Shown here in pieces: positions 1 through 42,993 of a DNA stretch of 42,993 nucleotides. Source of the stretch: a virus (taxonomy: Duplodnaviria; Caudoviricetes); IMG/VR virus record IMGVR_UViG_3300010220_000126, positions 1-42,993 of that record, one strand, 5' to 3'. The position numbers were made by a program, and so were the translations under genes. Within the stretch, counting starts at the first letter, position 1, and each line of letters starts with the position of its first letter. The notes beneath the pieces are model-generated. The model did not search any database, was not told the origin of the DNA, and worked only from the letters and a program-made list of their open reading frames with translations.

Positions 1-1620
1 AATTGCGGCACGAAGGGAGTGTCGGTATCGGTAGTTGCGTGCCCCCGCAACCACCGTTCCCCTACATTCGGCGGCATCCGGGCTGGACAGGCGCAACAGC
101 GCCGCCAACAGGCCGTGCACGGTGATCGTGACCGGCTCGCGAGGTCCGGCCGGGGTGATCTCCACGCGCTCGATTAGTTTCCGCACATCGGCGAAAAGGG
201 CTTGCCGGTCCGTGTCGTCGTCCAGGCTGGCGACATGCGCATGAAGGTCGGCGACGATTCGCCGATAGCGATCGGCCGCGCCCGGATGCAGCGCGACGGG
301 TTGGTCATCGGCGCCGATGCGATCCATCTCGGCTTGTAGGGCTTTGCGCTCGGCTTCCATGGTATCGAGGCGCGCGACCATCGCGTCGGGTGCCGTGCCG
401 GCGACGATCCTGTCAACGATCCGCTCGATACCCGTCGCCAGTTCGTGCAGCCGGCGGCGCTTGGTGTCGGTGTCGGCGCGTTCGGCCTTCATGAGGCGGG
501 TACGCTCGGCATGATAGGCGCGGACATATTCGGCGATAAGATCGGGTGCCGCCAATTGCTCTTGCAGCGCCGTCAAAACCCGCTCCTCGATATGCCGGCG
601 CGTGACGGTCCGGGTGTTGGTGCAATCGCCGCGCTCGCGATGGCCGGCACATCCGAGCCGGTCGCGGCCGATGACCGTATAGCTTGCGCCGCATGTGCCG
701 CATTTCAATAGGCCGCTCAAGACATGCGGCGGGCGCCGTGAACGTTCGGCCGGCCGGTGGCCACGGTCGGCTTTGATCGCGGTCACGGCGGCGAATGTGG
801 CGTCGTCGATGATACGCAGTTCGGGGGCGGGCGCGGTCATCCACTCGCTTTCCGGGTTCGGCCGCGACGTGCGCTTGCCGGTCGCCGGATTGACCACGAA
901 GCGCTGCCGATTCCAGACGATTTCACCGCAATAGAGCCGGTTTTGCAAAATGCCGTTTTGGCGTTGGCGACTGCCGTTGATGGTCGACGCATTCCACTTG
1001 CCGCCGCGCGGGCTCGCGATCTTGTTCGCATTCAAGCCGGCGGCGATCTGGCGTGGTGTGCGGCCGGCCGCATATTCGGAATAGATGCGGCGGACGATTG
1101 CCGCCTCGCGGTCGTTGACCACGAGCATGCCGGCCTTGCCGTCGACCAGGTCGTACCCATAAGAGCGTCCGCCCGCGTGGCGGCCGTCCTGGACGACGGC
1201 GCGCAAGCCGCGCTTCGTCTTTTGGGCAAGGTCCGCCAAGTAGAGTTCGCCCATGAGGCCTTTAATGCCGACATGGATCGCGCCGACTTCGCCGTCTTGG
1301 ACGGTGTGAATTTCGACGTCATGATAGACCAGCTCCTTACGGAGTTGGGCAAGGTCCGCTTGATCACGGCTGAGCCTGTCGAGGGCTTCGCAAATCAGGG
1401 TATCGAAGGTGCCGGCCGTCGCCGCGCGGCGCATGGCGGCAAGGCCGAAGCGGTTGACGGTGGACTTGCCGGATACTGCTTCATCGCGATAGGTGGCGAC
1501 GATCTCGAAACCTTGCCGGGCCGCCCAGGCGGAGCACAGGTCAATTTGATCGTCGCAGGACCGGTCATTTTGAAGGTCCGACGAAAACCGTGCATAGATC
1601 GCCGCGCGTTTCATTGTCAT
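1..1620 (-). CDS. int: Large serine recombinase (prophage integrase); 3' end runs off the window
   Basis: Hand translation from 1620: MTMKRAAIYARFSSDLQND...EALDRLSRDQAD...HVGIKGLMGELYLADLAQKTKRG...LSGLLKCGTCG...GC (catalytic Ser, recombinase domain, Zn ribbon), ending ...VVAGARNYRYRHSLRAAI at position 1 without a stop. Alternative start at 1614. Confidence 0.92.
   Translation of the reverse strand, partial: MTMKRAAIYARFSSDLQNDRSCDDQIDLCSAWAARQGFEIVATYRDEAVSGKSTVNRFGLAAMRRAATAGTFDTLICEALDRLSRDQADLAQLRKELVYHDVEIHTVQDGEVGAIHVGIKGLMGELYLADLAQKTKRGLRAVVQDGRHAGGRSYGYDLVDGKAGMLVVNDREAAIVRRIYSEYAAGRTPRQIAAGLNANKIASPRGGKWNASTINGSRQRQNGILQNRLYCGEIVWNRQRFVVNPATGKRTSRPNPESEWMTAPAPELRIIDDATFAAVTAIKADRGHRPAERSRRPPHVLSGLLKCGTCGASYTVIGRDRLGCAGHRERGDCTNTRTVTRRHIEERVLTALQEQLAAPDLIAEYVRAYHAERTRLMKAERADTDTKRRRLHELATGIERIVDRIVAGTAPDAMVARLDTMEAERKALQAEMDRIGADDQPVALHPGAADRYRRIVADLHAHVASLDDDTDRQALFADVRKLIERVEITPAGPREPVTITVHGLLAALLRLSSPDAAECRGTVVAGARNYRYRHSLRAAI
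15..70. repeat. Left attachment junction: 25-bp outer arm (15-39), 6-bp spacer, 25-bp phage arm (46-70)
   Basis: GTTGCG(T/A)GCCCCCGCAACCACCG is shared with 41320-41342 (22/23). Arm 46-70 is the reverse complement of 41301-41325 (22/25). Arm 15-39 is the reverse complement of 41332-41356 (23/25). Confidence 0.9.
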
Positions 1621-1756
1621 GATCCCGTTGCGCCTCGATCCGCGCCAATGTGCGTACAAGCTCGATGAGGGCAAGCCTATCATTGCCGTCGCCGCGCGCA
1701 AGCCCGGCCGGTGATCCGGCGTCGGGTGTGCGGTTCTTGGCGGCGCGGTCCGGCAT
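1565..1756 (-). CDS. Small protein overlapping the integrase start (candidate recombination directionality factor)
   Basis: 63 aa with helix LIELVRTLARIEAQRD; last gene of the leftward operon before int. Function inferred from position only. Confidence 0.45.
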   Translation of the reverse strand: MPDRAAKNRTPDAGSPAGLARGDGNDRLALIELVRTLARIEAQRDHDNETRGDLCTVFVGPSK

Positions 1757-1758
1757 GG

Positions 1759-2082
1759 TCAGTCGGTCCGGTCCTTTGCCGCGTTACGGATGTTGGCGGC
1801 GAAAAAGGTGATGACGTTGGCGGCGTTCTGGACATGCCGTGCCGCTTCGGAGATTGCTTCGGCGTCGGTGGCAAAGTCAGTCGCCGGGGTGCGTTCTTCG
1901 CGGGCGATCAATTGACGCTCATTGAAGATGTGCAGGCATCCCCGGTCATCTTCCACCGCGTAGCGAACTTCGCCCGATAGCTTCTCGATGACACCAACCA
2001 CGTGCCCTTCGAACCGATAGTCACCACCGGATTTCGAAACAGGGTCCAGGCGTTTGAACTTCGGGATCATAGGTCGTTCCAA
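1759..2082 (-). CDS. Hypothetical phage protein
   Basis: Tightly packed in the leftward operon; KSGGDYRFEGHVVGV..RYAVED small beta-rich motif. Confidence 0.65.
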   Translation of the reverse strand: MERPMIPKFKRLDPVSKSGGDYRFEGHVVGVIEKLSGEVRYAVEDDRGCLHIFNERQLIAREERTPATDFATDAEAISEAARHVQNAANVITFFAANIRNAAKDRTD

Positions 2083-2084
2083 AT

Positions 2085-2336
2085 CTAGTTTGCGGAGGTG
2101 TGGAATGGGCCGTCATCTTCGTTCCAGCGTGAGAGTGTTTCTTTCATTGCTGCCTTGGATTGTTCGCGGTCGGTGTTTGAAACGTACTGGCTGCGATGGC
2201 CGCCCCATGTGAAGAGACTGAAAGGCACGCGCTTCCCGCCCGTGGCATTCTCAAGTTCCGTGTCGATCATCCGCGCGATCTTTTGCAGCGCCTTGGAGAT
2301 CGCAATGTTGTCGGCGAATGAAAGTTGATCACTCAT
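2085..2336 (-). CDS. Hypothetical phage protein
   Basis: 83 aa, ATGA overlap with the upstream gene, GGAGG RBS. Confidence 0.7.
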   Translation of the reverse strand: MSDQLSFADNIAISKALQKIARMIDTELENATGGKRVPFSLFTWGGHRSQYVSNTDREQSKAAMKETLSRWNEDDGPFHTSAN

Positions 2337-2587
2337 TCTTCAATCCTCCCGTTTGGAAACAAATGCTGGTCGGCAAGGGTCCGACGCTCGTAGCCGAGTT
2401 CTTCAAGGACCAACCAACCGTCTTCGGTCGGAAAGTCCTGGTGATCGATCATGCCTGCGGCCTTCAAGCACTCGCATGCCTGACTTAGTGCCGCGCCCGG
2501 CCTTACCGTGGCGGCGTCGGCATAGCCCGCAAGCCAGATGAGGGCGCGTCTTTCAATATCGAGAAGTTGGCTTGACGTGCTGGTCAT
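2333..2587 (-). CDS. Hypothetical phage protein (MTSTSSQLLDIERRALIWL...)
   Basis: Start re-called at 2587 from the ATGA overlap with the upstream gene. Confidence 0.6.
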   Translation of the reverse strand: MTSTSSQLLDIERRALIWLAGYADAATVRPGAALSQACECLKAAGMIDHQDFPTEDGWLVLEELGYERRTLADQHLFPNGRIEE

Positions 2588-2817
2588 GGTTGGTCGCTCC
2601 GCTGGACAAACCGCAGCGCGTCCAGGAGTGCGGCAGCGCGGAACAGCACGCGGCCGTGCTCGCCAACGACTTGGAATTCCGACCAATGTTGTCGCTGTCC
2701 CGGCCGGGGGCTTGCCTCGCGGCGCGCGCGGCGCCGCACGATGGTGCCCTTGTAGGTGATGCGGTCGCCGCAGCGCATTAGTGCTTGCAGCTCGGCGACG
2801 TTGATCTCTGCCGTCAT
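2584..2817 (-). CDS. Hypothetical phage protein (MTAEINVAELQ...)
   Basis: TGATG overlap with the MazG-like gene; coupled to the downstream gene by ATGA. Confidence 0.6.
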   Translation of the reverse strand: MTAEINVAELQALMRCGDRITYKGTIVRRRARREASPRPGQRQHWSEFQVVGEHGRVLFRAAALLDALRFVQRSDQP

Positions 2818-3539
2818 CACGATTCCCCCTGCGGTTGCGGGCGCCACTTGGCGGCGCGATCGAGGCGTTCAATTTCGGCCATAGTGAGCGCGGCGGCCTT
2901 GACGAGGTTTCGGCGTCTGTCCGCTGGCTTCCACCACTCTCGCGACCACTCGCGCGGCCATTGGGCGGGTAGATTGTCGCCCAGAATAAGATTGTCGCCG
3001 GTGGCTTCCAGCGCGTAACAGGCGGCGGCTATGCTGAGTTCACCATACACGTGAGTATCATCGTGTTCGGCGGTCCATCCTTCTTCGCCGATCTGGCGAC
3101 AACGCTCGCGAGCGACGTCCACGAAGGCGCTTGCACGGACCTTAATCGTAGTGAGGTCAACGGTGGTCTCTGGCTCTTTTGCGCGGTCGGAGCTACGCTG
3201 ATCGGCTTCCGGTAATCTGGTCTGGAAGCCGTATTTCTCCGATGTCTTGTTGAACTTGCGCGCGACCGCAACGCTTAGGCCGATCCCCAGACGGGACGCG
3301 AGCAAATCGAGTGCAATCACGGCGTCCGCCATTTCGTCGGCGACGTCATCAAGGGTTGCGGTGCTGCCTGCAATGCCCCGTTCGGCCCGAAGAAATTTCT
3401 TTACTGCTTCGGCCACCTCGCCGAACTCGCCGGCGACTTCGATCGCCCTAAAGGCGACGTCCGCTTGCTCATTGCCCGGCCACTCCGTCTGCCGCGTTTC
3501 GTTGGCTTGGCGCAATGCGCCGAATGTGATGGTGCTCAT
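2817..3539 (-). CDS. MazG-like nucleotide pyrophosphohydrolase fused to a conserved phage domain
   Basis: N-terminal EVAGEFGEVAEAVKK...DEMADAVIALDLLA...ARKFNKT (MazG ExxE...ExxD). C-terminal ERCRQ..EGWTAEHDD..GELSIAAACYA..WWKP..RRNLVKAAAL..AEIERLDR domain. Confidence 0.8.
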   Translation of the reverse strand: MSTITFGALRQANETRQTEWPGNEQADVAFRAIEVAGEFGEVAEAVKKFLRAERGIAGSTATLDDVADEMADAVIALDLLASRLGIGLSVAVARKFNKTSEKYGFQTRLPEADQRSSDRAKEPETTVDLTTIKVRASAFVDVARERCRQIGEEGWTAEHDDTHVYGELSIAAACYALEATGDNLILGDNLPAQWPREWSREWWKPADRRRNLVKAAALTMAEIERLDRAAKWRPQPQGES

Positions 3540-4177
3540 GTGACGATGATCCGTTGAATGGCTTTCTCAAGCCGGTCGAACTCTTCGAAAAGCAAGGCGT
3601 GAGCTTCCTCCACCTTCTTCTTCCAGGCGTGCAGTGTTTGCTTGGCCGTCTCGATGTCGTGCCGCACCTGTTTCAGTTCGTTGTGATCGTCTGGCAGATC
3701 GTTGTGGTCCCGTGCCAGTTTGACATAGCCCCACGGCACGCCGATTTCTTTGGCGACGGTCTGGTCAGAACATCCGCCCACATATTGCTGCTTGCCGATG
3801 TCATAGCTGTCCAGGAGTGCCGCTAGAATCCTCTTTCGGAGGGGGGCGCCGATATCGAGGAACTGTTTTGGCGGCGCCGGCACATTCTCCGGTTTCTTCC
3901 CTGTGGCGTGGGCGACACATGCAGGGCATCTGTGCTTCGTCCAATCGTTCCCGATTTTCCAGCCACGCTTCGCCAGTTCGGTTGCTGTTTCGTCGTCCGT
4001 TGGCACGCGTTCCGGATAGGATACAACGCTTACCGGGCGCTTGCCTGACTTGGTGCGGCCGCTGCACTTTGGGTTGCCGCACCTTACATATTTTGCTGTG
4101 CGCTCGCTGCCCGATGTGGATTCGGTCTTCTGCCTGGTTTTGAACAAGCCGCCGGCCGGTGAGTCAGTCGTTTTCAT
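3536..4177 (-). CDS. Hypothetical protein with Cys motifs (CGNPKC, HRCPAC), possible HTH and C-terminal coiled coil
   Basis: 213 aa, RBS GAAGGG, ATGA overlap downstream. Confidence 0.7.
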   Translation of the reverse strand: MKTTDSPAGGLFKTRQKTESTSGSERTAKYVRCGNPKCSGRTKSGKRPVSVVSYPERVPTDDETATELAKRGWKIGNDWTKHRCPACVAHATGKKPENVPAPPKQFLDIGAPLRKRILAALLDSYDIGKQQYVGGCSDQTVAKEIGVPWGYVKLARDHNDLPDDHNELKQVRHDIETAKQTLHAWKKKVEEAHALLFEEFDRLEKAIQRIIVT

Positions 4178-4194
4178 AACGATCCCTTCTGGTT

Positions 4195-4220
4195 TGCGGC
4201 GCGCCCAAACGCGCGCCGCA
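4195..4220. other. Intergenic GC-rich hairpin
   Basis: TGCGGCGCGC-ccaaac-GCGCGCCGCA, perfect 10-bp stem; no U-tract on the transcribed (minus) strand. Confidence 0.5.
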
Positions 4221-4231
4221 TTAGATCCTGG

Positions 4232-5143
4232 TCAGGCTTCCGGGCTGCCCTCAAAGGTGGGCAAGGCGGTATCCGTCGCCACCTTGTCGAGGTCGGCGCG
4301 GACGCGCTCGGCAATGGCGAGATCGGGCCGATAAATCTGGTAGAACCAGACGATGTTGCCGCTGCGGACGCGATAGCGAAGCCGCACGGGGATTTCGATC
4401 ACCTCGCCTTCGATGAAGGGGGCAATGCGCAGCATGAACAGGCCGGGCACCTTGAGTGCCTTGCCTTTGGCGTCGTGGTGGCTTTCCTCAAACTGAATTT
4501 CGGATTCGCCGGATTGCAGTGTGGTTGCGTTTTTCACGGTCGACGCGACGAACACCTGAAGCCCGCGCGACAGCGTAATCAATTCGTTGGGGTTGGCGAA
4601 CTTGGTCGAAAACTGCGCTTCCCAATGCTTGCGGGCGGCTTCGGCCGGCGCGGCAAGATCGGCGATGCGATCCTCCACGAATGCGGCGAAATCCTCTTGC
4701 GCCATCGGTTCGCCGTTCATCTTCGCCCATATCTTCCAATCGTCGGACAGCGGGAAGCCGTAGACGATCCGGTGCTTGGCGTTGGCGGGAACGTGGTCGA
4801 CCTGGTGATAGTCGATGACGGCGGTAAAGGCGGGCTTCTGCCATGTGGTGTCGGCGAAGATCGCCGAATGCTCGCTCTTGTGGCGATCGACAAGGTCGAT
4901 AAAGCTCTGGATGGTGGTGGCATGGGCCGTGCCGGTGATCCGTTCGGGCCGCAGCCGGTAGGTTTCGAATGTGAGTGACACGTCGCCGATACCGGGGTCG
5001 TCGCCGTGCTTTATCACGACAGGGACTTTGTCCGGGACGCCGGTCAATTCCTTCGGCTTGGTGATCCAGCCGAGCTCGATCGCGTCGGCTTTCTTGCCAA
5101 GTTCGGCGATCTTCTCGACAGCGGTTGTCAGTTTCTCTTCCAT
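4232..5143 (-). CDS. DUF2303 (YfdQ-like) family protein
   Basis: TAVIDYH...KHR...LSDDWKIW...MAQEDFAAFVEDRI...F.L.IAPF..G......RLRYR pattern; 303 aa. Confidence 0.85.
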   Translation of the reverse strand: MEEKLTTAVEKIAELGKKADAIELGWITKPKELTGVPDKVPVVIKHGDDPGIGDVSLTFETYRLRPERITGTAHATTIQSFIDLVDRHKSEHSAIFADTTWQKPAFTAVIDYHQVDHVPANAKHRIVYGFPLSDDWKIWAKMNGEPMAQEDFAAFVEDRIADLAAPAEAARKHWEAQFSTKFANPNELITLSRGLQVFVASTVKNATTLQSGESEIQFEESHHDAKGKALKVPGLFMLRIAPFIEGEVIEIPVRLRYRVRSGNIVWFYQIYRPDLAIAERVRADLDKVATDTALPTFEGSPEA

Positions 5144-5190
5144 GGTGTGCCTCTTCTCGGTTCAAGGTTGAGCGTGTGGTGGTGTGTCCG

Positions 5191-5544
5191 CTATTCAGCG
5201 GCTTCCGTGTCTGTTTCGACGGCGTGGGGCGGGTCGAACATGTTCTGTTGACGCGGATGTTCGTTCGACAGCGCGCCGTCGTCGGTGAGGAAAAAGAAGT
5301 CGCGGTCGCGGGGCTTCTTGGGCCGCTTTGACGAAATCTCCCCAGACACAAGAGCCGTGCCGTTCTCGACTTCGAAGTCGATCTTGAGCGTCACCGACCC
5401 TTTCGCCTTGGCCTTCGGCCGGTCGGCGACGTGCTCCTTCAGCTCGGCTAAGGTTTCGGTGATCTCAGTGGAGAGTTCGGCGGCAAGTTGGCCGCCCTCA
5501 AGCGACCCGATGATTGTTTGTGCATCGCGGATGCGCTGCGCCAT
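5191..5544 (-). CDS. Conserved phage protein that usually precedes DUF2303 genes
   Basis: KAKGSVTLKIDF...SKRPK....FFFLTDDGALSNEHPRQQNMF; GGAGG RBS. Confidence 0.8.
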   Translation of the reverse strand: MAQRIRDAQTIIGSLEGGQLAAELSTEITETLAELKEHVADRPKAKAKGSVTLKIDFEVENGTALVSGEISSKRPKKPRDRDFFFLTDDGALSNEHPRQQNMFDPPHAVETDTEAAE

Positions 5545-5935
5545 GGTGTGGCCTCCTGTCTGTTGGGTGAGGGGTTTCCGCCGCGATCGCGGCCGTGTCG
5601 TTGTTCTCGATCCACGCGCGCCAATCGGTCGCCAAGGCGACGGCGGCGGTCACCTTGTCGCGAGCGGCCGGCGCGGTCGTGGCATTCGCCAGCACCTTGT
5701 CGATTGCCGCCACGCCGGAATGGACGTGCGACGGGCTGCGGCCGAACATATCCGCGGCCGCATTGAACGGCGTTCCAAACACCCGCCGCGCGAGAAACAT
5801 CGCGACATTGCGGGCGTGGCTGACAGGCCGCGTGCTGCGGCGCCGATTGGTGATCTCAAAAACCGGCACGTTGTAGACCTTGGCGACGACTGCCAAGGAC
5901 AGGGCATGCGCGGTTTCTTTGGTGATTGGTGTCAT
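5498..5935 (-). CDS. DnaA C-terminal (domain IV)-like HTH DNA-binding protein
   Basis: VVAKVYNVPVFEITNRRRSTRPVSHARNVAMFLARRVFGTPFNAAADMFGRSPSHVHSGV resembles DnaA domain IV; start re-called at 5935 (ATGA overlap). Confidence 0.7.
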   Translation of the reverse strand: MTPITKETAHALSLAVVAKVYNVPVFEITNRRRSTRPVSHARNVAMFLARRVFGTPFNAAADMFGRSPSHVHSGVAAIDKVLANATTAPAARDKVTAAVALATDWRAWIENNDTAAIAAETPHPTDRRPHHGAAHPRCTNNHRVA

Positions 5936-6168
5936 GCGCCCGTCCGCCTTTGCCGTCGCTGCGACAGTTTGAGGTGGTCGGCGGCGAACCACGCTTCGGC
6001 GGTGGCGTCATCCGCCGCGCGCGCGCTCGGCAGGCGAAAGCGGACTAGGAACCGATCGGCCTTTTCCATGTGGTCGGCGCGGCCGATGACGAGGCCGGCG
6101 ACACCCATGGCGGTGATGGTCACATGATCGCCGATCAAGAATGCCATGCCGTCGGCACGCCGGGTCAT
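5932..6168 (-). CDS. Hypothetical phage protein
   Basis: 78 aa, ATGA-coupled on both sides. Confidence 0.6.
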   Translation of the reverse strand: MTRRADGMAFLIGDHVTITAMGVAGLVIGRADHMEKADRFLVRFRLPSARAADDATAEAWFAADHLKLSQRRQRRTGA

Positions 6169-6437
6169 CGCCGCTTCCCCAGGCGGGCGCGCAAGCGCGC
6201 GATGGCGTCTTCGATCTCGGCGCAGGCGCGCCGGCCTTCGGCGACGATCGCGTCAAGGCCGTCCGGTTCGTCAAGGAACCGCTCGATCCGCCATCCGCAG
6301 CCATCAACTCTGGTGACGACAGCCGAGCGTCGTTCGATGATCTGCGTTGGCGCGGTCGCGATGAAGGCGCCATCGTTGACGGGCACGGTACGCGGCTTGC
6401 CGTCTATGAGGATGCGGGTCACTTTGCTTTGGGACAT
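6165..6437 (-). CDS. Hypothetical phage protein, first gene of the leftward early operon
   Basis: 90 aa, directly downstream of the left operator pair. Confidence 0.6.
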   Translation of the reverse strand: MSQSKVTRILIDGKPRTVPVNDGAFIATAPTQIIERRSAVVTRVDGCGWRIERFLDEPDGLDAIVAEGRRACAEIEDAIARLRARLGKRR

Positions 6438-6493
6438 GAAACGAATCCGTATCGCTATCGCAAACAGCGCGGTGCGCTATTCGCGTAAAAAAC

Positions 6494-6538
6494 TCTAAAA
6501 ATTTTAGACTGTCAATGCAGAAATCTAAAAACTTTAGA
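6494..6538 (-). promoter_or_regulatory. Left operators/promoter (OL/PL-like)
   Basis: 15-bp palindromes TCTAAAAATTTTAGA (6494-6508) and TCTAAAAACTTTAGA (6524-6538) flank a minus-strand TTGACA (6510-6515). Confidence 0.85.
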
Positions 6539-6653
6539 GAATCATTTGAGGCGTGATTCGTTGGATGGCGGTGAAACGGCCATCTACCGAGGCATGAAAA
6601 ATCCGTTTGAAAACCAGCATTTACACCCCGCGAAATTCAGGGGATTGCCTTAT

Positions 6654-6668
6654 GTTCTTTAAATGTTC
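6654..6668 (+). promoter_or_regulatory. Alphaproteobacterial LexA (SOS) box
   Basis: GTTCtttaaatGTTC matches GTTC-N7-GTTC with an AT-rich spacer, in an intergenic region. Confidence 0.75.
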
Positions 6669-6707
6669 GTTGCTAAAGTATGAACAAACGTATGGGGAGG
6701 GATGGCA

Positions 6708-6944
6708 ATGAACGACGACGAAAGACTTGATTTAATAATTCAAACGGCTTTGTCTGGGCCGCTGACAGTAGATGTATTGGAAATTTTAAGTAGAGGGTTG
6801 TCTGATATGGCTTTAATCATATTGTGTGGCAACGTTTCTAAGCTGCCGGTAAAAATAAAATCGAGCGAAATGTTGAACGCAGAGCGCAGCTTTATTGCGC
6901 CTTGGATGGAAATGCGAAAGCCTCCACTTTCCCACTGTGAGTAA
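6708..6944 (+). CDS. Putative SOS-controlled ORF antisense to the repressor
   Basis: RBS GGGGAGGG a few nt before ATG 6708 (alternative start 6702), downstream of the LexA box; overlaps the repressor 3' two-thirds on the opposite strand. Confidence 0.4.
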   Translation: MNDDERLDLIIQTALSGPLTVDVLEILSRGLSDMALIILCGNVSKLPVKIKSSEMLNAERSFIAPWMEMRKPPLSHCE

Positions 6945-7072
6945 GATTTCGGAGATACGCCAGCGGCTTCCGCAAAGTCCTTTTGCTTCATGCCGAAAAA
7001 ACCTTCGCGGACGGCTCGAAGGCGTCCGGCAATGTCGGCATATTGCCCTGTGGGTGTGCGGCTCTTTTTCAT
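6740..7072 (-). CDS. Prophage repressor, XRE/HTH_3 family, without an S24 peptidase domain
   Basis: RLRAVRE..GMKQKDFAEAAGVSPKSYSQWESG....SLDFIFTG; divergent from cro; only 110 aa. Confidence 0.88.
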   Translation of the reverse strand: MKKSRTPTGQYADIAGRLRAVREGFFGMKQKDFAEAAGVSPKSYSQWESGGFRISIQGAIKLRSAFNISLDFIFTGSLETLPHNMIKAISDNPLLKISNTSTVSGPDKAV

Positions 7073-7090
7073 GGCATGGACTCTAGAGAC

Positions 7091-7150
7091 TCTAAAAAAA
7101 TTAGCATCCCAAATGATTTTCCATTGACATAAGTCTAAAAATTTTAGATT
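7091..7150 (+). promoter_or_regulatory. Right operators/promoter (OR/PR-like)
   Basis: TCTAAAAAAATTAGC (7091-7105) and TCTAAAAATTTTAGA (7134-7148, identical to 6494-6508) flank TTGACA (7124-7129). Confidence 0.85.
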
Positions 7151-7158
7151 TCTGTCGC

Positions 7159-7500
7159 ATGGATGATGTTCGTGAGATCATTTCGGCGATCGGGCGGCGC
7201 GCGTTAGGCGAAGCGCTTGGCGTTGGCGTGGGGACCGTGAGTGCGGCGGCGGCGGCGGGGTCATTCCCGGCGGCCTGGTATCCGACGGTTCGGAAGCTGG
7301 CACGCAAAGCGGACATCGCCGTTCCTGATTCCCTTTTCAATTGGCGCCGCGCGGAAGATGCGGCGGAAATCCACAACAGTTGTGGCGCGGCCGGTGCAGA
7401 GGTCGCGCCGGCCGATCCTCCTGACGGCGGTCGCGATGCCGCCAACTTGGCCGGGGCGCCTGCGGGTGCCCCGGTCCTTTCATCCGACGCGGCCGAATAG
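7159..7500 (+). CDS. Cro-like transcriptional regulator
   Basis: IISAIGRRALGEALGVGVGTVSAA...FPAAWY; first rightward gene with no obvious RBS (possibly leaderless). Confidence 0.75.
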   Translation: MDDVREIISAIGRRALGEALGVGVGTVSAAAAAGSFPAAWYPTVRKLARKADIAVPDSLFNWRRAEDAAEIHNSCGAAGAEVAPADPPDGGRDAANLAGAPAGAPVLSSDAAE

Positions 7501-7563
7501 GGCGCGACACGACCAAAGCACGGCGGCGCATGCTGCGCAGCGAAAAACGAGGCCAGGATTATC

Positions 7564-8058
7564 ATGGATGAAAAGGCGGCGCGCCTGACCCTCAAAGCCG
7601 CGTTTCGGCGGCTGGTGAAATTTGCCGGCGGCGTGGAATTGGCAGGGGCCGAAATCGGCGCCAATGCCGGCAATGTCTCGAAATATGGCGGCCCGGACTA
7701 CCGCGAAATGCCGCCGCTCATGGCCGTGGCCAGACTCGAGGCCGAGACCGGCGAACCGGCGGTGACGCGGGTTCTTGCCGACATGGCCGGTTATCGGCTG
7801 GTACCGCGCGGCGGCGGCGGCGGGGGCGATGACGTTTTTGTCGTGCGCCATGCGCAGCTCATGAAAGAGGTCGCGGACGCGGCGGCGGAGATCGCCGACG
7901 CGATCGGCGACCGGACCATAACCCCGGCGGAAGCCGCTCGGATCAACACCGAACTTGCCGACGTGACGGAAGCGATTTCGCGCCTGCAAGCGCTGTTGGC
8001 TGGCGGCGGCGTGGTGGACGCCTTCGGCCATGCCGGGCGGGCGAAAAAGGGGATCTGA
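7564..8058 (+). CDS. CII-like phage regulatory protein
   Basis: LKAAFRRLVKFAGGVE...PL..VARLEAETGEPAVTRVLA..GYRL...MKE.AD...I..A..D..ITPAEA; position after cro. Confidence 0.75.
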   Translation: MDEKAARLTLKAAFRRLVKFAGGVELAGAEIGANAGNVSKYGGPDYREMPPLMAVARLEAETGEPAVTRVLADMAGYRLVPRGGGGGGDDVFVVRHAQLMKEVADAAAEIADAIGDRTITPAEAARINTELADVTEAISRLQALLAGGGVVDAFGHAGRAKKGI

Positions 8059-8061
8059 CCC

Positions 8062-8211
8062 ATGGGGCACTGGTTGGCGGAAAGTTGGGCGTGGTTCGCG
8101 GAATTTTTCGCGGCGATGGCCGTGGTGTTCATCGGCGTTTTTCTGTTCGTCGCCGCCCTTTATGGCGGTGCGGTCGCCGCCGTCCGGCTGGTCGATTTCA
8201 TCGCGGGGTAA
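8062..8211 (+). CDS. Small membrane protein (49 aa, below the ORF-track cutoff)
   Basis: MGHWLAESWAWFAEFFAAMAVVFIGVFLFVAALYGGAVAAVRLVDFIAG; exactly fills the gap between its neighbours. Confidence 0.55.
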   Translation: MGHWLAESWAWFAEFFAAMAVVFIGVFLFVAALYGGAVAAVRLVDFIAG

Positions 8212-8216
8212 AGGAC

Positions 8217-8609
8217 ATGAGCACTGTCGCGAACAGCAGTCACATCACGGCGGCCCGGCGCGATCTGAATGAGGCGATCGCACGCGCTCGGACTGCGTGG
8301 GCAAAAGAAGGTCAGGACGATGGCGGCGGCCTGACGCCGGCCGATGACCTGATTTCGTCCGGGATCGCCTTGCAGGAATTCGCGCGGCTGTCCGACGGCG
8401 ACCGTCTGCTTTACCCGCACGGCTCGCCTATCAGCGGCTGGCGCTTTGCTAAATGGAGTTGGGAGGCGTTGCCGCCACGGGCGGCGTTGGTCAAGGGGAT
8501 CGCGCTTGTCGTGGTCGGCTATGAGCGCCGCGTCGTCGAAGCCGCGAGCGAAGCCGAAGAGGCGCGCAAGGCCGCCCGGCACGCCGCCGATACCGATCTG
8601 CCATTTTGA
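8217..8609 (+). CDS. Hypothetical phage protein
   Basis: AAGGA RBS before ATG 8217; ends DTDLPF (SSB-tail-like). Confidence 0.65.
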   Translation: MSTVANSSHITAARRDLNEAIARARTAWAKEGQDDGGGLTPADDLISSGIALQEFARLSDGDRLLYPHGSPISGWRFAKWSWEALPPRAALVKGIALVVVGYERRVVEAASEAEEARKAARHAADTDLPF

Positions 8610-8619
8610 GGGCGTGCCG

Positions 8620-8943
8620 ATGACGAATTCGTCAGGCTCCTACGGTCTCTCTCTAAAGGCGCATTTACGCGCTTATGACCGGTTGCCGATGCGTGTTCGT
8701 GAGCGGTTGCAGCGTGCCAATTGTGATTGGGTCGTGACTAGGCTTGCGGACAGATGGGACAGAGGCTTGGCGACGGTCGAGGAACTCATTGCCACTATCG
8801 ACCGGTGGGACCGGGAAGACACAGAAACGCACTTTGCGCGGCTTGAGCGCATGGCGCGGACGGGAACCGACTACCACGCACGATTGACGAAAAAGGGGCT
8901 CAAGAAATACGGCGCCTTGGCGAATGGTGATGACAATGGCTGA
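8620..8943 (+). CDS. Hypothetical protein (DUF6525-like)
   Basis: LRAYDRLPMRVRERLQRANCDW motif; GAGGG RBS. Confidence 0.55.
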   Translation: MTNSSGSYGLSLKAHLRAYDRLPMRVRERLQRANCDWVVTRLADRWDRGLATVEELIATIDRWDREDTETHFARLERMARTGTDYHARLTKKGLKKYGALANGDDNG

Positions 8944-9904
8944 AAAGACCGCGATCGAATGGACTGACGCGACGGTCAACTTTTGGTGGGGCTGCACCAA
9001 GGTGGGGCCGGGCTGCGACAACTGTTATGCGGATAGCCACGCGAGCCGCTTCGGCGAAAGCCTGTGGGGCGCGGGCGTGCCGCGCCGCAAGATCAAGGGC
9101 GCCGTCGCGCTGTTGCGCCGGCTCGACCGGCGGTACGCAGATGCGGGCAACGGGGCGGCCTTTGGGGTGTCGGCGCCGAAATACAGCCGGCGACGGCGGG
9201 TTTTCGTGCAATCCATGTCGGACCTGTTCGACAACGACGTGCCGCTTGCCTGGTTCGATGAAGCCTGGACGACGATCGAAGAGTGCGGCCGTGTCGATAT
9301 CCAGGTCGTGACCAAGCGGGTCAGCAATGTGGAAAAGCGGCTTGCGGCGATCGGCCGAACGGCATGGCAGAAACATGCTGGACTGATCATCACCGTCGTG
9401 AACCAGGAAGAGGCGGATCGCGACGTGCCGCGCCTGTTGGCACTGAAAGAACGGCTCGGCATTCCGTGGGTGGGGCTTTCAATCGAGCCGATGTTGGGGC
9501 CGATTGATCTAACACGGATCGCGGTCGCGGGTGGTTGGTATGACGCTTTGTCCGGTTGGCGCAATGTCAAAGAGCGGTTTGCCGGTATCGGGTATTTGCT
9601 CGATTGGGTCATCGTCGGTGGCGAAAGCGGGCCGGATGCGCGGCTGATGCATCTAGATTGCCCGCGCGCGATCCGCGACCAATGCGCGGCGGCGGGCGTG
9701 CCGTTCTTTTTCAAGCAGTGGGGTGAGTGGTTGCCGATTGATTCTGGTCATCCGGGCCTTAGAGGCCCCGGCTTCGGACGGTTTGATCACTGTCCGGTTA
9801 ACGAGGCGGGCAATGCAACGCACGTCCGTGCTGGCAAGAAAGCTGCCGGCCATCTACTCGACGGTGTCGAGCACCACGAGTTTCCGAAGTGGATCGCCGC
9901 ATGA
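8936..9904 (+). CDS. Phage Gp37/Gp68 (DUF5131) family protein
   Basis: TAIEWTDATVNFWWGCTKVGPGCDNCYA...RVFVQSMSDLF...TKR...SIEPMLGP...DWVIVGGESG...PFFFKQWG. Confidence 0.92.
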   Translation: MAEKTAIEWTDATVNFWWGCTKVGPGCDNCYADSHASRFGESLWGAGVPRRKIKGAVALLRRLDRRYADAGNGAAFGVSAPKYSRRRRVFVQSMSDLFDNDVPLAWFDEAWTTIEECGRVDIQVVTKRVSNVEKRLAAIGRTAWQKHAGLIITVVNQEEADRDVPRLLALKERLGIPWVGLSIEPMLGPIDLTRIAVAGGWYDALSGWRNVKERFAGIGYLLDWVIVGGESGPDARLMHLDCPRAIRDQCAAAGVPFFFKQWGEWLPIDSGHPGLRGPGFGRFDHCPVNEAGNATHVRAGKKAAGHLLDGVEHHEFPKWIAA

Positions 9905-10158
9905 CGTTGCATCTGGTTTCGTCAAATCCGTCGGCATTCTGCATCGGTTGGCCGAGTCCTTTCGGGGGCTGCTATCGCAGCGTCTGCGCACGGTGTGGTC
10001 GTGATATCGCGGTGCCGCGCGATCTTCATGGCCAGATGGTGTGGTGCCTCTATTGCGGGCTGGACGCTGGCTTGGTGCCGCCGGTCGACGTTCCCATAGG
10101 TGCTTACGCTCACGACGGATGCACGGTGTGGCACGAAGCGCGGGGGCGCCTGACATGA
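9901..10158 (+). CDS. Small Cys-rich hypothetical protein (CARC..CLYC)
   Basis: ATGA-coupled on both sides. Confidence 0.6.
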   Translation: MTLHLVSSNPSAFCIGWPSPFGGCYRSVCARCGRDIAVPRDLHGQMVWCLYCGLDAGLVPPVDVPIGAYAHDGCTVWHEARGRLT

Positions 10159-10523
10159 CCCGGCCGCGCCGTATTCAGCTTTCGAGGAAAAAGGGCTTTC
10201 GCCTGCAAGAGCATTCGCACGCCTTGAACGGCCGGCCGGCGGTGGTCGTGAGTCGACCGTCCAGGTGGGGAAATCCGTTTGTGATCGGTCGCGAATATGT
10301 GCGGCGTAGCATGGCGCCGGGCGGCGGGGAAATTGCTGGCGTCGTCTGTGACGCCGCGCAGGCCGTACAACTTTTTCGCCGGTTCACGGCCCGTGAAACT
10401 CAACTACGGATCGACGCCGCGCGCGAACTTAGGGGCAAGAACCTCGCCTGTTGGTGTCCGCTCGACGGGCCGTGCCACGCGGACGTTTTGCTCAAGATAG
10501 CGAACGGGGAGGACGCGAAATGA
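10155..10523 (+). CDS. DUF4326 family protein
   Basis: PRRIQLSRKKGFR...VVVSRPSRWGNPF...ELRGKNLACWCPLDGPCHADVLLKIAN. Confidence 0.9.
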   Translation: MTRPRRIQLSRKKGFRLQEHSHALNGRPAVVVSRPSRWGNPFVIGREYVRRSMAPGGGEIAGVVCDAAQAVQLFRRFTARETQLRIDAARELRGKNLACWCPLDGPCHADVLLKIANGEDAK

Positions 10524-11671
10524 CCTATCCGTCGCACCCTTTCGCCGATCTGTTTCCGATGATCGACGGCCCGGATTTCGACCGGCTTGTCGAGGATATC
10601 CGAGCGCATGGGCTAATCGAGCCCGTGGTGCTGTTGGATGGCAAAATCCTGGACGGCCGCAACCGGGCGCGGGCCTGCGAGGTGATCGGGATCGAGCCGG
10701 TCACACGCGCCTTTGACGGCAACGATCCGCTGCAATTCGTGCTGTCCTTGAACCTGCGACGGCGGCACCTGACAGCCAGCCAGCGGGCGCTTATCGCGGC
10801 ACGTCTGGAAACGCTAAGGCAAGGAAAAACAAAGGAAAATGCCGGCAAACAGGCAAAATTGCCTGTTTCGCGCGACGACGCGGCGGCGGCCTTGAACGTC
10901 TCGCGAAGGTCCGTCACCGACGCCAAGAAGGTGATGACCGACGCGGCGAAGCCGGTGGCGGCTGCGGTGGAGCGCGGCGACCTCGCGGTCGATGTGGCGG
11001 CCAAGCTAACCGCGATGCCGAAGCCGGCGCAAACGGCGATCCTGAAGCGGGCCAAGACCGACGGCGGCATCGATGGCCGGCGGGTCGGCCAGGAGATCAA
11101 ACGGGCGGCGCGGGCGGCGCGCGAACGCGAGCTTGGGGCGCGCCAACAGGCCTTGCCGGACCGGCCCTATGGGGTCGTCTATGCCGACCCGCCGTGGCGC
11201 TTCAAGCCGTTCTCGGACGATACCGGCATGGACCGGGCGGCGGACAATCACTATCCGACGCAACCGCTCGACGTCATCAAGGGTCACCGGCCGGTGACGG
11301 CCGATGACGCGGTGCTGTTTCTATGGGCAACCGCGCCGATGCTGGTCGAAGCGTTGGAGGTCATGGCGGCTTGGGGGTTCGCCTATAAGTCGCACGCGAT
11401 CTGGGACAAGGTGAAGGCCGGGACCGGCTACTGGTTCCGATCGCAGCACGAGGTGCTTTTGGTCGGCACCAAGGGCAATCCGCCCGCCCCCGCCGATGTG
11501 CCGCCAAGCCTTTTCTCCGAGCGCGCGACGCGTCACAGCGCCAAGCCGGCCATCTTTCGCGAGATCATTGGAGACCTGTTCGAGACCCTGCCGAAACTCG
11601 AAATGTATTGCCGCGATCCGGCGCCGGGCTGGGACGTGTGGGGGTTCGAGGCGGACGGGGGCGGGGGATGA
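10520..11671 (+). CDS. ParB/Srx-like domain fused to an MT-A70 family adenine methyltransferase
   Basis: HPFADLFP...LVEDIRAHG..EPVVL...ILDGRNR...NLRRRHLT; C-terminal YADPPW...HYPT...LFLWAT...WGF.YK...HS.KP...KLEMYCR..GWDVWG. Confidence 0.9.
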   Translation: MTYPSHPFADLFPMIDGPDFDRLVEDIRAHGLIEPVVLLDGKILDGRNRARACEVIGIEPVTRAFDGNDPLQFVLSLNLRRRHLTASQRALIAARLETLRQGKTKENAGKQAKLPVSRDDAAAALNVSRRSVTDAKKVMTDAAKPVAAAVERGDLAVDVAAKLTAMPKPAQTAILKRAKTDGGIDGRRVGQEIKRAARAARERELGARQQALPDRPYGVVYADPPWRFKPFSDDTGMDRAADNHYPTQPLDVIKGHRPVTADDAVLFLWATAPMLVEALEVMAAWGFAYKSHAIWDKVKAGTGYWFRSQHEVLLVGTKGNPPAPADVPPSLFSERATRHSAKPAIFREIIGDLFETLPKLEMYCRDPAPGWDVWGFEADGGGG

Positions 11672-12150
11672 GGCACATTCAACCGTTTCTGTTCGGTTCG
11701 GGCTGGATAGAAGTCAAGGATGGCAATGACACGGCTCGTGCGATCTTCGACCAGCACTACAGCCGGTATCACTATCGTGATGGTCGAAAGCCGCTGTTGT
11801 TCGTCGGTCCGGGTGAAAAACTCGTTTTGATGACGGCGGACGCGGACGCCCTTTGCGTTTGGCGCAAATTCATCAGCAATGATGACCAGGAAGGCGTCAA
11901 CTGTGCCGTCTTTCGCCGCGAAGGCGGCCATGTGGCGAGTGACCTTTTGAGGCAGGCTATGGGCGCCGCGTGGCGGCGCTGGCCCGGGGAGCGACTCTAT
12001 ACCTATGTCGATCCGGTGGCGGTTAAACCAACCATGCGTGCATCGCGTCCGACATGGGGGCATTGCTTCTATCAGGCCGGCTGGACATTCGCGGGGCTCA
12101 CGAAGAAGCGGCTTCATATCTTGGAATGCCGTTATGGGGGCGGGGAATGA
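11668..12150 (+). CDS. Conserved phage protein, possible Mom-like/GNAT-fold DNA-modifying enzyme
   Basis: HYS near the N-terminus, ASDLL, LYTYVD...GHCFYQAGWTFAG resemble the Mom-family HY / SYAD..G..Y.A.NW pattern. Confidence 0.55.
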   Translation: MRHIQPFLFGSGWIEVKDGNDTARAIFDQHYSRYHYRDGRKPLLFVGPGEKLVLMTADADALCVWRKFISNDDQEGVNCAVFRREGGHVASDLLRQAMGAAWRRWPGERLYTYVDPVAVKPTMRASRPTWGHCFYQAGWTFAGLTKKRLHILECRYGGGE

Positions 12151-12740
12151 CCGACAAACGGGTCGCCGTCCTCTTTGCGCGCCGGGATAGCATCTACAAG
12201 CGCTATCCACATTGCGACGTCTATGACGTCGACCGGGATGCACGCACATATGGTGGTGATCTGCCCATCATCGCGCATCCGCCATGCAGGGCGTGGGGTG
12301 CGTTGCGTCGCTTCGCGAAGCCGGCACCAGGCGAAAAAGAGCTGGCGATTTGGGCTATTGATCGCATTCGCTCCAACGGGGGTGTGCTTGAACACCCGCG
12401 TGCGTCATCGCTGTGGCCGGCTCTTGGGTTGCCCACCGGGCGTGACGTCGACCAGTGGGGCGGTTTCACGCTTGATGTCAACCAAAGTTGGTGGGGTCAC
12501 CTCGCACAAAAGCGATCGTTTTTCTATGTCTGCGGCTGCTTACGTCGGGACGTGCCGACAATTCCCTTGTCGCTGTCGTTGCCAAAAAAGGTCGTCGCGA
12601 CGTCAAGGTCTCGCAAGGGTTCGTCTGGTGTCCACCTTCCGAAGAGCCTTCGTGAGGTGACTCCGCCACATATGGCTGAATGGCTGATCTCGCTGGCGTT
12701 GGCGATATCGGAGCGTCGTGCGGATGGTGAAGCCGCATGA
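12147..12740 (+). CDS. Minimal/degenerate C5-cytosine DNA methyltransferase-like protein
   Basis: AVLFA (motif I-like), IIAHPPCRAW (PC catalytic motif), VLEHP (ENV-like), Q.WWGH..QKRS, R.VTP..MAEWL. Confidence 0.7.
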   Translation: MTDKRVAVLFARRDSIYKRYPHCDVYDVDRDARTYGGDLPIIAHPPCRAWGALRRFAKPAPGEKELAIWAIDRIRSNGGVLEHPRASSLWPALGLPTGRDVDQWGGFTLDVNQSWWGHLAQKRSFFYVCGCLRRDVPTIPLSLSLPKKVVATSRSRKGSSGVHLPKSLREVTPPHMAEWLISLALAISERRADGEAA

Positions 12741-12747
12741 ACGCGCC

Positions 12748-13068
12748 CTACCCCGCCTTTTTCGACTTGCGTTCGCTGGCCGGCGTGCCGTCCAGCCCGA
12801 GCGCGACGCGCAGCGCCGCGTTGGCGCGCGTCTGCCAGCCCTTCGGCTCTGGCGTTTTCAGCGCGGCTATCACGTCGTTGTCGAGCATGATCGACGTTGC
12901 CGTTTTGTTGCTTCCGGCCGGGCGGCCGGGGCCGCGCTTGATCGCCTTGGCGTTGGCCGGGATTTCCCATGTGTCGGGATCGGCGGCGATGCCGCGCCGA
13001 ATTTTCGCGTCTTCCGCTGCGGTGGGCATATGCACCTTCGGTGCCTTGCGAGCCTTAGCCATTTTCAT
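12748..13068 (-). CDS. brnA: BrnA family antitoxin
   Basis: EDAKIRRGIAADPD...RGPGRP...K.ATSIMLDNDVIAALK....GWQTRANAALR. Confidence 0.85.
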   Translation of the reverse strand: MKMAKARKAPKVHMPTAAEDAKIRRGIAADPDTWEIPANAKAIKRGPGRPAGSNKTATSIMLDNDVIAALKTPEPKGWQTRANAALRVALGLDGTPASERKSKKAG

Positions 13069-13327
13069 AGTCCTTTCTCCATGTCCGCACTTCGCGCGCC
13101 GTGGCAAGGCGCAACGAGATCACGCGGGTTTTCCGGCCGCGCATCGTGATGACCGCGACGTGAACGTCATCGCCGATCGGCGCGGCCCAGACTTCGCGCT
13201 CCTCGCCATCGACGACGTGGATATCGAAGCAGACCGAAAAGTCATGCTCGAAGCGGCCATATTCGGCAAGGGAAACGCCGTGCTTGGCAATGTTGGCCTT
13301 GTCCTTGTTGGGGTCGAATTCAAACAT
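13055..13327 (-). CDS. brnT: BrnT family ribonuclease toxin
   Basis: FEFDPNKDKANIAKHGVSL...GEER...V.VIT.RG...RVISLRLAT.RE. Confidence 0.9.
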   Translation of the reverse strand: MFEFDPNKDKANIAKHGVSLAEYGRFEHDFSVCFDIHVVDGEEREVWAAPIGDDVHVAVITMRGRKTRVISLRLATAREVRTWRKDYENG

Positions 13328-13344
13328 TGGTCCGCTCCGTTCGA

Positions 13345-13402
13345 TGTAATTAATCTATATATATTTATTCGGGCTGTCAACAATAAATCACTATATTTTT
13401 AT
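13345..13402 (-). promoter_or_regulatory. AT-rich brnTA promoter/operator
   Basis: Minus-strand TTGACA (13375-13380) with a TATA-rich tract downstream; inverted ATTTATT/AATAAAT around it. Confidence 0.6.
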
Positions 13403-13422
13403 TCGGCCGCGATGAGGTGGCC

Positions 13423-13635
13423 ATGAGCGGCGCGACCTCTTTGGGGCTGACAGGTGTCAGCCTGTTTGACCCGGACAGAAACGCGCAAGATGGCTACGCG
13501 TTGGCGCTTGCCGCGATCCGCGAACGGCGCGTGCGGGCGGGCGAAATCAGCCCGCGCAACGACCAAGAGCGGCGGTGGGCCGATGAGGGCGCGGTGGCGC
13601 CGTCGCAGCTCGATACGGTGAGGGCGGGCCTATGA
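13423..13635 (+). CDS. Hypothetical phage protein
   Basis: GAGGTGG RBS, 70 aa. Confidence 0.6.
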   Translation: MSGATSLGLTGVSLFDPDRNAQDGYALALAAIRERRVRAGEISPRNDQERRWADEGAVAPSQLDTVRAGL

Positions 13636-14321
13636 GCTTTGAGGGGAGCGGCTTACCAGTGGCAGGCATCACGCAAGGGCGCGATGGATTGGGCAAGGCC
13701 GGTGATATCGAATTCCGCAATCGCGTACCCGCCGTTATGGGTCGGTGCGCGGACGTAGAGACTGGTGCCGCCGAAAAGACCCTTGATGAAAGGAATGGCC
13801 ACCGCGCCGGTCCACAAGCCGACCGTGTCGCGGCTTGTAGATGGCCGGAATCGCTGCTTTCTCGGCTTGCCGTCGTCTATTCGATAGTCTGCGGTGATGG
13901 CTCGGTACGACGAAAAGAAGGCGTCGGCGAAGGTGATCCGTGCGGTCGTGGTGTTTTCGACACAGCCAAGCGTCAGCGTGTGCTTGCCCTTTTTGGCGAC
14001 CGTGACGACGCCGATCAGGGGAGAGTCGTCAAGCTTCGATTTCCCGCGATGCACGAACCACGCACCGGCTTTCACCGTCTCAGCCGGAAGTGGGGCGCCG
14101 TCATGCGTCGTGTGGGTTTGCGGCGCCGCGTTGGCCTTGTCGTAGCAGGCAAGACGTTTCGCGTCGTCGGTGATCTCCCTGCATCGCTCGGCCATAGCCG
14201 GGCTCGGTGCGGTAAGCAGGACAGCAAGAACAATGAGCGCGCGCATGGCCTTTCTCTCGGTCGGTGCCGGCGCTCATTCCATCTGAATAGAGCCCCCAGC
14301 GCAAGAGGTGTGGTCCGATGA
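13632..14321 (+). other. Sense-strand bridging ORF 2 (229 aa) spanning the antisense VasI/TagO-like gene
   Basis: Starts in ATGA 13632-13635 and ends in ATGA 14318-14321 (start of the replication gene). Translation not demonstrated. Confidence 0.5.
13653..14246 (-). CDS. Exported protein resembling the T6SS-associated VasI/TagO family (moron)
   Basis: Signal peptide; C..I.DD.KRLACYD, SKLDDS, L.LGC.ENTT, YRIDD, AEFDITGL...I.PLR.ACHW; GAAAGG RBS. Confidence 0.78.
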   Translation of the reverse strand: MRALIVLAVLLTAPSPAMAERCREITDDAKRLACYDKANAAPQTHTTHDGAPLPAETVKAGAWFVHRGKSKLDDSPLIGVVTVAKKGKHTLTLGCVENTTTARITFADAFFSSYRAITADYRIDDGKPRKQRFRPSTSRDTVGLWTGAVAIPFIKGLFGGTSLYVRAPTHNGGYAIAEFDITGLAQSIAPLRDACHW

Positions 14322-15352
14322 GTTGGCAGGCAACCGCGTGGGCAAAGACACAGACGGCCGGCGGCGGTGTGCGCAAGGCGGTGTTGATGATCCTTGCCGA
14401 AAACTGCCACGCCAATGGGCAGGCGATCGTCTCGGTTCGCCAGATCGCCGTTGAGGCCGAAATCCACGAACGGTCCGTGTTGCGCCATATCAAGGCGCTT
14501 GAAGAGCGCGGGCTTATCGAGGTGCGCAAGCGCAAGCGGGCGAACGGCGAACAGGACTGGAACGCCTATATCCTGCCGTTCCATCAGACGTCCGTGGAAC
14601 TGCGGTACGATCCGGGTGACTCTGTGTCACCCGGTGAGGGGAACGCCGCTGATTCGGGCGCTGAAGCGGCCTGTCAAGACGGTAAAAATCAGGGTGACAG
14701 CCTGTCACCCGGTGACGGGGCGCCGGGTGACAGAGACGGTCATGACCGGGTGACAGGCGTGGTCAAGCCGGGTGACTCCTGTGTCACCCCTATAGAAACA
14801 ACTAAAAAAACAACAAATAAACCCTCTAACTCTCAAGACGCGGGCGCGCGCGACGCGCCGGGCGCGGGCGATGATTATCCGCCCTTCAAGGCCTTGTTCG
14901 ATGCATGGCCGCAAGGCGCGTGGGGCGATGTGGCCAAGGCCGAAACCCATTTCGACACGATGAGCGGGGCGGATCGCCGCAAGGCTTTGGATGCTGTCGA
15001 TTGGTATATCGAGGGGCTGCGGCAACGCGGGCGCACGCTGATTCCGGCCATCGTCACCTATCTGACCGGTGGTGCTTGGCGCTATCGCGAGGAGGCCGAG
15101 CGCGCCAAGGCGGACGCGCGGGAACGGCGGCGGGATGCTGTGGCAGTGCCGGAAGCCGACACAAAGCCCAGGGTATTTGTTGCCCGGACCGATCCGCAAT
15201 GGAACGACATTGTGCATGCATCGCAGCGCGGTGACCCGCCCTGCTTCAAATCCAAAACGCATGGTGCCGAAGGGTGGATTTTCGACAAGGTCGTGGTGGA
15301 TATGGTGCGGTCGCCGGGTGCCGATCCGCCGGACGAAGATGCGGCGGAATAG
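14318..15352 (+). CDS. Phage replication initiator (N-terminal HTH)
   Basis: MSWQATAWA...KAVLMILAE...SVRQIA.EAEIHERSVLRHIKALEERGLI...N.Y; contains iterons. Confidence 0.85.
   Translation: MSWQATAWAKTQTAGGGVRKAVLMILAENCHANGQAIVSVRQIAVEAEIHERSVLRHIKALEERGLIEVRKRKRANGEQDWNAYILPFHQTSVELRYDPGDSVSPGEGNAADSGAEAACQDGKNQGDSLSPGDGAPGDRDGHDRVTGVVKPGDSCVTPIETTKKTTNKPSNSQDAGARDAPGAGDDYPPFKALFDAWPQGAWGDVAKAETHFDTMSGADRRKALDAVDWYIEGLRQRGRTLIPAIVTYLTGGAWRYREEAERAKADARERRRDAVAVPEADTKPRVFVARTDPQWNDIVHASQRGDPPCFKSKTHGAEGWIFDKVVVDMVRSPGADPPDEDAAE
14612..14836. repeat. Putative replication origin: iterons plus A-rich tract
   Basis: Repeated (CC)GGGTGAC units, three as palindromes GGGTGAC-N4-6-GTCACCC, within 14612-14790, followed by TATAGAAACAACTAAAAAAACAACAAATAAA. 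Confidence 0.8.
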
Positions 15353-15394
15353 GCGGGCATGAACTGAGGCAAGGCGAAGGGCAAGGGCAAGACG

Positions 15395-16006
15395 ATGCGG
15401 CGGAAAGAGGACGGCAAAGCGGAGATCGGCCGGGCAAAGCGGTGGGCGCGGGCGCTTAAGCGCACCCTGCGCAATGGCCACAAGGCGCGGTGGTTCGTGG
15501 TTCGTGTGCGGGCTGGTGAAGAGTTTCGGGCGGAAGAAATCCTGGCCAAGAACGGCTATGGCTGTTTCGTGCCGTTCGAAAAGAAGTGGCGGCGTCGCAG
15601 CCGCTATCAGTGCGCGCCGGAATTGGTGCGCCGGCCGTTGCTGATTCGCTACATGTTCGTCGGGTTCTCGGCCGATCCGATCGACTGGTACCGGCTGGCG
15701 TCGTTCCCGTTTGTGGAAAAGATCGTCGGTGTCGGCGGCTATCCCTTGCAGGTGCCGTGGTCCCACGTGGCGGACTTCGTGGTGCTCTACAACCAAGACG
15801 GCAGGACGGCGCCACGCGAGCAGAAGTACATGAAAGCGAATAGAGAATTCGGTGTGGGCGATCGTGTCGAGGTGTTCGGCGGGCCGTTCGACGGCAGCGT
15901 GCTGCGGGTCGAAGAGATACGCGGATCGAAGGCGAAAGTGCTGGTCGATATGCTCGGGTCCGAGCGGGCGGTGACGATCCCGGTTGACAAATTGGCGGCG
16001 GCCTGA
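15395..16006 (+). CDS. NusG-paralog transcription antiterminator
   Basis: WFVVRVRAGEE...GCFVP...PLLIRYMFVGF (NGN domain) and FGVGDRVEVFGGPFDG...KVLVDMLG (KOW domain); sits in the lambda Q position. Confidence 0.9.
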   Translation: MRRKEDGKAEIGRAKRWARALKRTLRNGHKARWFVVRVRAGEEFRAEEILAKNGYGCFVPFEKKWRRRSRYQCAPELVRRPLLIRYMFVGFSADPIDWYRLASFPFVEKIVGVGGYPLQVPWSHVADFVVLYNQDGRTAPREQKYMKANREFGVGDRVEVFGGPFDGSVLRVEEIRGSKAKVLVDMLGSERAVTIPVDKLAAA

Positions 16007-16013
16007 CCAACAA

Positions 16014-16137
16014 TGACGCCAGGACGACACGCGGTCCCTGCCATGGCAACCATCCCCGCAAGGCGGATCGGAGAGTAAGACCCGGCAAACCGGTGCCCGG
16101 ACTTCGCGACAGCCGAGTGCGGCAGGTGCGAGCGTCA
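16014..16137 (+). ncRNA. Putative structured late-operon leader RNA
   Basis: TTGACA at 15984-15989 upstream; nested pairings TGACGC/GCGTCA and CCTGCC/GGCAGG enclose hairpins at 16052-16068 (GCAA loop) and 16082-16093. Confidence 0.4.
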
Positions 16138-16188
16138 CAGGCGGCGGCGCGTGGCCAAACGGAAATCAAACGACAAGGCAAGCACGAT

Positions 16189-16566
16189 GTGACCGAGCGC
16201 ACGACGCGGCGGCACCGGACCAATCCGCACCATCACCTCTACAACAACACGCGGTGGCGGAAGCGCCGCAAGGCGCATTTGGAGAGCGAGCCAGTGTGTC
16301 GGATGTGCGCGGCACGCGGGTTGGTGAACGACGGCTCGCGGCAGATAGACGGAACGCCGCAGCCGGACCCGCTCCGGCGGTTCTTGGTCGCGGATCATAT
16401 CGAACCGCATCGGGGAGATCGGGGAAAGTTCTGGCACGGTGAATTGCAAACCCTGTGCCCAGACCATCACGACGCGGTGAAACAGGCGGAAGAAGCGCGC
16501 GGGTTCTCGACCGAGTGCGGAAGCGACGGGTGGCCGGTGGACGCGAAGCATCCCGCCAATCGGTAG
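16189..16566 (+). CDS. HNH endonuclease (cos-packaging associated)
   Basis: LYNNTRWRKRR..HL..EPVCRMC...VADHIEPHRGD...LQTLC..HHD..KQ..E...DGWP.D; start uncertain. Confidence 0.9.
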   Translation: MTERTTRRHRTNPHHHLYNNTRWRKRRKAHLESEPVCRMCAARGLVNDGSRQIDGTPQPDPLRRFLVADHIEPHRGDRGKFWHGELQTLCPDHHDAVKQAEEARGFSTECGSDGWPVDAKHPANR

Positions 16567-16625
16567 GGGGGGTGCAAAAGTTGAAGGCGGAAGGCCCGTA
16601 GACCGGCGGGTGGGGATTTCTGTAG
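16565..16625. other. Likely cos region
   Basis: GGGGGGGTGCAAAAG...GACCGGCGGGTGG between HNH and terS, the usual position in HK97-like phages; exact ends not determinable. Confidence 0.5.
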
Positions 16626-16650
16626 AGAAAGTCGGAATTGAAGGGAAAAA

Positions 16651-16688
16651 GCCACTTGGTGGGATCGGCCACCAGGTGGCGTTTTTTT
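16651..16688 (+). terminator. Intrinsic terminator-like hairpin before terS
   Basis: GCCACTTGGTGG-gatcgg-CCACCAGGTGGC followed by GTTTTTTT. Confidence 0.7.
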
Positions 16689-16698
16689 GGGTAGGACC

Positions 16699-17169
16699 AT
16701 GAAGGGCAGGAAGCCGGACAACGACGCGGTCGTACCGCTGACCGACGGTGTGCGGTATGAGGATCACGAGGCGGCGGCGCTGGCCAAGGCCGGTGCGCTA
16801 AAGCCGGCGGGGCTCGATGAAGACGTGTCCCGCGTCTGGGATCGCATCGCGCCGAAGGTCTGCCATCCGACCGTTGATCGCTTGAAGCCGCACATGCTCG
16901 AAACCTTCGTGCTCATGTGCAAGGTGCTTGCCCGGTACGAGCGGCTTGCCTCGTACCTTGCCGAATTCAATGTCGGCGAAACCTACGTCACCGAAACGCG
17001 CAACGGCGTGCAGTGGAAGTCACGGCCGGAAGTCGGGCAGATGAACGAAGCGTTTCGCCAATTCCTGACCTTGGCGCGGGACTTCGGCTTGACGCCAGCG
17101 GCCGAACGCGGGCTGAAGGCCAATCCAAACCAGGGCATGTTGCCATTTGAGGCTGAAGACTTCGCGTGA
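16699..17169 (+). CDS. terS: Terminase small subunit (P27-like)
   Basis: MKGRKP...VW.RIAP...KSRPEV......FGLTPAA; AGGA RBS. Confidence 0.85.
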   Translation: MKGRKPDNDAVVPLTDGVRYEDHEAAALAKAGALKPAGLDEDVSRVWDRIAPKVCHPTVDRLKPHMLETFVLMCKVLARYERLASYLAEFNVGETYVTETRNGVQWKSRPEVGQMNEAFRQFLTLARDFGLTPAAERGLKANPNQGMLPFEAEDFA

Positions 17170-18959
17170 CGGTTCGCACCGATCCCGCCCGCGACCCGGT
17201 CACGGCTTGGGCGGAAGACGTGGTGGCAGGCCGGATCGTCGCGGGGCCGCACATTCGAAATGCCGCGAACCGTCACTTGACGGACCTTGAGAACGGACCG
17301 GCGCGCGGGCTGTTCTGGGATGTCGATGCGGCGCGGGCCGTGCTGGATTTCTTCCCGCGCCGGCTGCGCTTGAATGGTGGCAAATTCGAAGGCAAGCCGT
17401 TCCATCTGCACCCGTCGCAACAGTTTCGCGTCGGATCGCTGTTCGGGTGGAAGGACAGGGACACCGGCTTGCGCCGGTTCCGGCGCTTCTATGACGAGGA
17501 AGGCAAGGGCAACGGCAAATCGCCGATGCTGGCCGGAATCGGGCTTGTCGGGTTGGTCCGGGATCGCGAGCCGCGCGCGGAAATCTACGCGGCGGCCTCA
17601 AAGAAAGATCAGGCCATGGTTTTGTTTCGCGACGCGGTCGCCATGGTCGATCAATCCCCGGCCTTGGCTGGTCGGGTTCGCAAACTCGGCATTGACCCTG
17701 TCTGGCAGCTCAACTACGTCGCGCGGGACGGCGGCAAGCGGTTCTTCAAGCCGATATCGAGTGATGAGGGAAAATCGGGACCGCGTCCGCACATGGCCTT
17801 GTGCGATGAGGTGCACGAACACCGCAATCGCGACACGATCGATATGTTGGAGCGCGGCTTTAAGTCCCGCGATCAACCGTTGCTGGCGATGGCGACGAAT
17901 GCCGGCACGGATCGGCAATCGATCTGTTTCGAGGAACACACGCACGCAATCAATGTCGCGGCAGGCCTTGTCGATGACGATCGTACGTTCGCATTTGTCT
18001 GTTCGCTCGATGAGGGGGACGATTGGGAGCTTGATCCGTCCTGCTGGCCAAAGGCCAATCCGTTACTTGGGACCATCCTCACGCCCGATTGGCTCGCCGA
18101 CCAGGTAAATCAGGCGCGGCTGATTCCTGGAAAACGCAACGGCATTGCGCGGCTGCATTTTTGCGAGTGGACGGAAGCCGAAACGGCTGCATTTAAGCGC
18201 GAAGCTTGGATGGCATGCGTCGGTGAAGTTGATATCGACTCGCTTATCGAGGCCGGACACCCGTGCTATGGCGGCCTCGACTTGTCCAGGACCCGTGACT
18301 TTACCGCCTTGACCCTGACGTGGGTTTTAGAGGCCGCCCGCGACCAGCAAGTCATGGTCTCGGGAACTTGGTTCTGGACCCCGCGCGACACCTTGGCAGA
18401 ACGGGCCGCGAAAGATCGCGCGCCGTATGATCAGTGGGAAAAGGCCGGTCACGTCGAAGCCGTGCCGGGTGTGCGGCTCAAGTATCGGTGGCTTGCGGAA
18501 GCCATCGCGGAAATTTGCGCCAAGGCGCATCCGATCGAAATCGGCTGCGATCAATACGGGCTAGAGAACTTAGCGGAACACTTGATCGAGATTGGTGCCG
18601 ATCTGCCGATGACGGTGCATCCGCAAGGGTTCCAAAAAAGGATCCTCGAAAAGGACACGGCATTGCCGGAAGGTGACCAGGAAATCTACCTGTGGATGCC
18701 TGACTCGATCAACAAGCTTGAGCATGCGGTCTACGAAAAACGGCTGAAGATCGCGGCAAATCCCATGATGAATCATTGCGCGGCGTCGGTCGTCTATACC
18801 GAAAATCGAACGGGGCACCGCATGTTCGACAAGAGCAAGGCCTATGGCCGTATCGATGGCATGGTGTCGCTCGCCATGTCGATTGGTGTCGCCACGTGCC
18901 GCGAACGGCAAGGCGATGGTCCGTCGATCTATGAAGATCGCGGAATACTGATGATCTGA
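17166..18959 (+). CDS. terL: Terminase large subunit
   Basis: GKGNGKS (Walker A), AASKKDQA, CDEVHEH (Walker B), YGGLDLS, RIDGMVSL. Confidence 0.96.
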   Translation: MTVRTDPARDPVTAWAEDVVAGRIVAGPHIRNAANRHLTDLENGPARGLFWDVDAARAVLDFFPRRLRLNGGKFEGKPFHLHPSQQFRVGSLFGWKDRDTGLRRFRRFYDEEGKGNGKSPMLAGIGLVGLVRDREPRAEIYAAASKKDQAMVLFRDAVAMVDQSPALAGRVRKLGIDPVWQLNYVARDGGKRFFKPISSDEGKSGPRPHMALCDEVHEHRNRDTIDMLERGFKSRDQPLLAMATNAGTDRQSICFEEHTHAINVAAGLVDDDRTFAFVCSLDEGDDWELDPSCWPKANPLLGTILTPDWLADQVNQARLIPGKRNGIARLHFCEWTEAETAAFKREAWMACVGEVDIDSLIEAGHPCYGGLDLSRTRDFTALTLTWVLEAARDQQVMVSGTWFWTPRDTLAERAAKDRAPYDQWEKAGHVEAVPGVRLKYRWLAEAIAEICAKAHPIEIGCDQYGLENLAEHLIEIGADLPMTVHPQGFQKRILEKDTALPEGDQEIYLWMPDSINKLEHAVYEKRLKIAANPMMNHCAASVVYTENRTGHRMFDKSKAYGRIDGMVSLAMSIGVATCRERQGDGPSIYEDRGILMI

Positions 18960-18966
18960 GGCAAGT

Positions 18967-20226
18967 ATGGGCTTTCTCACCCGGCTATTTCGCCGACCGG
19001 ATGCGGCGGCGGAACCATCAAACGCGCCTCGACCGATGGCCAGTGCCGATGCCGGCATGATGTTCGGCGGGCTAAGCGATCCGGCTTTGCTTGAGTTCAT
19101 TCGAAGCGGCGGTAGTTCGAATATTTCGGTTGAACGGGCGATGACTAACTCAGCGGTCTATCGGTCGGTCACGTTGATCTCGTATGCAATCGGCATGTTG
19201 CCGTTGCACCTCGTCGATGCGCAAACCAAGGAAAAGGCGACCGACCATCCACTTTTCAAGTTGTTGCATCGCGAACCGAACGGGTTTCAGACGGCGTTCA
19301 ACTTTCGACAGTTGATGCAGCGATGGGCGCTGACGCGTGGAAACGCCTATGCCCACATCGTGCGGTCTCGCGGACGGGTCGTTCAGTTGGTGCCGATTCA
19401 TCCAGATCGTGTGACGCCTGTACAGCGGCCGGACTGGTCTGTCGTCTATGAGGTGCGTAGTGGTCGGCATGGTGGGGGTGTGAGCAAATTGCCGCCTTCC
19501 GAAATACTGCATATTTTTGGCGATAGCGACGATGGGCTCTCGGGTGTGTCTCTGGTCAAGATCGCGGCGGATGCCATCGGCCTTGCCATGGATGCCGAGC
19601 GTGCCGCGCGGCGCCTTTTCCAAAACGGTATGATGGTTGGCGGCGCCTTGACGCATCCGAGCAAGCTTTCACCCGAAGCCTACGAGCGCTTGCGTGCGAG
19701 TATGGAGGACCGTTACGCGGGCGCGGAAAACGCACACCGATGGATGGTCCTGGAAGAGGGTTTGAAGGCGGAAGCGTTTTCGCAGACGTCGAAGGACAGC
19801 CAGCAAAATGAGACGCGGCACTATCAAATCGAGGATATCGGCCGCATCTTCGGAGTGCCGCGGCCGTTTTTGAACCTCGATGATACGTCCTGGGGCTCCG
19901 GGATTGACGTGCTTGGTCAAACCTTTGTTCGATACGCCCTCAATCCATGGTTTGAAGCCTGGCAGCAGGCGGCTGAACGGTCGCTGTTGGCGCCGGCTGA
20001 AAAGGGTCGATACGCCGCAAAATTCAATCCGGGCGCGCTTCTGCGCGGCAACATGAAGGATCAAGCCGACTTTTTCAAAGCCGCGCTTGGTTCCGGTGGT
20101 CATCAACCGTGGATGGCCTACGACGAAGTTCGCGACACGACCGACCTTCCGGTCCGTGAGATCGCGCCAAATCCTCTTGCACAAAAAGGGACGAGCAATG
20201 AGCCTGCGGAACCTGCCGGAAATTGA
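18967..20226 (+). CDS. HK97-family portal protein
   Basis: SAVYRSV.LI...IGMLPL...HPL..LL..EPN..QT...GNAYA...EILHI....DGL.G.S...IGRIFGVP. Confidence 0.96.
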   Translation: MGFLTRLFRRPDAAAEPSNAPRPMASADAGMMFGGLSDPALLEFIRSGGSSNISVERAMTNSAVYRSVTLISYAIGMLPLHLVDAQTKEKATDHPLFKLLHREPNGFQTAFNFRQLMQRWALTRGNAYAHIVRSRGRVVQLVPIHPDRVTPVQRPDWSVVYEVRSGRHGGGVSKLPPSEILHIFGDSDDGLSGVSLVKIAADAIGLAMDAERAARRLFQNGMMVGGALTHPSKLSPEAYERLRASMEDRYAGAENAHRWMVLEEGLKAEAFSQTSKDSQQNETRHYQIEDIGRIFGVPRPFLNLDDTSWGSGIDVLGQTFVRYALNPWFEAWQQAAERSLLAPAEKGRYAAKFNPGALLRGNMKDQADFFKAALGSGGHQPWMAYDEVRDTTDLPVREIAPNPLAQKGTSNEPAEPAGN

Positions 20227-21049
20227 TGCCGCCAGCCTGCCTGATATCTGCGCGTTTCAGCCGGACCCGGAAGCGGTGGACCGTTGGGACGGAGGCATTC
20301 TTGCTGAGCAAAGCGACGAAAACACCATCACCATCTTAGATTCGATCGGTGAGGATTGGTGGACTGGTGGTGGTGTCACGTCGAAGCGTGTCGCGGCGGC
20401 CTTGCGGTCGATCGGGCCGGGTGAGGTGTTCGTTGATATCAATTCGCCCGGCGGCGACTTTTTTGAAGGTGTTGCGATCTACAATTTGTTGCGGGAGCAC
20501 AAGGGAAAGGTCACCGTTCGGGTGTTGGGATTGGCGGCGTCGGCGGCATCTCTGATCACCATGGCGGGCGACGAGGTCAGAATCGGCAAGGCCGCCTTCA
20601 TGATGGTGCACAACGCATGGGTGGTCGCGATCGGCAATCGCCACGATTTGCAGGACGTAGCGGAAAAGCTGGAGCCGATCGACGGCGCCATGGCGGCGGT
20701 CTATGCCGATCGATCGGGTGCCGATAAGGGCACTGTTGCAAAATGGATGGACGCCGAGACCTGGTTCAATGGCGAAGACGCCGTGGGAGCCGGTTTGGCG
20801 GACGATTTTCTGTCGTCGGATGCTATCACACGGGATGACGAACAGGCGAAGGCATTCGACCAACTCAAGCCTGTCATGAAAGCGGAATTTGGCCTAGCAA
20901 AGGCCGGAATGAGCCGACAAGAGCGCCGTAGCCTCTTGGGCGATATCATGGGGCCGGCCAACGGGCTGGCGGCCCAGCGTCTTGCCGTAGCGGACGAACA
21001 AGGGATCGCAAAAGCTCTTGAGCAATTGCGATCGACGATCAGGTCATAA
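20198..21049 (+). CDS. ClpP-type head maturation protease
   Basis: INSPGGDFFEG.AIYN.L...GLAASAAS.I.MAGD...MMVHN...MDAETW; start re-called at 20198. Confidence 0.93.
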   Translation: MSLRNLPEIDAASLPDICAFQPDPEAVDRWDGGILAEQSDENTITILDSIGEDWWTGGGVTSKRVAAALRSIGPGEVFVDINSPGGDFFEGVAIYNLLREHKGKVTVRVLGLAASAASLITMAGDEVRIGKAAFMMVHNAWVVAIGNRHDLQDVAEKLEPIDGAMAAVYADRSGADKGTVAKWMDAETWFNGEDAVGAGLADDFLSSDAITRDDEQAKAFDQLKPVMKAEFGLAKAGMSRQERRSLLGDIMGPANGLAAQRLAVADEQGIAKALEQLRSTIRS

Positions 21050-21065
21050 CCAGGAGCAAGCAGAC

Positions 21066-22307
21066 ATGACCATGCAAACGATGTCGCGCAAGTTGCGCGG
21101 CGCCGTCTCCGTTCGTGCCGACGCCACGGGCGGTGACATAAAGACGCTTATTGACGCCCTGAATGCCGACTTCAAGTCGTTCAAGGAAACGATGGCCCAG
21201 AAAGACAAGGAGGTCGCCGCAAAGTTCGACGATGTGGTGACCACGGAAAGGCTCGATCGCATCAACAACAGCGTCGGCGAATTGCAGGCGGCGATCGATG
21301 ACGCAAACGCCAAGATTGCGGCTTTGTCAGTCGATGGCGGGGGCGGTGGCGAGGTCAAGGACCGTGAGTATACGGACGCCTTTCGCGCCTATTTCCGCCG
21401 CGATGAAGTCCGCGCGTCCTTGAACAAGGGTGCTGCCGATGAAGGTGGCTACTTGGCGCCGGTCGAATGGGACCGGACGATTGTCGATAAGCTGGTGACG
21501 GTGTCACCCATGCGCCAAATCGCTGGCCAACAGACGATTTCCGGCGCCGGGTTCCAGAAGCTCTTCAACCTTCGTGGCACCGCGTCGGGATGGGTCGGCG
21601 AGGCGGCGGCGCGGCCGGGAACCAACGGTCCCGCCTTCGGCACGATGTCGTTCGACACGGGCGAACTCTATGCCAACCCGGCGGCAACGCAGCAACTCCT
21701 CGACGACGCCGAAATCGACCTGGAAACGTGGCTCGCGGGTGAGGTTGAAACCGAGTTCGCCTATCAGGAAGGTCTTGCGTTCATCTCTGGCAACGGAGCC
21801 AACAAGCCGCGCGGCTTCTTGACCTTCGTTACCGGCGGGGCGGCGGCGGCGGTCAATCCGCTCGGACCAATCGCGGTCAAGACGGCCGCGTCGGCGGCCG
21901 CGATTGCCACGGACGAGCTGGTTGACATTGTCCACATGTTGCCGAGCGAATTCACCGGGAATGCCCGGTGGGTCATGAACCGCACTACGCAGGGCGTGCT
22001 GCGGAAGTTGAAGGACGGTCAGGGCAACTACATTTGGCAACCGTCTTACGCGGCTGGCCAGCCGGCGACGATCCTTGGCTACGCAGTCACCGAAATGGCC
22101 GGTATGCCGGACATTGGTGCATCGGCCCTGCCGATCGCCTTCGGCGACTTCCGGCGCGGCTATCTCATTGTCGACCGGGCCGGCGTTCGCGTGTTGCGGG
22201 ACCCGTTCACCAACAAGCCGTATGTCATGTTCTATACGACGAAGCGTGTCGGCGGTGGCGTGGTCAATCCGGAAACGCTGAAAGCGTTCAAGATGGCGGC
22301 GGCCTAA
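21066..22307 (+). CDS. Major capsid protein (HK97 fold)
   Basis: EGGYLAP, WVGE, ATQQLLDD, G.G.NKPRG, LKDGQGNYIWQP, AFGDF, RDPFT.KPYV.FYTTKRVGG; AGGAG RBS. Confidence 0.96.
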   Translation: MTMQTMSRKLRGAVSVRADATGGDIKTLIDALNADFKSFKETMAQKDKEVAAKFDDVVTTERLDRINNSVGELQAAIDDANAKIAALSVDGGGGGEVKDREYTDAFRAYFRRDEVRASLNKGAADEGGYLAPVEWDRTIVDKLVTVSPMRQIAGQQTISGAGFQKLFNLRGTASGWVGEAAARPGTNGPAFGTMSFDTGELYANPAATQQLLDDAEIDLETWLAGEVETEFAYQEGLAFISGNGANKPRGFLTFVTGGAAAAVNPLGPIAVKTAASAAAIATDELVDIVHMLPSEFTGNARWVMNRTTQGVLRKLKDGQGNYIWQPSYAAGQPATILGYAVTEMAGMPDIGASALPIAFGDFRRGYLIVDRAGVRVLRDPFTNKPYVMFYTTKRVGGGVVNPETLKAFKMAAA

Positions 22308-22331
22308 AGGCGCGTTGCCATCTGGATGAAT

Positions 22332-22363
22332 GGGGGGGCGGGATTGTTTCCCGCCCCTTTTTC
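22332..22363 (+). terminator. Terminator-like hairpin after the capsid gene
   Basis: GGGGCGGGA-ttgtt-TCCCGCCCC followed by a T tract. Confidence 0.7.
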
Positions 22364-22392
22364 TCAAGCGCGAAGGAAGAAAGGTAAAGATC

Positions 22393-22611
22393 ATGGCTCA
22401 ATCCAAACAACAGACCGACCCGGAAAAACAGACCGACCCGGAAAAACAGACCGATCTGGAAAACCAGACCGATCCGGCTGAGGCGATTGCGGCAACGACC
22501 GTCGTCGGCACGGGTGAACAGTCGATGAGCGAAGCGGAATGCGGCGAGCGCGGCCTTGACCCGGCGGTGTACGGCTATGTCAAGGACGCGAAGCCGGACG
22601 AAAAGAAATGA
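22393..22611 (+). CDS. Small protein with QTDPEK repeats
   Basis: AAGG RBS; ATGA overlap with the next gene. Confidence 0.65.
   Translation: MAQSKQQTDPEKQTDPEKQTDLENQTDPAEAIAATTVVGTGEQSMSEAECGERGLDPAVYGYVKDAKPDEKK
22411..22477 (+). repeat. 18-bp tandem repeat (~3.7 copies)
   Basis: CAGACCGACCCGGAAAAA x2 followed by degenerate copies. Confidence 0.9.
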
Positions 22612-23207
22612 CCATCGTCGTTCAACCGCCGGTGCGGGTCGTCCCACCGGCGGAATCGCCGATTTCGATCGATGAGGCTAAGGCGCATTGCCGTGTCGAT
22701 CACGACGACGACGACGTGCTTATCGCTTCATTGATCGGGGCGGCGACGGACCACCTAGACGGCTATACGGGCATCTTGGGCCGATGCCTGGTGTCGCAGC
22801 AATGGCGGCTCGTCTTGAACGGTTTCCCGGTCGGCGGCGTCATTCCGCTACCCTTAGCGCCGGTGTTGTCCATTGTGTCGGTCGTCTACCGTGATCTTGA
22901 CGACGACGCGCAAACGCTGGACCCGGGGGCTTATATCTTGCTGCCGTCCGCTGGCTGCGATGGTGTCGTGCGTGCGACCGATGCGGCATGGCCCGCGACA
23001 GCGACGCGGCCGGACGCGGTCACCGTGACTTTTTCCGCCGGCTATGCGACGGCGGCCGATGTGCCGGCGGCGATCAAGCAAGCGATGCTGCTCATGGTCG
23101 GATTTTGGTACGAGACCCGCGAAGATGCGACAATTGGTGCTGCTGTCCACGCGATCCCGCTTAGCGCGGATCGTCTCTTGGCGCCATATCGCCGGGTGGC
23201 GTTCTGA
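22608..23207 (+). CDS. Head-tail connector (gp6-like)
   Basis: PISIDEAKAHCRVD..DDD.LI..LI.AA...GR.L..Q.W...VP.AIKQAMLLMVG.WYE.RE. Confidence 0.92.
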   Translation: MTIVVQPPVRVVPPAESPISIDEAKAHCRVDHDDDDVLIASLIGAATDHLDGYTGILGRCLVSQQWRLVLNGFPVGGVIPLPLAPVLSIVSVVYRDLDDDAQTLDPGAYILLPSAGCDGVVRATDAAWPATATRPDAVTVTFSAGYATAADVPAAIKQAMLLMVGFWYETREDATIGAAVHAIPLSADRLLAPYRRVAF

Positions 23208-23539
23208 TGCCTGCGGGGACGCTTCGGGACCGTGTCACGTTCCAGGAGCCAGTGCCTGCGCCGGACGGCATGGGGGGCTATGTGGTCGCTTGGTCGGATC
23301 AATTTACCACGTGGTCTCAGTTCATGCCGGAACGTGGTCGGGAGCGTGTCGAGCAAGGCCGGATCAATGACGCCGTTGGTGGGGTGTTGCGGGTGCGGTG
23401 CTCTTCTGAGACGGCCCGGATCACGGCCGCATGGCGGGTCATGATCGGTGGTGAAGTCTACAATATCCGATCGAAGACAAATCCCGATCGTCGCTATCGT
23501 TACTACGAAATGACCATTGAACGCGGGGTCGCAACCTGA
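23207..23539 (+). CDS. Head closure protein
   Basis: AG.LRDRVTFQ......DGMGG....W...G.E...ITAAWRV......YNI. Confidence 0.9.
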   Translation: MPAGTLRDRVTFQEPVPAPDGMGGYVVAWSDQFTTWSQFMPERGRERVEQGRINDAVGGVLRVRCSSETARITAAWRVMIGGEVYNIRSKTNPDRRYRYYEMTIERGVAT

Positions 23540-23919
23540 TGGCTGATCAAGTTTCCATGAAGCTGCAGGGCGGTGACCGGGTGTTTCGGCACATGCGTGC
23601 GATGCCGCGCGCCGTGGCGGAAGAATGGGACAAGGCCGGTGAAAAGTCGGCAACGGAAGTCGCTGCGCTCGCATCTCATTTGGCGCCCAAACGGACCGGA
23701 CAATATGCGGCCTCGATTCAGGCAAAGCGCATTAGCAGCGAGCGCGGGCCGGCTTGGGGAGTGTTTGCGTCCTGGGTATGGCGTTTCATTGAATTTGGAA
23801 CGCTCAACGCCACGGCGCGGCCGCATCTTTGGCCGGCGCTCCGATTGCTGAAAAAACGTGTCCGCAACCGCTACAAGCGCGCGACGTCGAAGGGCGTCAA
23901 ACGGGCCTTGGGTAAATGA
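23539..23919 (+). CDS. HK97 gp10-like tail completion protein
   Basis: APKRTG....SI...WRFIEFGT....ARPHLWPA. Confidence 0.88.
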   Translation: MADQVSMKLQGGDRVFRHMRAMPRAVAEEWDKAGEKSATEVAALASHLAPKRTGQYAASIQAKRISSERGPAWGVFASWVWRFIEFGTLNATARPHLWPALRLLKKRVRNRYKRATSKGVKRALGK

Positions 23920-24311
23920 ATACCGAAACGGCGGTTCAGACCGCAGTCTATCAGGCGCTAGTCGCCGCGCCGCTGACTGATGCACCGGCGATTACCGATC
24001 ATCCTCCCACTGATGACGACGGCGATTATCCGTCCATTCAAATCGGCGAAACGATGGTGCTGTCGGACGACGTGTCATGCGCGGACGGGGCGGAAACGTA
24101 TCAGACATTGCATGTCTGGTCGCGCTATCGCGGGCAACGGCAAACCAAGAGAATTATCGGCGAGATTCATGACGCGCTGCACGGCGCGTCCCTGAGTGTC
24201 GCCGGCCTGCAATCCTGCCACGTGCTTATCGAGCAATGGCGGGTCATGGACGACCCGGACGGCCTGACACGGCACGGCGTTGTCGTTTTGACCATTCACC
24301 AGCGGACCTAG
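23916..24311 (+). CDS. DUF3168 tail terminator
   Basis: VQTAVYQAL...YP.IQIGE...TLHVWSR..G...K.I...I.DALH...DPDGLTRHGV. Confidence 0.9.
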   Translation: MNTETAVQTAVYQALVAAPLTDAPAITDHPPTDDDGDYPSIQIGETMVLSDDVSCADGAETYQTLHVWSRYRGQRQTKRIIGEIHDALHGASLSVAGLQSCHVLIEQWRVMDDPDGLTRHGVVVLTIHQRT

Positions 24312-24322
24312 GAGGCCTGACA

Positions 24323-24748
24323 ATGGCGACGAAGTTGGGGCGCATGCTCTTGCTCAAGATTGGCGATGGTGGATCGCCGGAAGCGTTCGACAATGTGTGC
24401 GGGGTGAAGACTCGCGAACTGTCGATCGACAACGAAACGATCGATGTCACGCAGCCGAATTGCTTGGCGCCGGGGAACAAACTTGAGACGGCGATGGATT
24501 ATGGTGTGCAGACAGTGTCTTGTTCGGTCTCTGGTGAGGCGAGTGACGAGGCGACGCAGCAAGCGTTGAAGTCGGCGGCCTTCGACCAGGGAAAGCCCCG
24601 GGCGCAATTGGTGGTGCCCGGTGATGGCACATTCGAGGGCGCGCTTATTCTGTCGAGTTTCAAATACTCCGGCGAAATGACGGGCACCATGAAGTTTTCC
24701 GCCGAAATGACCTTCAGCGGCGGCGTGAGCTATACGGCCGAAACGTGA
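24323..24748 (+). CDS. Major tail tube protein
   Basis: GR.LLLKIGDG..PE.F..V.G......ETIDVT; AGGAGG RBS. Confidence 0.9.
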   Translation: MATKLGRMLLLKIGDGGSPEAFDNVCGVKTRELSIDNETIDVTQPNCLAPGNKLETAMDYGVQTVSCSVSGEASDEATQQALKSAAFDQGKPRAQLVVPGDGTFEGALILSSFKYSGEMTGTMKFSAEMTFSGGVSYTAET

Positions 24749-25101
24749 TGATGATCGCGAACAAGGCGCGCGGCGAAGTCGCACTTCAGGTCGGCAAGCC
24801 CCCGGTCGATCTGGTTATTTGCTGCACCATGGAAGGGCTTGCCAAGGTGTCGGCGGTGGTGAGCGCGCCGACCCTATCGGCGCTTTACCAGCGGATCGTG
24901 GGGGCGGAGCCGATCGCTATGCACGCCGTGCTAGAGACATGGACGGTGCAAGGCGAGGTCGCGGCCGCGCTTGACGCATATCGTTTGCCGGACCTGCCAA
25001 AGATCGCTCGCGCGGCGGCGGAAGCGATGGCGCATCATATGGAGGGTGAGGACGTGGAGCCGGGAAAGTCGGAAGTCGAAGCGGCGGGCGCGAACGTTTG
25101 A
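24748..25101 (+). CDS. Tail assembly chaperone (gpG-like)
   Basis: ANKARGEV start; ends near ..EPGK.. on a slippery site. Confidence 0.8.
   Translation: MMIANKARGEVALQVGKPPVDLVICCTMEGLAKVSAVVSAPTLSALYQRIVGAEPIAMHAVLETWTVQGEVAAALDAYRLPDLPKIARAAAEAMAHHMEGEDVEPGKSEVEAAGANV
25062..25068 (+). other. -1 programmed ribosomal frameshift site GGGAAAG
   Basis: In-frame ccG GGA AAG (Gly-Lys), identical to the lambda G/GT site; the -1 frame is open into ORF 25098-25298. Confidence 0.85.
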
Positions 25102-25298
25102 CCGCCATTCCGTTTCGACAATGGCTAAAATGGTTGCCGGCGGTCGGTTGGTCTCCGACCGAATTCTGGTCTTCCTCCCTGACCGAGTTTTTCTCTGCGA
25201 TCGAGGGTTGGAACCGCATGAACGGCGGCGGCGATCCGGACGGCTTCACCGATGAAGACCGGAGAGAAGTCGAGCGGCTAAAGCGGGTTTACTTGTGA
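25098..25298 (+). CDS. Tail assembly chaperone C-terminal part (gpT-like)
   Basis: GWSPTEFWSSSLTEF..AIEG; only a TTG start, reachable by -1 frameshift. Confidence 0.8.
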   Translation: MTAIPFRQWLKWLPAVGWSPTEFWSSSLTEFFSAIEGWNRMNGGGDPDGFTDEDRREVERLKRVYL

Positions 25299-25691
25299 GG
25301 GCCGGCCGCTGTCATGCGCCATGAGTTCTGTAAATGGTTCCCATTTGACATTTGCGCAGCGGGCGGCGGGATTGACGCTTAGTGCTTCGACCTTTTGGTT
25401 GCGGAAGCCAAAAGCTGTTGTCTTGACTCCGGTATAGGCGCCGAAGCTGTTCTTCGCGTTCATGCGCACACATACGGCTATGAAATCGCCCGCTAATGGC
25501 GTTGTAGCGTGAAATGGTGCCGAAATCTCTGCATCTCGCACTGAGTACGGGTCTTTCAGGGACGCCCGGTAGTACGCGAATAGTGCCGCACGGTATTCCT
25601 GTGGCAGGTCGTCGGTAATTGTGACCGGTCCATTCGTTGATTGGCAGCCGATTAGCGACACGGCAATGAAGAACAGAATAAGTCGCATCAT
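25278..25691 (-). CDS. Lipoprotein moron
   Basis: Signal peptide with lipobox LIGC; LKDPYS...VCVRMNAKNSFGAYTG; opposite strand, lower GC. Confidence 0.85.
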   Translation of the reverse strand: MMRLILFFIAVSLIGCQSTNGPVTITDDLPQEYRAALFAYYRASLKDPYSVRDAEISAPFHATTPLAGDFIAVCVRMNAKNSFGAYTGVKTTAFGFRNQKVEALSVNPAARCANVKWEPFTELMAHDSGRPSQVNPL

Positions 25692-25802
25692 AAATCCTGG
25701 TGAATGATGGCGCGCGCGCAGTTGACGGCGAATGTAACTGGCGACGCTCGGCGGATCAACGGCTTGACGTGGTCTGTTGGGGTTTGAGCAAAGGATAGGA
25801 CG

Positions 25803-27680
25803 GTGTCACCTTCCAATGAAGAAAAGCTTGTTTATCTGTTCGAGGGCCGAACAAAGGACCTGGAAAGGGCGATGCAACGCGTCGAACGGCAGATAAAGCG
25901 CGGCTTTGCCAGTTCGTCGAAACAAGTCAAAAAATTTGAGGCGGATATCAAAAAGGCGTCGTCCACGGCGAAGCTATTTGCGGCCGCATTTGGAGGCGGC
26001 TTTGCCGGTGGTATCGTTGCCGGCGGTGTCTTTCAGCTTCCGGGCGCATTCCGTGAAATCATCGCTGAAGCATCGAACCTTGCCAAGATTGCGGACAAGG
26101 TTGGCCTTGGTGTCGAAGCCCTGCAGGAACTGCAATTCGCGGCGGAACTGACCGGCGTTCCGGTCGTCGCGCTGAATATGGGCATGCAGCGGTTTTCTAG
26201 GCGTGTTGCCGAGGCCGCCAATGGTGCTGGCGAGTTGCTGCCGATCCTGAAAGCGAACAACGTGGCCTTGCGTGACCAGAACGGCAACATGCGGTCGCAA
26301 ATCGATATTCTCAACGACTATGCCAATCTGATCAAAAACGCGAAGTCGGAGCAGGAGCGGCTCCTGCTTGCCTTTAAAGCCTTCGACAGCGAGGGTGCGG
26401 CGCTGGTCAACCTGTTGAAAGGCGGATCGAGCGGGTTAGCGCGCTTCCGGCAAGCGGCCCGTGATGCGGGCGGGGTTCTCGAAGACGACCTTCTCCGCCG
26501 CATGGAGGAAGTGGACAACCGTTTTGCCCAGATAGGGCGGACAATCGACATGTACCTGAAAAGGGGCATTCTGAGCAGCGTTGATGCACTTGATACGCTT
26601 TTAGAAAGAATGCGCACTGTCGACGGTCAGGCGACGGCGACGCTTGAACAGCGGCTTACGGCGATCGGTGCTGAAAACCTCGAACTCGAGCGCCAATTGC
26701 TGCTTGTAAAAGACGAAAGCCGGGCGACGCGTGAATTGGCGACGACGGAAACCTTGAACACTGAGCGGCGTATCGAATCCTTAAACGATCAAATAAAGGC
26801 GAACATCGAGGAAGAGCAAAAGATACTGGCAGAGTTGGATCACCGTCGCCGGCAAGACTCCGGCTCCGGTTCGTCGTCGGGCGGTTCCACAATCATTCCG
26901 CCCCCTAAAAAGCCCCGCACCGGGCCGTCACAAGCCGAGCGGGAATTGGAGCGCCAGCGGCAAGCGGTTCTGAAACTGATCGAAACCCTTGAAGATGAGC
27001 AATCCATGCTCGGCATGTCGTCGGCTGAACAGCGCGTACACAACGCCTTGCGCCAGGCCGGCGCGGTGGCGACGGATGAACAGAAGCAAAGGATTGCGGC
27101 GCTTGTGACCGAAATCGAGCGGGCAAAAAAGGCGCAAGAGGAATTCAACCAATTGGTTGAATTTGCCGGTAGCCAACTCACGGGCGTTTTTTCCGACATG
27201 ATATCGGGCGCCAGTACCTTTGAAGACTCCATGAACCGGGTCGCCAAGGCGATCGCCGATGCCGCTTTGCAGGCGGCGTTGATGGGGCAAGGGCCGCTCG
27301 CCGGCCTGTTCGGCTTAGCGCCGACCGGCGGTAACACAATCGGCGGCTTGGTTGGCTTGCTCGCCGGTTCGGCCGCATCGCCAACGGCGGCCTTTGGTGG
27401 GCTCTTTGCCGATGGCGGGCATCTTGGCGCGGGCGAGTGGGGTATTGCTGGTGAGAGGGGTCCGGAGATTATCCGGGGGCCGGCCGAAGTTGTGCCAATC
27501 GCAAAGCATCGTGGCGGTAGCGACGTGCGGGTCACGCTGTCGACCGCGATCGACGCGCGCGGTGCGGACTCGGGTGTCGAGGCGCGCCTAGAGCGGGCGC
27601 TTGCCGAGCGCGATCGGAACCTTCAGCGCGTGTTGCCCAGCCTTGTTCGCGAGGCCGCCAGCCGTGGGAGCCTTGGCTAA
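25803..27680 (+). CDS. Tape measure protein
   Basis: ADKVGL.VEALQELQFAA..TGV, helical Ala/Glu-rich body, C-terminal GLFADGG...GIAGERGPE. Confidence 0.9.
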   Translation: MSPSNEEKLVYLFEGRTKDLERAMQRVERQIKRGFASSSKQVKKFEADIKKASSTAKLFAAAFGGGFAGGIVAGGVFQLPGAFREIIAEASNLAKIADKVGLGVEALQELQFAAELTGVPVVALNMGMQRFSRRVAEAANGAGELLPILKANNVALRDQNGNMRSQIDILNDYANLIKNAKSEQERLLLAFKAFDSEGAALVNLLKGGSSGLARFRQAARDAGGVLEDDLLRRMEEVDNRFAQIGRTIDMYLKRGILSSVDALDTLLERMRTVDGQATATLEQRLTAIGAENLELERQLLLVKDESRATRELATTETLNTERRIESLNDQIKANIEEEQKILAELDHRRRQDSGSGSSSGGSTIIPPPKKPRTGPSQAERELERQRQAVLKLIETLEDEQSMLGMSSAEQRVHNALRQAGAVATDEQKQRIAALVTEIERAKKAQEEFNQLVEFAGSQLTGVFSDMISGASTFEDSMNRVAKAIADAALQAALMGQGPLAGLFGLAPTGGNTIGGLVGLLAGSAASPTAAFGGLFADGGHLGAGEWGIAGERGPEIIRGPAEVVPIAKHRGGSDVRVTLSTAIDARGADSGVEARLERALAERDRNLQRVLPSLVREAASRGSLG

Positions 27681-28324
27681 TGGCCTATTACGGCCTTGTC
27701 TGGAAAAACGTCTTCGTGCGGTGCCGGTTCGATCTTGTCGAAACGGCGCAATTCGGCATGGCCCGTGGCGGCCTTGCCCAGGTGATCGGCGCCGGGGCGC
27801 CGCGTTGGCGCGCGACCTATCAGACGCGGCCCTTGCGTGCTGACCATGTGCGGCAATGGGAGGTGTGGTGGCAGCGCTTGCGTGGGGGCTTGAACGGCTT
27901 CCACGCGATTCCCTGCCTGCAACGCCAGCCGGCGGACTATTGCGGCGTCGACCTCGCGAGCATGACGCGGGCCGGCGGCGGGGCGTTCACCGGGATCGCC
28001 ACATTGACCGCGCTGGACACAACGACGTTGTCGATTTCTGGATTGCCGGCCGGCTTCGTGTTCCGGGCCGGCGACTTCGTCGGGCTTCGCGAGGGTGGCA
28101 ATCGCGGGTTACATCGGATCCTCGCCGATGGAGCCGCTTCAGGCGGCGGCGCGGTGACGGTGTCCGTCGTTCCGTTCGTGCTGACCAACGTTTTCACGAC
28201 GTCAGCCGAAGTGGTGATCAAGGACCCGTCATGCCTGATGGTGCCGGAACAGGGCAGTTTTTCAGGTGAGCAAATGGCGACCGCGTCGCCGGTGACCTTT
28301 TCCGGGATTCAGCGGGTGCTTTAG
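27680..28324 (+). CDS. Distal tail protein (putative)
   Basis: Directly after the tape measure gene; W.A.Y...W..W...LRGG..F and GDFVG motifs. Confidence 0.7.
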   Translation: MAYYGLVWKNVFVRCRFDLVETAQFGMARGGLAQVIGAGAPRWRATYQTRPLRADHVRQWEVWWQRLRGGLNGFHAIPCLQRQPADYCGVDLASMTRAGGGAFTGIATLTALDTTTLSISGLPAGFVFRAGDFVGLREGGNRGLHRILADGAASGGGAVTVSVVPFVLTNVFTTSAEVVIKDPSCLMVPEQGSFSGEQMATASPVTFSGIQRVL

Positions 28325-28990
28325 ATGCGGGTCATTGATGCAGCCACCCTTGCGCGGCTCGATGAGGGCCGCATCATTGAGCATGTCGGCCTCATTTTCG
28401 ACTTCCCGTCCGGCCTTCATGCATTCTGGACCGGGCAGGGGCCGTATGTCTGGAATGGCGTGACATTCATCGGCGGCGGTTCTCTGTTCGAATTGGACCC
28501 GATCCGCGCGACGGACGGCATGGAGGCGGTCGGCTTGACGGCGCGGCTGCGGTCGATCGCCGACAGCGCGCTTTCCGGCGACGTGCTCGCGACGATCAAT
28601 GATGAGCACTATCACCAGCGTCCGGTGTCGCTCTACCTGATCTATTTCGACCCGGACACCGCCGCCGAACTCTCGGTGGAGGTGCTATTTCGCGGCTATG
28701 TCGATCAAATCATTCATCGCGAGGATGGCGACGGGACGTACATGCTCACGGCGACGCTGGAATCGCGGGCGCGCGATCTGACCAAGCGCGGCGTGCGGAC
28801 GCGGTCGCCGGCCGATCAAGATCGCGTGCGATCCGGTGACACCGCCTTTCGTTATGCCGCCCGGCATCCCCACGAGACGATTTATTTCGGGATGAGCGGT
28901 CCAAAAAAGAAAAAGGGCGGCGGCGGCTTGATCGGCGTGGGCCATCGGTTGCGCAAAGGCCGCGGCCGTCGTGGGGGCGGCGAAGGCTAA
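28325..28990 (+). CDS. Tail hub / gpL-like protein (putative)
   Basis: FWTG.G...WNG.TF.GGG...FRGY.D...DQ.....GD..F.Y; basic Gly-rich C-terminus. Confidence 0.7.
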   Translation: MRVIDAATLARLDEGRIIEHVGLIFDFPSGLHAFWTGQGPYVWNGVTFIGGGSLFELDPIRATDGMEAVGLTARLRSIADSALSGDVLATINDEHYHQRPVSLYLIYFDPDTAAELSVEVLFRGYVDQIIHREDGDGTYMLTATLESRARDLTKRGVRTRSPADQDRVRSGDTAFRYAARHPHETIYFGMSGPKKKKGGGGLIGVGHRLRKGRGRRGGGEG

Positions 28991-29391
28991 TGCGCGCGCC
29001 GGGTTGGGAAACGCGCTTTGTCGAGACGATTGAAGCGCATTCGTCGCAGCCGTTTGTGTGGGGTGCCAGCGATTGCTGGTGCTTTTCCATGGACGTCGTC
29101 CAAGCCTTGACCGGTGCCGATCCGTGGGCACATGCCAGGCGGTACAGGACGCGCATTGGCGCGGCGCGCATCCTGAAAGCGGAAGGCTTTTCGAGCGTCG
29201 CGGACGCGGTTGCGGCGACGTTCGCGCCGGTTCCGGTCTCGATGGCGTGGCGGGGCGATCTCGCCATTGTCGACAGTGAAGACGGCCCCGTCGTCGCTGT
29301 GGTTGAAGGTGTCCAGCTTGTGGCGAAATCCGAAGCCGGGCTTATCCGATTGCCCCGCGCGATGGCGCGGCAAACGTTCCGGGTGGAATAG
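28990..29391 (+). CDS. NlpC/P60-like (DUF6950-like) tail protein
   Basis: PFVWGASDC..F....V.ALTG.D...A.RGD. Confidence 0.8.
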   Translation: MRAPGWETRFVETIEAHSSQPFVWGASDCWCFSMDVVQALTGADPWAHARRYRTRIGAARILKAEGFSSVADAVAATFAPVPVSMAWRGDLAIVDSEDGPVVAVVEGVQLVAKSEAGLIRLPRAMARQTFRVE

Positions 29392-32300
29392 ATGGCGGTG
29401 ATTGGCGCGGCCGTCGCGGCGGTCGCGGGGGTTGTCTCTTCTGTGGCGGGCGCCGTTGGCGTGCTCGGCACGGTCGGAAAGGCGTTGATCGGTATCGGTC
29501 TGTCGGTCGGTGTGAACGCTCTCGCTGGCAGCATGGCACGGTCCGGCTCGACGCCGGGCGGTGTGCAGTCGGATGTGTCCTTCGGCGCCGATGTGCCGCG
29601 TTCGATCCCGTTTGGCCGTGTCGGCACGACCGGGCATTTCATCTACAAAAACAGCTTCGGAAAGAACAACAAATATCTTGAGCTGGTCTATGTGTTGGCT
29701 GATTGGCCCTGTGATGAGCTGGAAAAAATCTGGGTCGATGGCGAGGAAAAGGCGCTGGTCGCTGAAGCCATACCGCCAGGGAACACCGAAACGGCGCGCT
29801 ATCATGTCGACGGTTATAGCCACAATGGCGAGGAAAAATTCATTGTCCGGTTTTTCAAGGGCCGGTTCAACCAGGCGGCGGACGCGGAGCTGGTTGCGAA
29901 TGCGAGGGGCAGTGGTAGCAATCGGACGTGGGACGACGATTCGGTCGCGGCCGGATGTTGCTACGTCTCCGTGACGCTGTGGTATGAGGATAAGCTTTAT
30001 CCCAGCGGCGTGCCTACGCTCTTTTTCCAGCTCAAGGGCGCCTTGCTCTACGATTGGCGAAAAGACGACACGGTCGGCGGCTCGGGCAATCACCGGTGGG
30101 AGGATGTTGGGACTTGGGAGTGGTCGGACAATCCGGCGGTTTGCGAATACAATTACCGGCGTGGCTTTTGGAGGAATGGTGAAAAGTTGCTCGGTATGGG
30201 TGTTCCGGCCTATGACCTCCTCCTAGACCACTACACGGCGGCCGCGAATGTCTGCGATGAGCCGACGACCGAAGGCGGCGAGACCGTGCGGCGGTACCGA
30301 TGCTCGGCGATCATCGCCGATGACATCGAATATCGCACCGGCGTGGAGGCGTTCACACGCGCCATGGCCGGTTTCGCGCTTGAGCATTCGGGTCAATACG
30401 CGCCCGTCGCCGGCACCTCTCAGGCGATCGTTGCGACCATCACCGATGACGACCTCATGGTCGGTGAGGCGGTCGAATGGTCAAAGACCCGTCCGCGCTC
30501 CGAGTTGGTGAATTCGCTCTCAGGGACCTTCACGGACCCATCCGAGCTTTGGGAGCCGGTTGCTTACAAGCCCCTTGTCAGCGCGACATGGGAAGCTGAG
30601 GACGGGGGGGAGCGCTTGGCGGCGACCTATGACCTGCCGTCGGTCACGTCCCGCTTTCAGGCCTTGCGGGTGCGTCGGACCTATGGCCGGGCAATGCGGA
30701 TGCAGGCACACGGTTCCATCGCGCTCGGTCTGCGGTTCATCTATCTGGAACCGGGCGATTGGATTCGCTGGAACTCAGCGCGATATGGAGACCGCACCTA
30801 TCGCATTGCCGAATGGGTGAAGGAGAAAAACCAGGTCATTCGGCTAGGTATTGAGGAAACCCAGCCGTGGGTGTTCGGTGAGGATGCTTATGACGGCGAC
30901 GTGACGCCGACGCTGTTAAACCCCGTTCCGTCCGGATTGGCGGCGACCGTAACGGGATTGACGGTACAGGCAACGACGATTGGCGGCGGCAAGGGGCAAG
31001 AGCGGCCTGCGCTGCATGTCACGTGGGACCCCCCGGAAGACCGGACCGTCACGGCTGTGATTCTGGAATACCGCGTCGCGAATTCTCCGGCCGTCTACCG
31101 GTATCGGGACGACGATCCGGAATCGGGGTCTCACCACATCGTGCAGGACCTCATGGGCAACACCGGCTATCAGGTCCGTGCGACGATCGCGACGCGGCCG
31201 CCGCGCGTGACACAGTGGACGGCGTGGGTCGGCATGACCACGGCAAACGTCTATGAGCTGGTCGACGCGCAAGCGGCGATCGACGCGGCGGCGGCGGATG
31301 CGGCGGAAATCCAGCAATTGCTGTTCGATGCGATCGGCGGTGCCGACGTGGAACTGATCAATCTGGGAACGCTGGCTGTCGCGCAAGGCGTGCTGGAGAG
31401 CCAAGTCGCCTTGAACGGCGTTGACGTGACGCAATTGCGCACGTCGCTAACCAATCTTGTCACCGCCCTTGATCATCGCCAGAGCGTCCGCGACACCGTC
31501 GCAGCTCACATAGAATTCCAGTGGTTCGAGGATCTGGAATCGAACGCGTCAACCTTGCTCACCTTGGCAACGCAGGTTGATGACATTAATAGCACTTTGA
31601 CGGATGCTGGCATCGTCATCGACCCGGTGACCGGCAATGTCACCATCACCGGCGTTGACGGCCTTGACGCGCGCTTGACGTCCGAAGTGGACGCACTAAC
31701 GGGGCTCATTTCCGACCGCGCAACGCGCGTTGAATTGCAGAACGGATTGGCGGCGTTGGCGGCCGGCTTCGAAAGCTCCGAAATCTGGACATTCGATGCC
31801 GGCTCGGACGGCTGGTCGCCGTCGGCGGGAACGCTGACATGGGCGGCCGGCGCGGTGCAAATCGGGGCCGGCGGGGTTGCCGTGTCGCCAACGGTGGCGA
31901 TCGACGCGGCGGCGAACCCGCTGATCGCCATGCGGATCAAGCGGGCGTCGGGCGGCGATTGGGATGTTGCCGTGGAATGGGACGCGGGCGCCGGTTGGGT
32001 CGGCGGTGTTGCCATCGACGAACCGGCTTCGCCGGGCTCATACAAGGACGTCACGCTGTCGCTTGCGGACGATCCGGCATGGGCCGGGACAATTGAGGCA
32101 ATCCGCATCGTGACGTCCGGCGGGTCAGCCTACGACGTCGACATGGTCCGGGTCGGTCAATCCGCGCTCCAGCAGTTGTTTCTGGACGATATCGCCGGCA
32201 CCTTGACCGACCTGCAAACGTCGATCGATCTCAATTCGGCGGCGATCGAAAGCCGCGCGACCCTTGCCGAACTCGGCACCGAGTCCGACCGGATCACGAC

Positions 32301-33555
32301 GGTGATAAGCCGTGTTGACGCGGCCGAAGCGGCGATCGCCCTTCGTGCGACCACGGCGGTCGTCGATGACATCGCGACGTCTGTCACCGTCGCGCAACAG
32401 CAAATTGACGCGCTTGCGGGCACCATCCATTCGTTGGCGGTGTCGACCAAGACCGACGACCTGTCGCGGGAAGTTGAAAATCTTGGGCGGTCCCTGATCA
32501 ATTGGATTCGAACCGGCGATGAACGGCTCAACGAACTGTCAGCCGGTTTGTCGGTCGCCTCGCACAAGCTGTCGGCGCGGGTAGACTCTGTTGACGCGGC
32601 GCGTGCCGAGCAGCTTGCGACGCTGTCGGCCGCGATCGACGGCGCCTTGGCGACGATCACCGCTGAACAGGTGGCACGTGCCGATGCGATCGCGGCCGTC
32701 ACGGCCGATATTTCCAATCTCGAAGCGCGCGTTGCGGCGAATGAGGACGGCACGGCGGGGGCGGTCGCCGCGATCGCGAGTGAGCAGATTGCGCGGGCAA
32801 CGGCAGACGAAGCGATTGCCTCGAACCTTACCGCTGTCGAGGCGCGCGTGGTCACGGCCGAAGGCGCGGTTGCGGAAGCGCAGGCCAGTATCGCCGATGA
32901 GGCGACGGCGCGCGCGACGGCTGACCAGGCCGAAGCGATCGCGCGGCAAACCCTCGCGGCACGTGTGACGACGGCCGAAGGCGATATCGCGGCGGCGACG
33001 GCGGCGGTCGCCAGCGAGTCCGTTGCGCGCGCCAATGCCGATGGCGCGCTCGCGGCGACGGTGACCTCGCTTGCCGCGCGGGTCGACTCCGCCGAAAGCG
33101 GCGTATCGGCAAACGAGGCGTCAATTACACAAGAGAGCGTCGCGCGTGCGAATGGCGATAGCGCCGTCGCTGCGCAGGTGACGACCATGCAAGCGACGGT
33201 GAATGGCCACACGTCCACCCTGCAAGTGCATGGCGGTGCCATCGGGGGCTTTGCCTATCAGTGGGGCGTGACGGGAACGATCAACGGCAGCACCGGCGGT
33301 TTCACGATGACGGGTATCCGTCGTATGGGCGGATCGACAACGCACCAACTTCTCGTACGCGGCGACGTCCTGGTCGATGGAACGATCACGGGCGCCAAGA
33401 TCGCGGCGGATGCAATATCGGCAAATCACATCAATGTGTCGGGGCTTTCAGCGATCAAGGCTGATATGGGGACGTTGACGGCGGGTAAGATCGTGTCCGA
33501 CAACGGCAAGCTCGAAATCAACGCCACGGGCGGCTTCATTCTGATCCGAGATTAG
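29392..33555 (+). CDS. Tail tip / host-specificity protein (gpJ-like)
   Basis: 1387 aa; PRSIPFGR, WEWSDNPA, AAANVCDE, RYRC, LEPGD, FN3-like region, ExxARAxAD coiled-coil repeats, DGTITGAKI...LSAI.ADMGTLTAG. Confidence 0.9.
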   Translation: MAVIGAAVAAVAGVVSSVAGAVGVLGTVGKALIGIGLSVGVNALAGSMARSGSTPGGVQSDVSFGADVPRSIPFGRVGTTGHFIYKNSFGKNNKYLELVYVLADWPCDELEKIWVDGEEKALVAEAIPPGNTETARYHVDGYSHNGEEKFIVRFFKGRFNQAADAELVANARGSGSNRTWDDDSVAAGCCYVSVTLWYEDKLYPSGVPTLFFQLKGALLYDWRKDDTVGGSGNHRWEDVGTWEWSDNPAVCEYNYRRGFWRNGEKLLGMGVPAYDLLLDHYTAAANVCDEPTTEGGETVRRYRCSAIIADDIEYRTGVEAFTRAMAGFALEHSGQYAPVAGTSQAIVATITDDDLMVGEAVEWSKTRPRSELVNSLSGTFTDPSELWEPVAYKPLVSATWEAEDGGERLAATYDLPSVTSRFQALRVRRTYGRAMRMQAHGSIALGLRFIYLEPGDWIRWNSARYGDRTYRIAEWVKEKNQVIRLGIEETQPWVFGEDAYDGDVTPTLLNPVPSGLAATVTGLTVQATTIGGGKGQERPALHVTWDPPEDRTVTAVILEYRVANSPAVYRYRDDDPESGSHHIVQDLMGNTGYQVRATIATRPPRVTQWTAWVGMTTANVYELVDAQAAIDAAAADAAEIQQLLFDAIGGADVELINLGTLAVAQGVLESQVALNGVDVTQLRTSLTNLVTALDHRQSVRDTVAAHIEFQWFEDLESNASTLLTLATQVDDINSTLTDAGIVIDPVTGNVTITGVDGLDARLTSEVDALTGLISDRATRVELQNGLAALAAGFESSEIWTFDAGSDGWSPSAGTLTWAAGAVQIGAGGVAVSPTVAIDAAANPLIAMRIKRASGGDWDVAVEWDAGAGWVGGVAIDEPASPGSYKDVTLSLADDPAWAGTIEAIRIVTSGGSAYDVDMVRVGQSALQQLFLDDIAGTLTDLQTSIDLNSAAIESRATLAELGTESDRITTVISRVDAAEAAIALRATTAVVDDIATSVTVAQQQIDALAGTIHSLAVSTKTDDLSREVENLGRSLINWIRTGDERLNELSAGLSVASHKLSARVDSVDAARAEQLATLSAAIDGALATITAEQVARADAIAAVTADISNLEARVAANEDGTAGAVAAIASEQIARATADEAIASNLTAVEARVVTAEGAVAEAQASIADEATARATADQAEAIARQTLAARVTTAEGDIAAATAAVASESVARANADGALAATVTSLAARVDSAESGVSANEASITQESVARANGDSAVAAQVTTMQATVNGHTSTLQVHGGAIGGFAYQWGVTGTINGSTGGFTMTGIRRMGGSTTHQLLVRGDVLVDGTITGAKIAADAISANHINVSGLSAIKADMGTLTAGKIVSDNGKLEINATGGFILIRD

Positions 33556-33559
33556 GGCG

Positions 33560-33934
33560 ATGACCAACCGTGTGATTTTTGGGGATTTCAATGGCGAATA
33601 CGTGTTGCGTGTCAGCCGGCCCGGCTACAATGTCGCGGCGGCTCTCGCCACGAAGAATCTGGCCTTTGACAGCCGGTGGCCGGACGCGCTGACCGTCCAT
33701 CAAACCGGGTCGTTCAGTACGGATGATACGATTTCCGTATCTTTCCCGTCTCTCGGATACGTCCCGGTCGCCTTCGTGATGGCGTGGGATCGGCCGCGCA
33801 GCCGGTTCAGCGGCTTCAATGACGGTGAGGTCTATCACACCCACAACAAGATTTATGTGGACCAAAGCCAGCCGCATCCCGTGCGTGTCTACTATGTGAT
33901 TTTCAAGCAAAAACTGTGCAACGTGTTGGGCTGA
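33560..33934 (+). CDS. Small tail-tip accessory protein, paralog 1
   Basis: MTNRVIFG....LRVSRPGYNV......LAFDSRW. Confidence 0.75.
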   Translation: MTNRVIFGDFNGEYVLRVSRPGYNVAAALATKNLAFDSRWPDALTVHQTGSFSTDDTISVSFPSLGYVPVAFVMAWDRPRSRFSGFNDGEVYHTHNKIYVDQSQPHPVRVYYVIFKQKLCNVLG

Positions 33935-33940
33935 CGGTTC

Positions 33941-34288
33941 ATGGTCAATCGCGTTTGTTTTGGCATGAAGGGCAGCGATGCGGGGGCCTGGATTTCCAAG
34001 CCCGGCAAGAACGTTCTCACCGCCGCCGAAAGTGACATGATGTTTTCAACGTCCGCGCAATCGGGGCAAATCGTGCAGTCTGGCAAGGTGACGTTGCCGG
34101 CCGGGACAGGCCAGACGGTTTCGGTCGCGCTGCCGCCGCTGGCGAAGACGCCACACGTGGTGTGGGGCGATAATCTCGACTTCCTCGAATCCACGACGAT
34201 GACCATCACGTCATCGGCGGTCGTCTTCAAAAACCACACCGGCGGTGCGATCACCGTCCGCTATGTGATCTTCGACGTCGACCTATGA
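33941..34288 (+). CDS. Small tail-tip accessory protein, paralog 2
   Basis: MVNRVCFG....AWISKPGKNVLTA...MMFST. Confidence 0.75.
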   Translation: MVNRVCFGMKGSDAGAWISKPGKNVLTAAESDMMFSTSAQSGQIVQSGKVTLPAGTGQTVSVALPPLAKTPHVVWGDNLDFLESTTMTITSSAVVFKNHTGGAITVRYVIFDVDL

Positions 34289-34719
34289 CGAACCGGGTGA
34301 TCATGGACAGTGCCGGATTGCGTGTGTCGCGAGCCGGCGTCAACGTTTTGACTGCGAGCGATGACCAGCTCCTGTTCAACTCCGATTTCTCCGGAATGAA
34401 GGTCATCTTGCGTGGCGTCGCCGCGACGTCGTCGGGGAGTTGGAAAAAGTTCTATTTCGGCCGGACATTCGACAGCGCGCCGCTGGTCTTTCTCGGCTTG
34501 GAGCGCGAGCTGCCATTCCCCGGCAAACCGGTGGGGGTTTCGACGCCTGTCAAGCTGTCGGTGGCGATGGTCGTCTACCGCTTTAGCGGTCTTGACCCGC
34601 AGATATACGGCTTGGCCCGCGCGTTCAGCGACCGGCTGGAACTGAAGTCCGAAAACACCAATGGGTCGACCCGGACGATTGTGTGCCGGTACGTCGTGGT
34701 CGACTACCCCGTCACCTAA
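34285..34719 (+). CDS. Small tail-tip accessory protein, paralog 3
   Basis: MTNRVIM...LRVSRAGVNVLTA...LLFNSDF. Confidence 0.75.
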   Translation: MTNRVIMDSAGLRVSRAGVNVLTASDDQLLFNSDFSGMKVILRGVAATSSGSWKKFYFGRTFDSAPLVFLGLERELPFPGKPVGVSTPVKLSVAMVVYRFSGLDPQIYGLARAFSDRLELKSENTNGSTRTIVCRYVVVDYPVT

Positions 34720-34735
34720 CCGAAGCGAAAAAGAC

Positions 34736-35371
34736 ATGGCTACAGACAGCGTGGTCGCCACGGACGAATCCGCCGTGGACGACGCAATCATTCAATTCGA
34801 TGCGGCCGGCCGCATCTTTCACATCATTACGGCGCCGATTCCGGCCGGCCTGCGAGACGTGCTTGACGAGGCGGGCGAGCCGTATTTGTGGATCGCGGAC
34901 GGTCGGGCGATCGACCCGGAAACGCATCGCGTGGACCTGTCGGACCCGTCGGCGCCGGTCGTTGTCGCGCGGGACTTGGACGAGGTCGGGGCGGAACGGT
35001 TTGAGGCCTATCGCGAGGCGATGGCGAGTGACATGGAAGCGATGGCGAGCCGGGCTTTCGCAGGGCTGCGGCGGCCGGGCCGGGACGCGATCTATGACCG
35101 AAAGGCGCGTGAGGCTTCGGACTTCCTCTTAACCGGCGATCCGGCGACGGCGCCCCTGCTTGCAGCCGAGGCCGTCGAAACCGGGTTGGCGCTGTCGGCA
35201 TTGGTCGCTGCGGTTCACGCTTACGCGCATGCCGAAGCGCTGGGCATCGAACGGATTGAAGTGGCGCGGCGCGTTGCAAAAATTGCCATTGCGGGCGCCG
35301 ACACCGTCGACGAGATCGACGCGGCCGTGACGGACTTTGCGGACACAATGCAGGACATGGAGCAAGACTGA
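34736..35371 (+). CDS. Tail-fibre associated protein (putative)
   Basis: IYDRKAREA...PLLAAEA...G...L...V...IE..RR.AK.AI..A; TGATG overlap with the fibre gene. Confidence 0.65.
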   Translation: MATDSVVATDESAVDDAIIQFDAAGRIFHIITAPIPAGLRDVLDEAGEPYLWIADGRAIDPETHRVDLSDPSAPVVVARDLDEVGAERFEAYREAMASDMEAMASRAFAGLRRPGRDAIYDRKAREASDFLLTGDPATAPLLAAEAVETGLALSALVAAVHAYAHAEALGIERIEVARRVAKIAIAGADTVDEIDAAVTDFADTMQDMEQD

Positions 35372-37332
35372 TGGCGACCATTTATCGCGTCGGCACGGCG
35401 GCGGTTACGGCGAATGACGCGACCGTGCAGATTACGGGGGCGTCGGTCGACCTGTCGGTCATTCGCCCGGGCACCCTCTTTCAGGTGGATGGCGACACCG
35501 CGCGCTATGAAATTCTGACGGTCGACCAACCGGACGGCGTCTGGACCATCACGCTAAATCGGCCCTTTGCCGGCTCCTCGAATGCGGCCGCGTATTATCA
35601 GATTGAAGACAACGGCATCGCGGAAGGGTCGACCGCACAGGTCGCGCAACGCGCGACCGAAATGCTTTATCGATTTTCCAAGCTTCTGGCCAATAACGCC
35701 GGCAATACCATCATCAACGTGGCGCGGACGCTGCTGGACGCGACGGCGGCGGTGGAATTCAAGACGGGTCTCACGGTCTATGCGCGCGCGGCGCTCGCGG
35801 ACAATGACGACCTCATTATCGAGACGTCGGAAGACGGCGTCGCCTTCACCGAAGCGATCCGCGTTGCCAAGGACGGGACATTCACGGCGTCCAATTTTGC
35901 CGTAGGGTCATTCACCGTCGACACCGTCGCGGCGGACACCCTCACCGGCGACAGCGCCGTCATCGGCACCTTGCAGGCCGATAGCGCGACCATCGCGGGT
36001 GCGCTTGCGGCGGACACCCTCACGGGCACAAGCGCCGTCATCGGCACGGCGGAAATAGGCAGCGCGACCATTGCGGGCGCGCTTGCGGCGGACACCCTCA
36101 CGGGCACAAGCGCCGTCATCGGCACGGCGGAAATAGGCAGCGCCGAGGTCGAAAATCTCGATATCATCCGACCAACCGTCACCGACGAAGCCGTCGCGCG
36201 GTTTCTGACCGGGGGTGTCGTCCGGGCCAAGGTTGGGTTGGACGTCCAGGACCGTATCGTGGTGTGGCTTTCCGCTGATGGTGTCGCTTTTCAAGCGGGG
36301 ATCACCATTGCCAGTGATGGCGCGGTGACAATCCCGGTGGCGACCATCGCGGCGCTGACCGTAGACGCACTTTCGGTAGTCGCGTCTGGCGACGCCATCG
36401 CCAATATCGACAAGGGCGCGGCCGGCGACGACGCGTCGCTCGCGTTCAAGACGGACGGATCGCCGAGAGCCCATATCGGCACGGTCGGTGACGATGATTG
36501 GCGCCTGAAGGTCAGTCCAGATGGCAGCGTCTGGCATGAGGCCATCATCGCCGATCGGCAGAGCGGCGCGGTCACCTTGCCCGCTGGTCTGGTCGTGCCC
36601 ACCATCAATCACGGGCCGCTCGCGGGGCTTCGCAATTTTGCCATGAATGGCGATGGGGCGCTCAATACGCGCGGTTTTGCGGGCGGTGCGGCCGCCGCCG
36701 GGGCGTTTGTCTTTGACCGCTGGTTCGCCGGTACCGGCGGCGCGAACGTCACGGTGTCGGGGGAGATGATCACCCTGACAAGCGGTACTATCTGCCACTG
36801 TATCGAGGCGCCACGCATCGCAGCCGCGCTCGTGACGCTGTCTGTTGAAGACCCGACCGACGACATTCTTGCTGATATCATGGGTGTGACCGGCACCATT
36901 CCGGCCGGCGCTGGGCGGCAAGGCGTGTCGCTTGTGGTGCCGGGGGGCGCGGTGGAGAATGTCACTGTCAAGTTGACCGCTGCCGGGGCGATCTTCAAAC
37001 GCATCCAAGTTGAACTTGGGCCGGTGGCGACGCCGTTCGAGCGGCGACCGACTGCACTCGAAATGGCATTGTGCCAGCGGTACTACCAATACAACGAACT
37101 GCAGCTTGCGTTTACCTACAGGATCAACAACAACGAGTCGCAGCGGGGTTTCGGCATACCGATCGTGCCGACAATGCGGGCGGCACCGACCGTCGCTACA
37201 ACCGAAGATTTTTTGACGATCAATGCGATCACGGCGACGCCAAATTTCCTATGGGCACATGGGACGGCGGCGGCTGTGTCGTCATGGGCCCGGTTCGTCA
37301 CAATTGAACTTGATGCGGAGTTGTTGTCATGA
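35371..37332 (+). CDS. Tail fibre / receptor-binding protein
   Basis: YRVGT..VT N-terminus, G..GDDDW.LKVSPDG..W..A repeats, RN..MNG, DRW, QVELG.VATPFERRP..LE.ALCQRYY, MRAAPTV. Confidence 0.85.
   Translation: MATIYRVGTAAVTANDATVQITGASVDLSVIRPGTLFQVDGDTARYEILTVDQPDGVWTITLNRPFAGSSNAAAYYQIEDNGIAEGSTAQVAQRATEMLYRFSKLLANNAGNTIINVARTLLDATAAVEFKTGLTVYARAALADNDDLIIETSEDGVAFTEAIRVAKDGTFTASNFAVGSFTVDTVAADTLTGDSAVIGTLQADSATIAGALAADTLTGTSAVIGTAEIGSATIAGALAADTLTGTSAVIGTAEIGSAEVENLDIIRPTVTDEAVARFLTGGVVRAKVGLDVQDRIVVWLSADGVAFQAGITIASDGAVTIPVATIAALTVDALSVVASGDAIANIDKGAAGDDASLAFKTDGSPRAHIGTVGDDDWRLKVSPDGSVWHEAIIADRQSGAVTLPAGLVVPTINHGPLAGLRNFAMNGDGALNTRGFAGGAAAAGAFVFDRWFAGTGGANVTVSGEMITLTSGTICHCIEAPRIAAALVTLSVEDPTDDILADIMGVTGTIPAGAGRQGVSLVVPGGAVENVTVKLTAAGAIFKRIQVELGPVATPFERRPTALEMALCQRYYQYNELQLAFTYRINNNESQRGFGIPIVPTMRAAPTVATTEDFLTINAITATPNFLWAHGTAAAVSSWARFVTIELDAELLS
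35929..36143 (+). repeat. 78-bp (26-aa) in-frame tandem repeat in the fibre gene
   Basis: AADTLTG(D/T)SAVIGT... starts at 35929, 36007 and 36085; the last two are near-identical at DNA level. Confidence 0.9.
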
Positions 37333-37790
37333 TGAGTGTCACATCGGCCGAATACGTTGAAGGTGGGGCGATCCACGCTGAAATCGACGGACGGTGGTTG
37401 ATCGTGCCGAACGATCCGGGGAACCGCCATCGGGCAGCAATTGCCGTGTGGGAGACGGCGGGCAACACCATTGCGCCCTATGTGGCACCGCCGCCGCCGG
37501 TGCTGGCGACGGTTAGTCGGCTGCAATTCTGGGCCGGTTTGGCGGCGGCCGGGCTCGTGAGCGAGGCCGAAGCGGAATCCATGGTCGCCGAAAAGACAAT
37601 CCCGGCCTCGATCGCCGCGTTCATCGCGGGCTTGCCGTCCGAAGACCAGTTCGTCGCGCGGATGGCGCTCAAAGGCGCGACCGAATTCGAACGAGGCAAC
37701 GGCCTTATCGAGGCTTACGCCACGGGCGCCGGGCTTTCGTCCGGCGATCTCGATGACTTATTCGGTCAAATGGCAGCGATCGCCGTATGA
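37329..37790 (+). CDS. Tail fibre assembly/chaperone-like protein
   Basis: VPNDPGNRH......W...GNTI.PY..PPP....VSR.QF...ATEFER...DDLF. Confidence 0.75.
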   Translation: MMSVTSAEYVEGGAIHAEIDGRWLIVPNDPGNRHRAAIAVWETAGNTIAPYVAPPPPVLATVSRLQFWAGLAAAGLVSEAEAESMVAEKTIPASIAAFIAGLPSEDQFVARMALKGATEFERGNGLIEAYATGAGLSSGDLDDLFGQMAAIAV

Positions 37791-38023
37791 GGCTGGTGCT
37801 CAACTATCTCTACAATTTGCATGTCGCAGCGTCGCAGCTCGTCAATGTCGTCCTTGGCGGCGACCCAGACGAAAGCCTTTCGGGGCGCGTCGGAAAGTCG
37901 GTTGTCGCCGGTGGTTGGGCGGCGTCCGTGCCATGGCCGCAATGGCTGTTGCGCCATTGGCTCGCATCCATCGAACCCGATGAGGGCGGCAATTCGGCCG
38001 AGCGGCGCACCGAGCGCTTGTAA
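37787..38023 (+). CDS. Hypothetical phage protein
   Basis: SQLVNVVLGGDPDESLSGRVG motif; ATGA overlap. Confidence 0.7.
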   Translation: MRLVLNYLYNLHVAASQLVNVVLGGDPDESLSGRVGKSVVAGGWAASVPWPQWLLRHWLASIEPDEGGNSAERRTERL

Positions 38024-38054
38024 GCGTCCACAGTAGATCCTCGAATTTTGACCA

Positions 38055-38076
38055 CCCGCCGCAAGGCGGGTTTTTT
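38055..38076 (+). terminator. Intrinsic terminator before the lysis genes
   Basis: CCCGCC-gcaa-GGCGGG followed by TTTTTT. Confidence 0.8.
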
Positions 38077-38090
38077 CATGGGAGAACGTC

Positions 38091-39011
38091 ATGCAGCTTT
38101 CCACGCGGGGCGCGGATTTCATTCTTCGCCACGAAGGATTTAGGTCGAAGGCCTATCGCGACCCGGTCGGGGTCATCACAATTGGGGCGGGGTACACGAA
38201 CCGCAGCCAAGTCTTTCGGGCCTATTGGCGCAAGACACGCGGTCACGATTTGCGCCTTGGCGACACCATCGGCCGTGGCGAATGCATGGACATTCTTCCG
38301 GCGATCGCCAACGAAGAATACGGCGCGGCCGTGAACAGCAAAATCGCGCCGAAAGCGCAGCATCATTACGACGCCGCGACGTCCGTCTGTTTCAATCTCG
38401 GTCCGGCGGCGGCGGGGTGGAAGTGGGCTGTCGCACTTCGTGGCGGACGGATCGCGGACGCGGTCCGGCTGTTGCGGGTCACCGGAACGACGGCCGGCGG
38501 GCGCCGCCTTGAGGGGCTGGTGATCCGGCGGCGGCACGAGGCCGCGCTTATCGAGACCGGCGACTATGGTGACGGCAAGGCGCCAGCCTATGGCGCCGAT
38601 GATGACAACGTGCCGTCCGCCACGGACGACCGAGGCGATTACGCGAGCTTGCTTCGCGGCTACCAGGAAGACCTTAAAGCGCTCGGCTTCGATCCGGGTC
38701 CGATTGACGGCATCTGGGGGCGAATGACCCGCGCGGCCGTGCTGGCGTTTCAGAAGCACCACGCGGACCTGGTCAACGATGGCATTCTCGGCCCGGCGAC
38801 GCGGGCGTCGATCGATCGCGCGATGGATGCGCGCGGCGTGACGGCTAAGAGCGCGGGCGGCATCGCGCTTGCCGCTGTCGCGGCCGTGGTGGCGCCACAG
38901 GCGGGCGAAGCCGGTTTGTGGGTGCTCGGTGCCGCGCTTGCTGTCGCTGCCGTTTCTGGCGTCGCTGTGTGGCGCTATCGGGGCGAAATCAAGCATTGGT
39001 GGCGGGGGTGA
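38091..39011 (+). CDS. Endolysin: GH24 lysozyme, peptidoglycan-binding domain and hydrophobic C-terminus
   Basis: HEGFRSKAYRDPVGVITIGAG (E-8-D-5-T triad), GL..RR..EA, Q..L..LGFDPG.IDG.WG..TR.AV.AFQ...DGI.GP.T. Confidence 0.92.
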   Translation: MQLSTRGADFILRHEGFRSKAYRDPVGVITIGAGYTNRSQVFRAYWRKTRGHDLRLGDTIGRGECMDILPAIANEEYGAAVNSKIAPKAQHHYDAATSVCFNLGPAAAGWKWAVALRGGRIADAVRLLRVTGTTAGGRRLEGLVIRRRHEAALIETGDYGDGKAPAYGADDDNVPSATDDRGDYASLLRGYQEDLKALGFDPGPIDGIWGRMTRAAVLAFQKHHADLVNDGILGPATRASIDRAMDARGVTAKSAGGIALAAVAAVVAPQAGEAGLWVLGAALAVAAVSGVAVWRYRGEIKHWWRG

Positions 39012-39013
39012 TC

Positions 39014-39196
39014 ATGAACGCGGCAGTTGCGCGCATCATTCTGCGCTATCTCGTCGGCGGTGCGGTCGCCGGTTCGGTGGAAATTGGCCACCGGCTGGCG
39101 ACCGACCCCGATATCGTCATGCTCGTTGCTTTCGCCATTGGCGCGGCGGTTGAAGGCTTCTATGCACTCGCCAAGCGCCGGGGGTGGACGACATGA
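39014..39196 (+). CDS. Small membrane protein (holin-like)
   Basis: MNAAVARIILRYLVG...E..YALAKRRGW.T; follows the endolysin. Confidence 0.65.
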   Translation: MNAAVARIILRYLVGGAVAGSVEIGHRLATDPDIVMLVAFAIGAAVEGFYALAKRRGWTT

Positions 39197-39591
39197 CTTG
39201 GCTAATCACGACGGTGCTCAAGTGGCTGTCGGGCGGTGTGCTCGACAGCATCTTGTCCCACCTTGAGCGCCGGGCGGCGTCGGAGACTGAGCGCGCTCGG
39301 ATCAATGCCGAGACAGCTAAGGTCTTCGTGCAGGCTGAAATCGAAAGCCGCAAGGCCGCCCGCGATATCGTCATTGCCGAGCAAGGGTGGTGGGTAACGG
39401 CTTTGATCCGGCCGGCCTTTGCCTATCCGCTCGCGATCTATTACGCGGCCGTGATCGCCGACAGCCTGTTCCGCTTCGAGTGGAACGTCGCGTCGCTGCC
39501 AGCGCCAATCGACGAATGGTCCGGGTGGATCATCACCGCCTATTTCCTTGTCCGTGGCGTTGAGAAAACCGCGAGGATTTTGCGGCAATGA
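39193..39591 (+). CDS. 3TM holin-like membrane protein
   Basis: W....IRP..AY...Y...V, I..AYF..R..EK; ATGA-coupled. Confidence 0.7.
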   Translation: MTWLITTVLKWLSGGVLDSILSHLERRAASETERARINAETAKVFVQAEIESRKAARDIVIAEQGWWVTALIRPAFAYPLAIYYAAVIADSLFRFEWNVASLPAPIDEWSGWIITAYFLVRGVEKTARILRQ

Positions 39592-39836
39592 CAATCGAGC
39601 TGACGTGGGAATCGTCGATGGTGATTTTTATAATCGGCTCGGCGATCGCCGGTGTTTGGTGGAAGCTGCACAAGCGCATTTCCGACCTCTATGAGCAGCT
39701 ACAGGACTACAAGCTGGCTGTGACCAAGGAATTCGCGAGTGTCGGTCATTTGAAAGAGGTGGAATTGCGGTTGGAGGCCGCCTTGAACCGGCTTACCGAG
39801 CGGATTGACGAATTGCTGACCAAGGTCGGCAAGTAG
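39588..39836 (+). CDS. Membrane-anchored coiled-coil protein (lysis cassette)
   Basis: One TM helix followed by YKL.V..EFAS...LKEVE.RL...L.RL..RID. Confidence 0.7.
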   Translation: MTIELTWESSMVIFIIGSAIAGVWWKLHKRISDLYEQLQDYKLAVTKEFASVGHLKEVELRLEAALNRLTERIDELLTKVGK

Positions 39837-39864
39837 GGGTACGCCATGCTGACATTATGTACGG

Positions 39865-40311
39865 TCATCCAATCCAGCGGGCTTGGAGCGGTGTACCGTG
39901 CTTTTCGTCTGACATGGGCTCCAGCTTCACAAGGCCCGCGGCCGCCAGCTTGTGCAGGGCGTCATTAGGGCCTGACGCATTTGGGTCGCCTTTGCCGAAT
40001 GCGGTACAGATATCCCTCATAGCAATGGCTGTCCCGCGCCGCCAAAGCTCCAGCCCGATGAGGACTTGAAGGCGCGCCGCCGTCGGCCGGGCGGCAAAAA
40101 TCTTTTTGACGACGGCGATCGCATCGTCAGCTAGGGCGACATTCGCCGCGATCGCCGCCGCCTCGACGCCATCGCGGATTTTGCCGGCTGTCGGCGCGTG
40201 GAGACTGGATTCGCCCTTGGCGATCCGCTGAATATCGCGGCGATCGAGGCCGGAAAGGCGGCGGATGGCGCCTTCGCCAATCAGGTCGATTAGTTTGTCT
40301 ATTGGCAACAT
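39865..40311 (-). CDS. Putative DNA-binding protein (HTH-like N-terminus, wHTH-like C-terminus)
   Basis: AIRRLSGLDRRDIQRIAKGE and DALHKLAAAGLV; start re-called at 40311. Confidence 0.55.
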   Translation of the reverse strand: MLPIDKLIDLIGEGAIRRLSGLDRRDIQRIAKGESSLHAPTAGKIRDGVEAAAIAANVALADDAIAVVKKIFAARPTAARLQVLIGLELWRRGTAIAMRDICTAFGKGDPNASGPNDALHKLAAAGLVKLEPMSDEKHGTPLQARWIG

Positions 40312-40355
40312 TAGCGTCTCTATCGTGTCGTGCGATTTTGGTGCTCGTGTTAAGG

Positions 40356-40922
40356 TCAAAGGGGACCCGCACCCTCTAAATCGCCGGCCGCGTTCCAAAA
40401 GCGATTGAAAGCGTCTTGAGCGTGGCGTTCGATTTGGCGAAAAGCTTCAATTTTCGCGGCGGCGTCTTCGACCGCTTTCCGGTGCGTGATGACGGCCTCG
40501 TCATACTCTGCCCGCGCAACCGCTTTTAAGCGCTTCTGCCTTTCAGTATTGAGGCCGCCAGGGTCGTATTCATAAAAGGCGTCCGCGTACAGTGAATAGA
40601 GCCTGTCTTGCAATTCTGCGGCGTATTTTTCTGCATCGGTCGCGGCTTTTTCCGCCGGTGGAATTTTGTCCATGGCGGCGTGGTATGCCTTGCGTGCGAT
40701 ATCGGCCTGGATGCGCCCATTAATTTCGTCAACGGCGCTTTGTGAAAGGCATATCAAGTCGTCGTGCTTAATTGCGTACCGGGGCGCATCGCAACGCCGT
40801 TGCCAGAATTGCACTTCAAGTATCTCCCCGTCGACGACGAGGTTGAGAACGGCGTGCGCGATAGTGTTGGCGTCGCGCATTTTAAGGACTTTAATTTTAT
40901 GGATTTTATATATGTTGGTCAC
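40356..40922 (-). CDS. Hypothetical helical protein (moron)
   Basis: 188 aa, GGAG RBS, AT-rich 5' end, own promoter. Confidence 0.7.
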   Translation of the reverse strand: MTNIYKIHKIKVLKMRDANTIAHAVLNLVVDGEILEVQFWQRRCDAPRYAIKHDDLICLSQSAVDEINGRIQADIARKAYHAAMDKIPPAEKAATDAEKYAAELQDRLYSLYADAFYEYDPGGLNTERQKRLKAVARAEYDEAVITHRKAVEDAAAKIEAFRQIERHAQDAFNRFWNAAGDLEGAGPL

Positions 40923-40969
40923 TTTGGCTTCTCCAGCTCCGGCGCGGCCTGTCCGCTGCCGATGAAAAC

Positions 40970-40998
40970 AATATAATTCACCATCTCCCCGAAGTCAA
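40970..40998 (-). promoter_or_regulatory. Sigma70-type promoter for the 40922-39865 pair
   Basis: Minus strand TTGACT-N17-TATATT. Confidence 0.7.
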
Positions 40999-41043
40999 GG
41001 GGAAAGTGTCTTTATGCACGCTGGTTGCTGGTGCGGTGATCGT

Positions 41044-41058
41044 GTTCGCAATATGTTC
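41044..41058 (+). promoter_or_regulatory. Second LexA (SOS) box
   Basis: GTTCgcaatatGTTC, 5 nt before ATG 41064. Confidence 0.75.
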
Positions 41059-41063
41059 TTGAC

Positions 41064-41309
41064 ATGTGGACGCATCGACCGACATGGCCAGAGCGAGGCC
41101 CGACCGATCGCACCGTCTGGTGCGACGGGAAGCGGGTCGCGCGTATCTACCTGGACGACCATGACGGCGTCGCCGGGATTTGGCGGTGGTTTGGTGGCTG
41201 GGCGGCGGAAGGCAACCAAGGTCGCGCGCCGACGCTGGCAGCCGCGCTTGAGGCGGTTCGTGTGACATACCAAGAAACCGTCGGCACTAAGCCGCGAAGA
41301 CGAATGTAG
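41064..41309 (+). CDS. Small Trp-rich protein, probably SOS-regulated
   Basis: 81 aa (DGKRVARIY...IWRWF...G.A.T..AA); the stop codon lies inside the phage att arm. Confidence 0.65.
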   Translation: MWTHRPTWPERGPTDRTVWCDGKRVARIYLDDHDGVAGIWRWFGGWAAEGNQGRAPTLAAALEAVRVTYQETVGTKPRRRM

Positions 41310-42993
41310 GGGTGCGGCGGTTGCGAGCCCCCGCAACCACCGATACCAACACTCCCGAGGAAATCCCTCCGGGAGTGTTTGTTTTTGAAGCCTTTCCAAT
41401 ACTTTGCCGTTCCGTCCATTCAAGGATGGTGCGCAATTCTCCATGCAGTGTGGCGTAGATTTCGCCGCGTTCCGGCCCCGGAGTGAGCACAATCTTCTCG
41501 ATCAGCATCCGTAAGGTCTCGGCTGCTTCTTGACGTTCGGCAGGGCGATTCAAGGCCTTCGTTAGCGTCGCAACCTTCTTCGCGTAGATGCTCGCGGCCG
41601 TCGGAAGAAGGTCCGGCTTGTCTTCGGGCGCATCGGCCAAAAGCGCGGTCAGTTCGGTCTTGCGGACTTCCAGCCCCGTCATCTTCTCTTTCATCGACGG
41701 ATGGTACATGCCGTCGGCAATGGCCTCGACGATCTGGGCGATCTGCTTCTCGATCTTTGCGAGTTCCACCTGCCAAGCATCACCGTTCGAGCGCCGCTCG
41801 CGGTTTAGCCGGTTCGTCTCTTCGGCATAGGCTCGCATCGCTTCCGCAGCGACTTCAGGCGCCATCATCCGGTCCTTCAGGCCAGCGAGGACGCGGTTCT
41901 CCAGGTCTTCGCGCGGAATGGTGCGGCTGTTGGAACAAGTGCCTTTGCTGATGTGGTTCGAGCAGGCAAAGCGGCCAGCGCCGCGCAGCGAGTAAGGACC
42001 CCCACAGCAACCGCAGTAGACCAGACCGGACAGAAGAGACTGAGGCCGGCGCTTGCCGTTGAGCTGGTTCTTCTTGTGGTGCTTGCGCACCGCCTCGGTG
42101 ACATTCGCGTATTTGTCGGCGATCACCGCCTGCCGATCGCGCACCGCTTGCCAAAGCGCATCATCGACAATCCGCAGTTCGGGCACCTCGCGGATCAGCC
42201 AGTCACTCTCCGGGTTGAGGCGCGAGACACGCTTGCCGGTGCTTGGGTCCTTGATGTAGCGCAGCCTGTTCCAGATCAGGCGGCCAATATAGAGCTCGTT
42301 ATTGATGAGACCTGTTCCGCGCTTCACATGGCCACGGATCGTGGTGTCTCCCCACGGCTTGTCGTTGGGTCCTGGAATACCCTCTTCGTTCAGTGTGCGT
42401 GCGATCGTTCGCGGACCGATTCCTGATGCGAATTCGCGGAAGACGCGACGGATGATATTCGCCTCAGCCTCGTCGATCTCCCGGTCGCCTCGGATCGGTT
42501 CTCCTCGGGCATCGAGTTGCTTGACGACCTTGTAGCCATAACAGAGCCCGCCACCGGACTTGCCTTCCTCCACGCGACCACGAAGGCCTCGATGTGTCTT
42601 GGCGGCGAGATCCTTGAGGAACAACGCATTCATCGTGCCCTTCAGGCCGACATGCAACTCGCTGATCTCGCCTTCCGCCAGCGTTACGATCGGTACGCCG
42701 GCGAACTTCAGATGCTTGAAGAAAGTCGCGACGTCGGCCTGATCGCGGGAGATGCGATCCAGAGCTTCGGCCAGCACCATGTCGAACTGCCCGGCCTGGG
42801 CGTCCTGCAGCAGTGACTGGATGCCCGGACGCAAGATCATGCTCGCACCGGAGATGCCGGCATCCTTGTAGGTGCCGACGATCTTCCATTTCTCGCGCTT
42901 CGCCTGCTCCCGGCAGATACGGAACTGGTCCTCGATCGAGGCCTCCCGCTGATTGTCCGAGGAATAGCGAGCGTAGAGCGCGACGCGCATCAT
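41287..42993 (-). CDS. Large serine recombinase of the neighbouring integrative element
   Basis: RVALYARYSSDNQ...EALDRISRDQAD...HVGLKGTMNALFLKDLA.KTHRG...LLSGL.YCGCCG; same family as the left integrase; the last ~14 codons come from the phage arm. Confidence 0.95.
   Translation of the reverse strand: MMRVALYARYSSDNQREASIEDQFRICREQAKREKWKIVGTYKDAGISGASMILRPGIQSLLQDAQAGQFDMVLAEALDRISRDQADVATFFKHLKFAGVPIVTLAEGEISELHVGLKGTMNALFLKDLAAKTHRGLRGRVEEGKSGGGLCYGYKVVKQLDARGEPIRGDREIDEAEANIIRRVFREFASGIGPRTIARTLNEEGIPGPNDKPWGDTTIRGHVKRGTGLINNELYIGRLIWNRLRYIKDPSTGKRVSRLNPESDWLIREVPELRIVDDALWQAVRDRQAVIADKYANVTEAVRKHHKKNQLNGKRRPQSLLSGLVYCGCCGGPYSLRGAGRFACSNHISKGTCSNSRTIPREDLENRVLAGLKDRMMAPEVAAEAMRAYAEETNRLNRERRSNGDAWQVELAKIEKQIAQIVEAIADGMYHPSMKEKMTGLEVRKTELTALLADAPEDKPDLLPTAASIYAKKVATLTKALNRPAERQEAAETLRMLIEKIVLTPGPERGEIYATLHGELRTILEWTERQSIGKASKTNTPGGISSGVLVSVVAGARNRRTPTFVFAA
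41301..41356. repeat. Right attachment junction: phage arm (41301-41325), spacer, neighbour arm (41332-41356)
   Basis: Mirror of the left junction; the core GCCCCCGCAACCA equals the 3' end of bacterial initiator tRNA-fMet. Confidence 0.9.
41348..41386 (+). terminator. Terminator-like hairpin downstream of the att core
   Basis: AACACTCCCG...CGGGAGTGTT followed by TGTTTTT. Confidence 0.6.

What the first reader, a model, noticed from the sequence alone, without database searches (positions are those of the whole stretch)
12737..14321. Antisense accessory genes nested inside sense 'bridging' ORFs that keep an unbroken ATGA coupling chain
Seen: from 9901 to 14321 there are nine consecutive ATGA stop/start overlaps (9901, 10155, 10520, 11668, 12147, 12737, 13423, 13632, 14318). 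Two links of the chain are sense ORFs of exactly 690 nt each that cover opposite-strand cargo: 12737-13426 covers brnA, brnT and their AT-rich promoter, and 13632-14321 covers the VasI/TagO-like gene. Bridge 1 stays open across two genes in different frames and across a very AT-rich tract. Bridge 2 is in the ordinary antisense shadow frame, so its openness alone is weak evidence, but both of its ends are exact. The antisense lipoprotein in the late operon (25278-25691) has no such bridge. Inference: morons in the early operon are selected to remain translatable on the sense strand, which avoids Rho polarity on the downstream replication gene, while early lytic transcription also silences the cargo by antisense. 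I do not know of a description of this arrangement.
Basis: partly seen in the sequence, partly recalled or inferred. Interest (0 to 1): 0.85.

Follow-up and report, generated by a model that had tools for sequence, protein, structure and literature searches.

The report
Stop-free bridges across backward phage genes
Two accessory units (a toxin-antitoxin pair and a VasI-like gene) sit backwards inside this prophage's early operon, each spanned on the operon strand by a stop-free reading frame that overlaps both neighbouring genes, a layout that recurs in many related prophages and likely serves to keep ribosomes on the transcript so that it is not cut short.

Summary
Observation confirmed: nine ATGA junctions and two 690-nt stop-free frames, over brnTA and over a VasI-like gene. 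The window alone is moderate evidence (joint chance 0.0003-0.005); relatives settle it. Of 26 VasI-like homologues lying head-on to a neighbour gene, 8 have an in-register restart at that neighbour's stop: 7 of 8 lack TTA/CTA/TCA, against 0 of the other 18. In 67 CII-anchored prophage regions, 23 of 29 antisense islands inside the early operon are bridged, against 0 of 18 junction or late islands. Some are AT-rich cargo genes, where chance is negligible. The bridge peptides are not conserved, so the open frame is what selection keeps. The exact ends are partly relics of old gene junctions, and the equal lengths are coincidence. Likely function: ribosome coverage that prevents Rho polarity and relays translation. 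This is inferred, with no expression data. The scan found this arrangement before on other DNA (seven notes); my ten literature searches did not find it.

The parts
6740..7072 (-). CI-like repressor
   Evidence: HTH_3 E 2e-11, phrog_8/phrog_4
7564..8058 (+). CII-like gene near the start of the rightward early operon
   Evidence: phrog_101 E 4e-18, PF06892
8924..12740 (+). ATGA-coupled early genes (DUF5131, 85-aa ORF, DUF4326, ParB/MT-A70 methyltransferase, phrog_24928, phrog_12600)
   Evidence: junctions; families; the 85-aa ORF at 9901 has no family hit
12737..13426 (+). Bridge 1: 229-codon stop-free frame, ATGA at both ends, spanning brnA, brnT and their promoter
   Evidence: no family hit; null P(open) 0.026-0.071
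12748..13068 (-). brnA antitoxin (offset one base from bridge 1; stop 7 nt from the upstream gene's stop)
   Evidence: PF14384 E 6e-13; start; gap
13055..13327 (-). brnT toxin (codon-to-codon with bridge 1; no TTA/CTA/TCA)
   Evidence: PF04365 E 8e-16
13352..13380 (-). Sigma-70-like promoter for brnTA (TTGACA-17-TAGATT) in an AT-rich tract; the TAA/TGA triplets of this spacer all fall outside the bridge frame
   Evidence: only promoter-like hit in 7000-16500; 2.0 expected in shuffles, so the match alone is not significant
13423..13635 (+). Real 70-aa early-operon gene between the two bridges, with its own GAGG Shine-Dalgarno
   Evidence: 62 relatives at E<=0.001; coupled to, or fused with, sense genes on both sides in 5 other genomes
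13632..14321 (+). Bridge 2: 229-codon stop-free frame, ATGA at both ends, codon-to-codon over the VasI-like gene, ending on the rep start
   Evidence: family comparison
13653..14246 (-). VasI/TagO-like gene with a hydrophobic N-terminus (probable signal peptide, by eye); no TTA/CTA/TCA among 24 Leu+Ser codons
   Evidence: PF11319 E 3e-16, phrog_1848
14276..14304 (-). Candidate promoter of the VasI-like gene (TTGCGC-17-TGGAAT), next to the rep ribosome-binding site
   Evidence: read by eye; not reported by the scanner; unverified
14318..15352 (+). Replication initiation protein (O-like), with its own GAGG Shine-Dalgarno
   Evidence: phrog_270 E 2e-18, phrog_391
15395..16006 (+). NusG-family antiterminator, last early gene before the packaging genes
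   Evidence: PF02357 E 4e-12, phrog_6386 E 6e-30
25278..25691 (-). Late-operon antisense lipoprotein-like gene, unbridged internal control (7 stop-making codons)
   Evidence: phrog_2320

Best explanation
The two 690-nt frames are stop-free 'bridges' kept open by selection across accessory genes that lie backwards in the early operon, and they likely work by letting ribosomes restart at one neighbour's stop, travel over the cargo and hand on at the next gene, so that the nascent early transcript would stay covered and escape Rho termination before rep. Shown: geometry; cargo identity; absence of the three stop-making codons; recurrence in early but not late operons; no constraint on the bridge peptide. 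Inferred: (1) the cargo is expressed from its own promoter in the lysogen; (2) a cassette inserted backwards would leave 600-3500 nt of untranslated, relatively C-rich RNA inside a tightly coupled operon; (3) insertions survive if the old ATGA junctions at their edges fall in one frame and that frame is purged of stops, which in the codon-to-codon frame costs only synonymous changes in the cargo; (4) late operons need no bridge, probably because they are read under antitermination (here a NusG-family protein). The peptide made from a bridge is probably a by-product.
For: Window: (joint chance 0.0003-0.005). VasI-like family, count-blind: 7 of 8 copies with an in-register restart have zero TTA/CTA/TCA vs 0 of 18 without; nine bridged copies including the window have 0 such codons vs about 30 expected from GC3, while other A-ending codons stay at 15% of four-fold sites; the nine need 5 changes on a quick tree, so they are not one clade. 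Survey: 23 of 29 early islands bridged vs 0 of 18 junction/late (Fisher 3.7e-8); some frame open in 26 of 29 vs 8.1 expected; Pfam-confirmed subset 12 of 16 bridged, 14 open vs 6.6 expected. AT-rich cargo: a 672-codon pentapeptide gene at GC3 0.42 has 0 vs 23.7 expected. brnTA is bridged in L127, L136, L157 and L122. The same lipoprotein family is bridged in an early operon (L085, 0 codons) and unbridged in this window's late operon (7). No peptide constraint: 27 of 35 four-fold sites differ in bridged pair L003/L050 vs 0.54-0.81 in 12 unbridged pairs. Operon-strand C/G is higher over the bridge than over neighbouring genes in 22 of 23. Rho ends untranslated transcripts (abstract start of PMC11551753); ATGA pairs are translationally coupled in 13 of 14 tested (abstract of PMC6728339).
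Against: No transcript, ribosome or mutant data. The C-richness is slight (median C/G 1.02 vs 0.89) and absent in bridge 2 here (0.82 vs 0.72-0.88 in early genes; no strong C-rich window). The sequence data cannot separate anti-Rho from re-initiation or from collision/duplex effects. Early/junction/late classes follow gene position but were set after I had seen the counts. 13 of the 29 early islands have no family hit on either strand, so some could be miscalled, as 4 other calls were. Three early islands are not open (L138, L171, L175) and three more lack a coupled end (L116 second island, L134, L169). A NusG-like gene was recognised in only 11 of the 76 fetched regions, so the antitermination reason for unbridged late cargo is not general as tested.
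Confidence: 0.6

Rival explanations
1. The bridge is translated to win the head-on conflict with the cargo's own transcription: ribosomes help the early polymerase through collisions and strip the cargo's complementary mRNA, protecting the early message from duplex-dependent cleavage and switching the cargo off at induction.
For: The cargo has its own facing promoter. In S. aureus phage 80alpha, nested antisense genes switch reciprocally between lysogeny and lysis (passages of PMC11087260). Two bridges cover the cargo but stop short of the next gene (L026 ends 15 nt past the cargo start; L134), so coverage of the cargo may matter more than hand-over.
Against: It does not by itself explain why late antisense cargo, which faces the same conflict, is unbridged (0 of 8 late islands; 0 of 9 late VasI-like copies lack the codons). 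The effect of trailing ribosomes on collisions is recalled; one search listed no paper that I read on it.
Confidence: 0.15
2. Pure translational relay: downstream early genes depend on termination-reinitiation, so the bridge only carries ribosomes to the next start; transcription is unaffected.
For: Most bridges end exactly on the next start: 6 of 8 VasI-like homologues and 16 of 23 survey bridges as delimited end in NTGA overlaps. Some are fused in frame to the next gene (L130, L122). Coupling at ATGA is established (PMC6728339 abstract).
Against: Both downstream starts in the window carry GAGG Shine-Dalgarno motifs, and a new strong initiation site would be a cheaper fix than purging stops over up to 3.5 kb. 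Exact ends are expected from inherited junctions.
Confidence: 0.13
3. Chance plus inheritance: GC-rich shadow frames are often open, and the ATGA ends are leftovers of the junctions into which the cargo inserted; nothing is selected.
For: At this phage's codon usage 15% of 197-codon and 44% of 90-codon shadow windows are open; brnA has no Tyr, which eases the offset frame; one T6SS-type copy with GC3 0.84 is open and unbridged (L092); 38% of ordinary junctions are 4-nt overlaps. For bridge 2 alone this cannot be excluded.
Against: AT-rich cargo with zero codons against 6-24 expected; early vs late contrast; count-blind family test; specificity for three codons.
Confidence: 0.07
4. The bridges are real dual-coding genes whose proteins have a function (for example exclusion), as for gene 10 of Pseudomonas phage Fc02, which overlaps the antisense gene olg1.
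For: In Fc02 both overlapping ORFs make proteins with exclusion activity, lost with premature stops (PMC9936078 abstract and section 3.4).
Against: No family hit for either window bridge or for the 27 survey frames rescanned; bridge sequence is whatever the unrelated cargo dictates (HicBA, BrnTA, pentapeptide, DUF4145, VasI); four-fold sites saturated in the one close bridged pair. That test rests on a single pair.
Confidence: 0.05

Closest known systems
Noncontiguous operons of S. aureus phages (ith/tha of 80alpha; PMC11087260, passages read)
   Same: An antisense gene with its own promoter nested in a phage operon; reciprocal expression in lysogeny and lysis is plausible here.
   Different: The paper's main text has no word starting with 'translation', and the 12 passages I read describe no operon-strand ORF over the nested gene. 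There the nested gene interrupts the cI operon; here the cargo interrupts the lytic early operon and is recoded to keep a coupled frame open.
Translational coupling by termination-reinitiation at ATGA/TGATG (PMC6728339, abstract read)
   Same: Same 4-nt overlaps at both ends of each bridge and along the whole operon.
   Different: The coupled unit here appears not to be a functional gene but a frame over another gene's reverse strand.
Ambigrammatic narnaviruses (PMC8316113, abstract read)
   Same: A long reverse ORF without homologues over a real gene; the authors suggest translation itself, not the product, may matter. That the frame is codon-to-codon and avoids CUA/UUA/UCA is recalled, not read here.
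   Different: Eukaryotic RNA virus, whole-segment ORF, no operon; here a DNA prophage, local, coupled to neighbours on both sides and position-dependent.
Overlapping genes olg1 / gene 10 of Pseudomonas phage Fc02 (PMC9936078, abstract and section 3.4 read)
   Same: A lytic-operon ORF overlapping a lysogeny-expressed antisense gene.
   Different: Both Fc02 products have assayed exclusion activity; here the operon-strand peptide shows no conservation.
Phage morons (concept recalled)
   Same: Extra genes with their own promoter between conserved phage genes.
   Different: No terminator found behind either cargo, whose stops lie 7 and 17 nt from the upstream gene's stop; codons adjusted to the opposite strand.
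Shadow ORFs of GC-rich genomes (recalled)
   Same: Codon-to-codon antisense frame, no homologues.
   Different: Occurs also at GC3 0.33-0.49, runs through promoters and several genes, and starts and ends on neighbours' junctions.

Membership tests
Noncontiguous operon | Antisense gene nested between co-oriented operon genes | tested here: met
Noncontiguous operon | Nested gene has its own promoter | tested here: inconclusive
   10/12 consensus match before brnT, but 2.0 expected by chance in the region; VasI-like promoter only by eye
Noncontiguous operon | One transcript spans the nested gene and expression is mutually exclusive | not testable with these tools
   no sequencing run was listed
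Translational coupling (termination-reinitiation) | Overlapping stop and start codons | tested here: met
   nine ATGA junctions
Translational coupling (termination-reinitiation) | Downstream translation depends on upstream translation | not testable with these tools
   needs reporter or ribosome data; both downstream starts have their own GAGG
Moron | Absent from the same position in related phages | tested here: met
   the 70-aa gene is flanked by sense genes in 5 of 5 strong hits; these are distant relatives, not the parent allele
Moron | Own transcription terminator | tested here: not met
   no terminator-like site on the - strand behind brnA or the VasI-like gene; Rho-dependent ends are not covered by the scan
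Moron | Lower G+C than the phage | tested here: inconclusive
   only the brnTA promoter tract dips (0.51); the genes are 0.58-0.68; lower in 21 of 23 survey bridges
Dual-coding overlapping genes | Both frames under protein-level constraint | tested here: not met
   four-fold sites 27/35 different in L003/L050; bridge identity 0.37, within the unbridged range; one close pair only
Passive shadow ORF | Openness explained by GC3 and independent of context | tested here: not met
Ambigrammatic genome (narnavirus type) | Reverse ORF without homologues over a real gene, kept open by codon avoidance | tested here: met
   works like it, but is not a member
Ambigrammatic genome (narnavirus type) | RNA virus segment whose persistence needs the reverse ORF | tested here: not met
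   the window is a tailed temperate phage (terminase, tape measure, serine integrase)
BrnT/BrnA type II toxin-antitoxin | BrnT gene followed by overlapping BrnA gene | tested here: met
   PF04365 and PF14384 above curated cut-offs; activity not tested

The most novel reading that the evidence does not exclude
Temperate phages of alphaproteobacteria use a general class of cis-acting 'ribosome bridge' ORFs, whose only function is to be translated, as the entry ticket for defence and accessory cargo into the lytic early operon. It gives the phage a free switch (cargo on in the lysogen, overrun at induction) without polarity, imposes a readable three-codon ban on the cargo, and supplies a standing pool of translated, unconstrained 120-1150-codon ORFs from which new genes and N-terminal fusions can arise.
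Probability: 0.5. Interest if true: 0.9.

Novelty: new variant of a known kind. Interest (0 to 1): 0.78.

Why it matters
It would be a bacterial case of selection on a reading frame rather than on its product, shaping codon choice of the gene on the other strand. It predicts where accessory and defence genes can insert in a prophage and offers a sequence signature (antisense gene lacking TTA/CTA/TCA under a coupled ORF) for finding lysogeny-expressed cargo. It warns annotators that many long 'hypothetical' ORFs in early operons hide the real gene on the other strand. It also gives a clean one-codon test of how far transcription-translation coupling constrains operon evolution, and a concrete route to overlapping and de novo genes.

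Tried and rejected
Close relatives of the phage: single-protein scans of viral contigs with the 70-aa gene, the VasI-like gene and the NusG-like gene confirmed none; the phage collection gave two 28% NusG-like hits; no relatives are drawn for a virus record. So the parent allele without cargo was not seen. The 60-aa family alignment was too variable for pattern scans and found nothing in five chosen genomes. The BrnT homologue search gave proteins without context and was not used further. Sequencing runs: none was listed; this is no evidence. Rut-like signal in the window: none clear. PADLOC: no hit for window cargo or bridges. Equal 690-nt length: rejected as coincidence. My first grouping put L050, L071 and L085 into 'early' after seeing their counts; I therefore reran a count-blind test and checked contexts. 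The careful tree did not finish; only the quick tree was used, and its clustering test is borderline (48 of 500 shuffles as low). My gene caller produced four antisense miscalls over real sense genes, caught by Pfam, and missed the window's late lipoprotein. L122 was scored unbridged but is early and bridged. Literature searches (antisense, coupling, polarity, stop-codon avoidance in phages) returned 3, 2, 0 and 3 papers, none describing such bridges in the listing; the library lacks most subscription papers.
Full report
Setting. The window is a temperate tailed phage: serine integrase, CI/CII region, early operon, rep, NusG-family antiterminator, terminase, tail and lysis genes. The genome held is the window alone. 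The host is probably an alphaproteobacterium (inferred from the named homologues).

Observation. All nine ATGA junctions are as stated, and 12737-13426 and 13632-14321 are stop-free 690-nt frames starting and ending on ATGA. The antisense genes are the real ones (BrnA, BrnT, VasI family), and the bridges have no family hit and poor codon scores. The 70-aa ORF between them is a real phage gene with 62 relatives. In 5 strong hits among 401 genomes searched it is coupled to or fused with sense genes on both sides, so the two cargo units are insertions beside it (inference). Only TTA, CTA and TCA make stops in the codon-to-codon frame (genetic code); brnT and the VasI-like gene have none, the late lipoprotein gene has 7. 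Recoding nulls give P(open) 0.026-0.071 for bridge 1 and 0.11-0.62 for bridge 2; with frame match, joint 0.0003-0.005. For a finding picked from a large scan that is suggestive only, so I tested relatives.

Test 1, the same cargo elsewhere. I collected 47 viral and 49 genomic loci of VasI-like genes and dropped 5 near-duplicates, leaving 91. Nine of the 96 lack all three codons. Count-blind test: 26 of 91 have an opposite-strand gene ending within 60 nt of the cargo stop; 14 of these have a restart overlapping that stop, 8 in the codon-to-codon frame. Seven of those 8 have zero codons (L063 has 1); 0 of the other 18 do. Four of the seven lie next to CII or rep genes (L003, L008, L044, L047), L071 follows CII, and L026 and L050 have unnamed neighbours. 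L085 is an eighth bridged copy, just downstream of a cro-like gene. Six of the eight end exactly on the next ATGA; L071 ends 18 nt before the next start and L026 15 nt past the cargo start. Nine viral copies antisense in late operons carry 3-12 codons. The nine bridged genes (with the window) have 0 codons against about 30 expected from GC3, while other A-ending four-fold codons remain at 15%; GC3-matched others are 0 of 42 zero, mean 3.9 (three of the nine were grouped after seeing counts). One unbridged copy, at GC3 0.84, is zero (L092). On a quick tree the nine need 5 changes.

Test 2, any cargo in related prophages. A CII family search hit 59 of 401 genomes of one order (87 places). I fetched 76 of the 87 (11 dropped as duplicates, near contig ends or weak), excluded 9 that share a non-phage gene block, and called genes with my own codon model. 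Of 70 antisense islands, 47 were scored; 23 were not (3 miscalls over real sense genes, 3 under 60 aa, 17 outside a recognisable phage operon), and 3 single gene calls were dropped from scored islands. Classes follow gene position but were set after I saw. Result: 23 of 29 early-internal islands have a restart at the upstream stop that crosses the cargo and ends within 15 nt of another start; 0 of 10 junction and 0 of 8 late islands do (Fisher 3.7e-8). Some frame is open over every cargo gene in 26 of 29, against 8.1 expected; junction 2 vs 1.3, late 3 vs 3.9. L122, scored as an unbridged junction island, proved to be early with a 1156-codon coupled frame over BrnTA and two more genes, fused to an antirepressor domain, giving 24 of 30 vs 0 of 17 by hand. 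Restricting to 16 islands whose antisense gene has a Pfam hit: 12 bridged, 14 open vs 6.6 expected. GC-rich HicBA and BrnTA cargo is uninformative on codons; the weight comes from AT-rich cargo, such as pentapeptide genes of 672, 397 and 331 codons with 0 against 23.7, 7.0 and 6.8 expected. Misses: L138, L171 (one stop inside) and L175 are closed; L116's second island, L134 and L169 are open but lack one coupled end. brnTA has the window's geometry in L136 and L157 (bridge in register with brnT, offset to brnA) and is also bridged in L127. The lipoprotein family that is unbridged in this window's late operon is bridged in L085's early operon.

What is selected. In the close bridged pair L003/L050, 27 of 35 four-fold cargo sites (first positions of bridge codons) differ, against 0.54-0.81 in 12 unbridged pairs; bridge identity is 0.37 at 0.67 cargo identity. 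So the frame, not the peptide, is kept; this rests on one close pair plus the unrelatedness of cargo types. The ends are partly inherited: 176 of 464 ordinary sense junctions are 4-nt overlaps, and in L044 the bridge ends in a 95/105-identical, in-frame copy of the upstream gene's tail. Selection adds the frame match and the purge of stops (inference).

Mechanism. Rho and NusG end transcripts that are not being translated (abstract start of PMC11551753), and ATGA pairs are coupled (PMC6728339 abstract). A backwards cassette would leave a long untranslated stretch upstream of rep; a bridge removes it. The operon strand is more C-rich over bridges in 22 of 23 cases but only slightly (1.02 vs 0.89), and not in bridge 2 here. 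The early/late contrast fits a need that antitermination removes, but a NusG-like gene was recognised in only 11 of 76 regions. I put 0.6 on coverage against Rho with relay, 0.15 on collision/duplex, 0.13 on pure relay, 0.07 on chance and 0.05 on functional proteins. None of these steps was observed; no run was listed.

Known systems. Architecture matches phage noncontiguous operons (PMC11087260; 12 passages read); logic matches ambigrammatic narnaviruses (PMC8316113 abstract); Fc02 gene 10/olg1 (PMC9936078 abstract and section 3.4) is the nearest phage overlap but there both products act. Ten searches, read as listings apart from the four papers named, showed no description of coupled stop-free bridges over antisense cargo; the library is incomplete and no supplements were read. 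Earlier notes of this scan report the same layout in seven other genomes; I tested the general claim on my own loci, not theirs, and took the noncontiguous-operon and narnavirus leads from them.

Verdict. Real, non-random at family level, likely functional through translation rather than product; a new variant of the noncontiguous operon. Interest 0.78.

Noticed in passing
window 13346-13407: The brnTA promoter tract has a 7-bp inverted repeat flanking the -35 box and a direct repeat of about 17 bp; candidate BrnA operators (by eye).
   Followed up: no
L044:4737-4859 and 5552-5674: The bridge ends in an in-frame duplicate of the upstream gene's last 40 codons (95 of 105 nt identical), pointing to insertion by recombination with a gene tail.
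   Followed up: partly
L122:6311-9781 (-): 1156-codon coupled frame over four antisense genes including BrnTA, fused in frame to a P22_AR_N antirepressor domain; L130 shows a similar fusion.
   Followed up: partly
L085:2635-4077; L003:4438-4884; L115:14385-17541: Chains of two consecutive bridges over successive antisense genes.
   Followed up: partly
L003, L008, L047, L050, L071 just upstream of the VasI-like start: Bridged copies share a CTCGAC motif on the cargo strand, mostly beside the next gene's ribosome-binding site; a likely -35 variant (by eye).
   Followed up: no
L105, L115, L116, L171 early operons: Pentapeptide-repeat proteins recur as antisense early-operon cargo in four prophage regions.
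   Followed up: no
window 13423-13635: Unnamed 60-aa phage family with no Pfam or PHROG hit; some members are C-terminal fusions to methylase- or nuclease-like proteins, judged by eye.
   Followed up: partly
window 1-1620 and 41287-42993: Two serine integrases (phrog_95), one at each end; the right one may belong to a neighbouring element.
   Followed up: no
window 38076-39011: The endolysin (38091-39011, +) has an equally long open frame on the - strand (38076-38996); probably an ordinary shadow frame.
   Followed up: no
L121, L123, L124, L126, L131, L158, L161, L162, L166: Nine regions share a lone CII-like gene followed by the same mostly opposite-strand gene block with no phage hit in the three clusters scanned, like a fixed prophage remnant.
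   Followed up: no
viral VasI-like loci L001-L047: This T6SS-associated family is a common phage accessory gene, often right behind the repressor, a late activator or beside the tape measure gene.
   Followed up: partly
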